Assembly (NCBI GenBank): GCA_963662545.2
Contig: CAXXLL010000002.1
Span: 960,001 to 1,024,000, forward strand
DNA length: 64,000 nucleotides
Source of the DNA: Gammaproteobacteria bacterium
GTDB lineage: Bacteria; Pseudomonadota; Gammaproteobacteria; Ga0077536
Reading direction: 5' to 3'
A program made the position numbers and the translations under genes. The notes beneath the pieces are model-generated. The model was not told where the DNA came from. It did not search any database and worked only from the letters and a program-made list of their open reading frames with translations. Each line of letters begins with the position of its first letter. Within the stretch, counting starts at the first letter, position 1. Of this stretch, positions 1 through 64,000 are shown piece after piece.

Positions 1-1
1 A

Positions 2-328
2 ATGCCTGTTTATGGACGGACACTAACTAGCGAAGTCTGGTTCGAGCCGACCCCCGGTCACACACCCGGTCACGTTAGTGTAAGGATCAGTTCCCGAGGT
101 GAGGACGCCGTGATCACGGGTGATATGACGCACCACCCCGCCCAATTGGCGCATCCCGAATGGGCGGCGAAAGTCGATTTCGACCCGGCACAATCAACGG
201 CGACCCGACGACAGTTCTATCGACGCTACGCCGACCAGCCCGTGCTGGTCATCGGGACGCACTTCGCGACGCCGACGGCGGGTAAAATCGTCCGTGACGG
301 CGCCGCGTACAGATTGGACACCAGCTAA
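2..328 (+). CDS. MBL-fold metallo-hydrolase, C-terminal part (runs off the window start)
   Basis: Motifs TPGHTPGH, GD..H and GTHF are typical of metallo-beta-lactamase-fold hydrolases. Confidence 0.8.
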   Translation: MPVYGRTLTSEVWFEPTPGHTPGHVSVRISSRGEDAVITGDMTHHPAQLAHPEWAAKVDFDPAQSTATRRQFYRRYADQPVLVIGTHFATPTAGKIVRDGAAYRLDTS

Positions 329-371
329 GCACGGTACCCCGCCCCGATCGCGCATACCTGATGACGAACAT

Positions 372-1352
372 ATGCGAATAGGACTCTGCATCCGGGGATT
401 CACCCGGATCCTCGCTATCCTGAGAGAAGCGCTGCCGCACGACGAGGTTTTCGAGTGCGATCGCAGTGAAGTCGTCGAAGTATCGAAAGACACCGACGTC
501 TTTATTCCCACGGTCTCTCCGATCCCGGCAGAGGCCTTTCTTGCGCCTCGTCTCACGCTCGTACAGCAGTACGGCGTTGGGCTCGATAGCGTGGACATCC
601 CCGCCGCGACCCGTGCCGGGGTGCTGGTCGCGAACATCCCGAGCGTCGGCACCGGTAACGCCGAGTCCGTCGCCGAGTTCGCCATCGCGCACATGCTGAT
701 GCTGTCGCGTCACATCCCGACCGCGTTCGAGCGGTTTCGGGAAAAGCGCGTGGGATCGCCGCTCGGCGGCTGTCTCTGGCAAAGCACGGTCGTCATCCTC
801 GGCTACGGCGGTATCGGTGAGGAGATCGCGCGCCGGCTCGCAGGCTTCGGCACCCGCATCATCGCGGTTTCGCGTCACGGTCCAAACGGACCGCGACCGC
901 GCGACCCTTCGGTCCATCTCGATTGTCACGTCGATGCCGAAGAAATGGACGATGCCCTTGGCGAAGCCGACTACGTCGTCGTCGCCGCGCCCGCGACACC
1001 TGAGAACGTCGGCCTCGTCGATGCTTCGGTCTTCGCGCGGATGAAGCGCGGCGCTTACATCGTGAACATTGCCCGCGGCCCCGTGATCGACTACGACGCC
1101 TTGCTCGCGGCGCTTCGTGACGGGCGGGTGGCGGGTGCCGGGCTCGACGTCTTCTGGAACGAACCCTTCGACCCCGACGATCCCCTGTTCAAGGAAAACG
1201 TGATTGCAACGCCTCACATAGGCGGCGTGACCGAGCGTAGTTTGGTGGGGATAGGGAAAGCGGTCGCCGCGAACATCGAATGCGTACGCAAGGGTGAAAT
1301 CCCATCGTGTTGCGCCAACCCGGAAGCTGGGCGCGGACGGCTTGGTCATTAG
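372..1352 (+). CDS. D-2-hydroxyacid dehydrogenase family protein
   Basis: GYGGIG Rossmann motif, NIARG, AGLDVF and TPHIGG signatures; start placed at ATG 372. Confidence 0.9.
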   Translation: MRIGLCIRGFTRILAILREALPHDEVFECDRSEVVEVSKDTDVFIPTVSPIPAEAFLAPRLTLVQQYGVGLDSVDIPAATRAGVLVANIPSVGTGNAESVAEFAIAHMLMLSRHIPTAFERFREKRVGSPLGGCLWQSTVVILGYGGIGEEIARRLAGFGTRIIAVSRHGPNGPRPRDPSVHLDCHVDAEEMDDALGEADYVVVAAPATPENVGLVDASVFARMKRGAYIVNIARGPVIDYDALLAALRDGRVAGAGLDVFWNEPFDPDDPLFKENVIATPHIGGVTERSLVGIGKAVAANIECVRKGEIPSCCANPEAGRGRLGH

Positions 1353-1371
1353 CAGGCTTGTTTACAACCTG

Positions 1372-1424
1372 ATAAAGGTGCCAGGTTTATTTAAATGGAG
1401 CACTAGTTAAATAAACCTGTCACC
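1372..1424. repeat. AT-rich palindromic element interrupted by the IS4 insertion (right arm continues at 2765-2778)
   Basis: ATAAAGGTGCCAGGTTTATTTAA (1372-1394) pairs with TTAAATAAACCTG(T/A)CACC-TTTAT once the IS is removed. Confidence 0.75.
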
Positions 1425-2764
1425 CTGAGGGATCCCCACAAATTCGACTAGCAAAATTCAAGTTGCACAATGGCGCGTGCCTGTAGATCCCGGAGCGCCT
1501 GTAATAAAGTTGAGCGCTGGATTTGAAGTTGCTTGGCAATGAGGCGAGCACCAACGAATACCACGGATAGGACGGGCTTACGTCTTTCGGTATTGGCCTG
1601 TAAACCTTTCACTAAACCTGTTTGGTAACCGACCAAGCCGACCAACCATTGGGCCAGTGTGGCCAATGCGCACAGCAAGAGTAAGTTCGCCACTCTCTCG
1701 GGATCACGTCCCATGTTTTCTCTAAGTGCAAAGCCGTAACGGGGCGACTTCATGTCGCGGAAGCTCTCTTCAATCTGCATGCGGCGACGATACACGGCAA
1801 CTACCCGATGCGCACTACGAAGGTTGTCCGGCAGATTGCTGGCCAATAACCACGGCTCACGCGCCGCTGCCGACGGTTTCTCGGTATTGCGAGCCCGCGC
1901 CGGTTTGCCGTAAGCCGTATAGCAGACACGCCCGCGTTTCTTACCTTTGTAAACGAATAAATGGGTGTCCAGCGGATTACTTTTCGTGATCAAAAAACGA
2001 CCCAGTGACTTCGGACGAGCATTGGCTTGGCCGTAGAGCACTTTGTTCGAATGCCATGCCGCCTCATCCATACCTCGCACGAGGTGACGATGACGGATGC
2101 GACCCACGTAATACCATCCCATTGAGGCCACAAGACTCAACCAGGGCGTCCGAAATCCTGCATCACTGACCAAGATCGGACAACAGCCCGCAGGCAGAAT
2201 GGCCTTCAGTCGCTTCAGAAAGCGTTTCTCCGCTTTGACACTCGCGTAATGGTGTTCGACTTCTTCATACACGGGGATGGCTCGACCACCGACCGCTAAG
2301 GCCGCCCGCAATACATAGAGCTCTTGACGTTGATCCAGATTAGACCAATCCACCAACACCACCGGATGCGCACAGTCCGATACCAATAACCGAGCTATCC
2401 ATTGATACCACTGCAAACGCTCACCACCGAGCTGACGATTACCCAGCAAGCGATCGACGCGCTTAATCGCGTGTTTCTCGCTCGTGCCACTGTCTATGCT
2501 CCGACCGATATGCGTCAGCCACAAACGTCGGCCCCGAAGTAAACCGCCGACCGCCGCCCAAACCGAGAGTCGACGACCCAAATGCACACCGTATAGCGCT
2601 TCGCTGCTCATTTCATGTAACAATTTCAATACCTGCATGGCTCACCTCGTCGTTCACAGATTGTCTTGCAACAACTGAGATCAACTCGAGCCATGCAGGT
2701 TCCACGAACCCACAAATCAATCTATCGCTTTGTATTTCGTTGGGGTTTTATGGGGATTCCTCAG
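1425..2764 (-). mobile_element. IS4-family (IS10-group) insertion sequence
   Basis: Terminal IRs CTGAGGGATCCCCA and TGGGGATTCCTCAG resemble IS10 ends; 9-bp target duplication CCTGTCACC (1416-1424) / CCTGACACC (2765-2773), one mismatch. Confidence 0.92.
1448..2638 (-). CDS. IS4-family DDE transposase
   Basis: VDWS, SDAGF and YRRRMQIEESFRDMK (YREK motif). Confidence 0.93.
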   Translation of the reverse strand: MQVLKLLHEMSSEALYGVHLGRRLSVWAAVGGLLRGRRLWLTHIGRSIDSGTSEKHAIKRVDRLLGNRQLGGERLQWYQWIARLLVSDCAHPVVLVDWSNLDQRQELYVLRAALAVGGRAIPVYEEVEHHYASVKAEKRFLKRLKAILPAGCCPILVSDAGFRTPWLSLVASMGWYYVGRIRHRHLVRGMDEAAWHSNKVLYGQANARPKSLGRFLITKSNPLDTHLFVYKGKKRGRVCYTAYGKPARARNTEKPSAAAREPWLLASNLPDNLRSAHRVVAVYRRRMQIEESFRDMKSPRYGFALRENMGRDPERVANLLLLCALATLAQWLVGLVGYQTGLVKGLQANTERRKPVLSVVFVGARLIAKQLQIQRSTLLQALRDLQARAIVQLEFC

Positions 2765-2815
2765 CCTGACACCTTTATGTTGCGAATTGTCGTTAGCTGT
2801 CACGGTGAAGAACGC

Positions 2816-3259
2816 ATGAGGGAAATTGGCGGGTGCTATTGCGGCTCTGTACGTTACGCCATTTCCGGGGAACCCCTCACGGTCTACGCATGCCATTGCA
2901 CAGATTGTCAGAAAGCGTCTGGCTCGGCATTCACTATCGGCGTTATTCTTTCCTCACAACAATTTCGGCTAACATCAGGTTCGATCGAGGTCGATTCGTT
3001 TCAGGTAAGTGGCAACGACCTACTGCGGAATTATTGCGCCAACTGTGGCTCGACGGTATGGCATGCCTCCCCAAAACACGAGGGATATATTTCGCTAAAA
3101 GGTGGCACGCTTGATAACAAATCCAATTTGAGTCCAGTTGCTCACTTATGGTTTCGTAGTGCGCTTCCTTGGGTCCAAGTAGACGCTACACACAAAATTT
3201 TCGATCAGCAGCCCGAAATGTCGGAGTTAATTGAGCTGTGGAGCCACCGTGCCACCTAA
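2816..3259 (+). CDS. GFA (glutathione-dependent formaldehyde-activating) family protein
   Basis: GGCYCGSVRY, CHCTDCQK and CANCGS zinc motifs; the longer upstream ORF extension comes from the IS end. Confidence 0.88.
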   Translation: MREIGGCYCGSVRYAISGEPLTVYACHCTDCQKASGSAFTIGVILSSQQFRLTSGSIEVDSFQVSGNDLLRNYCANCGSTVWHASPKHEGYISLKGGTLDNKSNLSPVAHLWFRSALPWVQVDATHKIFDQQPEMSELIELWSHRAT

Positions 3260-3395
3260 CCAGTCGCTGTAACACGCCGCTCAACTCAACATGTTCGATC
3301 TTGCTCAGGCCGGAGTCGGCGCGCAGGAGTTCGAGATACGGTGTGACGAAGGCCCACATGCGCTATAGACGTTCGTAATCGCGAGACAGGTTTCG

Positions 3396-3458
3396 ATTCG
3401 CCCGCAAGCGGGCTCCTATGGTAGCTCGCGAGATGTAGGAGTTCGCTTGCGGGCGAAT
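3396..3458. repeat. Pair of GTAG-type REP elements
   Basis: ATTCGCCCGCAAGCGGGCTCCTAT and GTAGGAGTTCGCTTGCGGGCGAAT; the same unit recurs at 45027 and 51460-51526. Confidence 0.8.
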
Positions 3459-3540
3459 GATGCGTAATCACATTGCTACCCATCTTTGGGAGCAACGGTT
3501 TATCGAATTAGTATTCGCGCTATGCGCTGTAATTTTTGCT

Positions 3541-3951
3541 TCAAGCCAGGCGGACGACGGCCTGGCCGGGCGTTGTTACGGCCCCTTGTTCGTTCTTGAT
3601 GAATAGCTTGAGCGTGACCAGGCCTGTTTCCCGATCGATCCCCGTTACTTCTCCGCCCGATGTCAGCGTGTCACCGAGGTACGACGCTTTCCGGTTGGAA
3701 TATTCGAACTCGATGAATTCGCCGTCGTCTCCGATCCATTCGAAAACGGCCTGGGTCAACCAGTCGCCCTGCAAGGGGCCGTCGATTACGATCCCCGGGT
3801 GATGCTCCACCTCTTTGACGTAGCGTTCATCATAATGAATGCGGTGCGGATTCCAGATGGCCGCGTTGTATAAAAACAGTGAAACATTGGTCGCGATAAA
3901 AGTGCGCTCGGGGAGCGTGTGGCCGATATCGATATCAGTCAATCCAGGCAT
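3541..3951 (-). CDS. MaoC/hotdog-fold dehydratase
   Basis: WNPHRIHYD...GIVIDGPLQ hydratase-2-like motif. Confidence 0.8.
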   Translation of the reverse strand: MPGLTDIDIGHTLPERTFIATNVSLFLYNAAIWNPHRIHYDERYVKEVEHHPGIVIDGPLQGDWLTQAVFEWIGDDGEFIEFEYSNRKASYLGDTLTSGGEVTGIDRETGLVTLKLFIKNEQGAVTTPGQAVVRLA

Positions 3952-3957
3952 GACGGC

Positions 3958-4413
3958 TCACCGGTTGATTCGGCTCTGGGTCTCCTGCATCACGAGTTCA
4001 CCTTCTTCGGTCTTGATGGTGATCTCGTAGGTGATGAAGATGAGTGGCCCGCTTGACCCCTGCTTTTCGTAAATGTCGGTGATCTCGCGCTGGATCAACA
4101 ACACGGCGCCCGGTCTGATCGGGCGGTGGTAGCGCTGTTTGATGCCGCCTGCCATAACGCGCTTGAGCGGCAGATCGGGTAGCAGGATATCGCGCCGTAA
4201 ACCGTCGGGGCCGAGTTCCTCGAGCATGCAAATGGGCGTCGAGGCGCCGAACAGGAACATCGGAGGCGCTTCGTCGCCCTTTCGATATTTCTCGAGTCGC
4301 TGTTGGGTTGCGACCGCATATTTGACGATGTCACGGCGCGTGATCTCGATGCGCTGCGGCGGTGCGGAGCGGCCGATCCAGGCGCGTATTTCGGGCGTGA
4401 TCAACTCACTCAT
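3958..4413 (-). CDS. MaoC-like dehydratase N-terminal (FAS1-type) domain protein
   Basis: ITRRDIVKYAVA, APPMF, MAGG and RPIRPG pattern; operonic with its MaoC partner. Confidence 0.78.
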   Translation of the reverse strand: MSELITPEIRAWIGRSAPPQRIEITRRDIVKYAVATQQRLEKYRKGDEAPPMFLFGASTPICMLEELGPDGLRRDILLPDLPLKRVMAGGIKQRYHRPIRPGAVLLIQREITDIYEKQGSSGPLIFITYEITIKTEEGELVMQETQSRINR

Positions 4414-4434
4414 AACCGGTTTCACGTATCGCCA

Positions 4435-4854
4435 TCATATCGATCCGGTGATCGCTCGGAATCGCGGCAGGGTGATTTCGCTGGTGACGTCCTCAAAGAA
4501 GACTTCGACCGCGAGGTCGATGGTTACCTCGGCCTCGTCCGTTCCGACCAGCGGCGCTTGTACCCGCACGCCTTCCTCCATATCGGCAGTCACCGTCACG
4601 TAAGGTGTTTCGCTTTTGAATCCCGAATGAAATCCATGGTGGTTGACCGTCCAGCTGTAGACCTTGCCGCGTCCGGACGATTCGATCCAATCGTAGGCCA
4701 TCGAAAAACAATGATCGCAGACCGAGCGTGGGTAATGACGAATCTTTTTGCATTGCCGGCAGCATTGAAATAGTAGCCTGTGCGTCTTCAAGCCATCCCA
4801 ATAGGGTTGGCTTTCGGTCGTCGGCTCGGGCAGTGGTTTGTCGTAACCGGACAT
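4435..4854 (-). CDS. Zn-ribbon/OB-fold (DUF35-type) thiolase partner
   Basis: PYWDGL, CRQC..YPRSVCDHC, GKVYSWTV; true start at ATG 4854. Confidence 0.88.
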   Translation of the reverse strand: MSGYDKPLPEPTTESQPYWDGLKTHRLLFQCCRQCKKIRHYPRSVCDHCFSMAYDWIESSGRGKVYSWTVNHHGFHSGFKSETPYVTVTADMEEGVRVQAPLVGTDEAEVTIDLAVEVFFEDVTSEITLPRFRAITGSI

Positions 4855-4859
4855 CGTTG

Positions 4860-6008
4860 TCAGCGCCGCATGATGGCAATGGAGCCGTCGCCGAGATCGC
4901 CATATCCCGTCACGAGACCCACTTCGGCGCCGTTGACCTGCCGGCGGCCCGCGTCGCCGCGCAACTGGCACACCAGTTCTACGATGTGATTCATGCCGGC
5001 GATGTGCGCCTGCGAGAGGAGTCCGCCGTGCGTGTTGACTGGCAGTTCGCCGCCGAGACCGATGCGCCCGTTTTCGACGAACGGCCCGCCTTCGCCCTTT
5101 TCGCAGAATCCCATGTCTTCGAGCTGGCAGATCACGGTGTAGGTGAAGCAGTCGTAGATCTGCGCTACGTCGATGTCGGCGTGGCTCACCCCGGCCATCG
5201 CAAACGCCTTGGGTGCGGCTTTGGCGATTCCGAGACGCGTCATGTCGGGGCGCTGGGTGATTGTGCTCGGCGATTCCGGGTGCCCTTCGGCGACGCCGGC
5301 GATGACGATTGGAGCGTGCCGAAGATCCTTTGCGCGATCGAATGCGCTCACGACGACCGCGGTGGCCCCGGCGCTTTCCAGGCAACAGTCGAACAGCCGG
5401 AATGGATCGGCGATCATGCGAGAATCGCGGTGATCGTCCAAGCTCATCGGTTTCTGCATCATTGCGTTATCGTGGAGCTGTGCATGCTTGCGCATCGTCA
5501 CGGCCACATGACCGAACTGTTCGCTGGTGGTGCCGTAGACTTCCATGTGGCGGCGCGCCATCGGCGCATAGAACTGTGCGGGCGCGTTCGTTCCGAGTGG
5601 CATTTCGAATTCGCTGACGACCCTGAACTGCGGCATCTGGCTGATGCGCTGAGCCGCGCGTGAAGTCGAGGCGCTGGCGCGGCCCAGCGCGATGAGGACA
5701 TGCCGTGCAACACCTGTCGCAACGGCCATCGCCGCCGTCTGCAAAGCCGCCACGGCACTCGCGCCGCCCATCGGGATGACGGCTGAATAACGCAAGTCGT
5801 CGATGCCGAAATTGGTGATGAAATCTTCGGCCACGATGCCGCCCAGCCCGTAGGGGATGACACCGTCGATATCCTTGGGGCTGAGTCCCGCGTCTTCAAT
5901 GGCAGACAGCGAGGCTTCGAAAGTAAGGGTCTGTTGGCTTTTGTCCGAGTCTTTCGCGTAGCGGGTCTCGCCGATGCCGGTGACCGCTGCTCTGTTGCTG
6001 AGTTCCAT
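4860..6008 (-). CDS. SCP2/Ltp2-type thiolase-family protein
   Basis: GIGET, DCCLESAGA, YDCFT and NTHGGLLS motifs. Confidence 0.9.
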   Translation of the reverse strand: MELSNRAAVTGIGETRYAKDSDKSQQTLTFEASLSAIEDAGLSPKDIDGVIPYGLGGIVAEDFITNFGIDDLRYSAVIPMGGASAVAALQTAAMAVATGVARHVLIALGRASASTSRAAQRISQMPQFRVVSEFEMPLGTNAPAQFYAPMARRHMEVYGTTSEQFGHVAVTMRKHAQLHDNAMMQKPMSLDDHRDSRMIADPFRLFDCCLESAGATAVVVSAFDRAKDLRHAPIVIAGVAEGHPESPSTITQRPDMTRLGIAKAAPKAFAMAGVSHADIDVAQIYDCFTYTVICQLEDMGFCEKGEGGPFVENGRIGLGGELPVNTHGGLLSQAHIAGMNHIVELVCQLRGDAGRRQVNGAEVGLVTGYGDLGDGSIAIMRR

Positions 6009-6013
6009 GGGAG

Positions 6014-7030
6014 TCAGGCTAATTCAGCGCGCAGCATAAACGCACGCAGGGTTGAAATATAAGCGCTCGGCGTTTCGGCATGCGGCATGTGCGAGGCCCC
6101 GGCGAACACTTCCACTTCGGCGCCCGGCGTCCTATTACGGAAAGCGTGCGTACTGGCGGGCGTGGCCTCGTCGTACTCGCCGCAGGTGTAGAGCGTCGGT
6201 GTGCGGATCTCCGGCAGACGCGGTTCGATGTCGTAATCCTTGAGGGTGCCGGTGAGTTGGCTCTCGCTCGGACCCCACATATGGCCATAAAGCCGGGCGT
6301 TGAATAATTCAAACGTCCTCGAGACAAAGTGCGGCCACGGATCGAGGCGGCAGACGTGGCGACGCAGCCATACCATGTCGGCGGCGTGGTATTCCTCGGA
6401 TGCCGTTGTTCCCGCGCTTTCGTGGTGCTCCAGAGTCGAGCGAATGTCGGGCGGCAGGGCGGCGCGCAATCGCTTGGCGTCAGCCATCCATCGCCTCGCG
6501 CTCAAAAAAGGGCTGGCCAAAATGGTCCCGACGAGTCCCTCCGGCCAGCGGACGGCGTATTCGGCAACCCAGGTTGCGCCGCAGGAGCTGCCGAGCAGGA
6601 ACAGGCGGTCGAGGCCTAAAGCATTGCGCAGCGCGTCGATTTCAGAGACGTATCGCTTCACCGTCCAGTTTCGTTCGTCGTGGGTGCGCAGACCCCGCCC
6701 GCAATCAAGCTGGTCGTAGAAGATTACCGGACGTTCGTCCGCCAGTTTGACGAGTGGCAGCAGGTAGTGATGGCTGGCCCCCGGGCCACCGTGCACGATA
6801 ACCAGCGGAATTCTTCCGCTCGAGAAGTGCCAGCGACCATCGATACGGTACCAGATCCGGCCGCCGTCGACGCCGATGTAACCCGCGTCATCCGGATCCG
6901 GAATGATGGCCTCGGCCTTATCCGCGGATACGGAGAGCGCGGGTTTCATCGCCAGGGCGGCCGCGATCGCCGAGCCGAGAAAGCGCCGTCGATCGAACCT
7001 TAAACTCTCTGATCGCATGTTGTCGGCCAT
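6014..7030 (-). CDS. Proline iminopeptidase-family alpha/beta hydrolase with a Tat signal peptide
   Basis: HGGPG, YDQLDCG, GSSCG nucleophile elbow, SHMPH; N-terminal DRRRFLG followed by a hydrophobic stretch. Confidence 0.85.
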   Translation of the reverse strand: MADNMRSESLRFDRRRFLGSAIAAALAMKPALSVSADKAEAIIPDPDDAGYIGVDGGRIWYRIDGRWHFSSGRIPLVIVHGGPGASHHYLLPLVKLADERPVIFYDQLDCGRGLRTHDERNWTVKRYVSEIDALRNALGLDRLFLLGSSCGATWVAEYAVRWPEGLVGTILASPFLSARRWMADAKRLRAALPPDIRSTLEHHESAGTTASEEYHAADMVWLRRHVCRLDPWPHFVSRTFELFNARLYGHMWGPSESQLTGTLKDYDIEPRLPEIRTPTLYTCGEYDEATPASTHAFRNRTPGAEVEVFAGASHMPHAETPSAYISTLRAFMLRAELA

Positions 7031-7214
7031 CGTCGATAGTCAGCGGGAAGACTCCACCCTATTATGATCTTCGATTCGAAAAATGGAATGTCCCATTTTC
7101 TTCCTATCGTTTCTCATTCAATAAAACATCCCAATATTGAGGGAATGCCGGATTTCACCGGCACCGGCCAGTATAATCGATGCCCACCATCGTCATTCGC
7201 AGAGGGCATGCGTA

Positions 7215-8936
7215 ATGCGGAAATATCTTCATATCGATTTGCGTGATCAATCCATTCGGGAGGAAGAATTTTCCGGCGAGCAGGTTGCCCGGGCGGGCCG
7301 TTATTTCATTGCCAAATCCCTGGTGGAAATGGGTGTTGGCCCGGTCGATCCGCTGGGGCCGGAGAATCCGCTGATCTTTTCTGCCGGTCCCTTCGCCGGC
7401 AGTAGCTGGTCCAACGCCAACCGTACCAGCGTCGGCTGCAAGAGCCCGCTGACGGGCGGTATCAAGGAGTCCAATGGCGGTGGTTCCTTCGGTCTTGCCA
7501 TGGGGCAGCTTCACATCGCTGGATTTACGCTCTACGGCATGGCCGCGGAGTGGGTGGTGATCCACCTACGTAAAGACGGCAGCTTTAGCTTTGATACGGC
7601 CGAGCCCTATATGCGCAAGGGCAACTTCGAGTGCGCCGAAATGCTGCACGAAAAGTACGGGAAAAAGGTGTCACTCGCGATCTGTGGTCCGGTCGGCGAG
7701 TATCAGGGACTGCTGGCCGGAATCGCGATGAGCGATACGGATCGCAGGCCGGCACGGCTTTGCGCGCGCGGCGGGGTCGGCGCCGTAATGGGCAGCAAGA
7801 AGGTCAAGGCCATCGTCTGCGACCTGCACAAGATGCCTTCCTTTCACGACCGTAAGAAGGTGATGAAGGGCGTTAAAGAATACGGCAAGATGATCAATAA
7901 CGACGCCGCGGTCGACGTGCTCAAGAACTATGGCACCGCCATGATGGCGGATTACACGAATTACGTCGGCGGATTGCCGGTCAATAATTTCAGCAGTGGC
8001 CGCCAGATCGACACCGACGCAGGCCCCCTCAAGATGGGTGGTGACTTCATTCGCGAGCGCAACCTCGCGCGCGGCGGCCAAACCTCGCATGCTTGCATGC
8101 CCGGCTGCATGATCGAGTGCAGCAACGTCTATGCCGATGCGGATGGCAAGGAGATCGTCTCGCCCGTGGAGTACGAGACGCTGGGGCTCATGGGCACGAA
8201 TTGCGGGCTTACCGATCCGGACGATCTGGCGCGGCTGAATTACCTGGCGAACGACTTAGGCATCGACACCATCGAAACGGGGGCGATGATGGGCGTTCTG
8301 CTCGATGCCGGGCTGGCCGAGTTCGGCGACGTTGAATTTCTCGCCTCGGTCATGGAAGAGATTCGCACCGGTACGGAGCGGGGCAAGCTGTGGTCGCAAG
8401 GCACGGCCCGCGTCGGCGAACACTATAAGGTGCGCCGCACGCCGGTGATCAAGAAACAGGGGATCAGCGCCTATGATCCGCGCGTGATCGAGGTGACCGG
8501 AATCTCCATGATGGTCACGGCACAAGGCGCCGACCATACGACTGGCAACGCGCCCAAGTACGAATGCAGTGGCAAGGGCATCGACGAACTGGTCGATATC
8601 AGTATGGAAATGCAGGTACTGTGCGCAACGGCCGATTCACTCGGACTCTGCATATTCGGGCGCTCGGTCACCAATACGCACGTCGACATGATGGTGAATT
8701 CGATCAACGACGCCTGTGGCACGGACTTCAAGCCCGAATTCTTCGATAAACTCGGACGCGACACTTTGCGCTATGAAGCGGAATTCAACAAAGCTGCCGG
8801 GTTCACCGAAGATGACGACGAACTACCGGACTTCTTCTACGAAGACGCACTCGAGCCCAGCAACAAGGTCGCTCGTTTTCACGCCGCGGAGGTGAATGAA
8901 TCAGTCAGGCGCTGGTGGCAGCAACACCTCGCCTGA
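7215..8936 (+). CDS. Aldehyde ferredoxin oxidoreductase family protein (W/Mo-pterin)
   Basis: KSPLTGGIKESNGGG, RGGVGAVMGSKKVKAI, CMPGCMIEC, EYET and DSLGLC. Confidence 0.92.
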   Translation: MRKYLHIDLRDQSIREEEFSGEQVARAGRYFIAKSLVEMGVGPVDPLGPENPLIFSAGPFAGSSWSNANRTSVGCKSPLTGGIKESNGGGSFGLAMGQLHIAGFTLYGMAAEWVVIHLRKDGSFSFDTAEPYMRKGNFECAEMLHEKYGKKVSLAICGPVGEYQGLLAGIAMSDTDRRPARLCARGGVGAVMGSKKVKAIVCDLHKMPSFHDRKKVMKGVKEYGKMINNDAAVDVLKNYGTAMMADYTNYVGGLPVNNFSSGRQIDTDAGPLKMGGDFIRERNLARGGQTSHACMPGCMIECSNVYADADGKEIVSPVEYETLGLMGTNCGLTDPDDLARLNYLANDLGIDTIETGAMMGVLLDAGLAEFGDVEFLASVMEEIRTGTERGKLWSQGTARVGEHYKVRRTPVIKKQGISAYDPRVIEVTGISMMVTAQGADHTTGNAPKYECSGKGIDELVDISMEMQVLCATADSLGLCIFGRSVTNTHVDMMVNSINDACGTDFKPEFFDKLGRDTLRYEAEFNKAAGFTEDDDELPDFFYEDALEPSNKVARFHAAEVNESVRRWWQQHLA

Positions 8937-8963
8937 CAACCTGCTGAGAAACACCGCCAAGAT

Positions 8964-10145
8964 TTATGGCGGAAACAGATCGACGGCGTCGTAACCGTAG
9001 ATCCAGCCGGGATCCGCGAATCCTCCGCCGCGAAATTCCTCACCGTTCTCGTCGCGCCCGACTGCGTGATTGAGCTGTCCCTGTTCCCACGCGGCGGCCT
9101 GCATCTTGGACGTCCGTTCGAGGCGTGCCTGCTCGTAGTTCCTCAAGGCGGAGGCGGAACTCGCAGCATAGTCAATGCAGGCCGCGAGGACCCATGCGTC
9201 CTCGACCGCCATCACCGCGCCCTGTGCCAGATAGGGCACCATGGGATGCGCGGCGTCGCCAAGCAGTGTCACTCGGTCGGTCGACCAGCTCGGTAGCGGA
9301 TCGCGCACGAGCAAGGCCCACTTGTAGCATTCACCCTGAAGCGTCAGATCGACCAGCGTACGGACGATCTCATTCCAGCCGTCGAAATTTCGCGTGAGCG
9401 ACTCCTTGTCCGCCTTGGTCGTCCACGATTCGTCCAGCCAGCCGTCTTCCTCGATCAGGGCAACGTAGTTGATCAACTCGCCGCGCCGCACCGGATAGGC
9501 GACGAAGTGCTTGCCGGGTCCGACCCAGACGTTGAGCTTGGGTTCCACGAAATCAGGCGGCAGCATTTTCGTCGCGACCATGCCGCGGTAAGCAACGTGC
9601 CCGGTAAAGCGCGCGTCGATTTCTCCGTGGATCGAGGCTCTGACCCGAGAATGCACGCCGTCGGCTGCGATGAGTATTTCGGCTCGCTCGGCCATGCCGT
9701 TTTCGAATTCAACGGTAACGCCATCGTCGCCCTCTACGATAGCGACGGCTTGACGGTCAACGGCAATGCAATCCGGGTCATTTGCAAGCACCGCCTGAGA
9801 TAAGGCGGCGTGTAGATCAGCGCGATGGAAACTGTAAAACGGTGCGCCGAAGCGGCGTTCGAATTCGTCGTCTAGCGGACCTTCGAAGTTGGCGATCCCG
9901 GTTCTGAAATGCTTTGTTGAAATGGCCCGAGGGCGGGCCGCCACTGATGCCAACGCGTGTTCCAGCCCGAGTGCATTGAGGACTTTCATACCGTTCGGAC
10001 TCAAGTGCAGGCCGGCGCCGATTTCGCCCAAGGCGCGCGCCTGCTCGAAGACTCGAATGTCGAATCCGCGGTTTTGCAAGGCCAGTGCCGCGCTGAGCCC
10101 GCCGATGCCGGCGCCGATGATCGCGATGGACGTGGACTTTTTCAC
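8964..10145 (-). CDS. FAD-dependent monooxygenase (salicylate-hydroxylase-like)
   Basis: GAGIGG, AADGVHS and LLGDAAHPMVPYLAQGA. Confidence 0.9.
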   Translation of the reverse strand: MKKSTSIAIIGAGIGGLSAALALQNRGFDIRVFEQARALGEIGAGLHLSPNGMKVLNALGLEHALASVAARPRAISTKHFRTGIANFEGPLDDEFERRFGAPFYSFHRADLHAALSQAVLANDPDCIAVDRQAVAIVEGDDGVTVEFENGMAERAEILIAADGVHSRVRASIHGEIDARFTGHVAYRGMVATKMLPPDFVEPKLNVWVGPGKHFVAYPVRRGELINYVALIEEDGWLDESWTTKADKESLTRNFDGWNEIVRTLVDLTLQGECYKWALLVRDPLPSWSTDRVTLLGDAAHPMVPYLAQGAVMAVEDAWVLAACIDYAASSASALRNYEQARLERTSKMQAAAWEQGQLNHAVGRDENGEEFRGGGFADPGWIYGYDAVDLFPP

Positions 10146-10493
10146 GGGACGGATCGGATCTCAAGAAGGTTGGGAGAAATTAGTCTGCGCCCATTTCAGT
10201 GTCAAATGGATTGGGGCGGCTGGTGAACGCAATCGGTGCGGCTTCGCAGAGAGGCTTGAATCCGCTGGCAGATTCGATGCCCGACGGCTGATACATCAGC
10301 GGGCGGGGAAACTGTAATGGTCTTTGCCGTAGTGGACGACTCGCGATTGCGAAGTGCGATTTCACGCATTTATTGCGACATTCGTCACATCTGGGCGCGA
10401 CCAATGCCTGTCATTGGGCGTCAAGGCCGACTAATCTATGTCGATAGCAGAGGCAGGAATTGAACTGCCGGAATTGGTCAAGGAGTGTTGCAG

Positions 10494-10730
10494 ATGAAAA
10501 CCCCCGTAGTATTGCTGGCTTTGATACTGGCTGCTCTTATTTGGAGCCAAACCGGTGTCGCGAGCTACGTCGCCGGCCGGACCGTCCCGCCGGACGTCCA
10601 GTCGATCCTGTTGGAAACGTCTTCGGAGAACCCGGTCACCTACGAAGGCAGTTCAGGTAAGAACAAATCCAAGCTTCGAACCGACACCAAGAAGTGTTCA
10701 AAACGGGACAAGGACTGCAACGACGAATAA
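10494..10730 (+). CDS. Small putative secreted hypothetical protein
   Basis: AGGAG RBS, signal-peptide-like N-terminus, C-terminal CSKRDKDC. Confidence 0.5.
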   Translation: MKTPVVLLALILAALIWSQTGVASYVAGRTVPPDVQSILLETSSENPVTYEGSSGKNKSKLRTDTKKCSKRDKDCNDE

Positions 10731-10813
10731 CTAAATCAGGGCGCCTGCCGGACGATGGGCCTGCACGTCTTGCATGGACCTGCAGGCTTATGGTGGTCCC
10801 ACCCGCAAGCGGG

Positions 10814-11569
10814 CTAAGCGCCAGCCGATTTCCCGCCATCGACGGGTAGTGCGACGCCTGTCATAAAACTGGCGCGCTCCGAGGCAAGGAATGTAAAAGC
10901 CTCGACCACATCTTCGTTTGTCGGCAGGTGTTTGAGCTTGCTGGCCTGCGCGAAAGCTTCGTAAGCCGCCTTGGGATCGTCTGCGCGGTTAAATCCCTGC
11001 CACCCCATGTCATTATCGACCGTCGTCGGGCAGACGCAATTCACCCGGACCTCAGGCGCGAGTTCCATTGCCATCGAGCGCGTCAGGCTGGCGACGGCGC
11101 CTTTCGAAGTGCAGTAGACAGTGATGTTGGCGAATCCCATCACGCCCGCGATCGATGAGTGATTCACGATCACGCCTTTCGATTCCCGTAGGGCCGCAAG
11201 CGCGGCGCGGCTGCAAAAGAAAGTGCTTTTGACGTTGGCATCCATGGTCGTGTCCCACATCGTTTCATCGGTCTCTTCGATGGATGCGATGGGATATAAA
11301 CCGGCGTTTTTGATGAGAATGTCGAGCCCGCCAAGTCCGTCGAGTGCGCGCCCGACTGCGGCTTCACAGCCCGCGGTGCTCGACAAGTCGCCCGCCGCGG
11401 GAACAAAATTTTCGCCGCTGCCGAGCTTAAGAATCGATGCCGCCACGCCATCTTCCGTGCGGCCGTTGATCGCGACCCGCGCGCCATGCTCATGAAAACG
11501 CCGGGCCAATGCCTGGCCGATGCCCCGGGTTGACCCCGTGACGAGAACGCGTTTACCGCTGAATTCCAT
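10814..11569 (-). CDS. SDR-family oxidoreductase
   Basis: TGSTRGIG, NAG, YCTSK and VDGG. Confidence 0.92.
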   Translation of the reverse strand: MEFSGKRVLVTGSTRGIGQALARRFHEHGARVAINGRTEDGVAASILKLGSGENFVPAAGDLSSTAGCEAAVGRALDGLGGLDILIKNAGLYPIASIEETDETMWDTTMDANVKSTFFCSRAALAALRESKGVIVNHSSIAGVMGFANITVYCTSKGAVASLTRSMAMELAPEVRVNCVCPTTVDNDMGWQGFNRADDPKAAYEAFAQASKLKHLPTNEDVVEAFTFLASERASFMTGVALPVDGGKSAGA

Positions 11570-11827
11570 AACTGCTCCCGCTCCGTACGCCGCAATGGAC
11601 GCCAAGTGGGAGAATTTACTTTGAATTGATCCGCGGATCACCTGTGCAGCGGATGTGCGATGCTATCGACTATAGGACCAGGGGGTGGTCTCGAAGCTTT
11701 CTTTGCCGCGGGCGGGGCGTTTGCCGACAAGCCGGCTCCTACTTCCGCATCGATAATTCTACGCCTGCCATCCTTGGCGTTGCTTCCCGGACTGCGTTTT
11801 ACCCCGGCCCGCACATGGATGTACGCG

Positions 11828-12457
11828 CTAAGCGGCCTGCGCCGCCCTCGCCGGAAACGGGTCCTTCCATGCGGGCAAGATCAGGAGCTGGTCGTGCCAG
11901 CGCTTGATCTGTGGGAAGTCGTCGAGCGGCAGTTGCGCTTCTGCGGCCGTCGGCAGCATCGAGGCGACCGCGAAGTCGGCAACGCTGAGCGAGTCGGCGA
12001 CGAGGTATTCGCGACCATCGAGATGCTGTTCGAGAACGCTCGCGAACTGCTTGAAAAAGCCGCTCGCTTCCTCGATCAGATCCGCATCCGGCTCACCCAT
12101 GCCGAAAGCCGGTTTGATGTAGTTTTGGAAATAAAGCGTACTGGCGTGGCGCGAAAAATGCGCGATGTCCCACATGAACCATTTCAATACCTCGACCTGT
12201 AGAGCGTTGGCCCGTGGCCACAACTCGGATCCGGCAAGCTGGGCGATATAAACCATGATCGCGTGGCTTTCCCACAGTGCAGTGCCGCCGTCTTTTAGCG
12301 CCGGCACCTTGCCGTTCGGATTAATCGCCAGGAATTCAGGTGATTTCTGCTCGCCCTTGGTCAGGTCGATTCGCACCCATTCGACGGGCGCGTCCAGGTA
12401 TTTCGCGACCGCGCAGGGCTTACGCGGGTTCGGGGTTTCGAAGTAGTAAAGTTTCAT
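11828..12457 (-). CDS. Glutathione S-transferase
   Basis: INPNGKVPAL, WESHAI and SVADF; start at ATG 12457. Confidence 0.9.
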   Translation of the reverse strand: MKLYYFETPNPRKPCAVAKYLDAPVEWVRIDLTKGEQKSPEFLAINPNGKVPALKDGGTALWESHAIMVYIAQLAGSELWPRANALQVEVLKWFMWDIAHFSRHASTLYFQNYIKPAFGMGEPDADLIEEASGFFKQFASVLEQHLDGREYLVADSLSVADFAVASMLPTAAEAQLPLDDFPQIKRWHDQLLILPAWKDPFPARAAQAA

Positions 12458-12526
12458 AGCAGTCTCCATGGTGGGGTCCAGTTTGTCGTTTCGAATACCG
12501 GTTTCGCCAAGCGTAATTCCAAATAT

Positions 12527-12546
12527 AATATGTTCAAGAACATATT
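12527..12546. promoter_or_regulatory. Probable TetR operator
   Basis: Perfect 9-bp inverted repeat AATATGTTC-AA-GAACATATT between the divergent GST and TetR genes. Confidence 0.7.
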
Positions 12547-12592
12547 TTAAAATCGCGCTAGGCTGTAGCGATCCAGCCTTGAGCCAACCCGT

Positions 12593-13180
12593 ATGCCCTA
12601 TACCGCAAAGCACAAGCAAAACACCCGCGCCCGCATCGTCGAATGCGCCCGCCAGCTGTTCAACCGACGTGGTTTCGTCGAAGTTTCGATCGACGAGATC
12701 ATGGCAGAAGCAGGATTAACTCGCGGCGGTTTTTATAATCATTTCAACAACAAAGAAGATCTATTTGTGGAAGCGATTGACCTGTACGCTCACTGTAATC
12801 CGGCCGATCGCTGGGACGATGTGGTGCTCGATTTTTCGGCATCCGGGCGCGAGCTCGCCCGGCAGATGATCAACGCCTACCTCTCTCTTGCTCACCTTGA
12901 AGACATTGCGGGGCATTGTCCGCTGATCGCGCTGCCGTCCGATGTGGCGCGGGCTACCCCACGCGTCAAGGATTCTTACCGCAAGTTGCTCGAAGGGATG
13001 GCCGGCATCTTCCAGGCGGGCGTCAACTCTGGCAACGGCGAGGAGCCGCGTGATCGAGGCCTGGCGCTCGCGGCCCTGTGTGTTGGCGGTATGGTGTTGG
13101 CGCGGACCTTCGATGATCCGGCCTTTGGCAACGAGATTCGTGAAGCGGTCCGAATAATGGCCCTCGAACTCATTGAGTAA
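12593..13180 (+). CDS. TetR/AcrR-family regulator
   Basis: N-terminal HTH GFVEVSIDEIMAEAGLTRGGFYNHF. Confidence 0.93.
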   Translation: MPYTAKHKQNTRARIVECARQLFNRRGFVEVSIDEIMAEAGLTRGGFYNHFNNKEDLFVEAIDLYAHCNPADRWDDVVLDFSASGRELARQMINAYLSLAHLEDIAGHCPLIALPSDVARATPRVKDSYRKLLEGMAGIFQAGVNSGNGEEPRDRGLALAALCVGGMVLARTFDDPAFGNEIREAVRIMALELIE

Positions 13181-13206
13181 CCGTTCGACGTAGGACCCGG
13201 GACGGC

Positions 13207-13743
13207 TTACAACAACGGCTTATCCGATTTGGCCGACTCCGACCAGTAAAGCGCCTCGTTCGAATCCCGGCGGACACCCAGGCCTTCAGCGTACATGTTG
13301 GCGATGAGTGCCTGCGCCTGTTTGTGACCGTACTTCGCGGCCTGCAGCAGCAGCGGCGCAGCGTCGTCGAACTGCTTACGGGTGAACATCGTCATCGCAT
13401 CGTTGACGAGGATCCGGCATAACCGGGCCTGACCTTCGCGGGTAGATTGCTCGGCGACGAGATTGGGTTTGTCCGGATAAGTCACTTCTTCGAGGCGCTG
13501 CTCGGATTCGGCGGCCTTTTCGAGTTCGATCGGGTCGACGTGTTCGACCTGGTAGATCTTCATGATCAAGTAGGCCGCCTTCATCGAACCGCGGGCCGCG
13601 GCGCGGTAGAGCCAGTTCAGGGCATCGCCGAGGTTCTTGTCGACACCACGACCGAGGTAGCGAATTTTTCCGTATAAATATTGGGCTTTAGAATCGTTCT
13701 GACGCGCGAGGTCCAACAGTCTTGTACTCAGCGGTGTGGCCAT
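13207..13743 (-). CDS. Sel1-repeat protein
   Basis: AQYLYG..YLGRGV and AQALIANMYAEGLGV..D..EALYW repeats. Confidence 0.82.
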   Translation of the reverse strand: MATPLSTRLLDLARQNDSKAQYLYGKIRYLGRGVDKNLGDALNWLYRAAARGSMKAAYLIMKIYQVEHVDPIELEKAAESEQRLEEVTYPDKPNLVAEQSTREGQARLCRILVNDAMTMFTRKQFDDAAPLLLQAAKYGHKQAQALIANMYAEGLGVRRDSNEALYWSESAKSDKPLL

Positions 13744-13899
13744 GTGAATATCTAGGCTCGATAGCATTAGTCGAAGCATCATAGTTCGAATTAAAATTCC
13801 TCGCCCCCCAATCCTCCGAATTCCCCCGGACTATGCCCAATATCATAAATATTTACGATTCGGCGGCGACGTGCGCGAGTGGTCGCTGAGGAGCAGACC

Positions 13900-14946
13900 A
13901 TGAACGTCACCGAACACACCGTGAAAGGTAAAACGCACACGAGCTTCTACCTCGCGGCAGGGACCGAGTCCGGACCGCTGGTGATCTTCCTGCACGGCTG
14001 GCCCGAGCTCTCGATCAGCTGGCGCCATCAGCTGCCCGTACTGGGCAGCCTTGGATTCAGGGCGATCGCGCCCGACATGCGCGGTTACGGCCGTTCCAGC
14101 GTGTATGCCGAACGTAGCGATTACGCCCTTGAGAGAATCGTCGCGGACATGATCGAACTCCTCGATGATCTCGGTCAGGAGCGCGCGATCTGGATAGGGC
14201 ACGACTGGGGTTGTGGCGTGGTCTGGAGCATTGCCAGCCACTATCCAGGCCGTTGTCACGGCGTTGCCAATCTGTGTGTCCCTTACCGGACCTTGGAGAT
14301 CGGCGCCGACACACTGATCGAGCTCGTAGACCGCAAGGTCTACCCGGTCGGCGACTACCCGGCCGGGCAATGGGACTATCAACGGTTCTACGAAGAAAAC
14401 TTCGCACGCGCGGTGCAGGTGTTCGATGCGAACCCCCGCAATGCGATCAAGGCGCTGTTTCAGAAGTGGGGGCCGGAAGGCACCGGTAAGCCGGCGCTCA
14501 CGGCGACCACGCGGCGCGACAAGGGTTGGTTCGGCGGCGCCGAAGAAGCACCGGATGTACCGCGAGATGACGATATCGTCTCCGAGGCGAATCTGTGCAT
14601 TTACGCGGCGGCGCTCGAACGCAACGGATTTTTCGGTGCGTGTTCGATCTACATGAATCACGAAGTGAACGCCGAATACGCAAAGCGCGCCAAAAACGAC
14701 GGCTATCTCGACATGCCCGTGCTGTTCCTGACGGGCGAGTACGATCATGTCTGCGAGTGTATGAGCTCGAGATTGCCGGAGCCCATGCGAGAATACTGCC
14801 GCAACCTGACGGAACGAACGATACGGTCGGGACATTGGATGGCGCAGGAGAAGCCACTGGATGTTAACAACGCGATCGTACGCTGGCTCGCGACGACCGG
14901 TTCGGGCGTATGGCCCGAGCCGCCGTTACCGATTGCCGAGACCTAA
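13900..14946 (+). CDS. Epoxide hydrolase-like alpha/beta hydrolase
   Basis: HGWPE, PDMRGYG, GHDWG and GHWMAQE. Confidence 0.9.
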   Translation: MNVTEHTVKGKTHTSFYLAAGTESGPLVIFLHGWPELSISWRHQLPVLGSLGFRAIAPDMRGYGRSSVYAERSDYALERIVADMIELLDDLGQERAIWIGHDWGCGVVWSIASHYPGRCHGVANLCVPYRTLEIGADTLIELVDRKVYPVGDYPAGQWDYQRFYEENFARAVQVFDANPRNAIKALFQKWGPEGTGKPALTATTRRDKGWFGGAEEAPDVPRDDDIVSEANLCIYAAALERNGFFGACSIYMNHEVNAEYAKRAKNDGYLDMPVLFLTGEYDHVCECMSSRLPEPMREYCRNLTERTIRSGHWMAQEKPLDVNNAIVRWLATTGSGVWPEPPLPIAET

Positions 14947-14969
14947 GCTCTATAATCTGAAAGAACATC

Positions 14970-16541
14970 ATGCGACCCATAGACTATTTCGATCACGGCG
15001 TTCAATTAGGCCCCGAACGTCTCTTTCTCATCGGTGCCGGCAAGCAAATCAGCTTTGGCGAAGCGCAGGGTATGACCGAGGCAATCGCCAAGGGGCTCTA
15101 TGCCGGCGGATTCGAGATCGGTGATTCCGTCGCCGTTTACTCGCCTAACGACCCGACTGCCGTCGTGTGCATATTCGCGGCCGCGCGGGCCGGCGGCGCA
15201 TGGATCCCCATCAGCGTGCGCAACTCGGCCAGCACCAACGCCGAATACATGGCCTACGTAGGTACCCGGTGGCTGTTCTTTCATTCCGAAGTCGCCCGGG
15301 AAGCAGCCGAAGCCATGGCGAGCCTGACCGATCTCAAGGGTATGATCTGCATCGATTCCGATGACTGTGGCAGTCCGTCGCTCGACGCATTCTGCAAGTC
15401 CGGTGCCGGCACTCAAATACCGGACTGGTCGGATCCTTTCAGCGCGTCGGATCACGTCTTTTCACGCTGGCCCACCGGCGGTACCACGGGGCCCTCAAAG
15501 GGCGTGGAGATGACCAACCATTCGATCGTCACCATGTTCGAACTCGGTCTGCGCCATTACGTGGGCGACCGGACCGACGACATCGTGCACCTCGCAGTCG
15601 CGCCGATCACGCACGCCGCCGGTCTCATGATTTTTGTGTTCGCGGCAGCAGGCGGAACGACGGTGGTGCATCCCGGCTTCGACGCGACGCAGGTCCTCGC
15701 GGCGATCGAAGAACACAAGGTAACCCATATTTTTCTACCGCCGACCGCGTACTATGCGCTCCTCGATCACCCGCTGGTAAGAAATTACGACTATTCCAGC
15801 CTCCGCCAGATCCTGATCGCGGCCGCGCCGGTGTCGCCGGACAAGTTTCGCGAAGGGGTCGACATCTTCGGCCCCGTGATCTGCCAGTGCTATGGGCAGG
15901 CCGAAGCGCCCATGCTGATCTCCATGCTGTCGCCGGGGGTCGTCGCGGCGGCTGCGCGCGGTGACCATCCCGAGCGCCTCAAAAGCTGCGGCAAAGCCAC
16001 CTCGTGCACTCAAATCGCCATCCTCGACGATGACGGCAATGGCATGCCCCTCGGAGAGCGGGGCGAGATCTGCTGCCGGGGTCCGCTGGTCACGCCGGGC
16101 TATTTCGAAAAGCCCGAGGCGACGGCGGAAGCGCATAAGTTCGGATGGCACCACACCGGGGATATCGGTTATCTCGACGCCCAGGGATACCTCTACATAG
16201 TCGACCGCAAGAAGGACATGATCATCACGGGCGGTTTCAATGTTTTCGCGACCGAGGTTGAAGAGCCGATACTGGCCATGCCGGAAGTGTTGGAATGCGC
16301 GGTAGTCGGCGTGCCCGACGATAAATGGGGCGAGGCGATCACGGCCGTGATCGTGCTCAAGCAAGGAGAATCACTGACTCCGGAGACTCTCATGGAACGA
16401 TGCCGCCCGAAGCTCGGCGGCGTCAAGTCACCGAAATCCGTCGAATTCTGGGACGCCATACCGAAGACCAGCGTCGGCAAGACGGACAAAAAAGCCATCC
16501 GCGCGAAATTCTGGGGCGATCGCGAGCGGGCGGTCAACTGA
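14970..16541 (+). CDS. AMP-dependent acyl-CoA synthetase
   Basis: TGGTTGPSKG, YGQAE, HTGDIG, DRKKDMIITGG and KTSVGK. Confidence 0.92.
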   Translation: MRPIDYFDHGVQLGPERLFLIGAGKQISFGEAQGMTEAIAKGLYAGGFEIGDSVAVYSPNDPTAVVCIFAAARAGGAWIPISVRNSASTNAEYMAYVGTRWLFFHSEVAREAAEAMASLTDLKGMICIDSDDCGSPSLDAFCKSGAGTQIPDWSDPFSASDHVFSRWPTGGTTGPSKGVEMTNHSIVTMFELGLRHYVGDRTDDIVHLAVAPITHAAGLMIFVFAAAGGTTVVHPGFDATQVLAAIEEHKVTHIFLPPTAYYALLDHPLVRNYDYSSLRQILIAAAPVSPDKFREGVDIFGPVICQCYGQAEAPMLISMLSPGVVAAAARGDHPERLKSCGKATSCTQIAILDDDGNGMPLGERGEICCRGPLVTPGYFEKPEATAEAHKFGWHHTGDIGYLDAQGYLYIVDRKKDMIITGGFNVFATEVEEPILAMPEVLECAVVGVPDDKWGEAITAVIVLKQGESLTPETLMERCRPKLGGVKSPKSVEFWDAIPKTSVGKTDKKAIRAKFWGDRERAVN

Positions 16542-16554
16542 CGCCGGCGCGGAT

Positions 16555-17439
16555 TTATATTCCGTTACGCTCCATCCATCCGGCGATCGCCTGGCCGATC
16601 GCCGGCGGATGGTCTTCCTGTATGTAGTGCGTGCCGGCGCCGACGTGCACGGCTTCCAGGGCGGGCAGGTTCTCGCTGCACCAATCAACCATCTGTTGCG
16701 GGATCAGGATCCCGGGATCCGCATACAGCAGGAGCTTGAGAACGTCTGATTGCTGCAGTTTCTCCATGTAGGCCATCTGCATGTCGTTGATGTTCTTGGG
16801 TTCACCGCCGATGCAGAGATTCTGCGGGAATTTGCACAGGATCTTTCTTGACTCGGGGTCGATCCAGGGCGCGCGATAGGCGTTGTGCTCGTCTTCCGTG
16901 AGCTGGCGATTAATGACGCCCGGTAGTACGCCTTCGATGAAGAGATTCTTTTCGACCATCATGTTCTCTGCTGCTTCCTGCGATGCTCGCAAGGTCTGGA
17001 AGAACTCGCGCAGATCATCGTCGAGCGCATCGTAACCCTGTACCGGTAACAGGAACGCGTCCACGAAGGCCAGGCCCTTGACGTTCTCGGGGTGTCGCAT
17101 CGCGTAATGGAAACTGGAGAAAGAACCTCAATCGTGTATCACAAAAGTGATGTTCTCGAGGTTTCGAGACCAGATGAATTCCTCGATGTATTTGATGTGA
17201 TCGGTCATCTCGTAGTCGATGTCGGGCTTGTCCGACATGCCGTAACCGATGAGGTCGAGCGCGATCAGCCGGCCGCGTCCTTCGAGTTCCGGCATGATGT
17301 TGCGCCACAGATAAGACCAGGTTGGCTGGCCATGCAGGAACAGGACGGGGTCGCCCGTACCCGATTCGACTTAGTGCATCTTCGAACCGAAGACCTCAGC
17401 GTACTTCGATGGGTAGGTAAAATCGCCGGGTTTGGTCAT
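16555..17439 (-). pseudogene. Haloalkane dehalogenase pseudogene (two nonsense codons)
   Basis: One frame reads MTKPGDF...KMH*VESG...[16 protein letters not shown]...VIHD*GS...HYIQED; stops at 17371-17373 (TAA) and 17128-17130 (TGA). Confidence 0.9.
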
Positions 17440-17500
17440 TGCCAATTTTGATACCCTTCGATCACGCGCGACGGTGTGTGATCTGGTTGGCGCGATGGGT

Positions 17501-18304
17501 TCAGGCGACGCGCACCGGTTGCCACGGTTCCTCATTCATGTTGTTCATGGCGTCGTAATCGTCGAACTTGCTGTAGGCGTAGGGCATGAACTCGTTGGCA
17601 TCGACCCGCGTGAGTTCAGTGCAACGGGCAGTAGTGTCCGCCTCGGTATAGCTGGCGCCCAGCATTTCGACGATCTCGATTTCGCCGAGCGGGTCGAGCG
17701 GGGTGTTGGCAAGCTTGAGGGTCGCGGTGCCCGACTCGACCTTGGCATTCATGACTTTGAAGGTCGCCATGACCAGGATCGGATCCCACTCCAGACCCTG
17801 GCCGTCGCATTTCGGCAGGAACTTGTAGTGAAAGTTCGTGAAGCCGCTCGGCGGATTCGCGACCGGTGTTTCCATCTTGGCCTCAGTCTCAATGATGGTC
17901 TGGCCGTAGCGTGTGACTGAACCGACCAGCTTGTCGCCATTGCGATCGAGCTTGGTGATGGCATATTTCTTGGGTTCGCCGAAGGTGTCCCGCCCGAAGA
18001 TGATCGCGGCGTCGCTCGACATCTGCATCGCCAGGCAGTAATCGCCCACGTGTTCACCGTGGCGTGCCTGCACGTAGAAACAGGCGCCCGAAAACGCGTG
18101 GCACACGTTGCTGCGGCCCCAATGCCCCATCAGCAGGGTTGCGATTGGCTCGTCGGTGGGCTCGAGGCCCGGCGGGAGGACGTGAGCGATGATGTCCGGC
18201 CTCGTAAGATACTGAACTGCGAGGAGCTTCGCGCTCATGAACTCGGCCTCAGCGAGGGTTGATTGAATGCGTTCGATTTCTTCTGGTGTCTTGACGAATC
18301 CCAT
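17501..18304 (-). CDS. Acetoacetate decarboxylase family protein
   Basis: LPPGLEP and GRDTFGEPKK with the catalytic Lys motif. Confidence 0.85.
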   Translation of the reverse strand: MGFVKTPEEIERIQSTLAEAEFMSAKLLAVQYLTRPDIIAHVLPPGLEPTDEPIATLLMGHWGRSNVCHAFSGACFYVQARHGEHVGDYCLAMQMSSDAAIIFGRDTFGEPKKYAITKLDRNGDKLVGSVTRYGQTIIETEAKMETPVANPPSGFTNFHYKFLPKCDGQGLEWDPILVMATFKVMNAKVESGTATLKLANTPLDPLGEIEIVEMLGASYTEADTTARCTELTRVDANEFMPYAYSKFDDYDAMNNMNEEPWQPVRVA

Positions 18305-18670
18305 GAATAGCTCTCCGTTCCTAAGCTTCAACGCAGGTTTAACTATGCACCGGAATGACATCCGGCGCCACTGCGCGGGGAATCGCGGGCAGGCCAGCTA
18401 TTTCCTGCGAGAATATTCTCGAAATAAACGGTCATTTGCCAACTTCTGCAAAATCTATCGTCTCAATTTCATCCCTTGACTGCGCTAACCAAAGCTGTGC
18501 TTCGGGACGCTTTAAAACCTTGTTCATATAGTCTGTGGAAAGCTCGGATACAGACACATCGTAAGTGGTAAATCGAAAAACGACAGGCGCAAACATACAA
18601 TCCGCAATTGAAAATTTGGAGTTGACCCGCTTTCGTGGATACCTGACCCTTTTAGAAGGAGGATTCCACG

Positions 18671-18979
18671 ATGCCCAAAACACGAACTGCCTATCCACCG
18701 GCCTTCCGGCAACAGATGATCGAACTGGTACGGGCGGGCCGCAGCCCGGAAGACCTTGCACGCGAGTTTGAGCCGACCGCACAGACCGTACGCAACTGGG
18801 TCGCGCAGGCCGACCGTGATGAAGGTCGCCGCAACGACGGTCTGACCACCGTCGAACGCGAAGAACTGCGGCGTCTGCGTCGGGAGAATCGGCGGCTACG
18901 TGAGGAACGGGAGATCCTTTCAAAAGCCACGGCCTGGTTCGCTCGGGAGACCGATTCGAGGAAATCTTCGAGTTCATGA
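18671..18979 (+). CDS. IS3 transposase OrfA
   Basis: HTH plus leucine-zipper LRRENRRLREEREIL; ATGA overlap with OrfB. Confidence 0.9.
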   Translation: MPKTRTAYPPAFRQQMIELVRAGRSPEDLAREFEPTAQTVRNWVAQADRDEGRRNDGLTTVEREELRRLRRENRRLREEREILSKATAWFARETDSRKSSSS

Positions 18980-19824
18980 AAGTGAATCAGGCCACCTACC
19001 GGATCGCGCCGATGTGCCGGCTACTCGGTGTCTCCCCGAGTGGCTACTACGCGTGTCGGACACGTGAACCCTCAGCGCGGTCGAAGCGCGACGCGCAACT
19101 CAAGGCACGTATCCAGGCCATCCACAGCTGGAGTCGAGGCACCTATGGGGCACCGCGTATTCACGCCGAGCTCGCGGATGAGGGGGCGCACGTGGGTCGC
19201 AAGCGCGTCGCCAGGCTGCTGCGTGAATTGGGTTTGGCCGGGGTGAGTCGACGCAAAAGGACGCGCACGACACGCCGCGATCACGATGCCCACCCGGCGC
19301 CGGATCTGGTCGAGCGTCACTTCGTGGCTTCGCGGCCGGACGCACTGTGGGTTGCTGACGTGACCTACGTGCCGACGTGGGCGGGGTTCGTGTATCTGGC
19401 GGTTGTCGTCGATGCATTCAGTCGGCGCGTCGTAGGCTGGTCGATGGCGACGCATCTGCGCACTGAGCTCGTGCTCGAGGCGCTCAATATGGCGCTATGG
19501 CAGCGTCGACCGAAGAATGTGATCCATCACAGTGACCAGGGCTGTCAGTACACTTCGTTCGCCTTCGGCAAGCGCTGCCGGTTAATGGGTGTACAACCGT
19601 CGATGGGATCGGTCGGCGATTGCTACGATAACGCGATGGCCGAGAGCTTCTTCGCGACGCTCGAATGCGAACTCATCGACCGCCACAGTTTCAAGACGCA
19701 GGCCGAAGCGAAGATGGCGATCTTCGAGTTCATCGAAGGCTGGTACAACCCGCACCGTCGTCACTCATCCCTCGGTCAGCAATCACCGCTAAACTATGAA
19801 AATAATTATCAACAGGCTGCTTGA
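18976..19824 (+). CDS. IS3 transposase OrfB (DDE)
   Basis: WVADVTY, HSDQGCQY and DNAMAESFF. Confidence 0.93.
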   Translation: MKVNQATYRIAPMCRLLGVSPSGYYACRTREPSARSKRDAQLKARIQAIHSWSRGTYGAPRIHAELADEGAHVGRKRVARLLRELGLAGVSRRKRTRTTRRDHDAHPAPDLVERHFVASRPDALWVADVTYVPTWAGFVYLAVVVDAFSRRVVGWSMATHLRTELVLEALNMALWQRRPKNVIHHSDQGCQYTSFAFGKRCRLMGVQPSMGSVGDCYDNAMAESFFATLECELIDRHSFKTQAEAKMAIFEFIEGWYNPHRRHSSLGQQSPLNYENNYQQAA

Positions 19825-20407
19825 AACCCAAGCGCTATACCGTCCACGGAAACGGGGCAACTCCAATTCACCAAATAGCCATGGGCTCAAATTAGAATGT
19901 TTTTTTCTAAATCCGGACCACAAATCATCAATTCGAGATATTTCCTTTTCTAGTTCAGTGCTTATTGTCACCTTACGGGAGCGTGCCCTACAGTTCATAG
20001 GCATATTTTCTCGAATAGAAAAAAAGCCTGAATGCATCTCAGCACTGCATGACCGCGCTTCTGCTCTGGACTCTGAATCGGCAGGCCAGCCTTTGCCGTC
20101 TAAGTATTGTTCTGAAATGTACTCGCAAATCGCAAGAGAATCCCATACAACGGTATCTTTATCTTGAAGCACCGGCACTTTACCTGCGGGTGTATATTTC
20201 TCTAATTCGGAGCGAGTACTTTCCGTAAACAATGGGATCCGCACTTCTTCAAAAGAAATATTATTCACGGCAAGTAGTAACCATGGCCGCAATGACCAAG
20301 ACGAATAATTCTTGTTACCTATAAAGAGTTTCAATGTTTCTCCGGGAAATGTAATGCAGCAAGGCGTCGGCCCTAATTCGAATGTTCTACGGCAGTACTC
20401 GCAAAGT

Positions 20408-20716
20408 TCACCGCTGTTCCGAAGGGATATCTTTCACGCCGGCAACAAATTTTGCCAATTTTTCTTTTTCATACGATAGGTGGACCCGCAGCGTCGAGGC
20501 AGGTTGGTGGGCCAGGCTGAGTCCTTGTCGCCTTTCGGTAGTTGGTCGAACCGGTCTCGGCGTGAAACCGCCGCCGCAGTTCGGACATACGTTATTCAGG
20601 ATAGATTCCACGCATGCCGAGCAAAACGTGCATTCATAACTGCAAATGAGAGCGCCAGTCGAAATTGGAGGAAGATCTTTGTCGCAATATTCACAATTCG
20701 GTCGAAGTTTGAGTAT
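20408..20716 (-). CDS. DUF1272-like protein (cassette; start codon probably mutated to ATA)
   Basis: LKLRPNCEYC, ICSYECTFC and CPNCGG; flanked by attC remnants near 20355-20393 and 20743-20820. Confidence 0.75.
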   Translation of the reverse strand: MLKLRPNCEYCDKDLPPISTGALICSYECTFCSACVESILNNVCPNCGGGFTPRPVRPTTERRQGLSLAHQPASTLRVHLSYEKEKLAKFVAGVKDIPSEQR

Positions 20717-20742
20717 TAGATTAATCGCTTTTTTGGCCTGTC

Positions 20743-20820
20743 GTATAACATCTGAGTCGCGCAGCGGCATTTTGGCGGCGCGATCATCTTGAATCGAGCC
20801 GCCGTAATGCCGTACGTTTA
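20743..20820 (-). repeat. Degenerate attC remnant
   Basis: GTATAAC core followed by the hairpin CGGCATTTTGGCGGC...GCCGCCGTAATGCCG. Confidence 0.5.
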
Positions 20821-20975
20821 AAAGAAGGCTTAGGCGACGCCCTTGATTCGACTAAGGGAAGACCTACGCCTTTTCCCATATTGCTAGCGCGCTTGTCGAG
20901 CGGCTCCCCCGCGGGAAACGCCCATCCTCGCGGCGGGATGAACCCGCGCGTCGAAGGATGGGCTGGCGTTAAGCA

Positions 20976-21350
20976 TCAAGCATCATTCATGCAGAAGAAA
21001 TTGAGCTTGTTACCGTCGAGATCGCGGAAATAGCCGATGTAGAAGGCATCGGCGCGCACGCCGGGTGCACCCTCGTCGGTGGCGCCGAGTTCCAATGCCT
21101 TGGCATGCAGGCGATCGACCGCCGTCGGGTTTTCCGCGGCGAGTGCGGTCATCATCCCGTTGCCGATGGTTGCCGGCTTCTCATCGAACGGCTTAATGAC
21201 TACGACCATCGGTTGACCCGGTGCGGTCACCCAGCCGATTAGGCGATCGTTCTCCATTCCGCGCGTCGCGCCAACCTCGCCCAGCAGCGCATCGTAAAAT
21301 TTGCCGGCGCGATCCATATCGTTCGTGCCGAGTGTTATATATGCAATCAT
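20976..21350 (-). CDS. VOC/glyoxalase family protein
   Basis: YITLGTND, GNGMM, GATDEGAPG and YFRDLDGNKL. Confidence 0.88.
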   Translation of the reverse strand: MIAYITLGTNDMDRAGKFYDALLGEVGATRGMENDRLIGWVTAPGQPMVVVIKPFDEKPATIGNGMMTALAAENPTAVDRLHAKALELGATDEGAPGVRADAFYIGYFRDLDGNKLNFFCMNDA

Positions 21351-21396
21351 TACTATTTCTCCATTTGGTTATGGTCAATAGAAGCGGTACTTATTG

Positions 21397-21891
21397 TCAG
21401 GCATCAAATTCTCGCCAGTCAGGGAAATCGATTTTCGTTTCTCGCTGTTTTTCGACGAACGCTATGAATTCGGATGGCATCGTTCCCTGTATCGATTGAA
21501 ATACTTTCCAGCCTCCCGGCGTGTTGTATACAGTCGATATGTCGTACTTGATCCAGAGTTCGTGATGAGTATGCAAACCTTCTTCGCTAAGAAGCGTCCA
21601 GACAGATTTATGATTGTTGATGTATTACGCCATCAAAAACAAAAATCTTGTAGCTTCGTCGTCCGTTAATGATTCAGGGGTGGACATGCCCCTCATTAGG
21701 ATGCCCCCTAGCTTTTCGTCTTGGGCGATCTGAGCATTGATGCTATTCCAGCTTTGATCCAAAGTCGTCAACATCGCGAGTTTGTTCTGTTACCGATTCG
21801 CGCGGAGCTCAAACGCCACGAATAGCAATGTAATAACCGTTGCTATAGCAGCAATCAATTCGGCGAGGCTTCCTATTTCACCAATGCTCAT
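21397..21891 (-). pseudogene. Pseudogene of the repeated uncharacterised cassette family ('family X')
   Basis: MSIGEIGSLAELIAAIATVITLLFVAFELRANR*...EATRFLFLMA*...TPGGWK; TAA at 21790-21792 and 21625-21627. Confidence 0.82.
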
Positions 21892-21897
21892 TATTGA

Positions 21898-21947
21898 TGT
21901 CTAAAGGCGCCGCTGTTTGACGTCCGGGTTGATCCGGAGGTGAGGTG
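21898..21947 (-). repeat. Internally deleted attC remnant
   Basis: GCTGTTTGACGTCCGGGTTGATCCGGAGGTGAGGT resembles the right half of the local attC consensus. Confidence 0.6.
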
Positions 21948-21982
21948 TATATTTTTTCATTGAGCCCGCCGCGTTGTCTCAA

Positions 21983-22347
21983 TCATAAGGGATTCTTGTT
22001 GCGCCACGTCGGTATAAAAATCACGAATATGCGAAGAACAATGGCGATCAATGGGCACGCCACTAAAATTATGATGCTAAGAAAGACACGAGCGAGGTCA
22101 CTTCCATGCTGGAAACGTTCGTCTCGATCCGCTTGCCATGCTTTGTAGCAGTGTTTATGACCGTCGATTGGGGAAAACGCAAAATCAATAACGGTTTCGA
22201 GTGCTTTCCAATAGAGTTGAGCTCGGCGGGCGTTCACTGAGAAGAATCCTACGCGGGCGGAAATCGTTGCATCGGGGTGTCCGCCCGCAATAGCATTACC
22301 AAGTTGATCAATCGCAATCAGAATTGCGAGTGGCCAATTTTCGTACT
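21983..22347 (-). pseudogene. 5'-truncated hypothetical membrane protein (cassette)
   Basis: IAIDQLGNAIAGG..D.TISARVG; the 5' end is fused directly to an attC half-site. Confidence 0.65.
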
Positions 22348-22381
22348 GCTGTAACACGTCCGGTTGCTCTACAAGTTAGGC
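22348..22381 (-). repeat. attC half-site
   Basis: GCTGTAACACGTCCGGTTGCTCTACAAGTTAGGC matches the R''/L'' half of the attC family. Confidence 0.78.
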
Positions 22382-22424
22382 GGGCGTTGCATTTCAAACG
22401 TGCACTCAGCCGGCGTTCGTGTGC

Positions 22425-23165
22425 CTAAATACTCATAACGCCACGTTGTGGCTCAGGCCTGAAAAACGTCTTTGGTGCTATCGGGGCGGCAAGCTCCCGA
22501 AGCGCGTCCCGTTGTTTCGGAATTGGAGTACGAATTGAGATATCTTCGAATTCACGAAGCTTTGTAAAGCTTGGAAGATCCAATAGTCTGTTAACGAACG
22601 AAGCTGTTATTGGAAATTTGAACATATCCAGTTTTGTTCTGGCCAATGAGATATTGCGAAAAAACGAGGCAATCGCAATATCCGCTAAGGAAATCTCACC
22701 AAACAGAAAGCCGTGCTCCGGCAGCACGGATTCCAAATAGGTGAGTATTCTGGGGATATCTACTTCTAGCGTAGTCTTTAGTACGGTTGGGTCCTTTTCT
22801 TCGCCCCAAACAGATCGCCTTATGACGAGTTGATTAAAATACCGCCAAATAAAGACCTCGCCGATACGAGAATCTGCGTATTCTTCTAGCCACCTGGCTT
22901 TTGCACGCATTGTCGGGTCATTTGGATATAACGACGGCTCCGGATATCTATCTTCAAGGTACTCGCAAATGACCGTCGAATCCGGAATTGCCAATTCTCC
23001 ATCAATCAGCACGGGTATGCGCCGCACGGGGCTAAGCTTTGTGAATTCGTCATCCCCGTAAAAGGGCACGATCGGATCAATGTCGTAAGGCACGCCCTTA
23101 AGTTCCAAGCACACCAGTACCTTTCGAACATAAGGGGATAGATAAGAACCGATTATCGTCGCCAT
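22425..23165 (-). CDS. Glutathione S-transferase family protein (cassette)
   Basis: SPYVRKV, SPVRRIPVL, DSTVICEYL and SLADIA. Confidence 0.88.
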   Translation of the reverse strand: MATIIGSYLSPYVRKVLVCLELKGVPYDIDPIVPFYGDDEFTKLSPVRRIPVLIDGELAIPDSTVICEYLEDRYPEPSLYPNDPTMRAKARWLEEYADSRIGEVFIWRYFNQLVIRRSVWGEEKDPTVLKTTLEVDIPRILTYLESVLPEHGFLFGEISLADIAIASFFRNISLARTKLDMFKFPITASFVNRLLDLPSFTKLREFEDISIRTPIPKQRDALRELAAPIAPKTFFRPEPQRGVMSI

Positions 23166-23239
23166 TTGGAATTCCAGTCGTCTGGATCGTTAAGTGGATG
23201 TTGCACTTCTCTCGGATATTTACGTGAATGTTTCAAGTG

Positions 23240-23428
23240 TCATTTTGGTTCATCTACGCCTAGATCCCGAAATATCTTCCGAGCCAAATGATCGTTGATT
23301 TCTCGATGGCGTGGAACCGCGGAACGCCTATTGTGGGAGGGATTGTGCTACCAGGAATGGCGACCGCCTTCCCGTAGCAATTCGCAACCAGATGATTCGA
23401 GGTGTCGAATCAGATTGCGGCGCTTCAT
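23240..23428 (-). pseudogene. hicA: HicA toxin pseudogene
   Basis: MKRRNLIRHL...REGGRHSW*HNP...VPRHREI; TAG at 23348-23350. Confidence 0.85.
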
Positions 23429-23637
23429 ACGCCGATCTCAAGTTCCTCGTAGTCGTCCCCTGCGGCTGTAATCGCGTCCGAGCGATTAAATTCCAAAGCT
23501 TCGCGCAGGGTTACCTTCAACGACTTCACCAATTCCTCTCGAGTCGTTTCCTGGCAATTGACTCCGGGCACTTCTTGAACCCAGCCGATCCACCATCCGG
23601 CATCTTCCTTAATGACTGCTGTGTAGCTCGTATTCAT
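23425..23637 (-). CDS. hicB: HicB-like antitoxin
   Basis: YTAVIKEDAGWWIGWVQEVPGVNCQETTREEL; overlaps the hicA start. Confidence 0.85.
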   Translation of the reverse strand: MNTSYTAVIKEDAGWWIGWVQEVPGVNCQETTREELVKSLKVTLREALEFNRSDAITAAGDDYEELEIGV

Positions 23638-23667
23638 CCCAATAGTCTAGCTCACGATTCTTTTGTC

Positions 23668-23775
23668 ACCTAACGTTGGGATAACCTGCAGATTACAGCG
23701 CACTTTGGAGATGTGAGAATACCGGCACGGCGGAAAAGTGCGCTGTATGCTGGCAGGTTGATCCCGTTGTTAGGT
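23668..23775 (-). repeat. attC site (divergent family member)
   Basis: ACCTAAC...GGATAACC...GGTTGATCC...GTTAGGT with an internal stem. Confidence 0.88.
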
Positions 23776-23835
23776 GTATTTTTGATATTCTCTATTTCCT
23801 CTTAGTAACGATCGAAAGCTACGCCGCACAAATTA

Positions 23836-24072
23836 TCAATCCTCTGGTAAGGCGTCGAATTCCTTTTTTTTATTCTCGAACCATTCATTCATCGCGTCGG
23901 GCTTTTGCATAAGGTCTCGCATTTCCTTCATCGCTTTCAGATGGGCTTCATCTTCGCGTTCATACATTTCCATTCCATGTTGTTTGCTCATTTCGGCGAT
24001 TTCGTCGTAAGAGTTGGCTTGAAATTCCGTTTCGCATGCTCCGCCTAGTTGCCTGCAATTCATTGTTTTCAT
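23836..24072 (-). CDS. DUF1059-like small protein (cassette)
   Basis: MKTMNCRQLGGAC..EF.A...EI..MSKQHG; AAGGAGG RBS. Confidence 0.75.
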   Translation of the reverse strand: MKTMNCRQLGGACETEFQANSYDEIAEMSKQHGMEMYEREDEAHLKAMKEMRDLMQKPDAMNEWFENKKKEFDALPED

Positions 24073-24085
24073 TCTTCTGCCTCCT

Positions 24086-24172
24086 TAAGTTCAGCCGCGC
24101 TTGACGGCGGGTGACCGGAGCGGAAGCGCAGGGAGCTCGCGGTCAAGCGTCGGCTGCAACTTTTTGTTCGGT
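24086..24172 (-). repeat. attC site of a different family, lacking its R' box
   Basis: Minus strand ACCGAAC-AAAAA-GTTGCAGCCGACGCTTGAC...GTCAAGCGCGGCTGAACTT with no GTT core after it. Confidence 0.7.
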
Positions 24173-24196
24173 GAATGTTGCATTTCAGTCGTGAAT

Positions 24197-24472
24197 TCAG
24201 GTGCGTTTTTCGACGAGTTTGCCGGCTACATATTTGTGAAGCACGCTCGCCACAAGAGTTTGGTACGGAATGCCTTCTTGTAGAGCACGAGCTTGCAAAG
24301 CTCGGAGATCCCTCGATGAGAGGTGAATATTTATCCGCGTGTCTTTCTTGAACGTGGCTTGGGCATACTCTTTATGACATTCGATTTCCTTGCCGCTGCC
24401 TTTTGATTTTCTGAGCTTTCCTGCATCAAAAGCGTTAAGGATTTCCTTCTCTTTTTTATCGAGCTTACTCAT
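24197..24472 (-). CDS. CopG/RHH antitoxin
   Basis: KKDTRINIHLS..DL..LQARALQEGIPYQTL..SVLHKY. Confidence 0.85.
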   Translation of the reverse strand: MSKLDKKEKEILNAFDAGKLRKSKGSGKEIECHKEYAQATFKKDTRINIHLSSRDLRALQARALQEGIPYQTLVASVLHKYVAGKLVEKRT

Positions 24473-24648
24473 CTGAATTCCCAACATATTGTTTCGTTGC
24501 TTTACGACTCGGAATAATTGTCTTTAGGAAGATCTCATCTTCGTCTTCGATGAACGGAACCAGATACGCGTAGTCTTCGATAATTACAACGGAGATCTTC
24601 TGCCCCGGGTAGCTTCGCTGATTCGGGTGATTGAGGATCGCGACTTCG
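24465..24648 (-). pseudogene. 5'-truncated BrnT-like toxin
   Basis: HPNQ..YPGQ...YAYLVPF......FLKTIIPSRKATK C-terminal half only; fused to an attC half-site. Confidence 0.8.
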
Positions 24649-24696
24649 TTACAAAAAGCGAGCCTGTAAGCGGTCAGGTTGATCCGCTGGTTAGGT
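24649..24696 (-). repeat. attC half-site
   Basis: CTGTAAGCGGTCAGGTTGATCCGCTGGTTAGGT; the left half is deleted. Confidence 0.75.
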
Positions 24697-25080
24697 GTTC
24701 GTATCGCCATGGGTACGCACATAAGAAAAATACCAGAGAGCAGCGAGAAAAATGGCGACCATCGACAGAGTAGTTCCCCATATCATGGCGGGCATAAACC
24801 AAGCAGGGTCCGCTAATGCCTTATGCCATTTTAAACCGGAGCCCATTTGATCGCGAATGGCGGCGACGTTCGCAAGGTTTCGGTTTGTCCCAGTAATTAT
24901 AACTACGGATGAAATTGCATAGATCCAAACTACCGCTCGTGCTAATCCACTAGGAAGCGATTTTCCTGCAAAGTACCCGACAGCCAGTAGCGCCGAAGTT
25001 ACTGATATGAAATTCATAAAGTACGTCATGACAGCGCTCGTCTGCGCCAAAAACAGATCAGCTAACTCGTAATCACTCAT
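24691..25080 (-). CDS. Hypothetical membrane protein with about 3 TM segments (cassette)
   Basis: Three hydrophobic segments; stop codon lies inside the R'' box. Confidence 0.75.
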   Translation of the reverse strand: MSDYELADLFLAQTSAVMTYFMNFISVTSALLAVGYFAGKSLPSGLARAVVWIYAISSVVIITGTNRNLANVAAIRDQMGSGLKWHKALADPAWFMPAMIWGTTLSMVAIFLAALWYFSYVRTHGDTNT

Positions 25081-25094
25081 ACTTTTACTTGAAC

Positions 25095-25354
25095 ACCTAA
25101 CGAGGTTGTAGGAAAAGCCCCACAGACTGAAAATGTGCCAAATTCGGGGGTCTCGATACCATTACCCTAACCGAGATCGTCGCTTACAGAGCGTCGGACG
25201 AGGCCGAATTTCTGAGCGATTATTCGCAACGACTTATCCTACAACCTCAACGCTAGGATAACCGGCGTGTTACAGCAGGCTCCTTTGTGGCGAAAATGCG
25301 CAGGCGCCCCAAAGGAGCCTGCTGTAACACGTCCGGTTGATCCACTGGTTAGGT
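25095..25354 (-). repeat. attC site interrupted by a MITE
   Basis: ACCTAAC (25095-25101), then the 147-bp insert, then AACGCTAGGATAACC...GTTAGGT. Confidence 0.9.
25102..25248. mobile_element. 147-bp MITE
   Basis: 16-bp TIRs GAGGTTGTAGGA(A/T)AAG and a 3-bp AAC target duplication; no ORF. Confidence 0.88.
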
Positions 25355-25355
25355 T

Positions 25356-25649
25356 TCATTTTTGAGGCTTCCGCCAGTAGTTCGGCTCAAGATGAAGGTG
25401 AGCAACGGCAACAATGAGAATTTCTTCGTCAGTTACTTCGTAGATTAACCCGTATTTGAATCGGCGGGTCCTGCACCGGCGGGTGTTTTCGCTGAGCGGC
25501 GCCTAAGCAATCGGGTGTCGTTCTATCCGTTTTGTCGTAGCGCGTACTTCTTCTAGAAACTCTTGACCGAGACCGTCACGCTGATCATTTAGGTACTCAA
25601 TGGCATCTCGGAGTTCTGCGCGAGCCGGATCTAGAAAGCGAACTTTCAA
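25356..25649 (-). pseudogene. RelE/ParE-family toxin pseudogene
   Basis: MKVRFLDPARAEL...GLGQEF...HPIA*AP...RRFKYGLIY...VAVAH; TAG at 25503-25505. Confidence 0.87.
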
Positions 25650-25867
25650 GCGCCTTCCAGATTCGCAAACACTTCATCCGACGAATACGCTTGGATTTCG
25701 CCTGCACGGTAAGCGCGGAGTCGATCTTCCGCCTCCTTCGCCCACAATGCGTCAATGTTCGGGGCAGGTTTGTCGAAGCTGTTCAACAATTCCTCAACCA
25801 GGCCGACGCGCTCGTTAGGCGAAAGACCAAGCGCTTCTCGATAAAGCTTTTTTGCATTCTCAGTCAC
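25646..25867 (-). CDS. Addiction-module antitoxin component
   Basis: ALGLSPNER..LVEELL.S......IDALWAKEAEDR; coupled to the ParE-like gene. Confidence 0.83.
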   Translation of the reverse strand: MTENAKKLYREALGLSPNERVGLVEELLNSFDKPAPNIDALWAKEAEDRLRAYRAGEIQAYSSDEVFANLEGA

Positions 25868-25920
25868 AGGATTTCTCTTCCACGTCCGATAATATAAGTA
25901 TAGACCGGAGTCGAAATGAG

Positions 25921-25939
25921 ACCTAACAGTTAATTAGGG
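25921..25939 (-). other. attI-like or collapsed recombination site within the array
   Basis: ACCTAACAGTTA is identical to the 12 bp at the attI (36113-36124); no attC hairpin here. Confidence 0.6.
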
Positions 25940-26013
25940 AGTGTTGCACTTCACTTGGAAATCTAAGTGTCTCTACTTCGCAGCAAGGACCTTCGGACAG
26001 GGATACGACGCTC

Positions 26014-26622
26014 TCAGACAGATGCATTCTTAGTTTTGACTATCTGTGTTCCCATTAAACGATCGATGAGCCGAACAACCGGTTTGCGTAAAAACACGCC
26101 CACGATAATAGGCCCGACAAACGCGCCAAGCAGAAACCACAGGTTCGATCGAGCGTATTTGAGCGGATATATTTCGTTATTACGTACTCGATATTCAGAA
26201 AGCGATGACCAAGGCGTGTCTCCAACCATAAATACCTGGACGATCTGGCTTTCGTCGCTTTCAGGGAGTACTGAGATGGTCGCACTAGTCTCTCCTCGAC
26301 TCCAATTGCGGGAGGGCGGGTGCTCAGGCAATAAATACTGCACATTGCGGAAGTTCTCTTCGGCCAAATCGGCTCCATATCGATATACATGCGTATCGGA
26401 AGCTTCCTCACCATATTCGGCTATGAATGCGATGTACATCTGGGACGTTTCGTTCGGTTCAACGTCATCGAGGAACCACTTGGCGCTACTATAGTACGCC
26501 GTCCCCGGGCCTACACACGAGCCGATAAACAGCGCGGATAGCACGACGAGTTTTAGGCAGCCGGCAACGAATCGCTTTACGAACCCAATGACTTCTTCCG
26601 ACATTTCTTGCTTCTCAATCAC
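26014..26622 (-). CDS. Hypothetical protein with 2 TM segments (cassette)
   Basis: Hydrophobic N- and C-terminal segments around a soluble domain; low GC. Confidence 0.7.
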   Translation of the reverse strand: MIEKQEMSEEVIGFVKRFVAGCLKLVVLSALFIGSCVGPGTAYYSSAKWFLDDVEPNETSQMYIAFIAEYGEEASDTHVYRYGADLAEENFRNVQYLLPEHPPSRNWSRGETSATISVLPESDESQIVQVFMVGDTPWSSLSEYRVRNNEIYPLKYARSNLWFLLGAFVGPIIVGVFLRKPVVRLIDRLMGTQIVKTKNASV

Positions 26623-26661
26623 TATGTGCGTATCTGAGAGTTTGTCTGCCGGACACTGGAG

Positions 26662-27546
26662 TTACCCAAGAACCGTAGACACGTTCATGGGATTAGGTTG
26701 TAACTCGTAGTTATCGGGGCTGAGATAGCCGAGCGCCGAGTGCCGGCGTTGGCGGTTGTAGAAGATCTCGATGTATTCAAACAGGCCGGCACGGAGTTCA
26801 TCGACCGTGCGGTAGTTCTCCGGATAGATGAGTTCGACCTTCAGGCGGCTGAAGAAGGACTCCATGACGGCGTTGTCCCAGCAGTTCCCCTTGCGGCTCA
26901 TACTCGGTTGAATACCGGAGTCCGTCAATAGTTGTTGGTATTCGTTGCCGCGGTACTGCACGCCACGGTCGGAGTGCAGCAGCAGCCCTTCAGAGATATC
27001 CCGGCGAGACACCGCCATCGTCAGTGCATCGACGATGAGCGTTTCGCGCATGTGGGGCTCAAGTGTCCAGCCGACAATCTTGCGCGAATACAGGTCCAGC
27101 ACCGCAGCGAGATAAGCCCAGGTGCGACCGACCTTGATATAGGTAATGTCAGAGACCCATTTGCGATTCGGCCCGTCGGTGGTGAAGTTCCGGTCGAGCA
27201 GGTTGTCTTTGACCTGCGTCATCGATTCGACCCGCTTCTCGTAGCGGAAGCCTTTGCCGTTCAAGGCCCGCAACTGCAGCGAACGCAGCAATTTGGCCAC
27301 ATAATTTTTGCTGCACGGCACACCGTCTTCAACCAATTCCTTCGTCAGACGCGGCGCCCCATAACGCCGTTTGAAGCGGTAATACAGATAGCTCAGTACC
27401 TGCCGCATCTGCTCACGTCGCCTGGCCTGCTCACTCAGCGGCCGCTTCAGCCAGGCATAAAAGCCCGACCGCGACACCTCTAACACCCGACACATCAGCG
27501 TCACCGGATAGGCACCCCGGTTCTCTGCGATTAAGGCGTACTTCAC
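26662..27546 (-). CDS. IS3 transposase OrfB
   Basis: WVSDITY, HSDRGVQY and CWDNAVMESFF. Confidence 0.93.
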   Translation of the reverse strand: MKYALIAENRGAYPVTLMCRVLEVSRSGFYAWLKRPLSEQARRREQMRQVLSYLYYRFKRRYGAPRLTKELVEDGVPCSKNYVAKLLRSLQLRALNGKGFRYEKRVESMTQVKDNLLDRNFTTDGPNRKWVSDITYIKVGRTWAYLAAVLDLYSRKIVGWTLEPHMRETLIVDALTMAVSRRDISEGLLLHSDRGVQYRGNEYQQLLTDSGIQPSMSRKGNCWDNAVMESFFSRLKVELIYPENYRTVDELRAGLFEYIEIFYNRQRRHSALGYLSPDNYELQPNPMNVSTVLG

Positions 27547-27854
27547 TTGTCGGGGTTGGCAAAGTACGCCGTCGCTTTTTTTAGGAAATCTCGCTCCTGC
27601 TCGAGCTCCGCTACCTTCCTCTTCAGGCGACGGATCTCGGTTTTCTCTTCTTTCGAATAATCTGTGCCGTCCGCCAGCTTGAACTGCTTGTTCGACAGAT
27701 TGTTGAACTGGGCGCGCCAGTTGTAGATCTGACCGGGATGGAGCCCGAGTTCTTTCGCCACCTCGGTCGCCGTACGACCGGGTTGATCAGCTAGGCGAAC
27801 CGCTTCTTGACGGAACGATTCCGGATACGACTGCGTTTTCTTCTTTCTCGGCAT
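27543..27854 (-). CDS. IS3 transposase OrfA
   Basis: HTH; ERDFLKKATAYFA containing an A7G slippery site. Confidence 0.9.
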   Translation of the reverse strand: MPRKKKTQSYPESFRQEAVRLADQPGRTATEVAKELGLHPGQIYNWRAQFNNLSNKQFKLADGTDYSKEEKTEIRRLKRKVAELEQERDFLKKATAYFANPDK

Positions 27855-27921
27855 CGTGACACTTCCAATTGCATCTTAGTACGATGCATTAGGGTGTCTA
27901 CTTTTCGTGGGTAACTCGGGA

Positions 27922-28031
27922 ACCTAACGCAAAGTTAACCGGCGTGTTACAGCCAGCTCCTTTGGGGCGAAAATGCGGAGCCGCCCCAAAGGAGCTGGCT
28001 GTAACACGTCCGGTTCAACGCCTTGTTAGAG
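27922..28031 (-). repeat. attC site
   Basis: 110 bp, ACCTAAC...GTTAGAG, family consensus. Confidence 0.93.
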
Positions 28032-28263
28032 GGCGCTTATATCGCTCGACGTACGAATCGAGAAGACGCCGAATCATTTTCTGATAAGGCGTGTTGCGTC
28101 TCTCGGCCTCGCCTTTGAAGAAATCGACGCTCGATTTACTTAACGAGATCGTGACCTTAACGGTCTCATCTCGGAAAGCAAGTTCGTCTGGCGAGGGCAA
28201 GAAGTCCTCGATGACTTCGATGTCCCCTATAGGTTCATCGGTGTACTTTATTTTCGCGCTCAT
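28015..28263 (-). CDS. CopG/BrnA-like antitoxin
   Basis: DFLPSPDEL...TVKVTISLSK.SVDFFK......PYQKMIRRLLD. Confidence 0.85.
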   Translation of the reverse strand: MSAKIKYTDEPIGDIEVIEDFLPSPDELAFRDETVKVTISLSKSSVDFFKGEAERRNTPYQKMIRRLLDSYVERYKRPLTRR

Positions 28264-28528
28264 AGACTCTCTTACCTTTTCTCCAATATCCGGCGCCAAA
28301 TATTCGGATTACGTTTCGGCGATAGGTGAACCTAACCGTCAAAATCCCTTCACCGGCCTCGCCGAAACAGTAATAACGCTCTTCGGTTTCGCTGCTATGC
28401 GCTAAATCCTTGGCGATGACTCGTTTCGGATCGGCGAATGCGTATTGAGCTTCGGCAAAGAAAATACGGTGTTTCGCTTGATTCTCGGCGTCCTTTTCCG
28501 AGTCCCACTCAAAGCTTTCCTTGCTCAT
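28235..28528 (-). CDS. brnT: BrnT-family toxin
   Basis: FEWDSEK...N..KH.I.F..A...F.DP...EER...ILTVRFTYR...IRI. Confidence 0.9.
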   Translation of the reverse strand: MSKESFEWDSEKDAENQAKHRIFFAEAQYAFADPKRVIAKDLAHSSETEERYYCFGEAGEGILTVRFTYRRNVIRIFGAGYWRKGKRVYERENKVHR

Positions 28529-28534
28529 AGGGTA

Positions 28535-28566
28535 AGTATAGAACTGATATGGCTATATCGCCATAT
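28535..28566 (-). promoter_or_regulatory. TA cassette promoter and operator
   Basis: -10 TATACT 6 nt upstream of the ATG; inverted repeat ATATGGC-N6-GCCATAT. Confidence 0.6.
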
Positions 28567-28599
28567 GAATATGTGGCGCAGAGATGTCTGGTTTCAGCC

Positions 28600-28709
28600 C
28601 TCTAACGCTAGGATAACCTGCGCGTTACAGCGCGCTTCTTTGGAGCGAAAATGCGAAGCCGTTTCAAAGAAGCGCGCTGTAACACGTCAGGTTGATCCTT
28701 TTGTTAGGC
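28600..28709 (-). repeat. attC site
   Basis: 110 bp, CTCTAAC...GTTAGGC. Confidence 0.93.
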
Positions 28710-28719
28710 GGCGCGTACA

Positions 28720-29238
28720 TTAATCTTTTCGTGTGTCCAGAATAGGCATCATATCGATCAGCGAAGGTAGGTCTGGTTCTTCACGAAGATGCCTCTCCAA
28801 TTCGAGCCCAACTTCCTTATCTACTACTTGGATTACTTGAGGCCAGACTTTTCTTCCACCGGGGGTCCTTATAAAGGCTCCCACATATGCCAGCCATGTA
28901 GTGTAGTCCACCTCACTCAATAACCCTTGTTTATGCAAGCTTAGTACGTTCTGTAGTTGTACGACATGCTCTATGAGTAGAAATGTAAATCGTGTCTTTT
29001 CTATCCGATCGAGTTCATCGAAGGATGACAGTCCGCGAGCGTGTACATCAGCCACTTCGCTATTTGTTATCGTAGGATTAACGATACGGTCTCGCGCCCC
29101 GTCCAGCATATTTTGTACCGAAGCCGCTTGAGTAGCACGAGTATTTCCCCGTACTTGAATGGCCAGATACACAACGGATATGACGACTGCTACAGCACTG
29201 ATAATTTCGCCAATTGCCGCCGCTGAATCCAAATTCAT
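28720..29238 (-). CDS. Uncharacterised cassette protein, family X
   Basis: N-terminal TM helix AAIGEIISAVAVVISVVYLAIQVR; EKTRF; TPGGRKVW. Confidence 0.8.
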   Translation of the reverse strand: MNLDSAAAIGEIISAVAVVISVVYLAIQVRGNTRATQAASVQNMLDGARDRIVNPTITNSEVADVHARGLSSFDELDRIEKTRFTFLLIEHVVQLQNVLSLHKQGLLSEVDYTTWLAYVGAFIRTPGGRKVWPQVIQVVDKEVGLELERHLREEPDLPSLIDMMPILDTRKD

Positions 29239-29256
29239 TCCGTGTCTTCCCGTGCC

Positions 29257-29366
29257 GCCTAACGCCAGGATAACCTGCGTGTTACAGCGCGCTTCTTTCG
29301 GGCGAAAATGCGTAGCCGACCTAAAGAAGCGCGCTGTAACACGTCAGGTTGATCCGTTTGTTAGGT
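29257..29366 (-). repeat. attC site
   Basis: 110 bp, GCCTAAC...GTTAGGT. Confidence 0.93.
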
Positions 29367-29375
29367 GAATGTTGC

Positions 29376-30697
29376 GGTACGGACCGGGTAGATAGGTAAC
29401 ATTATAGTCAAGGTACATGGGTGACAGATCAATGGTATTAGGTTCCTCAAAGGAGGAGTCCGATGCCCTGGAGAGAAACGTCACCAATGAACGAAAAAAC
29501 GCAATTCATCGCAGACTATCTGCGCGACCTGTTGACAGTTACCGAGCTGTGCGAACATTACGGCATCAGTCGCAAGACTGGCTACAAATGGATTGATCGG
29601 TATCTAAGCGAAGGTCCGGCGGGTTTAGAGGAACGCACACGGCGGCCTAGAACTTGCCCGCATAAAACGCCGGCGCGGCTCGAGCGCCTGATCATCGATG
29701 CGCGACAACGTCATCCGACTTGGGGCGCTCGTAAATTGCGGACGTTTCTATCGCGGAAGCACCCGCGAGAGCCGTGGCCAACACGGACAACCATTCATGA
29801 CATCCTAATCCGTGAAGGATTCATCCGGACACCGCGGCGCTCACGCAAACTCGGGCATCCGGGAAAACCTGAAACCCGAATGAATGCACCCAACCAAACC
29901 TGGGGCGCCGACTTCAAAGGGCATTTCAAGACCGAAGACGGGCGGTATTGTTACCCGTTGACCGTCACCGATGGCTTTAGTCGATACCTCATCGGATGCC
30001 AGTCATTACTCACGACCGCCGTTGAACCATCGAAGGCGGTGTTCACCCGCTTATTCAAAGAATACGGACTGCCAGAACGCATCCGTACCGACAACGGCGT
30101 CCCCTTCGCGACGAACACGCTCGGTCGATTATCAACGCTGTCTGCCTGGTGGATCAGGCTTGGTATTTATCCCGAGCTCATCGAACCCGGAAAGCCTCAA
30201 CAAAATGGCCGACACGAACGGATGCACCGAACCTTAAAGGCGGAGACGACTCGACCTCCGGCCGGGGACTATCGCGCGCAACAGAAACGATTTAATCGGT
30301 TCCAGATTGAATTCAATGAAGAACGCCCTCATGAAGCGCTCGACATGTTCACACCTGCCGACTTCTACGAATTTTCTGCCAAAGAAATGCCTAGCAAAAT
30401 CCCGCCGCTCGAATATCCTGACCGTTTCATCAAGCGCTTCGTCAGTGCCAACGGTGGCATCCGATGGCATTCCACCCATGTGCCTGTCTCAATCGCGTGT
30501 GCCGGTGAGTACATAGGATTAGAGGAAATCGACTGTGGTGTTTGGAACGTCTATTTCGGAACGCTTAAGCTCGGCCGAATGATTGAAAAATACAATCGGA
30601 TCGAAGATGCTTACGGCCGACTAAAACGACATTATCGATAACAAAAGTGTTACCCATCTACCTTGGCACTTTTGTTACCTTTCTCCCGGTCCGCTCA
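29376..30697 (+). mobile_element. IS481-family insertion sequence
   Basis: IRs CGGACCGGG(T)AGA.AGGTAACA with internal repeats; no TSD seen. Confidence 0.87.
29463..30641 (+). CDS. IS481-family transposase
   Basis: MPWRE start, SRKTGYKW, WGADFKG, TDNGVPF and QNGRHERMHRTLK. Confidence 0.93.
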   Translation: MPWRETSPMNEKTQFIADYLRDLLTVTELCEHYGISRKTGYKWIDRYLSEGPAGLEERTRRPRTCPHKTPARLERLIIDARQRHPTWGARKLRTFLSRKHPREPWPTRTTIHDILIREGFIRTPRRSRKLGHPGKPETRMNAPNQTWGADFKGHFKTEDGRYCYPLTVTDGFSRYLIGCQSLLTTAVEPSKAVFTRLFKEYGLPERIRTDNGVPFATNTLGRLSTLSAWWIRLGIYPELIEPGKPQQNGRHERMHRTLKAETTRPPAGDYRAQQKRFNRFQIEFNEERPHEALDMFTPADFYEFSAKEMPSKIPPLEYPDRFIKRFVSANGGIRWHSTHVPVSIACAGEYIGLEEIDCGVWNVYFGTLKLGRMIEKYNRIEDAYGRLKRHYR

Positions 30698-30926
30698 TTT
30701 GCATCCGGTTCGCATAGTCACGACCAGATGTTGGTGGGGGTAGCGGCTTACCATCCTGTTCGTAGAGTTCAATAGCTTCCTCTACGATTCGACACAATTC
30801 TTCAAAGACTTCTTTTTCGTTTGCTCCGTGACAACCGCCCAACACAAGTCCAGGGGCACTGCCGACATAACACTCGTCTTCGTCAGACCACTCAACAATT
30901 TTCGCGTAACGAGCACTTCCTTTCAT
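30675..30926 (-). CDS. hicB: HicB-like antitoxin (C-terminal residues replaced by IS481 sequence)
   Basis: VEWSDEDECYVG..PGL..GGCHG...GKPLPPP; the tail SGPGER comes from the IS end. Confidence 0.82.
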   Translation of the reverse strand: MKGSARYAKIVEWSDEDECYVGSAPGLVLGGCHGANEKEVFEELCRIVEEAIELYEQDGKPLPPPTSGRDYANRMQMSGPGER

Positions 30927-31120
30927 TTCTTTATCTCCGCGAGCACCTTTTGGACTGCTCGAATCTGATATTCTTTTGCGTCGTCTCCAAGTTTGCCCGA
31001 AATCGTTATGGGATTCGATATATTCGGATGCACAAAGTTTCGATGACTTCCCTTTCCGCCTCGATTCTTAAAGCCTCCGCGCTCCAAGTCGGCAATTAGC
31101 TCTCGGATCTTGGGAGGCAT
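30923..31120 (-). CDS. hicA: HicA toxin
   Basis: LERGGF....GKGSHRNFVHP.....TISG..GDDAK.YQ. Confidence 0.88.
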   Translation of the reverse strand: MPPKIRELIADLERGGFKNRGGKGSHRNFVHPNISNPITISGKLGDDAKEYQIRAVQKVLAEIKK

Positions 31121-31130
31121 TCTGTGTGGC

Positions 31131-31240
31131 GCCTAACGCTAGGATAACCTGCGTGTTACAGCGCGCTTATTTGGAGCGAAAATGCGAAGCCGGTTCAAAG
31201 AAGCGCGCTGTAACACGTCCGGTTGATCCATTGGTTAGGT
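31131..31240 (-). repeat. attC site
   Basis: 110 bp, family consensus. Confidence 0.93.
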
Positions 31241-31699
31241 GGCTGTTTTCTCAAGGTGTTGGTCAACAAATTGCGTAAAGGCATCGCTGAATCTCCATTT
31301 CTGTGCCGACCACCACTTCCGTGCGCCAATGCCTTCGTACGTCTTTAGCGCGCTTTCACGGTAGCCCTCCCATTCTTGACGGGGAAACTTGCCGCTCGAA
31401 GCGGTATAAAACATATATTGAACGGATCGCGACCATGCCCACATGGCGATGTTGAATCTCGCGCGCTCTGCTTCGCTCAATTCCTCATCCGCGATACCCC
31501 TTTCCCACAGTAGCGGAAGATCTGGCTCCGCCATTAAAGAGCAGAGAAAATCTCTCGAAAGCTGTATAGAAAACGAGAAATTCGCGTCGTTCTGCGCGGC
31601 CGTGTTTCGCCTTAGTTCTACGACGAGATATAGGAGGGAAATAACGACGCAGATTACGCCGGCCCCTTCTACCAATACGCCGATGGCTTCCCAATTCAT
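31235..31699 (-). CDS. Uncharacterised cassette protein, family X
   Basis: MNWEAIG..VE.AGV..VVISLLYL..ELRRNT; ERARF; GARKWW. Confidence 0.8.
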   Translation of the reverse strand: MNWEAIGVLVEGAGVICVVISLLYLVVELRRNTAAQNDANFSFSIQLSRDFLCSLMAEPDLPLLWERGIADEELSEAERARFNIAMWAWSRSVQYMFYTASSGKFPRQEWEGYRESALKTYEGIGARKWWSAQKWRFSDAFTQFVDQHLEKTAT

Positions 31700-31714
31700 C
31701 GATTTACTCTGGCC

Positions 31715-31824
31715 ACCTAACGCCAGGATAACCTGCGTGTTACAGCGCGCTTTTTTTGGGCGAAAATGCGGAGCCGACCTAAAGAAGCGCGCTGTAGCAC
31801 GTCAGTTTGATCCGTTTGTTAGGT
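31715..31824 (-). repeat. attC site
   Basis: 110 bp, family consensus. Confidence 0.92.
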
Positions 31825-32115
31825 TGCGGGTTCATTTCGACGCCGATAACTTGTTTCTGGTTTGATTTCGTCAAGAAGGATACCAGAGCGAAACCTCCTT
31901 ACAATCGAATAAGATTTCGGCTTTTTAGGGGCACGAATTGCCTCGCGATCCGAAGACACCATAGCGGCAGTGAATTCCCCCGACTACCTTCCCGGTAGTC
32001 TCGTCGTATTGAACTTAGCACCATAAAATTGCGGCGTGGACCGGAGCCGAATTCATTGGCCTTTTGCCATACTGCGGCGCTTCCGGTGGCCTGTTCGCAA
32101 TGATTTTCTTTCGCA
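31825..32115 (-). other. ORF-less gene cassette (~290 bp)
   Basis: Bounded by two intact attCs with matching ends GTTAGGTTGCG / CGCAACCTAAC; no credible ORF. Confidence 0.75.
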
Positions 32116-32225
32116 ACCTAACGCTAGGATAACCGGCGTGTTACAGCCAGCTCATTTGGGGCGAAAATGCGAAGCCGCCCCAAATGAGCTGGCTGTAACA
32201 CGTCCGGTTGATCCATTTGTTAGGC
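32116..32225 (-). repeat. attC site
   Basis: 110 bp, family consensus. Confidence 0.93.
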
Positions 32226-32267
32226 GGCAGTTTTTCGAACCAATTTCGACCTCTACTTTCATTCCGG

Positions 32268-32783
32268 TTATTCACATCTAAGCCAGTCCAAATCTTCATT
32301 CGCTGGTGTTATATCCAGGTTCGTTTCGTTCAGGCGTCCTTCTATATGAATCGTAAGCGTTTCGGGCGGCAAGTGCTTCCAAGCTTCCCACCATTGACGC
32401 CCTCCAGGTGAAAGCACGAAAGATAAGTACAGACTCTCACTTTTTCTGAAAAGCGCCTCATCTTGGAGCATGCCGCTTTTGTACAGCGTCCAAACTTGAT
32501 AATAGCCGTTCGTAAGCAACTGCATTTTGGAATGAAACACTGCTTTCCCGTTTCGATCTAGTTCGCCGAATCGGCTTAGCCCTTCTCTAAAATTCTCGGC
32601 AGCTTTTTCGTCAGACGTCATAGCAGCATAGGCATCTACGAACTCCTTCACAGCCTCTTTCAACGCCTGCGCCGACTGTTGCCGGTTGTTTTGCCTGATC
32701 TGTACTGACAGATAGCCAAGAGTCGCGACTACAGCTACGACACCAATAATTTCCGCAATAGCGCCGACAGCTTCCCAGTTCAT
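32268..32783 (-). CDS. Uncharacterised cassette protein, family X
   Basis: MNWEAVGAIAEIIGVVAVVATLGYLSVQIRQN; SPGGRQWW. Confidence 0.8.
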   Translation of the reverse strand: MNWEAVGAIAEIIGVVAVVATLGYLSVQIRQNNRQQSAQALKEAVKEFVDAYAAMTSDEKAAENFREGLSRFGELDRNGKAVFHSKMQLLTNGYYQVWTLYKSGMLQDEALFRKSESLYLSFVLSPGGRQWWEAWKHLPPETLTIHIEGRLNETNLDITPANEDLDWLRCE

Positions 32784-32800
32784 AAAAAGTTTCTACTGCC

Positions 32801-32911
32801 GCCTAACGCTAGGATAACCGACGTGTTGCAGCTGGTTTGTTTTCGACGAAAATGCGCAGCACGGCTAAAACAAGCCAGCTGCAACACGGCCGGTTGATCC
32901 ACTGGTTAGGC
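32801..32911 (-). repeat. attC site
   Basis: 111 bp, family consensus with compensatory changes. Confidence 0.92.
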
Positions 32912-33442
32912 GTCATTTTCCTTTGTCCAGTGTTGCGGTTGGTAAAACGGAACGGCCTCAATGATCGACGGCGCATCGGGACCGAGTTCGCTGAGTTTTT
33001 TGTCGAACAGCCCCACGAATCTTGGGTCATATACGGTTTTTACGACTTTCCACCACGAGCGAACGCCGGATGGGCTTAACATCATTATGGTCATCGCCTC
33101 ACGCGACGAATACGTGACATCGTCTATGGCTCCGCGATTCCACAACAGCCAGCAAGTTTCGCACCACCTGATGTAGGCGTGTAGGTATAGATGCGCCCTA
33201 GCTTGTTCTTGGGCGGACAATGATTCCCAATCGCTCGCGGCTCGGACAAAAACGCGTGTTAGTTCTTCATCATCGCGAAGATCTTGGACAAGATCTTTTT
33301 CGGTGTTGTTAATCTCGATAATCGCATCGCCATGCAACTGGTTCGTGTGTTGACGTATCTGGGTCGCTAGGTATAACAGTGTGACGACTGTTGCTACCGC
33401 TGCGAGGATTTCTCCAACGCTGCCGAGGTCTTGAATGGTCAT
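32906..33442 (-). CDS. Uncharacterised cassette protein, family X
   Basis: MTIQDLGSVGEILAAVATVVTLLYLATQIRQ; EQARA; PSGVRSWW. Confidence 0.8.
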   Translation of the reverse strand: MTIQDLGSVGEILAAVATVVTLLYLATQIRQHTNQLHGDAIIEINNTEKDLVQDLRDDEELTRVFVRAASDWESLSAQEQARAHLYLHAYIRWCETCWLLWNRGAIDDVTYSSREAMTIMMLSPSGVRSWWKVVKTVYDPRFVGLFDKKLSELGPDAPSIIEAVPFYQPQHWTKENDA

Positions 33443-33465
33443 AGGACGAATGTAATCGTAATGAC

Positions 33466-33575
33466 GCCTAACGCTAGGATAACCTGCGTGTTACAGCGTG
33501 CTTCTTTTTAGCGAAAATGCGAAGCTGCTGAAAAGAATCACGCTGTAACACGTCAGGTTGATCCATTTGTTAGGT
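33466..33575 (-). repeat. attC site
   Basis: 110 bp, family consensus. Confidence 0.93.
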
Positions 33576-33710
33576 GGCGGGGCGATTAACGAAGCCTGGG
33601 CCATATTTCTTTTGCATTTGACAGAGGTGGACCCCGGCGGTTGGACAGAGAACAGGAGCTGATAAGTGGAATCTTCTAGCTTAGGAATCTCGTGAGAGAA
33701 GGAGCAGAAG

Positions 33711-34001
33711 ATGACCCGAAGAAAGCGACGTAATCACGCATCGGCGTTCAAGGCCAAGGTCGCTCTGGCGGCGGTGAAGGGCGAACGCACACGGGCCGAG
33801 CTGGCCGAGCAGTTCGACGTTCATCCTAATCAGAGCCAGGACTGGAAGAAGCGCCTGGTGGAAGGCGCCGAGGACGTGTTTGGCGTGAACGCTGTGGAGG
33901 CCCAGCACAACGAAAAGGGGGTAGAGAAGCTCCACGCCAAGATCGGGCAGTTGGCGATGGAGAACGATTTTTTATCCACAGTGCTCGGGCGCGACCGATG
34001 A
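33711..34001 (+). CDS. IS3 transposase OrfA
   Basis: RRNHASAFKAKVALAA; KIGQLAMENDFL. Confidence 0.9.
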   Translation: MTRRKRRNHASAFKAKVALAAVKGERTRAELAEQFDVHPNQSQDWKKRLVEGAEDVFGVNAVEAQHNEKGVEKLHAKIGQLAMENDFLSTVLGRDR

Positions 34002-34843
34002 GCGAGCGCCGGCAACAAATTCACACAGCGCATAAGGTGCCCAGGACGCGGCGCTGCGAATTGCTCGAGGTGGCACGCTCGAGCGCGTACTACCGTCCCG
34101 AGCCGGTCAGCGAGACAGATCTGATGCTGATGCGGCTGATCGACGAGATCCACCTGCAGTGGCCGTTTTACGGCCGTCGGCGGATCCGCGACGAACTGGA
34201 AGATCGCGGCCATGTGGTCAACCGCAAGCGGGTCCAACGTCTGATGCGTCAGATGGATTTGAGGGCTTTGTATCCACGACGCCGAACGAGCCAGTCCGGG
34301 AAGGGACACAAGATCTACCCGTACCTGCTCAGGGATCTGGCTATCGAACGGCCGAACCAGGTCTGGGCGAGCGACATCTGCTACCTCCCGATGGCCAGAG
34401 GGTTCATGTACCTGGTGGCCATCATGGACTGGCATTCGCGCCGGGTGCTGTCGTGGCGCGTGTCGAACACGTTGGATACGGACTTCTGTATCGAGGCGCT
34501 GGAAGAGGCCCTGCAGCGTTTCGGCGCGCCGGAAATCTTCAACACCGATCAGGGGTCCCAGTTTACCTCCGAGGCGTTCACCGGCGTACTCAAAGACCAG
34601 GGCATCAAGATCAGCATGGATGGCAAGGGGCGCTGGGTGGACAACGTGTTCGTTGAACGGCTCTGGCGCAGCGTGAAATATGAGGACGTATACTTACGCG
34701 CCTATGCAACGCCAACCGAGCTTCGTGTCGGATTGGACCGGTACTTCAAGTTCTACAACACTAAGCGCCGTCACAGCGCGCTGGACCGACGCACCCCGGA
34801 TGCGGTGTACTTCGATTTGGCTGGCCGCACGTTGGCAGCCTGA
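33998..34843 (+). CDS. IS3 transposase OrfB
   Basis: WASDICY, NTDQGSQFTS and DNVFVERLWRSVKYE. Confidence 0.93.
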   Translation: MSERRQQIHTAHKVPRTRRCELLEVARSSAYYRPEPVSETDLMLMRLIDEIHLQWPFYGRRRIRDELEDRGHVVNRKRVQRLMRQMDLRALYPRRRTSQSGKGHKIYPYLLRDLAIERPNQVWASDICYLPMARGFMYLVAIMDWHSRRVLSWRVSNTLDTDFCIEALEEALQRFGAPEIFNTDQGSQFTSEAFTGVLKDQGIKISMDGKGRWVDNVFVERLWRSVKYEDVYLRAYATPTELRVGLDRYFKFYNTKRRHSALDRRTPDAVYFDLAGRTLAA

Positions 34844-34994
34844 AACCTAAGGAAGATTTCACTTACGGCACTGTCCAAGTTTCGGGGTCCATTTCTGACA
34901 GCGTGTTTAGTTGCACTTTACTTGGAAATCTAAGCAGCATATTGCACATCACACATCATTATCACAGTGAAAGTAGCAACTGTTGTAACTCTAT

Positions 34995-35408
34995 CTAAAG
35001 AACACACTTCAACAGGCCGCCAAATCCCCAGATGATTGTGCCACCGATTAGGATTGCCGCATAAACGCTAGCGACACGCTTTTCGCTACTTTCTTTCTGT
35101 CTAAGTACAAATCTCTTCGCATGTGCAACGGTTCCCGACGCCTCTTCTTCAATCTCGGCGTCGCTTGCCGCCATCTCGATACTGTCTTTTTTGGTTTCTA
35201 AATCAGATATAACTCCTTCGAATCCCTTTGCATAGAGTGTATTGATTTCTAGATATCCGAAAAATATTCCTACGCAAACAATTAGGGCTCCTGACCGTGA
35301 AAAGAAATCGGGCCAAAGCCAAATAAATTCGGCTATGAGTCCAAAAGCGGCAAAGATTATCGCCGCTCCAATCGCCAGTTTCTCTTCGCTATAGAATTTA
35401 GCGGTCAC
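34995..35408 (-). CDS. Hypothetical membrane protein (cassette)
   Basis: F.RSGAL motif, TM helices, C-terminal GTIIWGFG. Confidence 0.72.
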   Translation of the reverse strand: MTAKFYSEEKLAIGAAIIFAAFGLIAEFIWLWPDFFSRSGALIVCVGIFFGYLEINTLYAKGFEGVISDLETKKDSIEMAASDAEIEEEASGTVAHAKRFVLRQKESSEKRVASVYAAILIGGTIIWGFGGLLKCVL

Positions 35409-35439
35409 TGGTCACCCTTGGTCTGAAATATTTTATGCC

Positions 35440-35548
35440 ACCTAACGCTAGGATAACCGGCGTGTTACAGCTGGCTCATTTGGAGTGAAAATGCGCAGCC
35501 GCTTCAAATGAGCCAGCTGTAAACGTCCGGTTGATCCTTTTGTTAGGT
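35440..35548 (-). repeat. attC site
   Basis: 109 bp, family consensus with a 1-nt deletion. Confidence 0.92.
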
Positions 35549-35818
35549 TTTTTCATTTCCGTGCGCTTCCATATAAGTTCTAAGGACGGCGTTTATACGA
35601 GTTTGATACCCTTTCCCCTGATTCCGAAACCATTTAAGTACATCTGAGTCGAGTCGAACGGTGATGCTCGATTTCTTCGATGGCATTCGAAGCTCCGCGG
35701 ACTTAAAGAACTCTGGATCAAGCGGTGGGATATCTGACGTATCAATGTCGGTATCCGTCTGAGATTGGACTTCATCCCAATCGGTTTTTGATCGCTTTTT
35801 CGAAGGCTTTGCGCTCAT
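35543..35818 (-). CDS. brnA: BrnA antitoxin
   Basis: IDTSDIPPL...K.SITVRLDSDVLKWFR..GKGYQTRINAVLR. Confidence 0.92.
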   Translation of the reverse strand: MSAKPSKKRSKTDWDEVQSQTDTDIDTSDIPPLDPEFFKSAELRMPSKKSSITVRLDSDVLKWFRNQGKGYQTRINAVLRTYMEAHGNEKT

Positions 35819-36062
35819 GATTCAATGCTTTCCTCAACGAGATAATTCGGATGATTTCTCCATCATTACGTTCCGTAAATGCGACCACTGCACATATCGA
35901 TTCGAGGAGCCCGATACCCAGCCATCTCGGTTCGCCATAGTCTTCACGGCTATCGAGTAGGCTAAGTACTGGACCTTCGAATAGGGTGACAGCGTCGCGG
36001 AAATCGAGGCCGTGTTTGCGAAGATTTTCCTTTCTCTTCGATTCGTCCCACTCGAATTCCAT
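35772..36062 (-). CDS. brnT: BrnT toxin
   Basis: MEFEWDESK...N..KHGLDF..A...F....DYGEPR...IRIISLRKA. Confidence 0.92.
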   Translation of the reverse strand: MEFEWDESKRKENLRKHGLDFRDAVTLFEGPVLSLLDSREDYGEPRWLGIGLLESICAVVAFTERNDGEIIRIISLRKALNHERKAFEKAIKNRLG

Positions 36063-36069
36063 CGAATGG

Positions 36070-36098
36070 AGTGTAGTTACATAACGTAACTACGTCAA
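36070..36098 (-). promoter_or_regulatory. sigma70 promoter with overlapping operator for brnTA
   Basis: TTGACG-17-TACACT; perfect inverted repeat GTAGTTAC-N5-GTAACTAC between the boxes. Confidence 0.75.
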
Positions 36099-36112
36099 TT
36101 AAGGTTTCGGAA

Positions 36113-36140
36113 ACCTAACAGTTATATGGAAAGAACGAGT
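36113..36140 (-). other. attI site
   Basis: Minus strand TTCCATATAACT-GTTAGGT upstream of the first cassette, no hairpin, adjacent to the intI 5' end. Confidence 0.75.
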
Positions 36141-36166
36141 AAATAGTGTAATAGACAGAATCCATT

Positions 36167-36195
36167 TTGTTGACTAAATAGGGAATCTGTATAGT
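36167..36195 (+). promoter_or_regulatory. Possible intI promoter
   Basis: TTGTTG-17-TATAGT upstream of the AAGGAGG RBS and ATG 36267. Confidence 0.4.
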
Positions 36196-36266
36196 CCTGG
36201 GGAGCTCGCTTGGATTAGCGCGTGTTTCTCGCTCAATTTACCCCCGAAGAACAAGGAGGTTCTGAC

Positions 36267-37670
36267 ATGGGCACTTCGCTTTCGCATCCTGGCGTTCCCG
36301 GATTCTGGGACCGCTTCATCGTAATTGCCGGCTCGCTGGAGCTTACTCGGAAACAGCTGCGCTGGCACGTACGGCGTGCCGAGCACTATTTGCGGGCGTA
36401 TCCCGACAAGCTCGTGACCGAGCACCAGGCCACCGATGTGAGCGCGTACCTGTCGGAATTAGGCAGAAGAACCGGGATAGAGCCATGGCAGTTCGTCCAG
36501 AGCGTGGATGCTATACGGACCCTGTTCGAGACAGTGGGTGATCTTGGTTGGCCGGGTAGGTTCGACTGGGACTATTGGAAGGGCAGTGCACGTTAGCTCG
36601 AGCCCTCGCACGCGACCATCGCCCGCGAGGCTGACGGGCCCGCGCGGCCCATATTGGCGCGGGTCGAGGACCGGGCCGAGCGAGGGTGGATGGACAATAT
36701 CCGTGCGGCCCATGGCGAGGTGATTCGTCGTCTGATCACGCAGATCCGCCGGCGTGCCTATTCGATCAGGACCGAACAGGCCTATGAGCTCTGGTTGTGC
36801 CGCTTCATCCGCTTTACCGGGACTGACGATCCCGCAGTGCTCGGTGGGGGTGAGGTCATTCGCTTTCTGGAGTACCTTGCCGTCGAACGCCGCGTCGCGG
36901 TGAGCACGCAGAACCAGGCGTTCAATGCACTGGTATTCTTTTACAACAATGTGCTCGAACTCCCACTCGGTGAACTCGGCGGTTTTAAGCGGGCGAAGCG
37001 CCCGCGTCGATTGCCCGTGGTGCTGACCCGCGAAGAGGTGCGCAGACTGCTTGCTGGAATCGACGGCCTGCATGGCCTGATGGCGCGTCTTATCTATGGC
37101 ACGGGCATGCGTCTGATGGAATGCATCCGCCTGCGAGTCCAGGACATCGATTTCGATTACCGGCAAATCGTGATCCGGAATGCGAAGGGTGCAAAGGACC
37201 GGCTCGTCCCGCTGCCCGGCGTTTTGATTGAAACGATGCGTAAGCATCTCGCGGACGTCCGGGCGACGCATCTCGAAGATCTCGACCGGGGCCTCGGCGT
37301 GGTCTACCTGCCCGATGCACTGGACCGCAAGTATCCCAACGCCGCGCGCGAATGGATATGGCAGTACGCGTTTCCGAGTGGGCGCCTTTCCGTCGACCCG
37401 CGTTCGGGCCGAACCCGCCGCCATCATATTCACGAGAACAGCCTGCAGAAGGCGGTCAAGCGTGCGGCGCAGGCTGCAGCCGTCAGCAAGAAGGTCAGCA
37501 CGCATACGCTGCGCCACTCGTTTGCGACGCATCTGCTCGAATCGGGCTACGACATCCGCACGGTGCAGGAGTTGCTAGGCCACGCGGACGTATCAACGAC
37601 GATGATTTACACCCACGTACTGAACCGTGGTGGCAAAGGAGTGCAAAGCCCGCTGGATAAGCTCGGGTGA
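36267..37670 (+). pseudogene. intI: Long-form integron integrase with an in-frame TAG at 36594-36596 (the downstream core 36654-37670 is an open ORF)
   Basis: [15 protein letters not shown], IntI-specific insertion [48 protein letters not shown]; both ORFs are in the same frame. Confidence 0.92.
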
Positions 37671-37813
37671 ATCCCGGGCGTCGAGGGATTTCGTACTCGA
37701 ATCCGCCGCGTCGCTCGCCGCCAGCAGGCGGGGCGGCGGAATGGGGAGATCGCTTACGCGTATTCCGAGGTATGTTTACCGATGTCGCGGAATTTCGCGT
37801 ACCGATACACCCA

Positions 37814-39457
37814 TCAACGCACCCGTTTCCTGAGATTGGCTGTCAATCGTGCGAGCGCCGGCGAATAATCATCCTGGGCAAGGCGCACGTGAATGATCGC
37901 GAGTTGGGTTGTGTCGGTCAGTGCCGAGGCCAATGCGTCTGCGAATTCGCCTTCGGTTTTCGCTTCGTAGCCGCGTCCGGCCCCGATCAGCTTCGGGATT
38001 TCTGCAAATGCCCAGGGATGGACGTCATTAAAGGGGCCGTCGAGTATGGGTCGTTCGGTGCCGTAGCCCTGGTTGTCGAATAGGACGACGATCGGTGTGA
38101 GACCGTAGCGAGCAGAGGTCGTGAGTTCCATTCCGGTCATCTGGAAAGCCCCGTCGCCGACCAGGACGAGCGGCCGCCATCCCGGTTCCGCGAGTTCGAG
38201 TGCGATGCTTGCCGGAATCGCAAAGCCGAGCGAGGCGTAGTAGGCGCAGGCGATGAATTCGGTGCGGGAGTGTATGGTCAGATCGATCGCCCCGAATAGC
38301 GCGTCACCCGGATCGGCCACCACGGCGATGTCTTTGGACAGGGTTGCATCGAGACATTCGAACACGCGAGATACCGTGATCGGCTCGTTGGCTGCTGCTT
38401 CGAAGGACGTCGGGTCGATGTGGCAGCTATCGGGGAGTGCGCCGCGGTCGACTAGATCCGCCCGGCACAGGGAGTCGAGAAAGGTCGCCAGATCGATGCC
38501 GCGGTAGTGGTGCCGGCGTATGCCGAGTTCATCGGCCGAAGCCGCGATGATCCGGGCCGGATCGAGATGCGCCGTGAAGATCCCGGTATTGAGGTCGGTC
38601 AGCATCGCGCCCAGGTTCAGCACGCAGTCGCTGTCCTCGACCGCCGCACGCACCATCTCGTTCGACAGCCCGCCGGCGTAGACGCCGACGAAGCCCGGCA
38701 GATCCTCGTTCACCACGGATTTACCCATGATAGTCGTTGCGAATCGTATGCCGGATTTCTGAATGAACTGGATCAATCGATCCTGCAAGCCAAAGCGGTG
38801 GATCTCGACACCGGCGAGCACGATGGGACGTTCGGCGGCGTTGAGCATGGCGACCGCCTCGTCGAGCGCCTCTTTGAGGACGGCGGGATCGATAGTCCTC
38901 TGGAGCCGTTCCCGCGCATGTTCGTGGTCGTCTTCTACACGTAGATCCACGCAGTCGCGCGGGATCTCGATGTAGACGGGACGCTTGTGGCGCGCCGCCG
39001 CGTCGAGCATGCGGATGATCTCCTGATGCGCGGTGGCCGGATCATCCAGCTTCGTTTGCGCCACGGTGATTTCCTGAAAGATGCGCATCTGCGTGTCGAA
39101 ATCGCGTACGCGATGGTGCAGCAGGGCGTCGCCCGTGATCTCGCGCACGCCCGGTGCGCCGCTGATGACGACCACGGGCGAGCGCTCGGCAAAGGCCTGG
39201 GCGGTGGAGTTGACGAGCTTGAGGCCACCCACGCCATAGGTGACGCAGGCGACGCCGAGCCCGCGCACGCGTGCGTAGGCATCGGCTGCGAATCCCGCGC
39301 CCTGTTCGTCGCAGGTGTTGATGAGCTGCAGGGGAGATTGCGTGATTTCGTCGAACAATCCCAGCGCGTAATCACCGGGGATCCCGAAGACGTGATCGAC
39401 CTTGCGCGCGAGGAGTTCCTCGATCAGGATCCGGGCAATGGTCCGCGGGGCTGTCAT
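37814..39457 (-). CDS. TPP-dependent alpha-keto-acid (indolepyruvate/phenylpyruvate) decarboxylase
   Basis: FGIPGDY, AGFAADAYAR, LHH and GDGAFQMTG...NQGYGTE. Confidence 0.9.
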   Translation of the reverse strand: MTAPRTIARILIEELLARKVDHVFGIPGDYALGLFDEITQSPLQLINTCDEQGAGFAADAYARVRGLGVACVTYGVGGLKLVNSTAQAFAERSPVVVISGAPGVREITGDALLHHRVRDFDTQMRIFQEITVAQTKLDDPATAHQEIIRMLDAAARHKRPVYIEIPRDCVDLRVEDDHEHARERLQRTIDPAVLKEALDEAVAMLNAAERPIVLAGVEIHRFGLQDRLIQFIQKSGIRFATTIMGKSVVNEDLPGFVGVYAGGLSNEMVRAAVEDSDCVLNLGAMLTDLNTGIFTAHLDPARIIAASADELGIRRHHYRGIDLATFLDSLCRADLVDRGALPDSCHIDPTSFEAAANEPITVSRVFECLDATLSKDIAVVADPGDALFGAIDLTIHSRTEFIACAYYASLGFAIPASIALELAEPGWRPLVLVGDGAFQMTGMELTTSARYGLTPIVVLFDNQGYGTERPILDGPFNDVHPWAFAEIPKLIGAGRGYEAKTEGEFADALASALTDTTQLAIIHVRLAQDDYSPALARLTANLRKRVR

Positions 39458-39606
39458 CGCGCACCGGCGATCATGCTAACGCCATCATTTTCCGTCGGGA
39501 TCTCGAAATCGTCGTGGCAACGGGGTGAGTAGGTGTCCACCTTGCATGCCACCCAGACACTGGAAAATTCAAGTTCGTCGGCGAGCACGCTCTGTCCCCA
39601 GTTCTG

Positions 39607-40062
39607 TCAGTTAACGACCTGGTAGACGTTGTACTCGACGCGTCCGGAGCGCAACCGGCCCTGGCCGACGCAGACGATGTTGTTGACCCAGGCGTAACGC
39701 GGATCGCCGGTCTGCATGCGCGGCGTCGTGAAGAAATACTGGTCGCCATATTCCGTCTCGCCCTCGCCGGTGCTGAGCGCTTTTTGAATGGCGGGCGTCA
39801 ACTCGAGCTTGCCGGTGTACTCGACATAGATCATGGCCCCGTCGTGCGTTTCGAACGTGGCGCGCACGTCGAGGTGGCCGTAGTCTTCGGTCATGGTCAG
39901 CCAATCGGCGCAGCCGTTTTCACGGATTTTTCCCTTGAGTTTTTTACCCTCGAATTCGCCGCCGTGTACTTCGACGATCAGGCGGGTTCCATAGGCTCCG
40001 GCGCCGACTTCGAGGCCTTCACCGATGTTCGCATGGAAACTGAGCAATGGTTCGAATTTCAT
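39607..40062 (-). CDS. DUF3237-family protein
   Basis: GGEFEG..LKG, ADW, LDVRATFETHDGA.IY and YFFTTPRMQTGD. Confidence 0.85.
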   Translation of the reverse strand: MKFEPLLSFHANIGEGLEVGAGAYGTRLIVEVHGGEFEGKKLKGKIRENGCADWLTMTEDYGHLDVRATFETHDGAMIYVEYTGKLELTPAIQKALSTGEGETEYGDQYFFTTPRMQTGDPRYAWVNNIVCVGQGRLRSGRVEYNVYQVVN

Positions 40063-40165
40063 GTTGGTTTCTCCGTTGTTTTGGATCGTCGATCAATGCA
40101 TTTTAGCCTGTGCGCTACCGTCGTTCCGTTCGTCCGCAAGCGGGCGAAAAACGTCTCATCACCCG

Positions 40166-40621
40166 TCAGCCATTCACGACCTGATAGACTTCGTATTCGA
40201 CACACCGTGCCAACAAACGGCCCCGGGCGATGCAAACGATATTGTTGACCCAGCGATAGCGCGGATCGCCCGTCTGCATTCGCGGCGTGGTGAAAAAATA
40301 CGCCTCGCCGAACCCCGTATCACCTTCGCCCGCGAGCGCGGCTTGGATCGCCGGCGTCAATTCCAGACGCCCGAAGTACTCGACGTAGATGCGGGCATCG
40401 TCGTGGGTGACGAAGGTCGCCCTGACGTCGAGGTGGGCGAAATCCTCGGTCATCGTCAGCCAGTCGGCGCTGCCGGCGGCGCGAATCGACCCTTTGAGCT
40501 TGCCGCCTTCGAAGTGACCGCCGTTACTCTCGCCGATGAAGCGATGGCCGTAGGGACCGCCGCCGACGTCGAGCCCATCCCCGATGTCGATCGTGAAATT
40601 CATCAGTGCTTCGAGTTTCAT
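40166..40621 (-). CDS. DUF3237-family protein (tandem paralogue)
   Basis: Same motifs and length as 39607-40062. Confidence 0.85.
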   Translation of the reverse strand: MKLEALMNFTIDIGDGLDVGGGPYGHRFIGESNGGHFEGGKLKGSIRAAGSADWLTMTEDFAHLDVRATFVTHDDARIYVEYFGRLELTPAIQAALAGEGDTGFGEAYFFTTPRMQTGDPRYRWVNNIVCIARGRLLARCVEYEVYQVVNG

Positions 40622-40698
40622 GGTGTCTGGGTTGTCAAAGCAGGCCGTATCGTTTGCGCCAAACCGGATCTCATGGTCATTCTATGCCTGCTCACATC

Positions 40699-42324
40699 TC
40701 AGGCGGCGGTCTCGCCTGCCATGTTCGGTTTCAGATCGCCGCTCTCGAACATCTCGACGAGGAGATATTTCTGTATCTTGCCGGACGGTGTCATCGGATA
40801 AGCGTCGAGTTCGATCCATATCTTGGGCGTCTTATGGGGCGCCAGATGCTCGCGCATGAAGTCGTGCAGCTCGTCCGCATTCGTGGCCATGCCTTCGGCA
40901 ACGCGGATGAAGGCGGCCACCTGTTCGCCCCAGCGTTCGTCCGGAATACCGACCACCGCGGCCTCGGCGATCGCCGGATGCTTGAAAAGGACGTCTTCGA
41001 TCTCCCGCGGGTAGACGTTCTCTCCGCCGCGAATGATCATGTCCTTGAGCCGGCCCTGAACGTAGAAGTAACCGCGCTTGTCCATTGAGCACAGATCGCC
41101 GGTGTGCAGCCAGCCGTCCGCGTCGATTGTACTGGCGGTGGCTTCGGGCATGTCGAAGTATTCCTGCATCGTCAAATAACCGCGCGTACAGAATTCGCCG
41201 GTTTCGCCGACCGGCACAGTCTCGCCCGTTTCGGTGTCCACGATTTTGACTTCGGCTTGGGGCAGGGCCCGGCCCAGGGATTCACTCGTATCCTCGGGCG
41301 TATCGTCGAGGCGCGTGCTGGTGACGACCGGCGAGGTTTCAGTCTGTCCGAAGATGATCGAAAACTCGCAGCCGAACTCTCGCTTGATGCGCTTGACGAT
41401 CTCGATGGGCACGACCGCGCCGCCGGAAATGATCACTTCCAGCGACGACAGGTCGCGCGGCGTCGCGCGCTGCGCCTCGAGCAGCGCGATCAGCATGGTC
41501 GGTACGGCGAGCGTGAATTGCGCGCGTTCCTGCTCGATCAGATCCAGGTACAGATTCGGTTCGAATTCCGGCACCAGGACCAGCGTTCCCCGCGTCTGCA
41601 AAGTGCCGAGTACGCTGACCACGCAGCCGCCCGTATGAAACAGCGGCATCGCGGAAATATCGATGGTGCCGTCGCCGACGCCGCGCAGAATAGCCATATG
41701 CCGCGAGTTGTTGGTCACGCCGTGATGGGTGAGCAGCGCGCCCTTGGGGAAACCAGTGGTGCCCGAGGTGTATTGGATCATGATTGAGTCACCGGGCGCG
41801 ACCGCGGGCAGGGAGCGGTCCGCAATGCCTTTCGCCACCATCTCCGGCAGTTCGTCGAGCGCGAGTGCTACATCGAGGTCGGGCAGCTTGGTGACCACGG
41901 CATCGACCTTCGCGCGCATGTCGACCCCGCGGTAGGTGGGCGCGAAGAACAGGCCGCGTGCGCGCGACTGCTTGAGCACGTATTCGAGCTCCGATTCGCG
42001 ATACGCCGGGTTCACGGTTACGAGAACCATGCCGGCGAGTGCGAGCCCGTATTGCACTACGATCCACTCGATGCAGTTGGGGGCCCATATGGCGACGTGG
42101 TCGCCCGGCTCGAATAAGCCGCGTAGCGCATGCGCCATGGCCTCCGATTCGGCGAGCAGTTCCGCATAGCTCAGTTTTCTACGCGAGGCTGGATCGGCAG
42201 TCCCCTCGATCAGCGCCGTCTTGTCCGGGATGGACGCGGCAACCTCGCGCAAGGTTCCTCCGGCGGTTGTTTCGAGCAGTGGCTGCTCGCCGGTCGCCGC
42301 CCAGTATGATGTCGTCAACGCCAT
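40699..42324 (-). CDS. AMP-dependent acyl-CoA synthetase
   Basis: YTSGTTGFPKG, FGQTE, HTGD and GRLKDMIIRGGEN. Confidence 0.93.
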   Translation of the reverse strand: MALTTSYWAATGEQPLLETTAGGTLREVAASIPDKTALIEGTADPASRRKLSYAELLAESEAMAHALRGLFEPGDHVAIWAPNCIEWIVVQYGLALAGMVLVTVNPAYRESELEYVLKQSRARGLFFAPTYRGVDMRAKVDAVVTKLPDLDVALALDELPEMVAKGIADRSLPAVAPGDSIMIQYTSGTTGFPKGALLTHHGVTNNSRHMAILRGVGDGTIDISAMPLFHTGGCVVSVLGTLQTRGTLVLVPEFEPNLYLDLIEQERAQFTLAVPTMLIALLEAQRATPRDLSSLEVIISGGAVVPIEIVKRIKREFGCEFSIIFGQTETSPVVTSTRLDDTPEDTSESLGRALPQAEVKIVDTETGETVPVGETGEFCTRGYLTMQEYFDMPEATASTIDADGWLHTGDLCSMDKRGYFYVQGRLKDMIIRGGENVYPREIEDVLFKHPAIAEAAVVGIPDERWGEQVAAFIRVAEGMATNADELHDFMREHLAPHKTPKIWIELDAYPMTPSGKIQKYLLVEMFESGDLKPNMAGETAA

Positions 42325-42375
42325 GGTTAATTTCTCCCGTTTAGTGCGACAGCGACGATCGATCGTTTTGTCGAC

Positions 42376-43644
42376 TCATTCTTTAACGCCCTTGGGCGCC
42401 CGCTGTTTCATGAAGCCGAATAGATAGCCCGCGACGCGCCGCATCTGGATCTCCTCGGCGCCCTCGGTGATGCGGTAGCGGCGGTGATGCCGGTAGATGT
42501 GTTCGAACGGCTTGTGCCGCGAATAGCCCAGCCCACCGTGCACCTGCATCGCGCGATCGGCGGCTTCGCAGCACATGCGGTTCGACCAGTAGTTGCACAT
42601 CGAGACCTTGTCCGACACGGAAAACGGCCCGTGAACATCCATCATCCAGGCTGTCTTGTGAATGAGCGCGCGCACCATCTCACACTGGGTCTGCAATTCC
42701 ACCAGCGGAAACTGGATCCCCTGGTTGCTCGCAAGCGGCTTGCCGAAGGGTTTGCGCTCTTTGGCGTAGGCGACCGATTCGTTGACGCAGTACTGAGCGG
42801 CGCCCAGGCTCGACGCCGCCTGGCGGATGCGGTTTTCGTTGAAGAAATGCTGCACCACCTGCAAGCCGCCGCCTTCCTCGCCGAGAATGGCGTCGTGCGG
42901 GACGGGTACGTCCTTGAGGCTGACGCGGCCGTGATCGGTCGGCATATTGAAGGTCCAGAGCATTTCTTCGACGCGAAAGCCTTGCGCATCCGTCGGCACC
43001 AGAAACGCTGTGATCCCTTCGGCATCACCCGCCTTACCGCTGGTGCGCGCGAAGATGAGGTCGCAGGGTGCGCTATGAATACCCGTATTCCAGGTTTTCT
43101 CGCCGTTGATGCGCCAGCCGTCGCCGTCGCGCACGGCTGTCGTGTCCATGTGAGTGGCATCGGAGCCATGCTCGGGCTCGGTGATCCCAAAGGCGATGAA
43201 GACGCTGCCGTCGGCCAGCGGTTCAGCCCACTCGGCTTTTTGCGACGCGCTCCCGTATTCGAGGATCAAGAGCAGGCCGACGTTATTGGCGACGATCGCG
43301 TGTTCGTTCTGCAAATCGCAATGCAGTCCGAGCCCCTTGGATGCCAGGTGTTCCCGGATCACGGCCATGCCGAGGTTGGTGCCGTCGCGCCCGCCGTATT
43401 CCTTCGGGGATGCGTAACGATAGTGTCCGGCGGCATCCGCGCGCCGGCGGGCCTCGGCCAACAGCGCTTCCCAGTCTTCGCTGGGGATCCCGCCCTTGTC
43501 CCAATTCGTGCGCGCGTATTCGCGGCGGTGGTCGAAGAAGCGGATGTTGTCGTCCTCCTCCTCCAGCGGTTTGATCTCGCGCTCGATGAACGCGTCGAGT
43601 TCCACGAGATAATCGGCGAGGGCCGGGGGGAGATCGAAATTCAC
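42376..43644 (-). CDS. Acyl-CoA dehydrogenase
   Basis: FGITEPEHGSD, INGEKTW, AMQVHGGLG and RITEGAEEI; GTG start overlaps the upstream stop. Confidence 0.9.
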   Translation of the reverse strand: MNFDLPPALADYLVELDAFIEREIKPLEEEDDNIRFFDHRREYARTNWDKGGIPSEDWEALLAEARRRADAAGHYRYASPKEYGGRDGTNLGMAVIREHLASKGLGLHCDLQNEHAIVANNVGLLLILEYGSASQKAEWAEPLADGSVFIAFGITEPEHGSDATHMDTTAVRDGDGWRINGEKTWNTGIHSAPCDLIFARTSGKAGDAEGITAFLVPTDAQGFRVEEMLWTFNMPTDHGRVSLKDVPVPHDAILGEEGGGLQVVQHFFNENRIRQAASSLGAAQYCVNESVAYAKERKPFGKPLASNQGIQFPLVELQTQCEMVRALIHKTAWMMDVHGPFSVSDKVSMCNYWSNRMCCEAADRAMQVHGGLGYSRHKPFEHIYRHHRRYRITEGAEEIQMRRVAGYLFGFMKQRAPKGVKE

Positions 43645-44798
43645 GATACTTCCTTCAGCAGTTCGCGGGCGATGATCACGCGCTGAATTTCGCTCGTGCC
43701 TTCGTAGATCGAGGTGACGCGGGCATCGCGCGCGTAACGTTCGAGCGGGTACTCTCGTGTATAACCAACGCCGCCCATCAATTGCAAGGCGGTGTAGCAG
43801 GCGCGGTTGGCAGCCTCGGTCGCGTAGAGCTTGGCCATCGAGGCGGCCTTGATGTAGGGCCGTCCGGCTTCCTTGAGATAGGCGGCGTTCATGATCAGCA
43901 GGCGCGTGGCTTCGAGTTCGGTATAGGTATCGGCCAGCATCCATTGAATGCCCTGAAAGTCGCCGATCTTGCGGCCGAACTGTTCGCGCTCGGTTACGTA
44001 CCGACGTGCGATGTCCATCGCCGCGGTGGCGATGCCGAGCGCGAGCGAACCGATCCCGATACGCCCGCCCGTCAACTCTCCCACGGCCACGCGGAAGCCG
44101 TCATTCGGTTCACCGAGCAGCGCATCGTGGGGGATCCGGCATTCTTCGAAATGCATGGGGTTGGTGCTCGACGCACGCTGTCCCATTTTGAGCTCGGCCT
44201 TGCCGATCGTCATTCCCGGCGTGCCCGCTTCGATCAGAAAGCAGGAGATCCCTTTACCCTGTGAGCGCTCGGCATCCGTTACCGCCCAAACCACGAAGAC
44301 GCCGGCATATTCGGCGCCCGTGATCCACATCTTGGTGCCGTTCAATACCCATTCATCGCCGTCTTGCACCGCGCGCGTCTTCAAGCCCGACGGATCAGAA
44401 CCTGCACCGGCTTCCGAAAGGCAGAAAGCGCCGCTGGCATACTCTCCCGAGCAGAGTTTGGGGATGTAGTGCTTTTTCTGCGCCTCGCTGCCGATGGATT
44501 GGATGATTTCACCGACGAGGTTCGTCACCGACATCGAGAGCGCACTCGACGCGCAACTGCGTGCAATCTCCGTGACAGCGACGCTGAAGGCGACGACGCC
44601 GGCACCCGTGCCGCCATAATCGCTGTTGACGTTCAAGCCCATGAACCCGAGATCAGCGAGTTGCTTGAGCTTTTCGAGATATAGCAGACGCTTGTCGGGG
44701 GATTCGAGGTCGGCCGCGATCGGCGCGAGCTCGGTCTCGGAGAAACGCCGCGCGGTGTCCTGTATCAGGGCCTGTTCTTCAGTCAGATCGAGATGCAT
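43641..44798 (-). CDS. Acyl-CoA dehydrogenase
   Basis: FCLSEAGAGSD, LNGTKMWIT, GGVGY and IYEGTSEIQR. Confidence 0.92.
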   Translation of the reverse strand: MHLDLTEEQALIQDTARRFSETELAPIAADLESPDKRLLYLEKLKQLADLGFMGLNVNSDYGGTGAGVVAFSVAVTEIARSCASSALSMSVTNLVGEIIQSIGSEAQKKHYIPKLCSGEYASGAFCLSEAGAGSDPSGLKTRAVQDGDEWVLNGTKMWITGAEYAGVFVVWAVTDAERSQGKGISCFLIEAGTPGMTIGKAELKMGQRASSTNPMHFEECRIPHDALLGEPNDGFRVAVGELTGGRIGIGSLALGIATAAMDIARRYVTEREQFGRKIGDFQGIQWMLADTYTELEATRLLIMNAAYLKEAGRPYIKAASMAKLYATEAANRACYTALQLMGGVGYTREYPLERYARDARVTSIYEGTSEIQRVIIARELLKEVS

Positions 44799-45026
44799 GG
44801 GTGATTTCGACGGATGAGCGAGCGAGAATAGTGCCGCAGAAAAACGGCATGAACAAGGCGGGTGCGCATTGCGTTTTGCCCGCCAGCGGGCGAGCCGGAG
44901 TAATGAGAAAGCCATTTAAAATGGCTTTCTCCCGGCGAGCGCCCGGCCACGGATGGTCGGGCTGGGCTTAAACGAAGCCCGCGGCGTAACGCCAAGGATG
45001 GCAAGTACGGAAGGATTGATAGGGGG

Positions 45027-45050
45027 GTAGGAGCCCGCTTGCGGGCGAAC
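45027..45050 (+). repeat. GTAG-type REP element
   Basis: GTAGGAGCCCGCTTGCGGGCGAAC. Confidence 0.78.
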
Positions 45051-45109
45051 CCTTATCCCGAACCCCGGCGCCCTAACGGGCCGGTAACGGATCTCAATAG
45101 AAACCCGAA

Positions 45110-45613
45110 CTACGGCAGTTCACGCCCCAACCAGTCTCGATAAAAGACTTCCAGGTTTGGCTTGAAATTGACCAGGATCGGGTAGCCCGGTGGTACCGCA
45201 TCGACTTCGAGCTGACGGGCGCAATCGGGGCAGAAGAATTCCCGGATCTCGTTTTTCTCCGGATCCGGGCAGCGTGGACCGGGGTAGATCTCGCCGAGGC
45301 TCTCCTCGGTATCGCGCACGTTGATGAGCGCGTTGGTCTTCCAGTTCTCCCGGTAATCGCCGAGTTCATAGCCGCACAGACACTTCACCGCGTAGATCCC
45401 CTCGGCGTTCTTGACGATCATGAGATACGGGCTCAAGGGCAGGACGATGGGCTCATCCCAATCCATCCGCGACTGCAGGACCTCGATGTAGGTATCGAAG
45501 CGCTGCGGGTCTTTGTAGGACGATTGTATGTGATGGACGTCGTCCCACGGCAGTTCGCCGTCTATCAACTGGCCCAGTGTGGCCCGGTCCAGTTCTACGA
45601 TTTGTCCACTCAT
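45110..45613 (-). CDS. acxC: Acetone carboxylase gamma-subunit-like protein
   Basis: KCLCG..LGDYRENWK, REFFCPDC..QLEVDAVPPGYP and FYRDWLG. Confidence 0.85.
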   Translation of the reverse strand: MSGQIVELDRATLGQLIDGELPWDDVHHIQSSYKDPQRFDTYIEVLQSRMDWDEPIVLPLSPYLMIVKNAEGIYAVKCLCGYELGDYRENWKTNALINVRDTEESLGEIYPGPRCPDPEKNEIREFFCPDCARQLEVDAVPPGYPILVNFKPNLEVFYRDWLGRELP

Positions 45614-45615
45614 GT

Positions 45616-47901
45616 TCAGAACTCCAGGGGATCGTCGGCGACGCGGGATTTACCGGAACGCAGGGCGACCGGATTGACGTCGCGTATCGACGGAATATCG
45701 AATGTGAATGTTTCGTCGAAGCCCCAGAATTCGCGGTACTCCCTGATCCACTTCTCGGAATGGGAGCTGACGTCTTTGAATATTTCGAGCACGACCATGG
45801 GCAGATCGTATTTTTCGATGCGTGCCCGCTGCTGCTTGATCCATTCTCTGGCCGGCACGCCTTTTGACTTGCGCGCAGCGAGCATCGACTGGCGGCGAGC
45901 CTCGGTTGCTTCGCGATTGACCACGTAGCAGTCTTCCGCCTCGTCGCGTTCGATCACGGCGCCGCAGATCTGCTCGACCATCTCCGGCGTCACGATGCCG
46001 TTTTCGAGATCCTTCTCGATCAGGGCCGCATCGCGATCGATCGGATCACCGAAACCGCCCATGCCCCGGTACTGCATCAACAGCACGTCGCCTTCGGTCA
46101 TCGGTTTGTCCGCCGTCATGTTGCCGTGCGAGATCTTGCAGTTGCCATTGATGAGCCGTGTGATCTCCGGATCACAGGGGTCGGGGCCTTCACCGGTTGG
46201 TAATTCGTCCTGATTGGCGATGCGTTCCTTGATGTCCGTATCCGTCAGGAGATAGATGTAATGAATCTTGCCGGGATAGCCGCCGAACAGGCCCTGGTGA
46301 TCGAAAGCCCGCGCCTGGCATAGCTCGGTCGTCAACACCAGTTGATTGGATCGGTGGGTCATGAGGCATGACTGCCAGCCGTTGCCACCGCGGTATTTAC
46401 CGAAGCCGTGACAATTTGGCAGGATCTTGCGGGACAGATACAGTTGTGGAAATAATTGCTCCCAGATTTCGGCATTACCCATGTCGGATTCCGGGTTCCA
46501 CAGCACGTAGCCGAAATCAATGCCGTCCGCGATGCCGCGCGCACCGCTGCCCTGGGCGGCAAGTTCGAAATTCGTGCCGCCAAAGACTTTCCCATACTGA
46601 TCGATGCCGCCGGCGTCGTAGCAGGGCGTCAATGCGCCGAAGAGGAAGGTTTCCTCGACGAAACCGCGCATGTAAGTCGACCTCGCCATCATGCGGTACC
46701 AGTTGGCCCAGCTCGGCATGACCAGGTTCCAGCCAAGCGAGGTGGACGCATACTTATTGTCGGGCCAGGCGACCGTGCCTTTGGAGAACTTGAGTTCGCA
46801 GCCGAGCACGCTGCCGTGGTTGATGCGGCCGTCGGTGTTCAGAGCCTGCGACATGGAGACGAAGAGACCGCCTTCGAGCGCCGCGGGTGTGGCGTTCCCC
46901 GACCAGTAGCGCCAGGAGCCGAAACCGTCGAAATCGATGGTCATCTTGCCGTCGCCGTCGATCACCATCTCCATCGGTTCGATGATAGTGACGTCGCCGT
47001 CGGCCAGGGGCGAGAGGCCCGGCGCGCCTTCCATCATCTGGTCGCAGGTGGTGACTTCCTTGTAGGTCCCGGGAATCAACATCGTCTTGACGCGTTCGAG
47101 CTGCGCCCGGCGGGCGCCCTCGATATATTCATTGGTCGCCTGTTTGTAGTAATCGGTGCCGAATTCCTTGATCGTCTTGAGCACTTGGTCCCGCGCGCTC
47201 AGAGCGCCCGTGACGCGCGCCTTGGTGTCCAGTATCCACAGGTCGGGCGAACGCACGCTGCGCTCCGCGCGGACTTCGTAATACTTGTAGATCTGATCGT
47301 TCTCGCCGATGCGTTCGGCGCAGATGATTAATCCCTCGGTGAAACGTTCCGACGACAGGACCGGCATGCTGCCCGGCGTGATACCACCGACCTCGAGCAC
47401 GTGCGTGACCATGCCGGCCCAGCCCAGCAACTCGCCGTCCTGGAAAATCGGGGTGATGTCCATGACGTCCGGTATGTGCACGCCGCCGATGTAAGTGTCG
47501 TTGTTCTCGAAGATGTCGCCGTGCTTGAAGCCCGGATCCAGTTCGTAATCGTGGGCGAGCATCCATTTGATGAAGCGGCTCATGGTGTGGACATGGACCA
47601 TGATGCCGCCCGAGAAGACGATCGCGTCGCCTTCGGGCGTATAAAGGCCGACGACCGATTCGCCGACTTCGCGGGTACCCGGCGAACAGGCGACGCGTGA
47701 GCCAACCTGTTGCGAGCCGATGACGATCGACTGCAATCTTGAATAGAGCAATTCGTAGCGGATGACGTCCTCTTCCTCCAAAGAGAGCTTCTCGACACCG
47801 TTGTAGTGGCCGGTGGCTTCAAACAGACGCTTGGAATTTTCCATTCGCGCGCGCAGTGAGAATTGAACAGTCGATTCTTCCAGGGGACGTGTTGCACTCA
47901 T
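45616..47901 (-). CDS. acxB: Acetone carboxylase alpha-subunit-like protein (hydantoinase B family)
   Basis: NND...GVH.PD, VTHVLEVG, WNPESDMGNAE.WE and GFGKYRGG. Confidence 0.8.
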   Translation of the reverse strand: MSATRPLEESTVQFSLRARMENSKRLFEATGHYNGVEKLSLEEEDVIRYELLYSRLQSIVIGSQQVGSRVACSPGTREVGESVVGLYTPEGDAIVFSGGIMVHVHTMSRFIKWMLAHDYELDPGFKHGDIFENNDTYIGGVHIPDVMDITPIFQDGELLGWAGMVTHVLEVGGITPGSMPVLSSERFTEGLIICAERIGENDQIYKYYEVRAERSVRSPDLWILDTKARVTGALSARDQVLKTIKEFGTDYYKQATNEYIEGARRAQLERVKTMLIPGTYKEVTTCDQMMEGAPGLSPLADGDVTIIEPMEMVIDGDGKMTIDFDGFGSWRYWSGNATPAALEGGLFVSMSQALNTDGRINHGSVLGCELKFSKGTVAWPDNKYASTSLGWNLVMPSWANWYRMMARSTYMRGFVEETFLFGALTPCYDAGGIDQYGKVFGGTNFELAAQGSGARGIADGIDFGYVLWNPESDMGNAEIWEQLFPQLYLSRKILPNCHGFGKYRGGNGWQSCLMTHRSNQLVLTTELCQARAFDHQGLFGGYPGKIHYIYLLTDTDIKERIANQDELPTGEGPDPCDPEITRLINGNCKISHGNMTADKPMTEGDVLLMQYRGMGGFGDPIDRDAALIEKDLENGIVTPEMVEQICGAVIERDEAEDCYVVNREATEARRQSMLAARKSKGVPAREWIKQQRARIEKYDLPMVVLEIFKDVSSHSEKWIREYREFWGFDETFTFDIPSIRDVNPVALRSGKSRVADDPLEF

Positions 47902-47931
47902 GCTTAAATGCTCCTGTCGATCAGGGTACGA

Positions 47932-50067
47932 TTAAATATTTTCCAACCACAAGAATCGGCGCGCGTCCATGCGTGCTTTCCGGGTCGGCGGCACGAGCAG
48001 GGTCGTTGCCGGATGCTCGAGAATGGCGAGACCCGCGACGACATTGCCCGGCTGCATGCTGTCCATGTCGTAGATGCCTGCTTTTTGCCAGCTCTGCTCG
48101 AAGTAGACGTCACGCTCGCCCTTATAGGCGGCCTCGGGCGGCGTCGCGCCCTGCAATGGAAACACCGGGAACTCGGGCTTGCGTGTCTCGATGGACGCGA
48201 CCAGCGCGACCTGGAAGATCGCATAACCGGCCTTGGGATACCGCGCCGCTTTCGCGAACATCTTGGTGTAGAGATCTTCAAAGCTGTCCAGCAGGTGGTT
48301 GACGTTTTCGACCGTGCCCTGCCAGTCGCCATCGAACGGCACCTCGACCTCGTCGAGTTGCCCGCCATAGCGCACGAAGGCGATGCGGCGATATTCGATT
48401 TTCGAGAGGTCCATGCCTTCGCGTTCGAAACTTTCGTGGGCCTCGGCTTCGAGATCGTTCCAGAGATCGGTCAGACCTTTAGCCACTGTTTCCCGAGTGG
48501 TGCGATCGGCGGTTTGTGCCAGGGAGAAGAGGCTAGAGCGCGTGTAACGGTGCGAATAATCGGTGGTGGTGCAGCCGAAGGCCGAGAACGCGGCCGCGAA
48601 GGGAAAGGTCACGACGCCCTTGAACGGCTGGTTTTCTGACACCCCGGCGAGTATCAGGGGCCCGGCGCCGCCGTAGCCCATGATGACGTAGTCGGCGACG
48701 TCGCCGCCGCGCACGTGGATCGCCCGTTGGGTCGCGTCCTGCGCCTGCTGCAGCCAGAGCTTGAGAATACCGTCCGCGGCGTCGTAGACGTCGAGTCCAA
48801 TCTTCGATGCGATCTGTTTCTCGAGTTCTTCCCTGGCCGCCGGGATGTTCAGCACGACTTTGCCGCCCAGGAAATTGTCCTTGTTGAGGTAGCCGTTGAT
48901 CGCGAGGCAGTCTGTCACCGTCGGTTGGCGGTTGCCACGATCGAAGCACACGGGTCCAGGGTTGGCACCGGCGCCTTCCGGACCCATGATGATGCGGTTG
49001 GTGATCGGGTCGACCGAGAGATAAAGCCCGGCGCCACCGCGGATACTATCGAGTTCGATGCTCGGCAGCGCCAGCCGGAAGCGGGCGATCTCGGGCTCAT
49101 TGTTGAGGTTGAAGGTCGCATTCGTAATGAGACCGAAGTCGTAGCTGGTGCCGCCCATGTCGACGGCGAGAACGTTTTTCTCGCCCAGGATCTGCGCGAT
49201 GTAATGCGCGCCCAGCATGCCGCCGATGGGACCTGAGATCAGCGTTTCGTGCAGCCGCGGGTGGCGGATGTTGGCGAGACCGCCGTAGGAAAGCATCGTC
49301 GTCAACTGTTTGCGATAACCCCTGGCCTTCGCGCTATCCTCTACGCTGTGCAGCTGCTTGCGCACCGGGTCCGCGGCATAGGCCTCGATGGTGGTCGCGT
49401 TCACTCGTTGGTTCTCGCGGATCACCGGTCGGACATGCGACGAGATGTAAATCGGGATATCGATCCCTTTTTCGGTCATGACCTCGCGACAGATCGTTTC
49501 CATACGCTGTTCGTTGTGCGGGTTCGCGTAGGAATGCAGAAAGCAGATGGCAAGGCCTTCCAGATCGTGGTCGAGCAATTCTTCGGCCACGCGCCGCCCA
49601 TCCTTTTCATAGAGCGGGATTGGGATATCGCCGAACATGTCGGTCCGCTCCGATACGCCGCGAACGCGCCGCCGGGGAATCAAGGGCTCATTGTGTACGT
49701 GGGTCGTCGAATGCAGGCGATCGGCGTGCGAATACCCGGACCAGACCTGCCGCCCCTGTTCCATCAAAAGGATATCTTCGAAGCCCTTCGAAGTAATGAG
49801 TCCGATCTTCTTGCCGGTACGCGTCAGCAAGGTGTTGATCATGGTGGTGCCGGAATAGACGGCGACCTCGAACTGTGTAAAGGCTTCGCGCTCGTCGAGG
49901 TTCCACTGCTCGAAAGCGTCTTCGGCGGATTCGATGAAACCCTCGGATTCGTCCCAGGGCGTGGTCGGCGCCTTGCCGATGACGAAATTGCCTTCGCTGT
50001 CGACGAGAAAGGTATCGGTCATAGTGCCACCCGCATCCATGGCGAGTCCGAGTACTTGTCGCGACAT
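47932..50067 (-). CDS. acxA: Acetone carboxylase beta-subunit-like protein (hydantoinase A family)
   Basis: DAGGTMTDTF, TLISGPIGG, DMGGTS, YGGAGP and AAAFSAFG. Confidence 0.82.
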   Translation of the reverse strand: MSRQVLGLAMDAGGTMTDTFLVDSEGNFVIGKAPTTPWDESEGFIESAEDAFEQWNLDEREAFTQFEVAVYSGTTMINTLLTRTGKKIGLITSKGFEDILLMEQGRQVWSGYSHADRLHSTTHVHNEPLIPRRRVRGVSERTDMFGDIPIPLYEKDGRRVAEELLDHDLEGLAICFLHSYANPHNEQRMETICREVMTEKGIDIPIYISSHVRPVIRENQRVNATTIEAYAADPVRKQLHSVEDSAKARGYRKQLTTMLSYGGLANIRHPRLHETLISGPIGGMLGAHYIAQILGEKNVLAVDMGGTSYDFGLITNATFNLNNEPEIARFRLALPSIELDSIRGGAGLYLSVDPITNRIIMGPEGAGANPGPVCFDRGNRQPTVTDCLAINGYLNKDNFLGGKVVLNIPAAREELEKQIASKIGLDVYDAADGILKLWLQQAQDATQRAIHVRGGDVADYVIMGYGGAGPLILAGVSENQPFKGVVTFPFAAAFSAFGCTTTDYSHRYTRSSLFSLAQTADRTTRETVAKGLTDLWNDLEAEAHESFEREGMDLSKIEYRRIAFVRYGGQLDEVEVPFDGDWQGTVENVNHLLDSFEDLYTKMFAKAARYPKAGYAIFQVALVASIETRKPEFPVFPLQGATPPEAAYKGERDVYFEQSWQKAGIYDMDSMQPGNVVAGLAILEHPATTLLVPPTRKARMDARRFLWLENI

Positions 50068-50221
50068 ACTTAAGGTTCTCCTTAATAAGGCTCAATTCAC
50101 AGCTGGTGTACCGGCTGCGGTGGACGTTGGGTAGCAACCGCACATTCTAGCTTTCATTGCGGCAGCGCGCCGCATTTTTGCTGCAAAGCAACAAAAATGT
50201 AATACCCTCGCGTCATTGCTC

Positions 50222-51370
50222 TCATGCCACCACGCCATTCCCTTTCAGCGCCGCGAACTCGTCCGCGAATCCCCAGTCTCTCAACACCGCCTCGGTGTCG
50301 CTCCCGTGCGCCGACGGCGGTTTCTGGATCTTCCCCGGCGTACGGCTGAAACGCGGCGCGGGCGCGGGCTGCACGACGCCGTCCTCCGTAACAAAGGTCT
50401 GGCGCGCGACATTGTGCGGGTGGCCGGGCGCCTCGCTCAGGGTGAGCACCGGGGCGAAGCAGACGTCCGTACCTTCGAGGACCGCACACCATTCGTCGCG
50501 CGTCTTGGTCTTGATCAGGTCGGCCATCTTGACCGACATGTCTGTCCATTGCGTACGATCCCGGTGTGCGGTGTGGTCCGGGTCTTCGAAGCCAGTGCGT
50601 TCAAGCAGTTCCGCGTAGAACTTCGATTCGATCGAAGCGATCGAAATATAGCGGCCGTCGGCGGTTTCGTAGGCGTCGTAGAAATGCGCGCCGCCGTCGA
50701 GGATGTTGCTCTCGCGATCGTCGGTCCACAGGCCCGCGGCGTGCATGCCGTAGATGGCGGTCATCAATGTCGCCACGCCGTCGGTCATGGCCGCGTCGAC
50801 GACCTGCCCCTGACCCGATTTCTGCGCTTCGAGCAGTGCCGCCACCACGCCCAGCGCAAGCAGCATGCCGCCGCCGCCGAAATCACCGACCAGATTAAGC
50901 GGTGGGGAGGGCGGCTGGTCTTTGCGGCCGATGGGATAGCCCGCGCCGGCCAGCGAAATGTAGTTGATGTCGTGGCCGGCCGCCTTGGCCAGCGGGCCGT
51001 CCTGGCCCCAGCCCGTGACGCGGCCGTACACCAGTTTCGGATTGCGCTTCAAGCAATCGTCGGGTCCGAGACCGAGCCGCTCGGTCACCCCCGCGCGAAA
51101 TCCCTCGATGAGCGCATCCGATGTATCGACCATACGCAGGATCAATTCGACCCCTTCGGGATTTTTGAGATCCACCGCGATCGAACGGCGGCTGCGGTCG
51201 AGCAGGGCGAACCTGGGATCCATCTTTATGCCGAGGCCGGCGTCGACCAGGCGGTCCACGCGCACGACTTCGGCGCCCATGTCCGCCAGCAACATGGCGC
51301 ACATGGGATTGGGGCCGATCCCGGCCAGTTCAATCACTTTATATCCGACTAAGGGTCCGCTTGCGGTCAT
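50222..51370 (-). CDS. CaiB/BaiF CoA-transferase (alpha-methylacyl-CoA racemase-like)
   Basis: ELAGIGP, GHDINY, NLVGDFGGGG and PAPAPRFSRT. Confidence 0.9.
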   Translation of the reverse strand: MTASGPLVGYKVIELAGIGPNPMCAMLLADMGAEVVRVDRLVDAGLGIKMDPRFALLDRSRRSIAVDLKNPEGVELILRMVDTSDALIEGFRAGVTERLGLGPDDCLKRNPKLVYGRVTGWGQDGPLAKAAGHDINYISLAGAGYPIGRKDQPPSPPLNLVGDFGGGGMLLALGVVAALLEAQKSGQGQVVDAAMTDGVATLMTAIYGMHAAGLWTDDRESNILDGGAHFYDAYETADGRYISIASIESKFYAELLERTGFEDPDHTAHRDRTQWTDMSVKMADLIKTKTRDEWCAVLEGTDVCFAPVLTLSEAPGHPHNVARQTFVTEDGVVQPAPAPRFSRTPGKIQKPPSAHGSDTEAVLRDWGFADEFAALKGNGVVA

Positions 51371-51459
51371 CAACCTGTCCTCTCGAATCTGTTTATAGAT
51401 GGTTACGGGAATGGCGGAATTAGAGCACAAACGCTATCCGGCAAAATGATGGCGTGATT

Positions 51460-51526
51460 ATTCGCCCGCAAGCGGGCTCCGACGGCATGGAACGAACGCT
51501 CCGTAGGAGCCCGCTTGCGGGCGAAT
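51460..51526. repeat. Pair of GTAG-type REP elements
   Basis: ATTCGCCCGCAAGCGGGCTCCGAC and GTAGGAGCCCGCTTGCGGGCGAAT. Confidence 0.8.
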
Positions 51527-51539
51527 CGACAAGCGCGCG

Positions 51540-54500
51540 TCAGGGCGGACCGAAACCGCCGCCGCCCGGTGTTTCAATCACGACCACGTCACCCGCGTTA
51601 ACCTCAGCACGGGCATTACCCGGTAATTCCTCGATGACGCCTGAGACGCGCTCGATCCAGTTTCGGCCGGTAGCGCCTGGGTCGCCGCCCGCCATGCCGT
51701 ACGGCGGTACGCGGCGATGGCCGGACAGGATTGAAACGGTCATGGGTTCGAGGAACCTTATCGCGCGGTGCACGCCGTTGCCGCCGGTATAGGTCCCGTT
51801 GCCGCCGCTGCGCTGACGGATCGAGAAGTTTTCCAGACGAACCGGAAAGCGCCATTCCAGCACTTCGGGATCGGTCAGGCGCGTGTTGGTCATGTGCGTG
51901 TGGATCGCGTCCGCGCCGTCGAAATCGGGTCCGGCCCCGGCGCCGCCGCAGATCGTTTCGTAATACTGGTGGGTGTCATTGCCGAAGGTGAAGTTGTTCA
52001 TCGTGCCCTGCGCCGCCGCCATGACGCCGAGTGCGCCGTAAAGACAATCGGTAATGCACTGCGAGGTCTCGACGTTACCGGCTACCACGGCGCCGGGCGG
52101 CCGCGGATTCAGCATGCTGCCCGCTGGGACGATCAGGCGCACCGGTTTCAGGCAGCCGTCATTCAGCGGGATATCCTCGTCGATGAGGCTGCGCAGGACG
52201 TAGATGACAGCCGCCCGGCAGACGGCCGCCGGGGCGTTGAAGTTGTTGTCCGTCTGTAGCGAGGTCCCGGTGAAATCGATCTGGGCCTGGCGTTTCTCAC
52301 GATCGATGTCGATTTTAACGCAAACCGTGTTGCCGTCGTCCATGGCGTATTCGAATCTGCCGGAGTGCAGCTTGCCGAGCAGGCGGCGCACGCAGGCCTC
52401 GGCGTTATCCTGCACGTGGTGCATGTAGGCATGCACCACCTTGAGGCCGAAGTGGGCGACCATGGCGCGGAGTTCGTGCACGCCTTTTTCGTTAGCCGCG
52501 ATCTGTGCCTTGATGTCGGCCACGTTTTGATCGGGATTGCGCGCCGGATAGGTCCCGCCGCCCAGGAGTTCGTACAGTGCACGTTCACGGAAGATGCTCG
52601 CTTCGACTATGAGGAAGTTGTCGATCAGCACGCCTTCATCGTCAAGAGTGCGGCTGTCCGGCGGCATCGATCCGGGCGTGATACCGCCAATGTCCGCCTG
52701 GTGCCCGCGCGAGGCGACGAAGAAGAGGATGTCGTGTTCCTGCTCGGTGCCGTGCTCGCCGAAGACGGGTGTGATCACGGTTACGTCCGGCAGGTGCGTA
52801 CCACCGTGGTAGGGATCGTTCAGCATGTAGACGTCGCCGGCTTGCATGGTGCCGAGGCGCGCCTGCCTGACGTAGCGAACGCTTTCACCCATCGAGCCCA
52901 GGTGCACGGGAATGTGCGGTGCATTCGCGATCAGCTCACCGGCGGCATCGAAAATCGCGCACGAGAAATCGAGGCGCTCCTTGATGTTCACGGAATATGC
53001 CGTGTTCTGCAATGCGGCCCCCATCTGCTCCGCGATCGACATGAAGAGGTTGTTGAACACCTCGAGCATGATCGGATCGGCGTCAGTGCCGAGGCTGGTC
53101 TCGCGTGCTAGCGGCTTGATCCGCTCGATGACCATGGTGGCGCCGTGCCCCACTGTGCAGGCCCAGCCGGGTTCCACCACCGTGGTGCTCGTGGGTTCGA
53201 TGATGACCGCAGGACCGATGACCAAGGTGCCGGGGGACAGGGCGTCCCGATCGAAAAACGGCGTATCGTGAAAGCGCCCGCCCGTGAAGACGGGCTTGAC
53301 CAGCATCGGTTCGGGCGAACGCAAGAGGGTTGCATCGCCGTCCACGATCGATACCTTTTCGAGCACTTCCTGTGTGGCCCCGACGGCTTCAACCGCGACC
53401 GCTTCGACCATCAGGTTCTTATCCGGCAGGACGAAGCCGTACTGGGCGCGGTGCGCTACCTCGAAGCGCGACCGAAGAGCCTTCGCGTCGCCGAACGCGA
53501 CGACAATTGCAGTGTCCGAACCACCATAACGGACGTGCACTTTGTGCTGTATCGACATCTGCTCAGCGATGAATCCCTGGGTGGTCAATTCGGCCAGCGC
53601 TTCGCGTTCTAGTTCTTGAAGCGCTGCTTCCAGGCGCGGGATCAGCGGTGCATCCAGTTCCGCTTCGACCGCACGTTCGCGCAGCGCGCGTATGTCCGCG
53701 AGCCCCATCCCGTAAGCGGACAGCACGCCCGCGAATGGATGCAGAAAGATGCGCGTCATGCCGAGTGCATCGGCGACGTGACAAGCATGCTGTCCACCGG
53801 CGCCGCCGAAACAATTGAGGGTGTATCCGGTGACGTCGTAACCGCGCTGTACCGAGATTTCCTTGATGGCGTTCGCCATATTTTCGACGGCGATGCGCAA
53901 GAAACCCTCGGCGATCGCCTCCGCGCTCTGATCGCTGCCGGTCGCCGCGTTGATCTCTTGAGCGAATCGCTTGAATTCGACACCTACGATGCCTACGTCG
54001 AGGGGTTTATTGGCGTCCGGGCCGAACTGCGACGGAAAAAAGCGCGGGTCGAGCTTGCCGAGCATCACATTGCAGTCGGTCAAGGCGAGCGGACCGCCGC
54101 GGCGGTAGCAGGCGGGACCGGGATTTGCGCCCGCGGAGTCCGGACCGACCCGCAGGCGCAAGCCGTCGAAATGCAGGATGGAGCCGCCGCCGGCGGCGAC
54201 GGTGTGGATGCGCATCATCGGAACCTGCATGCGTACCCCCGCGACCTTGGTATCAAAGGCCCGTTCGAAAGTGCCGGCGTAATGCGAAACGTCGGTCGAG
54301 GTACCGCCCATGTCGAAGCTGATGATCTTGTCGAAACCGGCCTGTTCGCCGGTGCGTACCGCCCCGATGATGCCGCCCGCGGGACCGGACAGGATGCTGT
54401 CCTTGCCCTGGAACAGGCGCGCATCGGTGAGTCCGCCGTTCGACTGCATGAACATCAGGCGCACCCCGTCGAGTTCGCTCGCCACCCGGTCGACGTAACG

Positions 54501-55193
54501 TTTCAGGATAGGCGTCAAGTAGGCGTCGACGACCGTGGTGTCGCCGCGGCTGACGAACTTCATCAAGGGGCTGACTTCGTGTGAAACTGAGATCTGCGTG
54601 AATCCGATGCCGCGGGCTATCTCGGCCAGACGTGCTTCGTGATCGTGATAGCGATAGCCGTGGAGCAAGACGATCGCAATCGATCGAATGCCACCGGCGT
54701 AGGCCTCGAGCAAAGCGGTGCGCGCCTGCCCTTGATCGAGCGGAGCCAGCACCTCGCCGTCCGCGCCGACCCGCTCAGTGATCTCGACGACGCGCTCGTA
54801 GAGCATTTCCGGCAGCACGATCTGCCGCGCGAAGAGGTCGGGCCGATTCTGGTAGCCAATGCGCAAGGCGTCCCGAAAACCGTGCGTGACGGCAAGCACC
54901 GTTCGTTCGCCCTGGCGCTCGAGCAACGCATTCGTTGCGACTGTCGTGCCCATCTTGACGGCTTCGATCGAGGCGCCCGGTATGGCCGCGTCCGGCGCGA
55001 TGCCGAGCAGATCACGAATGCCCTGGAGCGCCGCATCATCGTACTGATCGGGGTTTTCGGACAGCAGTTTGTAGGTCACGAGAATACCGTCGGGGCGCCG
55101 GGCGACGACATCGGTGAACGTGCCGCCGCGATCGATCCAGAATTGCCACCCGCGTGGTTCCCGCTGCTTTTCGGGTTCGAGTTGTACGTTCAT
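51540..55193 (-). CDS. 5-oxoprolinase (fused hydantoinase A/B)
   Basis: [42 protein letters not shown] and [11 protein letters not shown]. Confidence 0.93.
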
Positions 55194-55368
55194 CGCGTTG
55201 TTCTATTCGGGTGGTCTCCACCCTCGAGGAATTCCAATCCTCGGGTTTCAGTGCCCAAAAACTTATCATGGCCGGATGGACAAAAGAACGATGGCATCTG
55301 AATCGTGATCCGGCGGTATACTCGCGGTTCCAATTCAAACGCCCAATTAATCTCCAAAGGGAGGCATT

Positions 55369-55662
55369 ATGACTTGTGTTGTATTACTCGAACTCGAGGT
55401 AAAAGAAGAAGCGGTCGAAGGATTAATGGCGGGTCTCAAGGACATTTTTCCAGACACCCGGGCTTACGAGGGGTGCATTGATGTCTACGCATCCCAGGAT
55501 CAAGACAAACCCACCACGATCGTCATGGTCGAAAGATGGGAGAGCCGTGCGCACTATGAGAAGTACTTCGCCTGGCGCACCGATCGCGGCGACATCGAAA
55601 ACATGTCGCAGGCGCTCTCGGGGCCGCCGAGCATCCGGTATTTTGATCCGATCGGCGCCTGA
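55369..55662 (+). CDS. Antibiotic biosynthesis monooxygenase (ABM) domain protein
   Basis: DTRAYEGC and ERWESRAHYEKY..WR; GGAGG RBS. Confidence 0.83.
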   Translation: MTCVVLLELEVKEEAVEGLMAGLKDIFPDTRAYEGCIDVYASQDQDKPTTIVMVERWESRAHYEKYFAWRTDRGDIENMSQALSGPPSIRYFDPIGA

Positions 55663-55743
55663 TCCGCGATGTAACTGCCGGCGGGTGATTGATCATCCGC
55701 CGGTAGGTTTCGCCTCCAGGATCCTGCTTGCCATTTTTTGACT

Positions 55744-55760
55744 GGCCCGCAGGGCGGGCC
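55744..55760. terminator. Possible hairpin terminator between convergent genes
   Basis: GGCCCGC-AGG-GCGGGCC stem. Confidence 0.4.
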
Positions 55761-55774
55761 TTGTCGCGACGAGG

Positions 55775-56251
55775 CTAGTCGCCGCCCGATGTCAGCACGC
55801 TTTTAGCCGCCATCGCTAGCAAAACGACGACCAGAACTACACTCGGCAAACCTGGTAGGAAGCCGATGATGCCGATGATGTCCGACTCGCCGAGCGGGCT
55901 GTCGCCCAGGGTGAGTGCTCGATTTCCCGATGCATTCCCAAGCCAGTAGAAAACAGTGAAGGACCAGGCAATGTATATAAACCCGTAGGCCGTGACACGC
56001 TGCATCAGGGGACTTAGACGCAGCGCCGGCATGGCTAAGGCAATAACGATTACCAATATGCCGTTTAAAGCGCCGCCGGTATGGGCTCTGACCCAACCTT
56101 CGCTCGTCCCGTATATCGAGAGAGGCACGATTTTTCCCGGCCAGATCTCGATTCCGCCAATCAGTAAAAACATCAACATGAAGCCGGCAAACATCGAAGC
56201 CAGGACGACCAGCAGTCCGTTTCCGATCATGATTCGTTGCAGTCGTTCCAT
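55775..56251 (-). CDS. Styrene-oxide isomerase (StyC)-like membrane protein
   Basis: GG.EIWPG, EGWVRAHTGGALNG and W...FY..GN...NRALT.G resemble StyC as recalled; 4 TM segments. Confidence 0.75.
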   Translation of the reverse strand: MERLQRIMIGNGLLVVLASMFAGFMLMFLLIGGIEIWPGKIVPLSIYGTSEGWVRAHTGGALNGILVIVIALAMPALRLSPLMQRVTAYGFIYIAWSFTVFYWLGNASGNRALTLGDSPLGESDIIGIIGFLPGLPSVVLVVVLLAMAAKSVLTSGGD

Positions 56252-56284
56252 GGTATTTCTCTCTATTTGGCGATCGTTTTCCGC

Positions 56285-57229
56285 TTAATCAGCTTGCAGG
56301 CCAGTAAATGGCACCGGTATGTCCGGATGATCTGTGTCGACGAGAGGAAGCAGGGCATCCGACGGCAAGGCCGCATGGCCGGCGATCCAGTCTTTCATCC
56401 ACTGCGGGTCGTCTTCGCATCGCGGGTTATGCCATGGCAGCAGTGCGCGCAGCAAATACGGACCGACGTTGCGAACAACTGCGAAAATTTCGCGAATAAT
56501 TCCGGCGATACACTTAGGATGGTAGAGCTTACCGTCTTTCTTCAGGGCGGTAAGCATACCGATCACCCCAAACCCGACGACGTGGAAAGACCCGTGAAAG
56601 ACGCCTATGGCTCGCGGAAGGTATTGGCCGGAATAAGCCATGTAGGCGTCGAACGCGACCGTTTTGTGTTCGGTCTCTTCCACCATGTGCATGAGCCAGA
56701 ATGAAGATACGTACGGAGACGCACCCGTGAACAGTTGCCTTCTCTTATTGATGAGCCAATGGGTGAAGCCGTTGGTCATGGACTCGAATCCGGCGCTATA
56801 CGCAAGCCGTGTGCGCAAGCTTTTCTTTGACAATCTGTCATACGACGCCGCCAGGCGAGCTTCCACCCCAGCGAGCTCGGGATAGCCGTTAGCCTTCAAT
56901 AGCTCGTTCAAGCGCCTATGGCATTGATAATGGCGCGCTTCCTGGCCATTAAAGCCGCGCATGTCTTCCAGTATCTCGGGCTCGCTGATAAATGCGCTCG
57001 CCTCTTGATTTGTTTTTATGAGATAGGGCTCCAGATACGGCATGGTCAGAGACAAGCCGTTAAACAAGTGAGAGCGGGCGTTATTGCCAGGAACCCATAG
57101 GGCCGGGTCCAGGTCGTCCGGGAACTCGAAAGCGAATGGCCGCACGATGATCTCGTCGACCTCCTTCGGTTCGTAGTGATATTTTCGACGGCTCGTGCGC
57201 CGCGTCTGGTCGTCCTTCATCGCCATCAT
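56285..57229 (-). CDS. 'Predicted metal-dependent hydrolase' family protein (ExxH-rich, possibly diiron)
   Basis: FNGLS..MP..E, GQEARH...H and HMVEETEHKTVAFD. Confidence 0.75.
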   Translation of the reverse strand: MMAMKDDQTRRTSRRKYHYEPKEVDEIIVRPFAFEFPDDLDPALWVPGNNARSHLFNGLSLTMPYLEPYLIKTNQEASAFISEPEILEDMRGFNGQEARHYQCHRRLNELLKANGYPELAGVEARLAASYDRLSKKSLRTRLAYSAGFESMTNGFTHWLINKRRQLFTGASPYVSSFWLMHMVEETEHKTVAFDAYMAYSGQYLPRAIGVFHGSFHVVGFGVIGMLTALKKDGKLYHPKCIAGIIREIFAVVRNVGPYLLRALLPWHNPRCEDDPQWMKDWIAGHAALPSDALLPLVDTDHPDIPVPFTGLQAD

Positions 57230-57543
57230 GCTGCTACCCCCGTTCAGGAGCATGAACTCATTAAATCACAGACGCCATGGGCGCGCGCCTATCGGCGCGC
57301 ACAGCGGACGTCTTCCAAAGCTTGCTATCGCCGAGGCCTGTACCAGTCGCGTTAAAGCCTCCACCGTGCGATTCGTCCGATTTGGAATAGTGTTTGTACC
57401 CGGCTCTATATTCAAAAACGCAATATATTTATTTCCTTTTATTACTTCGGGATGTGTCCGTCATCCCCTAACATCGCCACGCATGTACAGGAGGCATGTG
57501 GGAATGGACCGGACTTTTGCAACATTTGGCCTTTGCGGCAGTC

Positions 57544-58761
57544 ATGTATACATACGATTCAATTGATCAAGGTTTCGTTGACGAGCGGGTCGCGCAATTC
57601 AGGGACCAAACCCGCCGATTTCTCGCCGGAGAACTAGGCGAAGACGAATACCGGCCACTGCGCCTGCGTAATGGCCTTTATATCCAGCGTCACGCGCCGA
57701 TGCTGCGCGTCGCGATTCCTTATGGAATGCTTTCTTCCAGGCAGTTGCGCAAACTCGCCACTATCGCCAGAACCTACGATCGCGGGTACGGACATTTCAC
57801 CACCCGCCAAAACATTCAATATAACTGGCCTCGCCTGGAAGACGTGCCCGACATTCTGGCTGACCTGGCTGACGTGCAAATGCATGCCATCCAAACGAGT
57901 GGCAATTGCGTACGCAACATCACTACGGATCATTTTGCGGGTATCGCGCCCGATGAAATCGTGAATCCGCTGGTATGGGCCGAACTCATCCGGCAGTGGT
58001 CGACTCTGCACCCGGAATTCGGTTTTCTGCCGCGTAAGTTCAAGATCGCCATCAGCGGCGCAGAGAACGATCGCGCGGCGATCAAGCTCCACGATATCGG
58101 CTTGCAGGCCGTCAAAGATGCCGGCGGCGAAGTGGGGTTTCGTGTTTACGTCGGCGGTGGTATGGGGCGCACGCCGATCATCGGGCAGGTGATCCGTGAA
58201 TTTTTGCACTGGCGCGACTTGCTGACCTACCTCGACGCGATCCTGCGGGTCTATAACCGCCACGGCCGGCGCGACAACATCTATAAGGCCCGCATCAAAA
58301 TACTCGTCAAACAGCTGACGCCCGCGCGATTTACCGACGAGGTAGAGCACGAGTGGGCATATCTGAAGGGACGCGACGGCACCTTGATCGAAGAGGAAGT
58401 CCGGCGTGCAACCGAGCAGTTCACGCAGCCGGCCTACGAAGATCTCGCGGACACCGACGACGAATTCGAGGCAACATTGAAGTCCGAGCGTGGCTTCGCA
58501 CGTTGGACTGAACGCAATGTGTACCCGCACAGAGTTTCCGGCTACGCGGCGGTCACGATATCTCTGAAGAAAACTGGCGTGCCGCCGGGCGACGCCAGCG
58601 CGAACCAGATGGATGCCATCGCCCGTCTTGCGGATTTGTTCAGTTTCGGCGAATTGCGCGTGACGCACGAACAGAACCTGGTGCTTGCGGACGTTCGCAA
58701 GGGCGACCTTCACGAATTGTGGAAGGCGCTGCGCGCACTGGGACTGGCGCGACCGAGGTAG
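57544..58761 (+). pseudogene. cysI: Sulfite/nitrite reductase hemoprotein, C-terminally truncated
   Basis: LRLRNGLY, HFTTRQNIQYNW, QTSGNCVRN, LPRKFKIA and GGGMGRTP; stops before the Fe-S/siroheme CCPG..C motifs. Confidence 0.85.
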
Positions 58762-58912
58762 ATGCTCCCGATCCCGCCGCCCTGTTATGACCGTAAAGGA
58801 TGAATTTTTGTCGGCACCTTATACCGCGTGGACAGCAATCGGTGTTGACGAGTTGTTTCCCGACCGAGGTCTGGTAGAGATAGAAATGATCGTTCATGCG
58901 CCTGGTGACTGA
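58762..58912 (+). pseudogene. C-terminal fragment of a RidA-family protein
   Basis: VKDEFL.APYTAWTAIGV.EL....LVEIE. Confidence 0.62.
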
Positions 58913-58944
58913 CCCCGGCGCGTTGCTGCTTTCCGTCGGGTCTA

Positions 58945-59430
58945 CTAGCGGGCGATCTCCTTGTGAGGCGCCCACTTATCTTTCGGATCCCGCCAGATGG
59001 TGAGGAAATCTCCCTTATCGTGAACCTCGAGGAAGGTGCATCCATCGGCACCAGCCGTCCAGGTATAAATCTGACCTTCGGGCGCAAAGAATCCCATGCC
59101 TTTCGTCAGCGCCTTCTTGTCGTCACCGTAGTGAAGTGAACCCTCGATGATGAAGTCTATCTGGTTACAATCGTGATGATGACGTGGGACGCACGTGCCA
59201 GGCGCGATCGTGTATTGGATCAGGCTGATCGTCGGTAGATTCAAGATCTCTTTCTCGACGATTCGATCGCCGAAGTGTTCGATGCCGTCAAAGGTGATCT
59301 GCCCGGCCGCAACGAGGTCAGCAAAATTCACCGCTGGGAGTTCGTTGATGTCGTAAAAGAAGGCCCTTATACGCTTGGGCTTCTCCTCTGCTTGGGCTCC
59401 GGCGCGTGTCTCAGTTTGAACGTTGGCCAT
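58945..59430 (-). CDS. Cupin-domain protein
   Basis: PRHHHDCNQIDFIIEGSL and PEGQIYTWTAG..GC.FLE. Confidence 0.8.
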   Translation of the reverse strand: MANVQTETRAGAQAEEKPKRIRAFFYDINELPAVNFADLVAAGQITFDGIEHFGDRIVEKEILNLPTISLIQYTIAPGTCVPRHHHDCNQIDFIIEGSLHYGDDKKALTKGMGFFAPEGQIYTWTAGADGCTFLEVHDKGDFLTIWRDPKDKWAPHKEIAR

Positions 59431-59882
59431 CCCTACCTCCTGCCTGTGACGAAGGTTCCAAACGAGCCCTTGTAACAAACTCTGCGGGAGCTCGTGAAGG
59501 AGTGTTGCAAGTGCGTGCAAGGCAACTGCATTTTATATCGAAGTGCCATGGAGTATAGGCGAAATAAAGGCACCGAACTAGCGAAATTATAGCCTTCTCC
59601 GACGCCTCGCTACTGCGGCATCATCGCGGGTCTCGCGGTGTTGTTCGTCCGTTTCCCGGTCGAACCGCGGCGACAGGAACAATAGCCCGCATATTGCGTC
59701 AAGGCGTTGCGATGTGCCGGCTAGTGTGCTGTCCCGTAATAAACCTTCATAATTCGCTGGTCCTCGCACCACGCTGCGGCGTTGCTCGTCGTTGCCGTAT
59801 TCCCGATACGACGCCTCCTCGCGCCTTGCACCGCGGCACGAGTCCTGCGCGACTTATCGAAGTTTATTACGGGACAGCCAAC

Positions 59883-61031
59883 TAAATAGGTGTTCCAAAA
59901 ACTCGATCAAATAAAAAGAACTCAGGTGACATTCAGAGATCAGAGGTTGTATCGAGCAATCTACGTTCCCGAAAGAGGTCACCTGAGTATGGATAGTTTA
60001 GTGTCATTGACGCGCTCACAGAAACGTCGCTTTAAGCGGTTGATTCAACGCAGCGATAACGGGCGGGTGGTTCGCCGCGCTCAAGTCCTGTTGCAGTTAG
60101 CTTCAGGCGTCTCACCGACGGCCGTGTCACGCAGTTTGTCGGTCGCGCGTTCAACGGTTTATCGATGGGTCACGCAATTCCAGACCGCGGGTGAAGCCTT
60201 TCTCGAGGCGTGCGGCTCGGGCCGGCGGGCGTATACGGTGGATGACACCCTGTTGGAGACGCTCGCCGAGTTAGTTGAGCAGCCGCCCAGTGATTATGGC
60301 TACCTGCGCAGTACGTGGACGAGCGAGATGCTGGCCGAGACGCTGAATTCGTTGCTGTCACGGCCCATTCACGCCTCTACGGTACGTCGCTGGCTAGTTA
60401 ATTTGGGATTCGGCTGGCGTCGTGCTCGTCCGACCTTACATCTGCGCGACCCACGGGCAGCCACGCGCCTGAAAGCCATTCATCGTGCGTTGTCTCGAGC
60501 CCCATCGGGGCATGAAGTGTTTTACGCCGATGAGGTCGATATCGACCTCAATCCCAAAATCGGTTTCCTTTGGTCTACTCAAGGTTGTCAACGTGCCATC
60601 CCCACGCCTGGGCAAAACCGGAAACGCTATCTGGCGGGCGCGCTGCACGCACGAACCGGTCGCGTTGCGTATGTCGAGGGCACACGGAAAAACAGCGACC
60701 TATTCCTTTGCCTGCTCGACCACCTGCGGCAAACTTACCGCGCCGCGCGTCGAATTATCTTGATCGTGGATAACTACATCATCCACAAATGTCGCTTGGC
60801 ACACGTCTGGCTAAAGCACAATCCGAAATTCCGATTGCTGTTCCAGCCGGCCTATCAGCCCTGGGTCAATGACATTGAGAAACTCTGGAAACAGTTGCAC
60901 GACAATGTCACCCGGAATCATCGTTACTCGACCATCGACCGTCTGATGGACGCAGTACGTGCCTTCATGCGTGCGGCAAGTCCATTCCCGGGAAACTGCC
61001 CGAGTGTCGCAAGATTTGGATCACCTATTTA
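59883..61031 (+). mobile_element. IS630-family insertion sequence
   Basis: IRs TAAATAGGTG(T/A)TCCAAA; duplicated TA in a CTAG target. Confidence 0.92.
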
Positions 61032-61032
61032 G
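59989..61032 (+). CDS. IS630 transposase
   Basis: YADEVDIDLNPKIG, IVDNYIIHK and PWVNDIEKLWK. Confidence 0.93.
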   Translation: MDSLVSLTRSQKRRFKRLIQRSDNGRVVRRAQVLLQLASGVSPTAVSRSLSVARSTVYRWVTQFQTAGEAFLEACGSGRRAYTVDDTLLETLAELVEQPPSDYGYLRSTWTSEMLAETLNSLLSRPIHASTVRRWLVNLGFGWRRARPTLHLRDPRAATRLKAIHRALSRAPSGHEVFYADEVDIDLNPKIGFLWSTQGCQRAIPTPGQNRKRYLAGALHARTGRVAYVEGTRKNSDLFLCLLDHLRQTYRAARRIILIVDNYIIHKCRLAHVWLKHNPKFRLLFQPAYQPWVNDIEKLWKQLHDNVTRNHRYSTIDRLMDAVRAFMRAASPFPGNCPSVARFGSPI

Positions 61033-61097
61033 TGTGAAGTGGTTTAACCATGGTAATGTGGATCGTTAACTTACCCGCTTCAAGAGATCGTAGGGTC

Positions 61098-62237
61098 ATG
61101 GAGAAAAAAGCGCTGGCCGTTATCCTCGGCTTGCTAATCAGCAGCACTGTTGCTTTCGCCGAACTCGAATTCGAAGTACTGACAACGGAGCGTCTCCCCG
61201 CCGAGCCCAACCCCCACTGGGTGTGGGTCAACGATATCAACTTCTTCAGCCTGCTGGATGGCAAAGCCTATCTGATCGACGGCGACAACGGCCGTTTTCT
61301 CGGCATGCTGGGGCTCGGGTATTTCCACAACAAGATCATATTTCCCGCGGATGGAAACGTGATTTATACGACCCAGACCTACTATTCGCGTGGCGCTTAC
61401 GGCGAGCGCACCGATTTCATCGGCATTTATGACGCGCGGGATTTGAAACCGATCGGTGAGATCGCCATCCCGAATAAACGCCTGACCGGGATACCTACCC
61501 AGGGCCACACAGCCATCACCGACGAGGATCGATTTATCCTCATCTACAACTTCACGCCGGCGCAATCTGTCACGGTCGTCGATGTGAAAGCGAGCAAAAC
61601 CTTGGGTGAAATCGAAACGCCCGGCTGCTCCCTGGTCTACCCGACAGGCTCGCATCGCTTTTTTATGATCTGCGGCGATGGATCCTTGGTTTCCCTGCAA
61701 CTCGATGACCGTGGCCGGGAAATTGACAAGACGGTTACTAAACCGGTTTTCGACCCGCTGGAAGATCCGATCGAGGAAGACGGCGTTCGCATCGGTAATC
61801 GATGGTCGTTCGTGTCCCGCGAGGGATATGTGTACACGTTCAACGGCGGCGCGGCGGATTTAGCGCTCTCGACCCCCTGGTCATTGCAGAGCACGGCCGA
61901 GCGCAAAGCGTCCTGGCGTGTCGGCGGTTTTCAGATAATCACCGCCCATGCGGCGAGTGGGCGCATGTTCGTCCTGATGCATAAGGGCGGTAAATTTACG
62001 TTTCAGGATCCCGCTGAAGAGATCTGGGTCTACGACCTTGAGCAGAAAGTCCGGCTACAACGCATCAAAGCCAAGCATCCAGCGACTGCCGTGCGGGTCA
62101 GTCAGGACCCCGAGCCGTTGTTGTATACGACGTTTATGGGTGATCCGATCCTCGATGTCTACGATGCCAATACCGGCAAACACCTGCGGACCGTGGAACA
62201 GCTGGGCATCTCACCGACATTTCTGCAAACCCCATGA
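61098..62237 (+). CDS. mauB: TTQ amine dehydrogenase large subunit (MauB/AauB-like beta-propeller)
   Basis: Signal peptide; TYYSRG..GERTD, YNFTPAQSVTVVD, PGC and C.DGSL. Confidence 0.88.
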   Translation: MEKKALAVILGLLISSTVAFAELEFEVLTTERLPAEPNPHWVWVNDINFFSLLDGKAYLIDGDNGRFLGMLGLGYFHNKIIFPADGNVIYTTQTYYSRGAYGERTDFIGIYDARDLKPIGEIAIPNKRLTGIPTQGHTAITDEDRFILIYNFTPAQSVTVVDVKASKTLGEIETPGCSLVYPTGSHRFFMICGDGSLVSLQLDDRGREIDKTVTKPVFDPLEDPIEEDGVRIGNRWSFVSREGYVYTFNGGAADLALSTPWSLQSTAERKASWRVGGFQIITAHAASGRMFVLMHKGGKFTFQDPAEEIWVYDLEQKVRLQRIKAKHPATAVRVSQDPEPLLYTTFMGDPILDVYDANTGKHLRTVEQLGISPTFLQTP

Positions 62238-62294
62238 AGAACGAGACAAAGGCGATTGGCAATCCCGGCAGCCGCGCCGCGTCAGGAGGTAGCG

Positions 62295-62816
62295 ATGTCC
62301 CGGTTGGATAGCTGGTCGGAGCGTATTTCCCGCAATCTCGCGAAGCGCACCTCGCGACGCAGTTTCCTCACCCGCCTGGGGACTGTGCTGGCGGGTACTG
62401 CCGCATACCCACTGTTGCCGGTCGCGCGCGGCGCGACCGAGGTGCAAGGCGAGCCCGAAGACCCAGGTGATCCGACTAACTGCAATTACTGGCGCTACTG
62501 CGGCATGGACGGCGCGTTGTGCTCATGCTGCGGAGGCACGACGAGCAGCTGTCCGCCCGGCACCGAGCCCTCGGTGGTGAGCTGGATCGGCACTTGCCGT
62601 AACCCGGCCGACAACAAGGACTACGTGATCTCCTATCACGATTGCTGCGGCAAAACGATCTGCCCGCGCTGCACGTGCACCCGCAATGAAGGCGTCGGAC
62701 CCATTTATAGACCCGCCAAGAGTAATGAGATCAACTGGTGCACGGCGAATGCCAATATGGTCATCAACTGCTCGAATGCCGCGATCATCGGGGTGGCGAC
62801 GAAGCCCGATCATTAA
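62295..62816 (+). CDS. mauA: TTQ amine dehydrogenase small subunit (MauA/AauA-like)
   Basis: Tat signal SRRSFL; C.YWRYC..DG..C.CCGG....CPPG, SWIG, YHDCCG and INWC (both TTQ Trp residues present). Confidence 0.92.
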   Translation: MSRLDSWSERISRNLAKRTSRRSFLTRLGTVLAGTAAYPLLPVARGATEVQGEPEDPGDPTNCNYWRYCGMDGALCSCCGGTTSSCPPGTEPSVVSWIGTCRNPADNKDYVISYHDCCGKTICPRCTCTRNEGVGPIYRPAKSNEINWCTANANMVINCSNAAIIGVATKPDH

Positions 62817-62987
62817 TCAAAGCCAGGCATCGATCCCCTTTTACTGCAACGCCATATTCCGGATTTACCAGATGTCCGGGCTGGGGACCTTTAACTTCGG
62901 CTTGCCCGGCAACGTCGGTTTAGAGTTCGGAATACCCGCAGCGCCGTAACGCGCTGCGGGTAACGAACGTAGATCCTTAGCCCGTGC

Positions 62988-63389
62988 TCAATCGATGAGC
63001 GCGATGCACTCGATCTCGAGCATCAGTTCGGGCGCCGCTAGGCGCGTGCAACCGATCCAAGTCGAGGCCGGTGGCGCGGAAGCCGCTTCTTCATAGAACT
63101 TGATGCGAACGTCGTTGTTCGCTTCGAGCGCTTCTATGTCGGTGGTAAAGACGGTTTCCTTGATCACGTTCTGGAAAGTTGCGCCGTTCGCTTCCAGAAT
63201 TTCCTTGAGATCCGTGTAGACCGCCGCGATCTGGGCTTTCATGTCACCCTCGCCGATGATGTTCCCCTCGGCGTCCCAGCTGACGCAGCCCGAGATGTAC
63301 AAAGTATTGCCGGCCTTGACCGCTTGAGCGTAGTAGAATCCTTTCTCTAGTTCGGGACGTTTGTGATAGATCTGATTGGCGTTGGGCAT
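62988..63389 (-). CDS. RidA-family protein
   Basis: YAQAVKAGNTLYISG and PPASTWIG..RL....LMLEIE. Confidence 0.88.
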   Translation of the reverse strand: MPNANQIYHKRPELEKGFYYAQAVKAGNTLYISGCVSWDAEGNIIGEGDMKAQIAAVYTDLKEILEANGATFQNVIKETVFTTDIEALEANNDVRIKFYEEAASAPPASTWIGCTRLAAPELMLEIECIALID

Positions 63390-63535
63390 GGTGTTCCTCC
63401 GAATTATCGTTCTCTCATCAATACTGACGGATCGACGTGCCGGGTGGAGTCAGTGACCCCGCCCGGACGACTTGAGAGTTTACACGTATTGGCGGCTTGC
63501 GCCGCGGTTGATTAGAAGTTGATACGAACGGTTGC

Positions 63536-63868
63536 AGTGACCCACCGCTAGGCCGCGTCGGCATGACCGAGCGCGAGGTGCGCGCATCGGGCCGCCGCGC
63601 ACTGATCGGCAAACGCATGATGACGCGCGTCGGTCGTGCGCGGGAATTCGGCGACACGCGGGGCTTCATGAAGGTCATCGTCGACGCTGACACCGAAGAA
63701 ATCCTCGGTGCCGCCATCCTCGGGCTCAATGGCGACGAAGCCGTGCAGTCGCTACTCGACATGATGTACGCAGGGAAACCCTACACAACCATTGCCAGGG
63801 CCGTGCACATACATCCCACCGTCTCGGAACTGATACCAACGATGTTGCAGGATTTGAAACCGCTTTAG
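63536..63868 (+). pseudogene. Pyridine nucleotide-disulfide oxidoreductase dimerisation-domain fragment (5' part missing)
   Basis: DPPLGRVGMTE, GFMKVIVD..T.EILGA and HIHPTVSE; no FAD/NAD domains upstream. Confidence 0.78.
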
Positions 63869-63918
63869 GGCAGCGACGACGAGGGCGGCTTGGCCGTGCC
63901 TTCGTTAATGTGCGGGAT

Positions 63919-64000
63919 CTACAGAGTCTCTGCGAATTCCCTGATCCGCGCGGCCAGCGCCTCGGGCTGATCGAGCGACAGGAAGTGCCCGGCATGCGCG
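63919..64000 (-). CDS. Alpha/beta hydrolase C-terminus (runs off the window end)
   Basis: AHAGHFLSLDQPEALAARIREF*. Confidence 0.6.
   Translation of the reverse strand, partial: AHAGHFLSLDQPEALAARIREFAETL

Follow-up and report, generated by a model that had tools for sequence, protein, structure and literature searches.

A diverged family of single-helix membrane proteins carried partly as cassettes of a chromosomal integron

Introduction

CBASS '1TM' effectors and Cam1 of type III CRISPR systems combine an oligomerising N-terminal helix with a C-terminal cytoplasmic sensor that controls membrane integrity, and these effectors bind cyclic nucleotides supplied by a partner enzyme encoded alongside. 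Membrane proteins are also described from integron cassettes. In one preprint, about one third of the tested phage-resistance cassettes have transmembrane helices; for one cassette an octameric pore in the membrane is predicted, and another apparently blocks genome injection (bioRxiv 10.1101/2024.07.02.601719). A second describes resistance to T4 conferred by a small transmembrane protein from a cassette (bioRxiv 10.64898/2026.03.17.712381). Here we describe, from a window of 64,000 nucleotides (the whole stretch of DNA that was analysed), a family of proteins of 150-180 aa, in each of which a single transmembrane helix at the N-terminus precedes an all-helical domain in the cytoplasm.

Results

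Family genes in a chromosomal integron

The array at intI is a chromosomal integron. The intI ORF matches Pfam Phage_integrase (1.1e-37) and Phage_int_SAM_4 (2.2e-24), and at window positions 36723-37664 (G000:C2:996723-997664) the NCBIfam integron integrase model TIGR02249, with 462.5 bits against a cut-off of 265. The cassettes extend leftward from a GTTAGGT core that, from its position, is the putative attI crossover (Table 1), and the intact family genes are cassettes 3, 4, 6 and 8 counted from it. Each has an attC of 110-111 nt directly downstream and the attC of the preceding cassette upstream, and the stop codon of D falls within the R'' box (GCCTAAC) of its own attC. The sites were called from their repeat family, nhmmer and R''/R' ends, with hairpin folding for those beginning at 32801, 33466, 32116 and 31131. 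The attC upstream of cassette B closes a cassette of about 400 bp (31825-32225) with no ORF of at least 60 aa on the cassette strand. Toxin-antitoxin cassettes are abundant in the array (two BrnT/BrnA pairs, HicA and an addiction-module antitoxin by Pfam), and the HicAB cassette, whose attC lies upstream of cassette A, contains an IS481-like insertion.

Table 1. Positions of the integron features and family genes within the window
Feature	Position	Strand	Basis or remark
intI integron integrase gene	36654..37670	+	338-aa ORF
Putative attI crossover core GTTAGGT	36113..36119	-	The stretch from intI to the first cassette ORF has no other GTTAGGY core
attC of the cassette preceding D (upstream boundary of cassette D)	33466..33575	-	Repeat, nhmmer, R''/R' ends, hairpin
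Family member D, 178 aa, intact	32906..33442	-	ORF; third cassette from attI
attC of cassette D, 111 nt	32801..32911	-	Repeat family, nhmmer 6.1e-35, R''/R' ends and hairpin
Family member C, 171 aa, intact	32268..32783	-	ORF; fourth cassette; protein used for modelling
attC of cassette C, 110 nt	32116..32225	-	Hairpin -49.5 kcal/mol (DNA parameters)
attC upstream of cassette B	31715..31824	-	Repeat, nhmmer, R''/R' ends
Family member B, 154 aa, intact	31235..31699	-	ORF; sixth cassette
attC of cassette B, 110 nt	31131..31240	-	Repeat, nhmmer, R''/R' ends, hairpin
attC upstream of cassette A (of the HicAB cassette)	29257..29366	-	Repeat, nhmmer, R''/R' ends, Pfam
Family member A, 172 aa, intact	28720..29238	-	ORF; eighth cassette
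attC of cassette A, 110 nt	28600..28709	-	Repeat, nhmmer, R''/R' ends
Family pseudogene, fifth copy	21397..21891	-	One reading frame, in-frame TAA at codons 34 and 89; near the far array end

An earlier note on this DNA had listed four intact ORFs and had taken them together with a pseudogene for five paralogues held as separate cassettes. The four ORFs are at the positions it gave, on the minus strand, and encode 172, 154, 171 and 178 aa (A to D). The five are one family and the intact four are single-gene cassettes bounded by attC sites, but the copy with two nonsense codons has no complete attC adjoining it, only an L''-like remnant at about 21921-21935 that was spotted by eye. Pairwise BLASTP between members gives E values from 1.5e-4 to 1e-17, and tblastn against the whole 5.58-Mb genome links A with C (3.7e-13), D (6e-13) and the pseudogene (4.2e-11), B with C (2.4e-7) and D with the pseudogene (2.8e-9), B being joined to A and D solely via C at E<0.01. 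The four-way alignment of A to D has 13 invariant columns, and B, C and D are 20-28% identical to A. The family profile (A2) matches D at 1.3e-43, A at 1.4e-42 and the pseudogene, with its two TAA codons, at 7.3e-26; the contig of run X8 (20300-23279) lists no letter differences at either TAA, and run X13, which covers the first, has no differing letters there. B has a second identical copy outside the window (G000:C2:2113174-2113635, 100% over 154 aa by tblastn) that is also attC-flanked, and C has 95 homologues, none of them named, with a top identity of 92%.

A near-invariant helix and a fast-diverging cytoplasmic domain

The three motifs pointed out earlier are genuine and correspond to the family's conserved columns, namely the transmembrane helix, L75..E79..R82-F83 and P126-G127-x-R-x-W131-W132. 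Near-invariant positions of the helix are G7, E11, G14, V18, L22, Y24, L25, Q28 and R30 (in 139 sequences, each representing a different 50% cluster, G7 95%, E11 96%, G14 88%, V18 96%, L22 94%, Y24 97%, Q28 99% and R30 97%), and small and polar near-invariant residues lie on one helix face (G7, E11, G14/A15, V18, L22, L25 and Q28). The cytoplasmic domain diverges fast around a conserved core (L75, F83, W112, PG126-127, W132 and F143) and is otherwise less than 25% identical between members, with only the structural core kept. Conservation is highest in the helix, which is more than a shared anchor; mean identity in the 139 representatives is 0.63 in residues 1-32 versus 0.24 in residues 33-150. 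Across the 31 in-genome paralogues, identity over residues 1-32 is 0.44 at the protein level, 0.65 at codon positions 1+2 and only 0.33 at position 3, and because of this low third-position identity we attribute the conservation of the helix to protein-level selection and not to recent gene conversion.

The acidic N-terminal tail and the basic stretch after the helix (net charge -0.95 in residues 1-5 and +1.52 in residues 28-42, 147 members) lead, by the positive-inside rule, to a predicted topology with the N-terminus outside and the C-terminus inside; mean hydropathy across residues 6-27 of the same members is 1.97. No fused longer forms of the family were found. The AF2 model of the C monomer (pLDDT 92.2) has a continuous helix at residues 3-55 and then a helical bundle, for which fold searches gave no significant match (best VIA-align Z 6.8, rmsd 4.0 over 118 aligned residues, within the tool's noise for helical models).

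A four-copy model of C reaches an ipSAE of 0.57 versus 0.01 for the best of three controls, with at least 76% contact agreement between runs and a partner pLDDT of at least 77. Of 30 proteins solved as pairs of one chain, 20 reach the same ipSAE mark, as does 1 of 23 with single-chain structures, a calibration that, unlike the four-copy run, rests on two copies and the tool's own alignments. The modelled interface takes in the conserved face (residues 4, 7, 8, 11, 14, 15, 18, 21, 22, 25 and 29) as well as the packing of 77-105 on 46-64. Self-association along this face is a prediction made with controls and not a measurement, and since copy 2/4 is almost without confident contacts, the model does not fix the stoichiometry.

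Database placement

The family's uncharacterised status holds: judged by sequence comparison it is without annotation or name, and no characterised housekeeping family matches it in Pfam, NCBIfam, PHROGs or PDB sequences. NCBIfam, PHROGs, PADLOC and the PDB sequences contain nothing significant for it, and Pfam yields only sub-threshold matches. The sole recurrent Pfam lead is DUF6082, found at E<=0.01 in 9 of 70 family members, none of which reaches the cut-off of 26.7 bits (D scores 21.5 bits over residues 3-134), and DUF4760 matches one of the 70 (E 0.0049). An ESM-Atlas neighbour cluster, 32% of which is annotated DUF6082, has feature scores of 0.96 (whole protein) and 0.85 (soluble part), and a DUF4760 cluster has one of 0.79. 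These two uncharacterised families (PF19560 and PF15956, respectively) are like ours in length and in their layout of a hydrophobic helix at the N-terminus with a helical region after it, although the DUF6082 model has only two sub-threshold matches genome-wide where there are about 50 family members. A search of full-text literature returned nothing on DUF6082, and DUF4760 only as a table entry.

Paralogues across the genome

The earlier note's family of five array members is real but was underestimated in size, and it is not confined to the array: the 5.58-Mb genome has about 48 family ORFs, 31 of them full length and 17 of them fragments, and 54 six-frame matches. The proposed attC association is strong in this genome, where 17 of the 48 ORFs lie within attC clusters amounting to 1.5% of the sequence (17 ORF matches of this one family among 65 attC loci), but it is not general, since in 80 loci of other genomes an attC-like site stands at the stop codon of 16 of 136 family genes (versus 1 of 136 shuffled) and most copies there are without a recognisable attC. 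About one third of the copies in this genome are in attC arrays and the remainder in low-GC, IS-rich spots, with GC contents of 0.44-0.55 for family genes, 0.48-0.54 for the array and about 0.59-0.62 for the genome flanks. For 20 of the 31 full-length paralogues the nearest relative lies outside the genome, and the in-genome paralogues are ancient, mostly nearer to proteins of other organisms than to each other, which fits a repertoire assembled by acquisition.

The high copy number, fragment share and IS association, in an array rich in the toxin-antitoxin cassettes listed above, could also point to membrane-active proteins of a selfish or addictive kind, which would stabilise cassettes much as toxins do and spread, without host benefit, through costly loss or by riding on mobile DNA; a self-associating helix with a buried acidic residue, as modelled, could harm membranes. 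We consider this very improbable, given that there is no partner antitoxin gene, that each cassette has one gene and no conserved neighbour, that a single genome has over 30 intact copies together, and that selection at the protein level is strong and persists across phyla.

Distribution and neighbourhood in other genomes

A profile search of public data gives 20,592 clusters at 50% identity in several phyla, and the other genomes analysed contribute 141 family ORFs in 80 loci, with as many as 7 within 6.4 kb in tandem runs. In 41 relatives the occurrence of the family is unrelated to intI (present in 7 of 17 genomes that have a full intI and in 10 of 24 that lack one). Its distribution is patchy within a single taxonomic family (15 of 24 genomes positive), and it was not found in the viral contigs searched. 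No neighbour gene is conserved across the 80 loci, the sole recurrent one being a small membrane-protein family at 10 of them, and because there is no conserved partner gene we suggest that each protein acts alone.

The role suggested in the earlier note, as sensor, immunity or phage-exclusion proteins, is not supported by the results, and PADLOC has no match for the family proteins (best E 0.026, and 0.07 for a faint, non-significant match of 'Effector 1TM', PDLC00666, to residues 1-52 of C, the helix only). At E<=1e-8 only 4 of 150 neighbour proteins match any model, these being two NUDIX proteins, one DUF6933 and one generic sigma-54 activator, and three of the four match candidate models only (NUDIX or DUF proteins). 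There is no defence-island signature around the 141 genes in the 80 loci; Pfam identifies the neighbours as ordinary accessory and housekeeping genes, with glyoxalase, cupin, NUDIX, GNAT, SnoaL and DinB among the small accessory enzymes.

Such neighbours, the independence from intI, the majority of copies outside recognisable cassettes and the failure to find the family in viral contigs or PHROGs would suit accessory membrane adaptors with no part in conflict. The conserved helix would then dock or assemble with a conserved inner-membrane component while the variable bundle tethers or regulates different host proteins, as in niche-specific envelope, stress or metabolic tuning, and a cassette location would reflect merely small size and dispensability. 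We regard this as rather unlikely. A shared docking partner is not an obvious cause of some fifty ancient paralogues less than 20% identical in their soluble domain, and the conserved face is predicted to touch itself; the fragment share (17 of 48), low GC and IS-rich settings are left unexplained, and occurrence is uneven even between genomes of a single taxonomic family.

In gut Bacteroidales, orphan immunity genes form recombinase-associated arrays, a parallel for another reading, an antidote repertoire stockpiled in integron-like arrays against competitor-delivered toxins. At the inner membrane, the variable cytoplasmic domain of each member would then neutralise its own incoming toxin. 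It would accommodate diverged single-gene paralogues arrayed in cassettes and tandem runs and apparently acquired horizontally. No polymorphic-toxin, Rhs, CDI or secretion-system gene occurs among the 150 neighbours, so that for none of the members could a cognate toxin-immunity pair be identified, and the common fold and core suggest a single mode of action and not many toxin-specific folds. To our knowledge, immunity proteins do not usually have a transmembrane helix that is near-invariant and buries a Glu, which also counts against this reading, and we hold it to be improbable.

Discussion

Our favoured reading, a tentative one, is that these proteins are stand-alone variable sensors with a self-associating membrane helix, whose most likely role would be conflict with phages or other mobile elements, and that the family may couple such a sensor to a membrane pore. 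The conserved helix face would drive parallel self-association in the inner membrane, where rings of E11 and Q28 might line a cation path, and the variable cytoplasmic bundle would determine what each paralogue recognises. Binding of an invader-derived ligand would make the helix bundle leaky or blocking, with membrane depolarisation or exclusion as the outcome. If this is true, the genome stocks many specificities, partly as shuffleable cassettes. Against a role in conflict stand the lack of PADLOC homology and of a defence-island signature, the intI-independent presence and the scarcity of attC sites elsewhere, and we know of no precedent for fifty paralogues of one defence family within one genome.

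In architecture, with a single N-terminal helix and a C-terminal cytoplasmic domain, the family resembles the 1TM effectors and Cam1; unlike them, it has no partner gene, and for the soluble domain there is no counterpart among known sensor folds. Phage-resistance integron cassettes (BRiCs), compared here by description only, are in the accessible parts of the two preprints likewise single-gene attC cassettes for small transmembrane-helix proteins with no known domains (bioRxiv 10.1101/2024.07.02.601719, 10.64898/2026.03.17.712381), but they come from mobile integrons and Vibrio arrays, and none is described in those parts as belonging to a family that has dozens of paralogues in a genome. Ordinary cassettes of sedentary chromosomal integrons are also attC-bounded, promoterless-looking single ORFs in one orientation beside intI, interspersed with toxin-antitoxin cassettes and IS insertions; unlike these, the present family alone supplies 17 ORF matches among the 65 attC loci of this genome, and it is also widespread beyond integrons and in genomes that lack a full intI.

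One family held in separate integron cassettes

We describe here four minus-strand genes, A, B, C and D, which together with a fifth, disrupted copy form one family of membrane-anchored proteins of 150-180 residues, held in separate integron cassettes and belonging to a large, ancient and mobile repertoire with no partner gene. The four open reading frames of the earlier note are present at their places and as it described them (see the table). They lie in a low-GC block at 20.3-36.1 kb of the window (0.48-0.54, versus ~0.59-0.62 in the flanks), throughout which small minus-strand ORFs alternate with a 110-nt repeat. As attC sites we accepted inverse core sites R'' (RYYYAAC) and R' (GTTRRRY) able to pair in a hairpin. 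A, B, C and D are each followed by a site of 110-111 nt with the ends RCCTAAC...GTTAGGY in cassette orientation, and the attC sites of the window fold into long, imperfect hairpins of -29 to -50 kcal/mol; these ends and hairpins identify the repeat as an attC site. Pairing of R'' with R' is predicted for seven of seven pairs, two of them with compensatory changes, across 34 sites from seven genomes.

The integrase gene intI matches the Phage_integrase and SAM-like domains of Pfam and scores 462.5 bits against the integron integrase model TIGR02249 (cut-off 265). A lone GTTAGGT core sits between intI and the first cassette, and from its position it is probably the attI crossover. The array also carries toxin-antitoxin genes and insertion sequences, and its remaining cassettes encode glutathione S-transferases, a glyoxalase and proteins without a family (Pfam).

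Coordinates of features in the window and at fetched loci
Feature	Coordinates	Strand	Remark
Family gene A	28720-29238	-	
Family gene B	31235-31699	-	
Family gene C	32268-32783	-	171 aa, modelled protein
Family gene D	32906-33442	-	
Family pseudogene	21397-21891	-	
Integron integrase, intI	36654-37670	+	
GTTAGGT core, putative attI crossover	36113-36119		
BrnT/BrnA-type toxin-antitoxin cassette	35543-36062		directly at the putative attI
BrnT/BrnA-type toxin-antitoxin cassette, second	28015-28528		
HicA with partner	30675-31120		
Antitoxin-like (addiction-module) ORF	25646-25867		
IS3-type element	33711-34843		inside cassette
IS481-type element	29463-30641		inside cassette
IS3-type element	26662-27854		inside cassette
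~400-bp cassette	31825-32225		
124-aa ORF	36222-36596	+	same strand as intI
129-aa cassette protein	24691-25080	-	
~135-aa membrane neighbour family	L078 (a fetched locus):223-630, and 16 other ORFs		10 external loci

Each of A-D occupies a single-gene cassette between two attC sites, ranking third (D), fourth (C), sixth (B) and eighth (A) from attI, and in B and D the stop codon falls within the R'' box. The pseudogene lacks a complete attC. Its single reading frame is interrupted by TAA at codons 34 and 89, and no differing letters are listed at either stop in contigs of the public sequencing run X8, or at the first stop in those of run X13.

BLASTP, tblastn, profile matches and motif columns all agree on the shared ancestry proposed for the five paralogues. 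In a four-way alignment the other three are 20-28% identical to A (the reference) with 13 invariant columns, and BLASTP between members gives E values from 1e-17 to 1.5e-4. Whole-genome tblastn links A with C (3.7e-13), D (6e-13) and the pseudogene (4.2e-11), B with C (2.4e-7) and D with the pseudogene (2.8e-9), with C as B's sole link to A and D at the threshold used. A profile of 70 sequences, A-D included, matched these four at 1e-42 to 2e-60 and the pseudogene at 7e-26, and the three motifs that had been read from the window coincide with the conserved columns of the family.

Several further observations concern the array itself. One cassette has two good attC sites and no ORF of at least 60 aa on the cassette strand, and a 124-aa ORF between the putative attI and intI, which has no Pfam match, may be spurious or a piece of the attI/promoter region. 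A contig of run X8 connects 33618 to 34896, its shorter side being 33 letters, which indicates that the IS3-type element nearest intI is absent from some genomes. We set aside attC-attC joints in the same run as evidence of shuffling, since their sides are just 20-34 letters and they may be effects of repeat assembly. Near-identical DNA to 28700-33600 is found in contigs of 20 public runs from seven studies, some labelled sponge metagenome, with shares under 0.2 left uninterpreted, and the array or its host has therefore been seen repeatedly. Contigs of two metatranscriptome runs cover chiefly the IS elements, with one 159-nt contig in gene B (31546-31704); being found in an RNA library is no proof that the gene is transcribed.

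Copies across the genome

The five paralogues do form one family, but it is far larger than the earlier note supposed. The genome holds 48 family ORFs of at least 70 aa over both large contigs (tblastn and iterated HMM), 31 of them full length; a six-frame search gives 54 matches, which are not copy numbers. With the window attC as the nhmmer query, 65 attC loci in 15 clusters were found genome-wide, 13 of them in the window array. These clusters amount to 1.5% of the genome, margins included, and contain 17 of the 48 family ORFs (binomial p 2e-19). The copies outside the clusters have no attC within reach, and at one inspected locus four non-cassette copies are surrounded by IS transposases. 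GC content is 0.44-0.55 in every copy.

For 20 of the 31 full-length paralogues (19 if one outside sequence is the genome's own product) the better match lies among 400 outside sequences and not among the in-genome kin. One 99% pair and an exact second copy of cassette B are the exceptions. Judged from these relationships, the repertoire looks to have been built by acquisition and long retention, with turnover, the last because fragments make up 17 of the 48 ORF hits.

The second copy of B (154/154 aa) is flanked by attC sites at G000:C2:2113174-2113635, on a large contig of the same genome and ~1.1 Mb off, and seems to have arisen by recent duplication or relocation of the cassette. The other large contig carries a 32-kb array of 26 attC sites with no adjoining intI (G000:C3:1917892-1949543) and a second intI (G000:C3:1527218-1528183), 54% identical to that of the window and above the TIGR02249 cut-off, which has a single attC and a fragment of a family gene beside it. 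On this contig two family genes outside cassettes (L001:5212-5862 and L002; G000:C3:890211 and 376796) have a near-identical upstream extension, and MKCRSLFEGHNNYAGGEYFYFVVVFLSFHT opens the longest ORF of each, a sign of a repeated element upstream.

Protein design and predicted self-association

The family has a bitopic design in which a constrained helix is joined to a free-running soluble domain. Among 147 members, residues 6-27 have a mean hydropathy of 1.97, and net charge is -0.95 over residues 1-5, with almost no Lys or Arg, and +1.52 over residues 28-42. By the positive-inside rule, the acidic tail and the basic segment place the N-terminus outside and the C-terminal domain in the cytoplasm. 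In 139 representatives of different clusters, G7, E11, G14, A15, V18, L22, Y24, L25, Q28 and R30 are 88-99% conserved, and mean identity is 0.63 over residues 1-32 and 0.24 over the rest. The helix in the in-genome paralogues is 0.65 identical at codon positions 1 and 2 versus 0.33 at position 3, and this contrast argues for protein-level selection on the helix and not recent copying; third codon positions among the paralogues, at ~0.3 identity, are saturated. AlphaFold2 with a 70-row alignment predicts for C a helix over residues 3-55 followed by five further helices (pLDDT 92.2).

A model of four copies of C gave an ipSAE of 0.57 (0.55-0.61 in three runs), with contact agreement of at least 76% and partner pLDDT of at least 77, and three control models with unrelated proteins gave 0.00-0.01. 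Of the proteins solved as one-chain pairs, 20 of 30 attain the same ipSAE mark, against one of 23 solved as single chains, although this calibration used two copies and the tool's own alignments whereas our model has four copies. The confident contacts would run along residues 4, 7, 8, 11, 14, 15, 18, 21, 22, 25 and 29, which is exactly the conserved face of the helix, and the stalk (46-64) is predicted also to touch the neighbour's helix 77-105, which bears the conserved L75/E79/R82/F83 segment. One of the four modelled copies makes almost no confident contacts, so the model does not fix the subunit number. These values express the confidence of a model and are not a measurement; on them, the family helix may self-associate.

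Distribution beyond the genome

The family occurs in 17 of 41 related genomes, with 22, 16 and eight matches in the three richest; of the 24 genomes in the same taxonomic family 15 carry it, as does one of the 16 drawn from the other families in the class. Seven of 17 genomes with a full-length intI have it, as do ten of 24 without, and presence among the 41 relatives is independent of full-length intI, a descriptive statement given that kin are not independent. In public data the profile matched 20,592 representatives of 50%-identity clusters at E ≤ 1e-3, 11,838 at 1e-10 and 1,739 at 1e-30, and at least 509 relatives were confirmed in species-representative genomes. Gammaproteobacterial hosts among the matches listed include Halieaceae, Pseudohongiellaceae, Porticoccaceae and Woeseiaceae, and further hosts among them are Gemmatimonadota, Myxococcota, Spirochaetales, Acidimicrobiales, Limisphaerales and a Desulfobulbia relative. 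Homologues of C are named merely 'hypothetical protein'.

At 80 fetched loci we found 141 family ORFs, frequently in tandem runs of up to seven in 6.4 kb. Some of the runs are cassette arrays of another attC type (R'' GCATAAC, R' GTTATGY), in which position 3 of the boxes covaries (C-G in 22 sites, A-U in 11), supporting real attC sites in several genomes; a mixed attC alignment from several genomes aligned at the ends only. A strict detector using a regular expression and a hairpin linked six of 141 family genes to attC and recovers eight of the ~14 window sites, and a relaxed detector linked 11 of 141 against a background of seven hits in the 46 kb of the window outside the array and 29 in shuffled versus 73 in real loci. 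An arm-energy test, at a threshold that eight of 11 known sites pass, linked 16 of 136 family genes versus one of 136 after shuffling. Since a third to a half of the sites in the window itself escape these detectors, the true share lies above these figures, and by eye about 30 of 141 stop-codon contexts, about a fifth, look R''-like, an impression made with no counting rule. Many family arrays elsewhere plainly have ordinary DNA between their genes, and together with the minority share found by the detectors this indicates that integrons are enriched for the family and that the family does not depend on them.

In two Pseudohongiella records (L094 and L098) a conserved ~40-nt element with the internal palindrome ...GATATCTATAGTATC... 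lies between tandem family genes. It recurs beside several tandem family genes without attC, and may serve as a common site for regulation or recombination.

Neighbouring genes and comparison with known families

No gene family stands consistently beside the family genes at the 80 loci. The sole recurrent neighbour, at ten of the 80, is a family of small multi-helix membrane proteins of ~135 aa with no Pfam match; we do not count the 129-aa cassette protein of the window as a member, its match being weak (E 0.002 over 34 residues). From 263 non-family ORFs within 1.5 kb of family genes we took the nearest 150, in which Pfam recognises small accessory enzymes, housekeeping genes and a few transposases or integrases. 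A type II toxin-antitoxin module was rejected, as each family cassette is one ORF between two attC sites with no conserved neighbour. The nearest 150 of 263 neighbours include no polymorphic-toxin or secretion genes by Pfam, and we think it unlikely that the family consists of orphan immunity proteins. PADLOC at E ≤ 1e-8 identifies four of the 150 (two NUDIX, one DUF6933 and one generic sigma-54 activator), and we accordingly rejected a habitual location in defence islands, as judged within these short flanks of 1.5 kb.

The earlier note proposed sensor, immunity or phage-exclusion roles, and comparison with known families has not given the proteins an identity of this kind. PADLOC assigned A, B and D to no family, and C has sub-threshold matches alone (PADLOC-DB v2; PDC-S20, E 0.026, and Effector-1TM, E 0.07); this lowers the case for membership in a known defence family and is not a test of defence function. 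Across Pfam, NCBIfam, PHROGs and PADLOC, the four proteins and 70 relatives gave only sub-threshold or helix-only matches, and DUF6082, DUF4760, anti-sigma, Rv0361 and CpaB were rejected as identities on that ground. For DUF6082 (PF19560), D scores 21.5 and C 14.3 bits versus a gathering cut-off of 26.7, with no match for A or B; nine of the 70 relatives match at E ≤ 0.01, with no score above the cut-off reported, and the two matches in a genome-wide search are both under it, and a distant superfamily link is possible. DUF4760 (PF15956) matches one of 70 members (E 0.0049), its atlas feature score of 0.79 being a lead only. Neighbours in the protein-language-model atlas are unnamed clusters, DUF6082 and, faintly, DUF4760; both DUFs are uncharacterised, and we found nothing useful on either in the full-text literature.

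Structural comparison, also suggested in the earlier note, did not place the fold: Foldseek returned no PDB match at E ≤ 0.001, and the best hit of VIA-align over 48,161 chains, with the full-length model as query, had Z 6.8 (rmsd 4.0 over 118 aligned residues), where helical bundles need ~8-13. A sequence profile search of the PDB gave a best E of 0.13. On these comparisons, made with the whole protein, we make no claim of a new fold. We also rejected a phage-encoded membrane protein such as a holin or superinfection exclusion protein: the 40 pattern matches among 2.9 million viral contigs of IMG/VR include no relatives by tblastn, PHROGs matches one of 70 family members (E 0.0033), and the BFVD fold search has no match at E ≤ 0.001. 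Of 7,999 candidate longer fused forms scored, none reached E ≤ 0.001, which is weak evidence.

Discussion

The family is of a recognised kind, an integron cassette without an assigned function that encodes a small membrane protein, and what is new is how large it is, the invariance of its helix and a repertoire of about fifty copies. We found no description of it in the literature, and it may be listed in the supplementary table of a preprint. The function of most integron cassettes is not known, and recent work points to defence for many of them. In the present genome a single unannotated family makes up about a quarter of the attC-linked ORFs, with about fifty ancient paralogues, and it has an unusually clear design, an almost invariant transmembrane helix with a glutamate predicted to be buried, joined to a fast-diverging cytoplasmic bundle. 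It deserves a model and a name whatever its function, whether defence, immunity or membrane regulation, and it lends itself to testing, since each member is one small gene for which the point mutants are obvious and natural variants of the domains exist.

Our tentative reading is that the protein is a stand-alone module in conflict with phages or mobile DNA, in which the variable cytoplasmic bundle would recognise something and the self-associating helix would act on the membrane; a path for cations might be lined by rings of buried E11 and Q28. In its architecture the protein resembles the one-helix effectors of signalling defence systems. Cassette-borne small transmembrane defence proteins have an experimental precedent in two preprints (bioRxiv 10.1101/2024.07.02.601719; 10.64898/2026.03.17.712381). 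Against this reading stand the failure to match any known defence model, the absence of a defence-island context, the extraordinary copy number and the presence of the family independently of intI. That the proteins are membrane adaptors with no part in conflict is a somewhat less probable alternative, that they are selfish membrane-active elements is one we regard as very improbable, and the remaining probability belongs to something that we have not thought of.

More specific, and in our judgement doubtful, is the proposal that each protein is a single-polypeptide immune receptor-effector, whose hypervariable bundle would sense phage or plasmid proteins directly and gate a Glu/Gln-lined pore formed by the invariant helix, with dozens of ancient specificities kept and exchanged as integron cassettes and tandem arrays. 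If so, its more than 20,000 sequence clusters would place the family among the largest unrecognised defence families, and a sensor-pore defence of this type would reveal the way in which recognition repertoires are stored by integrons and tandem arrays. The innate repertoire that this receptor-effector proposal envisages would be comparable in its logic to the NLR collections of plants.

Follow-up and report, generated by a model that had tools for sequence, protein, structure and literature searches.

The conserved 25-mer that recurs beside attC sites in the window (the whole stretch of 64,000 nucleotides of DNA analysed here) was shown by sequence comparison to be the right terminal inverted repeat (IRR) of an IS30-family element resident in the same genome. 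We consider it quite probable that the window copies are lone IRRs of this element, which would have its insertion hot spot at the outer border of the R'' box of attC. The motif would then be a transposon footprint, and the integron site gains no new component from it. The hairpin of attC ends with the pair CCTAAC/GTTAGG, beyond which the motif is located, i.e. outside the R''-L''-L'-R' arrangement, as the earlier note had rightly stated. The motif is ordinary in kind, a transposon end, which removes the idea of a hidden fifth attC box. Among the three origins suggested in that note, the end of a second recombination system came closest because the motif is indeed an end, although that of a transposon. 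A footprint of cassette formation found no direct support: no attC flanked by both repeats was found in this genome, and related genera keep cassettes and attC without the motif.

The IS30-family element and its derivatives in this genome

The element is approximately 1090 bp (1.09 kb) long and occurs in five copies, with the motif at one end and its inverted partner at the other; its two terminal 25-mers share 19 of 25 bases (counted by hand). Its single transposase of 315 aa contains the Pfam domains HTH_38 (7.8e-13) and rve (6.2e-9), both above the cut-offs, and plasmid relatives retrieved by tblastn are annotated as IS30 family, ISVa6 or ISVvu6. The same two ends bound a 179-bp MITE present in three copies, and eight left and eight right ends belonging to full elements or MITEs were found in the genome. 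The earlier note had itself reckoned with the end of a known IS, and this is what we encountered, with full copies and MITEs in the same genome.

The placement of the complete copies shows site-specific insertion beside R''. In all five, the left repeat stands 3 bp past the R'' box of an attC, the insertion point being 3 bp past GTTAGG; it is always this repeat that adjoins R'', and the transposase gene runs antisense to the cassette. The left repeat directly follows an R''-type box in one of the three MITE copies. A paralogous pair of sites, C3:908422 (empty) and C3:357437 (filled), displays a 3-bp duplication (TGG/TGG), and perfect target duplication is absent in four of the five full copies, which are flanked by unlike triplets.

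Lone right repeats in the window and across the genome

The cassette array of the window reads leftward on the minus strand, its direction being fixed by the integron-type tyrosine recombinase gene intI at 36654..37670 (+ strand; Pfam Phage_int_SAM_4 and Phage_integrase). The canonical main-family attC at 29258..29366, detected with an nhmmer profile, presents its bottom strand as the + strand, with R' left and R'' right. It folds with -41.9 kcal/mol (z = -9.9), and both single-base bulges are located on the 3' arm, i.e. the + strand arm adjoining the motif. Together with the minus-strand cassette ORFs, these features confirm the strand assignment made before. No Rfam family reached its gathering score within 21000-37500.

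All six copies of the motif lie on the + strand, starting at 22386, 23200, 24177, 25943, 29371 and 34910. They are present as originally claimed, also with regard to the distance from the first base of the R''-type box, which is 11, 11, 11, 10 and 11 nt for the first five (boxes starting at 22375, 23189, 24166, 25933 and 29360). The fixed distance is explained if lone IRRs occupy the IS30 hot spot, and IS30 insertion at this spot likewise accounts for the confirmed observation that the motif follows unrelated genes and adjoins two attC families. The exact core GTTGCAYTTC matches four times in the window compared to a mean of 0.33 in 100 shuffles, none of which reached four. Enrichment was not seen when one mismatch was permitted (10 window matches vs 8.08 expected; 28 of 100 shuffles reached 10). 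The similarity among lone copies ends sharply at ...CTAAG, as is to be expected if the outer end is the true transposon terminus. The inner half of the motif is better conserved than the outer half.

With regard to the attC partners, the earlier picture needs correction in that three of them are remnants. Lone IRR no. 1 (22386..22410, +) points with its inner end toward the R'' box 22375-22381 of a truncated attC (22347-22380) and reached 16.8 bits with a matrix built from foreign IS30 IRRs only. No. 2 (23200..23224, +) adjoins the R''-like box 23189-23195 of an attC stub (~23181-23195). Right after it, positions 23225-23239 hold the outer part of an earlier lone IRR with an internal deletion; alignment with the paralogous cassette at C2:2108165 places the new lone IRR of this hicBA cassette between R'' and the older one, which the paralogue keeps whole. 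No. 3 (24177..24201, +; 20.9 bits with the foreign matrix) adjoins the R'' box 24166-24172 of an attC at 24087-24172, which belongs to a second hairpin family (hairpin 24087-24162) and is devoid of a matching R' box. The minus-strand ORF 24197-24487 has its stop codon within the outer end of this IRR. No. 4 (25943..25967, +), beside a collapsed attC (25922-25939), is identical to the IRR of the 179-bp MITE in 25 of 25 positions and scored only 10.9 bits with the foreign matrix.

The last two copies are interrupted by other insertion sequences. From no. 5 only the first five nucleotides, GTTGC, stand at 29371..29375 (+); then an IS481-family element begins (29376..30697, +; transposase 29463-30641; Pfam LZ_Tnp_IS481, rve and HTH_32), 9 nt past the R'' box 29360-29366. 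The degenerate rest of this IRR probably lies after the element, at ~30698-30720. In the whole genome, six copies of the IS481-family element stand 8-9 nt past an R'' box. No. 6 (34910..34934, +), in 24 of 25 positions identical to the copy at 25943 as had been noted, represents a long form in which R'', a spacer, a unit of about 50 nt termed 'd' and the IRR follow each other. Here, the spacer and the left part of 'd' (33576..33618, +) are situated between R'' (33569-33575) and the IRR, and 'd' is split by an IS3-family element (33619..34900, +, ends read from the sequence; orfA 33711-34001, orfB 33998-34843; Pfam HTH_Tnp_1, rve and HTH_21), its right part being 34901-34909. Seven copies of 'd' were seen, and the left part of this unit is similar to subterminal sequence of the IS30 element, some 45 nt inward from the left repeat. 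A derivation of 'd' as an IS481-derived MITE was rejected, as IS481 copies stand left of intact 'd' units.

When up to seven mismatches were allowed, the genome yielded 36 matches to the 25-mer, of which 27 were judged family and nine unrelated from their flanking sequence. The lone copies are all of the IRR type and in a single orientation; some are decayed, some internally deleted and some cut, with three kinds of IS involved. The left repeat matches, with up to six mismatches, eight times in the genome, always within full elements or MITEs. Among 53 attC loci with an R'' end, a lone IRR follows directly in ten (one of them cut) and behind a 'd' unit in four, a full IS in five and an IS481 element in four more, while 30 show none of these elements or are unclear; this tally is a hand reading of the table. 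The absence of any such element from 30 loci is again consistent with a motif outside the attC model. With 23 of 53 attC flanks bearing IS30- or IS481-derived DNA, transposons are hence a major shaper of this sedentary cassette array, and such DNA may block or redirect cassette excision. The assignment was also recovered with foreign sequences: a matrix of 32 IRRs, all from other genomes and none from this one, found 14 matches of at least 16 bits in this genome vs four with the reversed matrix, and eight of these matches are lone copies neighbouring an R''-type box, a 'd' unit or the IS, including those at 24177 and 22386. An IS copy followed by a second IRR was observed at C3:358557/358587 and C3:1934666/1934640.

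Orthologous cassettes in two other genera have the site empty and the motif is absent. In one pair, the empty sequence GGTTAGG-CGG-CAAATTC stands against GTTAGG-CGA-[27 nt]-CGG-CAAATTC, in the other GGTCAGG-CGC-CGGACAC against GTTAGG-TGC-[26 nt]-CGT-CGGTTTT. This comparison of aligned cassettes shows that the lone copies are insertions relative to their orthologues. The triplets flanking them agree in about 1.6 of 3 positions over some 17 copies (own count), which is no better than their shared Y-G-N make-up predicts and therefore says little on target duplication. Moreover, wherever an empty or older site is known (three cases), the left triplet is off by one base. Hence, a simple history of insertion with duplication followed by deletion is not proven.

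Origin of the lone copies and rival explanations

In the preferred route, lone IRRs would result from IS30 transposition that is one-ended or stays incomplete, or from a deletion initiated by the transposase, in each case at the hot spot. With the break at the left terminus, about 27 bp shielded by the transposase at the right end would survive, leaving the inner end toward R'' and the outer end, the transposon terminus, against the cassette ORF. Further insertions at the same spot would shift older relics outward, and the relics and the short spacer before them would then be targeted by the IS30 element and the IS481-family element. The transposase probably continues to bind these lone copies. 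The strict polarity and constant breakpoints of the lone right ends point to a regular, undescribed side reaction of copy-out-paste-in transposition. For IS30, the available part of the literature source describes insertions, dimers and deletions from the outer edge of the repeat, and lone repeats are not among the pathways given there (PMC9333248).

The most serious rival assumes that IS30 mobilised a larger segment carrying an attC and that the lone IRR marks the right end of this segment. The left repeat of a full IS or MITE would form one boundary of such a segment and a surrogate right end the other; landing at the hot spot beside R'', the segment would supply the ORF of a resident cassette with a new attC. 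The model behind it is the one-ended mobilisation known from ISEcp1-type elements, in which a true end together with a surrogate end can move adjacent DNA; this concerns another IS family, and no such event is shown here. We regard this explanation as unlikely; if true, it would amount to transposase-driven attC delivery or swapping and thus offer a concrete mechanism for an unsolved step of cassette genesis. It would fit with the attC lying on the inside of every lone IRR and with the sharp outer boundary as true transposon terminus. In the three informative comparisons, the left triplet was never faithful to the target triplet, the right one matched in two, and in two the attC beside the lone IRR was unlike that of the ortholog or paralogue. 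The IS plus second IRR pairs at C3:358557/358587 and C3:1934666/1934640 could serve as ends. However, no attC in this genome is flanked by both repeats, all eight left repeats belong to a full IS or MITE, and nothing similar to the left repeat stands within 70 nt beyond R' in any of 61 attC loci (read by eye). The attC mismatch is also not specific to cassettes with a lone IRR: an orthologous pair without any has an ORF flank 85% identical and attCs 71% identical (rank 19 of 47), so that attC-ORF co-inheritance does not separate the rival readings. Furthermore, a separate origin would be required for each of several lone-IRR sequence types.

That the motif is a selected functional site beside attC, be it a transposase landing pad or decoy, an integrase accessory site or a 3' RNA element, appears very improbable. 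The motif does occur at about a quarter of the attC flanks (14/53) with position and polarity kept and the inner half better conserved, and insertions of the IS481-family and IS30 elements cluster at it. Against selection speak the decay, internal deletion and cutting of copies by three IS kinds, their absence from orthologous cassettes in related genera and from the 30 loci mentioned above; within the region searched no Rfam family was found, and neither a structure nor a partner of the motif turned up. A descent of the copies from homologous 3' untranslated regions of one ancestral cassette, or as extension of one attC family, is hardly credible: the attCs of this genome form one close family, whose flanks could be copied along, but the similarity stops exactly at the transposon terminus, the copies adjoin two attC families and attC stubs, and both the matrix from other phyla, which finds the copies, and the orthologues devoid of them contradict it. 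An integrase-made junction between attC and a secondary site at the GTT of GTTGCAC, on either strand, was rejected, as it predicts an R' box or no R'' box beside the motif, where a full GTTAGGY plus 4 nt stands; a CRISPR repeat, a dif/Xer site, a promoter and a terminator, considered from the sequence only, were dropped on finding the full IS.

Relatives and other elements that target attC

The insertion of the IS30-family element beside R'' has its counterpart in relatives from many phyla. The left repeat is present in 52 of 59 foreign loci examined; a GTT precedes this repeat at a distance of exactly 12 nt in 34 of the 48 distinct foreign copies, with the flank consensus CTTGTTAGGCGGCGC. Sixteen foreign loci fold as attC-like hairpins with the ends CCTAAC...GTTAGG. 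In a cassette array of V. vulnificus, all seven copies of ISVvu6 have the same placement, and the attC-edge IS30 clade spans Verrucomicrobia, Gemmatimonadota, Actinomycetes and Vibrio. An excess of lone copies was not seen in two Vibrio records (15 IRR matches for 14 transposase places, and 7 for 7), and three related genomes contain one lone copy among 52 attC loci. Therefore, the abundance of lone IRRs may be peculiar to this lineage. A search of 40 related genomes for R'' plus motif returned three single matches outside this genome, which is the level of the control pattern. For annotation, the 25-mers provide a cheap marker of past IS30 insertions; masking them is advisable before any search of attC flanks for signals of cassette formation.

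The element resembles E. coli IS30, ISVa6 and ISVvu6 in the single transposase of about 315 aa with one HTH and a DDE (rve) domain, the element size of about 1.05-1.1 kb, the terminal inverted repeats of about 25 bp and the strong preference for defined hot spots, and perhaps also in a short target duplication. As a difference, insertion here is directed to the outer border of R'' in attC, in one fixed orientation, and this hot spot carries many lone right repeats, relics of a kind that we did not find described. According to the accessible portion of PMC9333248, IS30 moves by a copy-out-paste-in mechanism with reactive repeat-repeat junctions and duplicates 2 bp of its target, compared to 3 bp here, as seen in one filled/empty pair. 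MITEs and solo terminal repeats are non-coding derivatives with transposase-binding ends, of which the 179-bp MITE is a standard example; the lone copies differ in that only a single end is retained, invariably the right one, with constant breakpoints and at a single type of site.

Elements of the IS1111-attC group possess a DEDD transposase, are not known to bear terminal inverted repeats at their tips and insert inside attC. In contrast, the element found here encodes a DDE/rve enzyme, is bounded by terminal repeats of 25 bp and inserts on the outer side of R'', at a distance of 3 bp; HTH_38 and rve were the only Pfam domains of its transposase, and thus no DEDD (IS110-type) signature was found. 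The available parts of two reports present this group of the IS110/IS1111 family as insertion sequences homing to the attC sites of cassette arrays in fixed orientation (PMC11089894, PMC12444791). Group IIC-attC introns are another mobile element lineage targeting attC, as stated in the accessible part of PMC3001079; here, neither an intron RNA nor a reverse transcriptase is involved, and 21000-37500 gave no Rfam match. In the openly searchable papers, the IS1111 group and the group IIC introns are the only elements named as hunting attC. Within the openly accessible literature, no report of IS30 elements directed at these sites turned up. We lean towards the view that an IS30 clade spread over many phyla and homing to the R'' edge constitutes a third, undescribed class of attC-hunting mobile element, which we judge far more likely than the delivery of attC sites by IS30-mobilised segments.

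Identity of the conserved motif beside attC

Within the window (C2:960001-1024000), a tyrosine recombinase gene (36654-37670, plus strand) with Phage_int_SAM_4 and Phage_integrase domains lies to the right of a cassette array that extends down to approximately 22340 and in which every cassette ORF is on the minus strand. When folded, the attC at 29258-29366 forms an almost perfect hairpin (-41.9 kcal/mol, z = -9.9) with CCTAAC/GTTAGG as closing boxes and two single-base bulges. Because both bulges map to the 3' arm of the plus strand, the plus strand represents the bottom strand and its GTTAGGY the R'' end, with which the ORF direction is consistent. Relative to R'', the conserved motif lies towards the interior of the cassette, between attC and the 3' end of the ORF. 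With an nhmmer profile made from the attC of the window itself, 61 non-overlapping attC loci in about ten arrays were detected in the genome.

Some features of the array should be mentioned separately. Upstream of the integrase ORF 36654-37670 and in frame with it, a 124-aa ORF without Pfam match (36222-36596) ends at a TAG (36597-36599); this could reflect a stop-broken N-terminal extension, a case of read-through or a separate gene. The attC at 25922-25939 has collapsed to CCTAA-7 nt-TTAGG and the one at 23181-23195 is reduced to a stub, hence the hicBA-like and GST cassettes now form one fused, immobile unit; the collapsed site is similar to the attI-side junction at 36117-36137. A second IS3-family element (26657-27919, minus-strand ORFs 26662-27546 and 27543-27854) leaves 3 nt between its end and the R' box of the following attC (27923-28029).

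All six motif sites claimed in the earlier note were found in the window. Five begin 10-11 nt past the start of an R''-type box and the sixth follows an IS3 insertion; among the partners there are three attC remnants and one member of a second hairpin family that has no matching R' box. The exact motif core occurs four times in the window compared to 0.33 expected, a number reached in none of 100 shuffles, while one-mismatch cores are not enriched there (10 matches versus 8.08 expected). The observation itself is real. The proposed meaning as a new attC-associated element has to be replaced by that of a transposon end, an outcome which the earlier note had itself named as a refutation of its proposal.

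In the genome, 36 places match the 25-mer with up to seven mismatches, 27 of which were judged from their flanks to be true family members. Eight of these 27 are not at an attC flank as such and terminate repeated sequences, whose alignment revealed an element of 1.09 kb that is present five times, in four near-identical copies and one approximately 75% variant. It begins with the inverted motif, ends with the motif and has a sole ORF of 315 aa with HTH_38 and rve domains; plasmid relatives of about 51% identity are annotated as IS30-like ISVa6 and ISVvu6. The same ends are found in a 179-bp non-coding derivative (MITE, three copies), whose right end has the same sequence as the window copy at 25943. 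As it ends both the 1.09-kb element and the MITE, the motif is the right terminal inverted repeat (IRR) of an IS30-family element, with ...CTAAG as transposon terminus and the GTTGCAC end directed inward.

Insertion at the R'' edge of attC

All five full IS30 copies in the genome show the same arrangement, i.e. GTTAGG, three bases and then the left repeat, and the comparison of paralogous cassettes revealed an empty site (C3:908422) and its filled counterpart (C3:357437), where TGG is duplicated. One of the MITE copies is placed likewise, beside a second-family attC. Furthermore, we analyzed 80 loci with relatives of 27-66% identity (L009-L088) from Verrucomicrobiota, Gemmatimonadota, Gammaproteobacteria, Acidobacteriota, Actinomycetota and others. 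The left repeat was identifiable in 52 of the 59 foreign loci examined. Among 48 distinct upstream flanks (consensus CTTGTTAGGCGGCGC), 34 have GTT exactly 12 nt upstream of the repeat core, i.e. the left repeat 5 nt past R'', and 18 contain a strict GTTRRRY box. At 16 foreign loci the upstream 56-137 nt fold as hairpins with CCTAAC-type and GTTAGG-type closing boxes. Moreover, a Vibrio vulnificus record (NZ_CP016323.1) represents a cassette array with DUF3265 ORFs, in which seven of seven ISVvu6 left repeats are found 5 nt past an R'' box and the transposase is antisense to the cassettes. Judging from these foreign loci and the V. vulnificus array, homing to the R'' edge of attC appears to be a property of a widespread IS30 clade, across phyla. 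In V. campbellii NZ_CP050465.1, which has nine same-strand copies within 50 kb, one ISVa6 copy is without attC at its left, and its right repeat is followed after 8 nt by the R' end of a Vibrio attC.

A second IS family, IS481, is also position-specific and homes to these few bases beyond R''. The window copy (29376-30697, LZ_Tnp_IS481) starts 9 nt past R'', and including it six copies in the genome are located 8-9 nt past an R'' box (C2:1167979, C2:2113790, C3:1722078, C3:1917898 and C3:1927674). Eight right ends of this family were found in all, and those of the six copies adjoin either a lone IRR, i.e. one without left partner, or an approximately 50-nt segment called the 'd' unit. This unit occurs between R'' and a lone repeat in at least seven sites, for example at C2:1372530-1372586 and at 33576-33618 plus 34901-34909 of the window, where it is divided by an IS3-family element (33619-34900) ahead of the sixth motif copy. 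An origin of the 'd' unit from IS481 was rejected, since IS481 copies are found on the left of intact 'd' units. The left part of 'd' is similar to a subterminal stretch of the IS30 element instead, and 'd' together with the IRR may be either a small MITE or an IS30 relic longer than the IRR alone. At C3:1949437, a lone repeat by R'' is cut after approximately 11 nt by a multicopy IS (at least eight identical copies), which targets and duplicates CTAG.

Lone right ends and their origin

In every window copy of the IRR, 4-5 nt separate R'' from the inner end, and a partner repeat is lacking. Searching the genome for the left repeat (up to six mismatches) returned eight places, all in full or MITE copies, and no left-repeat-like sequence was found within 70 nt beyond R' at any of the 61 attC loci in the genome. 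Every lone copy encountered is a right end, with GCACTTC... in place of GCACTTA..., and their orientation is uniform. Among 53 attC loci with a profile match reaching the R'' end, sorted by hand, the lone IRR directly follows R'' at ten (one cut by IS481) and stands behind a 'd' unit at four, while five have a full IS30 element and four further ones an IS481-family element at the R'' flank; 30 show none of these or are unclear. Further lone copies adjoin attC stubs or second-family sites, which are missed by the profile (window 23200, 24177 and 25943; C2:2108165, C2:744863; C3:1945129, C3:2546203).

Three comparisons together indicate that the lone copies very probably derive from IS30 transposition at this hot spot. 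First, a scoring matrix derived solely from 32 distinct right ends of other genomes gave 14 matches at 16 bits or more versus four with the reversed matrix, and ten versus one at 18 bits; of the 14, eight are lone copies adjoining an R''-type box, a 'd' unit or the IS, one is the right repeat belonging to the variant IS copy, and five cases are unclear. Second, in two further genera of the same family the orthologous cassettes have an empty site, GGTTAGG-CGG-CAAATTC (G006) versus GTTAGG-CGA-[27 nt]-CGG-CAAATTC here, and GGTCAGG-CGC-CGGACAC (G023) versus GTTAGG-TGC-[26 nt]-CGT-CGGTTTT. Third, compared to its 94% paralogue at C2:2108165, the window hicBA cassette has gained a lone copy, placed between R'' and an older one that has since lost 17 internal bases; these stacked copies fit repeated hits at one spot.

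Regarding their origin, we favour a side reaction of transposition. On the outside, lone copies end at the true terminus; on the inside, their boundary never departs by more than about 2 nt from the repeat start. The other breakpoint adjoins the R''-adjacent triplet, and right ends are the sole survivors. In a one-ended or aborted event, the transposase would break the DNA at the left terminus, and the broken end would then be joined to DNA immediately internal to the right repeat to which transposase is bound; such a route is not described for IS30 in the accessible part of PMC9333248. In a rather improbable alternative, a larger segment with its own attC would have been mobilised, and the lone repeat would mark its end. 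The left triplet, one base off in three of three informative comparisons, and unlike attCs in two of the three would suit such a segment, but unlike attCs are also seen in an orthologous pair without lone copy (ORF flank 85%, attC 71% identical), and no attC bounded by both repeats exists in the genome. A simple history of insertion with duplication and later deletion is counted against by the same left triplets and by an agreement of the flanking triplets no better than predicted from their common Y-G-N make-up. Random deletion would not yield such fixed boundaries and polarity.

As a separate observation, the orthologous cassette ORFs at C3:1943950-1944200 and L114 (G006) and at C3:1722709 and L117 (same-genus G001) are 77-85% identical, with homology from immediately past R'', and have quite unlike attCs, in one pair of a different hairpin family. 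This attC replacement is not explained by integrase crossover at R' alone.

Distribution and other attC-targeting elements

The attC family occurs in seven of 41 related genomes searched, this genome counted. Among 52 attC loci from fetched stretches of three related genomes, one lone copy and one 'd'-like unit were found in G001 and one left repeat adjoining R'' in G006. No convincing match to the R''-plus-motif pattern was obtained in the 40 other related genomes, and two Vibrio records showed no excess of lone ends. The high number of lone ends may thus be a trait of this lineage.

As a by-product, our analysis points to an IS30 clade homing to the attC R'' edge across phyla and leaving polar footprints. 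In the open-access literature searched, as far as its text was accessible, no prior description of attC-homing IS30 elements was found, and the attC hunters named there are the IS1111 group and group IIC introns (PMC11089894, PMC12444791). Beside these two, the attC-homing IS30 clade deserves the attention of specialists.

Follow-up and report, generated by a model that had tools for sequence, protein, structure and literature searches.

A distal attC site of a gammaproteobacterial integron is interrupted by a 147-bp MITE, inserted exactly at the triplet that the integron integrase cuts. The ends of this small element also bound larger elements that encode a DDE transposase; both kinds of element occupy the same target, many of the occupied targets are attC sites, and the orientation of insertion is fixed. 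We consider it likely that the MITE is a deletion derivative that kept only the ends of an insertion sequence (IS) of the IS1182 family, and that the DDE transposase of this clade inserts site-specifically, in fixed orientation, at the R' core of attC. The IS1182 parentage of the MITE itself is suggested by its ends and its target. Below, "the window" is the whole stretch of 64,000 nucleotides that was analysed, and positions without a contig name refer to it; the genome from which it comes is called G000.

The interrupted attC site

The features of the window that matter here are as follows (strand after the coordinates).

23672 to 35548, plus (attC bottom strand, all): cassette array with 13 attC matches of the covariance model R1
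24691 to 25080, minus: ORF of the cassette whose start is the interrupted R' site; this cassette adjoins the element downstream on the cassette strand
25095 to 25101, plus: R' core box ACCTAAC of the attC bottom strand; AAC at 25099-25101 is the first copy of the triplet, and the predicted single-strand fold has the box paired to GTTAGGT (25348-25354)
25102 to 25248, plus: 147-bp MITE of family 1, with inverted ends at 25102-25117 (left) and 25233-25248 (right)
25249 to 25251, plus: second copy of AAC, the target-site duplication (possibly AACG, 25249-25252)
25249 to 25354, plus: remaining attC sequence on the bottom strand, comprising L', the variable region, L'' (bulged T and G) and R'' (GTTAGGT); matched by R1
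36723 to 37664, plus: integron integrase gene intI (TIGR02249, 462.5 bits against a cut-off of 265), divergent from the array; the same as G000:C2:996723-997664

The host site is a genuine attC: it forms an imperfect hairpin with R and L boxes and bulged bases, and lies in an array of 13 co-oriented matches accompanied by intI. The element thus occupies a distal attC of a complete integron. R1, which was trained solely on attC sites of other genomes, matches 25249-25354 with 33.1 bits (E 2.5e-5), the first position of the model (AAC) falling on the base right after the element's end, and the next match past the interrupted site lies at 24588-24696. The attC palindrome was also recovered by the repeat finder (25266-25292/25305-25331, with the outer pair ACCTAACGAG/CTGGTTAGGT). 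The ORF at 24691-25080 begins 14 nt past GTTAGGT; the minus strand is therefore the cassette strand of this array, on which the duplicated triplet corresponds to the GTT of R'. By eye, the cassette upstream of the interrupted attC (25355-25650, minus strand) resembles a toxin gene of RelE/ParE type that contains an in-frame stop, and no ORF of at least 50 aa is listed there. Elsewhere the genome carries a second intI (C3:1527239-1528180) and several attC clusters devoid of an integrase gene.

The inverted arms of the element, GAGGTTGTAGGAAAAG and CTTATCCTACAACCTC, are 16 nt long, pair at 15 of 16 positions (94%) and enclose 115 nt, and the window reads ..TGAACACCTAAC / GAGGTTGTAGGAAAAG ... CTTATCCTACAACCTC / AACGCTAGGATAACCGGCGTGTTACAG.. 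across it. In an alignment with three uninterrupted attC sites from this array (..ACCTAACGCTAGGATAACC..), the interrupted site (..ACCTAAC, then 147 bp + AAC, then GCTAGGATAACC..) contains exactly 150 bp of extra DNA, cleanly inserted and with AAC duplicated. Sequence and alignment agree on this point with the initial annotation, which had described an element with 16-bp TIRs that duplicates AAC at the R' triplet. Since the element starts with G and every target has a G after AAC, the duplication can be read as 3 bp (AAC, with symmetric ends) or as 4 bp (AACG, one of the ends then being shorter by a base); a single site elsewhere (L236), which reads TGTT..GTTA, favours the former. We call the element a MITE given its small size, its several copies, its lack of a transposase, the TIRs kept in six copies and the direct target duplication. 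The TIR motif alone is weak, with two matches in the window against 0.38 expected and two or more in 6 of 100 shuffles, and the strength of the TIR case comes from the family data described below, not from the motif count in the window.

No sigma-70-like promoter was found in 24900-25500, no Rfam family reached its gathering score within the window, and R1 had no match inside 25102-25248. The composite site is predicted to fold into a three-way junction in which ACCTAAC is still paired to GTTAGGT (-74 kcal/mol, z -10.6); the end of the element together with AAC reads ACCTCAAC, which exceeds the original ACCTAAC by one base. Contigs of three other runs, X3, X5 and X7, span 24700-25136 with no difference and so contain the filled left junction. 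Among the contigs of these three runs no empty site was seen and none joins across the element, contigs being unable to reveal rare empty sites. The region 24700-25700 is present in runs of nine studies, some of them labelled sponge metagenome, and its attC part is covered many times more deeply than the flanks, as a repeat should be.

Copies of the 147-bp family

Five copies reside in G000, at 100, 98, 80, 77 and 74% identity, and each of them lies between YAAC and AACG. They differ by up to 26%, their flanks beyond the attC are unrelated, and four of the five show GAGGG at the left end. Four copies lie in attC sites of the type found in this genome, two of them (m2 and m4) only 690 bp apart. 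Copy 5 (C3:1843345-1843491) follows a pilT-like gene, at GTC-GTT-GGGC and beside a weak hairpin. The attC that holds copy 3 has a second insertion of about 89 bp (G000:C3:1949545-1949633) with an 11-bp direct repeat, GGTTATCCTAG, on its flanks.

A search of 60 relatives yielded one genome, of another, related genus, with a 73% copy at the same position in an attC of unrelated sequence, again between YAAC and AACG. Four more members of the family sit at ..YAAC/AACG.. in MAGs labelled Binatia (two), Deltaproteobacteria and Gammaproteobacteria.

A TIR search of G000 found no long element with family-1 ends, and no transposase of the full-length clade was found in that genome, the best match there reaching 31% identity over part of the protein only. 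Since G000 holds no matching transposase, its five copies are probably immobile orphans or relics, or else they moved before a helper was lost. Copies within one genome may also not be independent, as GTT on both sides could let the integrase or homologous recombination re-assort their flanks.

Full-length relatives encode IS1182-type transposases

Scanning 185,579 species genomes with a TIR consensus blind to flanks returned at least 119 stretches, 80 loci of which were examined. Outside the 84 TIR matches at these 80 loci stand TAAC (24), CGTT, which is the opposite side of the same site (26), GTT (2) or another sequence (32), this last group consisting mostly of variant TIRs that have no partner end. 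Seven elements of 1747-1909 bp, in six other genomes, have both ends, the same target and open frames of 508-550 aa (one of them broken). They belong to a Thiobacillus MAG, a Nitrospirota MAG (two copies), Mangrovitalea sediminis, Halomonas socia (whose frame is the broken one), a gammaproteobacterial MAG and Billgrantia endophytica. Because only 19-22 terminal bases are common to the MITE and these elements, we infer its descent from them by the ends and the target alone.

Proteins of 508-523 aa from these elements were compared with the NCBIfam model of the IS1182 family (NF033551, cut-off 270): the transposase of L103 scores 274.9 bits and that of L147 268.6, which is 1.4 below the cut-off. 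These two proteins share 42% identity, and their kinship with the IS1182 transposase of G000 is only distant. Their homologues contain the Pfam domains PF05598, PF01609 and PF13751, and the top 120 carry generic names only. One sub-clade accounts for at least 571 confirmed transposase stretches in a single metagenome collection. A Pseudoalteromonas piscicida copy (43% identical) is inserted at ..CAACGGC-GTT/IS/GTT-ATAT.., the end of an attC, and an IMG/VR contig holds one MITE with the same ends and the same flanks.

These results uphold what the initial annotation had proposed, namely a non-autonomous, DDE-type element with ends like those of IS5 or IS1182 types: the element is 147 bp long and multi-copy in a genome that holds no matching transposase, and its 19-22 terminal bases bound transposase-bearing elements. 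Autonomous elements with the same ends, of the kind that the initial annotation wished to see sought, were found in other genomes, and none was found in G000.

In a Betaproteobacteria MAG, a 1572-bp element (L096, 6159-7730) has similar ends (GAGGATGTAGG) at a different palindromic site (GAGCCCGT./.ACGGGCTC), which suggests that relatives of this IS group commonly pick palindromic targets.

Target and orientation

Target preference was assessed at 80 metagenome loci picked by similarity to the Mangrovitalea transposase alone (71-88% identity). Both ends were seen in 69 of the 80, which correspond to 62 distinct sites; GTT stands on both sides at 59 of these, and CGTT..GTTA at 55. Likewise, a search of five named genomes with the 15-nt TIR alone gave 25 distinct ends, every one of them flanked by TAAC (12), CAAC (1) or CGTT (12). 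Just outside the duplication, before TAAC, the bases G-C-C occur at 18, 16 and 21 of 24 sites, as in the canonical R' box. In bottom-strand terms the target reads ..(G)CYTAAC^G..; seen on the cassette strand, it is C-GTT-R. The conserved positions form a contiguous G-C-C-T-A-A-C-G, and the other arm of the hairpin is not conserved.

At the transposase-picked loci, all 69 attC matches (69/69) lie on the strand opposite the transposase gene, which is therefore co-oriented with the cassettes. The ten members of the 147-bp family (five in G000, one in the other genus and four in other MAGs) all have one orientation relative to attC, and in the five named genomes each end type always goes with the same flank. 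L093 and L147 are arranged opposite to the L103 group, and the clade thus comprises two sub-clades of opposite orientation.

How many targets are attC sites

Aligned from the AAC copy, 12 flanks of other genomes fit the arms of an attC, with 93.6% of cells paired and 6 of 13 pairs changed on both sides. None of 500 shuffles did as well, and slid controls paired at 16-47%. Bulged T and G are present on the 3' arm, as in attC bottom strands. The structure of this alignment was set by hand from one folded site, which favours that structure; slid controls and shuffles scored far lower. R1 was built from these 12 sites. RNAalifold, run on an earlier alignment of 18 sequences, returned no structure.

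R1 matches 24 of 58 distinct transposase-picked sites within 3 nt of the element's end (14 at E <=0.05). The flanks of the same loci give 42 further matches, about 700 other CGTTR sites being counted there, so that R1 recognises 41% of occupied sites against at most 6% of control CGTTR sites. The model also adjoins ten TIR ends outside its training set. A strict fold test was positive at 25 of 54 transposase-picked sites, and one or the other of these two crude tests identifies an attC at 42 loci of roughly 60; the rest are recognised by neither, and many test-negative sites look by eye like members of a long attC family. As a small model, R1 has low sensitivity, with no match at copy 5, at L039 or at the attC of copies m2, m3 and m4.

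In the genome set, 16 of 29 two-ended elements passed the fold test (one doubtful), and 12 of the 29 reached -15 kcal/mol, against 38 of 294 control sites. Occupied sites also differ from controls in median constrained-fold score (-14.6 vs -9.2, p ~1e-6) and in median arm duplex energy (-9.0 vs -6.9, p ~1e-5). These energy scores separate the two groups only weakly. With controls drawn from the very arrays under study, real attC sites among them, the covariance model is preferred. Self-similarity of the flanking attC sites within each locus gave 0-3 matches and was uninformative. In G000 itself only 30 of 214 CCTAACG sites are attC-like, yet four of the five copies are in attC (binomial 0.0017).

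Other MITE families and rejected partners in the genome

G000 is very IS-rich, with 108 matches of DDE_Tnp_1 and 41 of IS6-type domains. A profile of the five family-1 copies led to a second MITE family of about 157 bp with ends TATTGTGTTGAAAAAGTC, whose copies include G000:C2:76212-76347, C2:76838-76973, C2:445165-445293 and C3:2555822-2555950. It shares an inner core of about 100 bp with family 1; its terminal bases are different and match those of another IS1182 element, so that one MITE "chassis" seems to carry ends for two transposases. Family 2 has an autonomous partner in the genome, at C2:1713459-1715080; this element of 1622 bp shares its ends and encodes a 465-aa protein of the IS1182 family (NF033551, 413 bits). 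Most family-2 copies adjoin another repeat of about 70 bp, AGGTCGTCAGCGGCC...CGTAAGCGGTCG.

MITEs of 159-160 bp with ends GAGGCTGTGTCAAAAG are always found at GGCC, in the centre of a palindromic repeat (..CGGCnnnnnnGGCC/GGCCnnAAGCCG..); 13 copies are listed, for instance C2:449759-449917, C2:661253-661411 and C3:165501-165659. They make up a second site-specific family with IS1182-like ends. The TIR search further revealed a family of 161 bp with a YTAR duplication.

Several candidates for the autonomous partner of the 147-bp element were discarded. A fragment adjoining a family-2 MITE pointed to an IS6 element, which has ends of its own (GGTTCTGTCAGG) and had merely inserted into a MITE; none of the 41 IS6 matches has the MITE ends. 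Next to m2 and m4, the DDE fragment C2:431397-432023 derives from an unrelated transposase, is truncated and lacks the MITE ends, and PF13586 had no match in G000. The 1248-bp IS3-family elements within attC stems are not partners either. Such an element (1248/1249 bp, with two frames and an A-rich slippery stretch) lies at the same position in the stems of two attC sites (G000:C3:1920400-1921650 and C3:1942105-1943352), and in contigs of two runs a loose end at 25326 of the window runs into the end of this same IS3-family element.

Mode of insertion and alternative explanations

A sequence-specific, asymmetric target, the R' core of attC, is the best reading of these data, with the MITE presumably mobilised in trans. 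A full-length relative would supply the transposase, which would make a staggered cut around AAC and thereby lead to duplication of the AAC/GTT triplet, the one cut by the integrase. Because the insertion restores a GTT to its left and to its right, one of these triplets may remain open to cutting by the integrase. In that case the element could move along with a cassette, forming the tail of the attC upstream or the leader of the cassette downstream. Such travel would fit the presence of the 147-bp family in distant lineages.

The same transposon might instead recognise its target as the folded, single-stranded bottom strand of attC rather than as a short duplex sequence, a structure-specific choice of the kind proposed for IS1111-attC elements and group IIC-attC introns. 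The orientation is fixed with respect to the attC strand, whether judged from the 69 matches, from the ten MITEs or from the constant flank of each end type in the five genomes, and insertion into attC is commoner than a motif of 6-7 nt predicts, both of which favour folded-strand recognition. We nevertheless hold this serious alternative to be rather unlikely, for the conserved positions are contiguous and confined to one arm, several sites have no attC fold in the tests, and the sub-clade of L093 and L147 is oriented opposite to the L103 group. Moreover, duplex DNA is the usual substrate of DDE transposases that have inverted ends and make a duplication.

Another explanation dispenses with transposition: the 150 bp (element plus one GTT) would be an ORF-less pseudo-cassette moved by IntI, and the apparent duplication would be the GTT found at every cassette junction. 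Cassette insertion by IntI does leave GTT on both sides, every copy is at the IntI cut point, and IntI can use secondary GTT sites, which could account for copy 5. The element, however, has no attC of its own, its inverted ends have no conserved AAC...GTT pair (the left end being GAGGG in four of the five copies) and the same ends bound elements that encode DDE transposases. In addition, related MITE families of G000 with similar ends, one of which has an IS1182 partner, make 4-bp duplications at non-attC sites (GGCC, YTAR). Given the lack of an attC and the ends that belong to transposase-bearing elements, movement by the integrase alone is very improbable. Finally, an element with no target preference could have entered a single attC by chance and been copied afterwards by duplication or recombination of attC DNA. 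The attC sites of G000 are near-identical repeats among which recombination is plausible, and m2 and m4 are close neighbours. To this scenario we give almost no credence, as the same site is occupied in attC of unrelated sequence in other genera and phyla, in transposase-picked loci and in the five genomes searched with no reference to flanks, and as the copies of G000 differ among themselves by up to 26% and have unrelated flanks beyond the attC. The initial annotation had supposed that the element may target attC, and that copies at random sites with unrelated duplications would point to chance; the AAC/GTT site at 5/5 copies in the genome, 59/62 transposase-picked sites and 25/25 ends in five genomes bears out the former and speaks against a chance insertion.

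Relation to known attC-targeting elements

IS1111-attC elements are not known to make a classical duplication. The element described here has TIRs and a 3-bp duplication, and its full-length relatives encode a DDE transposase of IS1182 type, not a DEDD transposase guided by seekRNA. Its specific insertion into attC in one orientation resembles that of the IS1111-attC group as shared behaviour, not as shared ancestry. According to the relevant part of PMC11187229, members of that group (ISPa21, ISKpn4, ISPst6 and relatives) have a single specific insertion point, near one end of attC, which they enter in fixed orientation, and have a DEDD transposase guided by a seekRNA, together with subterminal repeats. 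They are the only IS examples cited as "targeting attC sites" in the corresponding section of PMC12444791. Group IIC-attC introns also invade attC and separate a cassette gene from its attC, as outlined in parts of PMC8876359 and PMC3001079. These introns are retroelements with a ribozyme and a reverse transcriptase, whereas our element is 147 bp of DNA with inverted ends and matches no Rfam family.

The likeness to the IS1182 family lies in the match of the full-length relatives to NF033551, and a separate IS1182 element of G000 has similar ends (TATTGTGTTGAAAAA) and a MITE family of its own. IS1182-type members in G000 and in a relative are different in that they duplicate 4 bp, at sites other than attC. 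Integron-associated MITEs (IMU, and the Acinetobacter MITEs that flank class 1 integrons) are likewise small non-autonomous elements with inverted repeats. Those MITEs are located on either side of whole integrons or cassettes, which they mobilise as composite units, whereas the element described here interrupts the attC core itself, on the crossover triplet, and is part of a site-specific lineage. It also differs from a gene cassette in having no R''-L''...L'-R' arms of its own.

In the literature searched, only IS1111-attC elements and group IIC-attC introns are named as attC-specific, and no report of attC targeting by the IS1182 family was found; a named IS bearing an attC note is possible in ISfinder, which lay outside the search. 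The group of attC-homing IS1182-type elements is thus apparently undescribed. More tentatively, and with doubt weighing slightly the heavier, we propose that a large IS1182-family clade that has no specific database name, together with several MITE lineages that it would mobilise, is a dedicated, orientation-specific parasite of attC at the triplet cut by the integrase, which, by restoring GTT on both sides, may be carried along by the integrase within a cassette. Such elements would add a third kind to the mobile elements specific to attC, and would be the first among them to use a DDE transposase.

Concluding remarks

If true, this proposal would account for the occurrence of a single 147-bp MITE family in attC sites of MAGs labelled Binatia, Deltaproteobacteria and Gammaproteobacteria as well as in the present genome. 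Integrons are the main gene-capture system of many bacteria, and attC sites are the sole handles by which their cassettes are moved. A third attC-homing kind of element, common in marine and soil bacteria, would change the reading of cassette arrays: cassettes may be frozen, fused or re-partitioned when the crossover triplet is hit, annotation tools may fail to call the attC, and the homology so introduced may allow arrays to rearrange. The DDE transposase of this clade is further of interest for its natural target of about 8 bp, entered in a specific orientation, which is unusual for its family.
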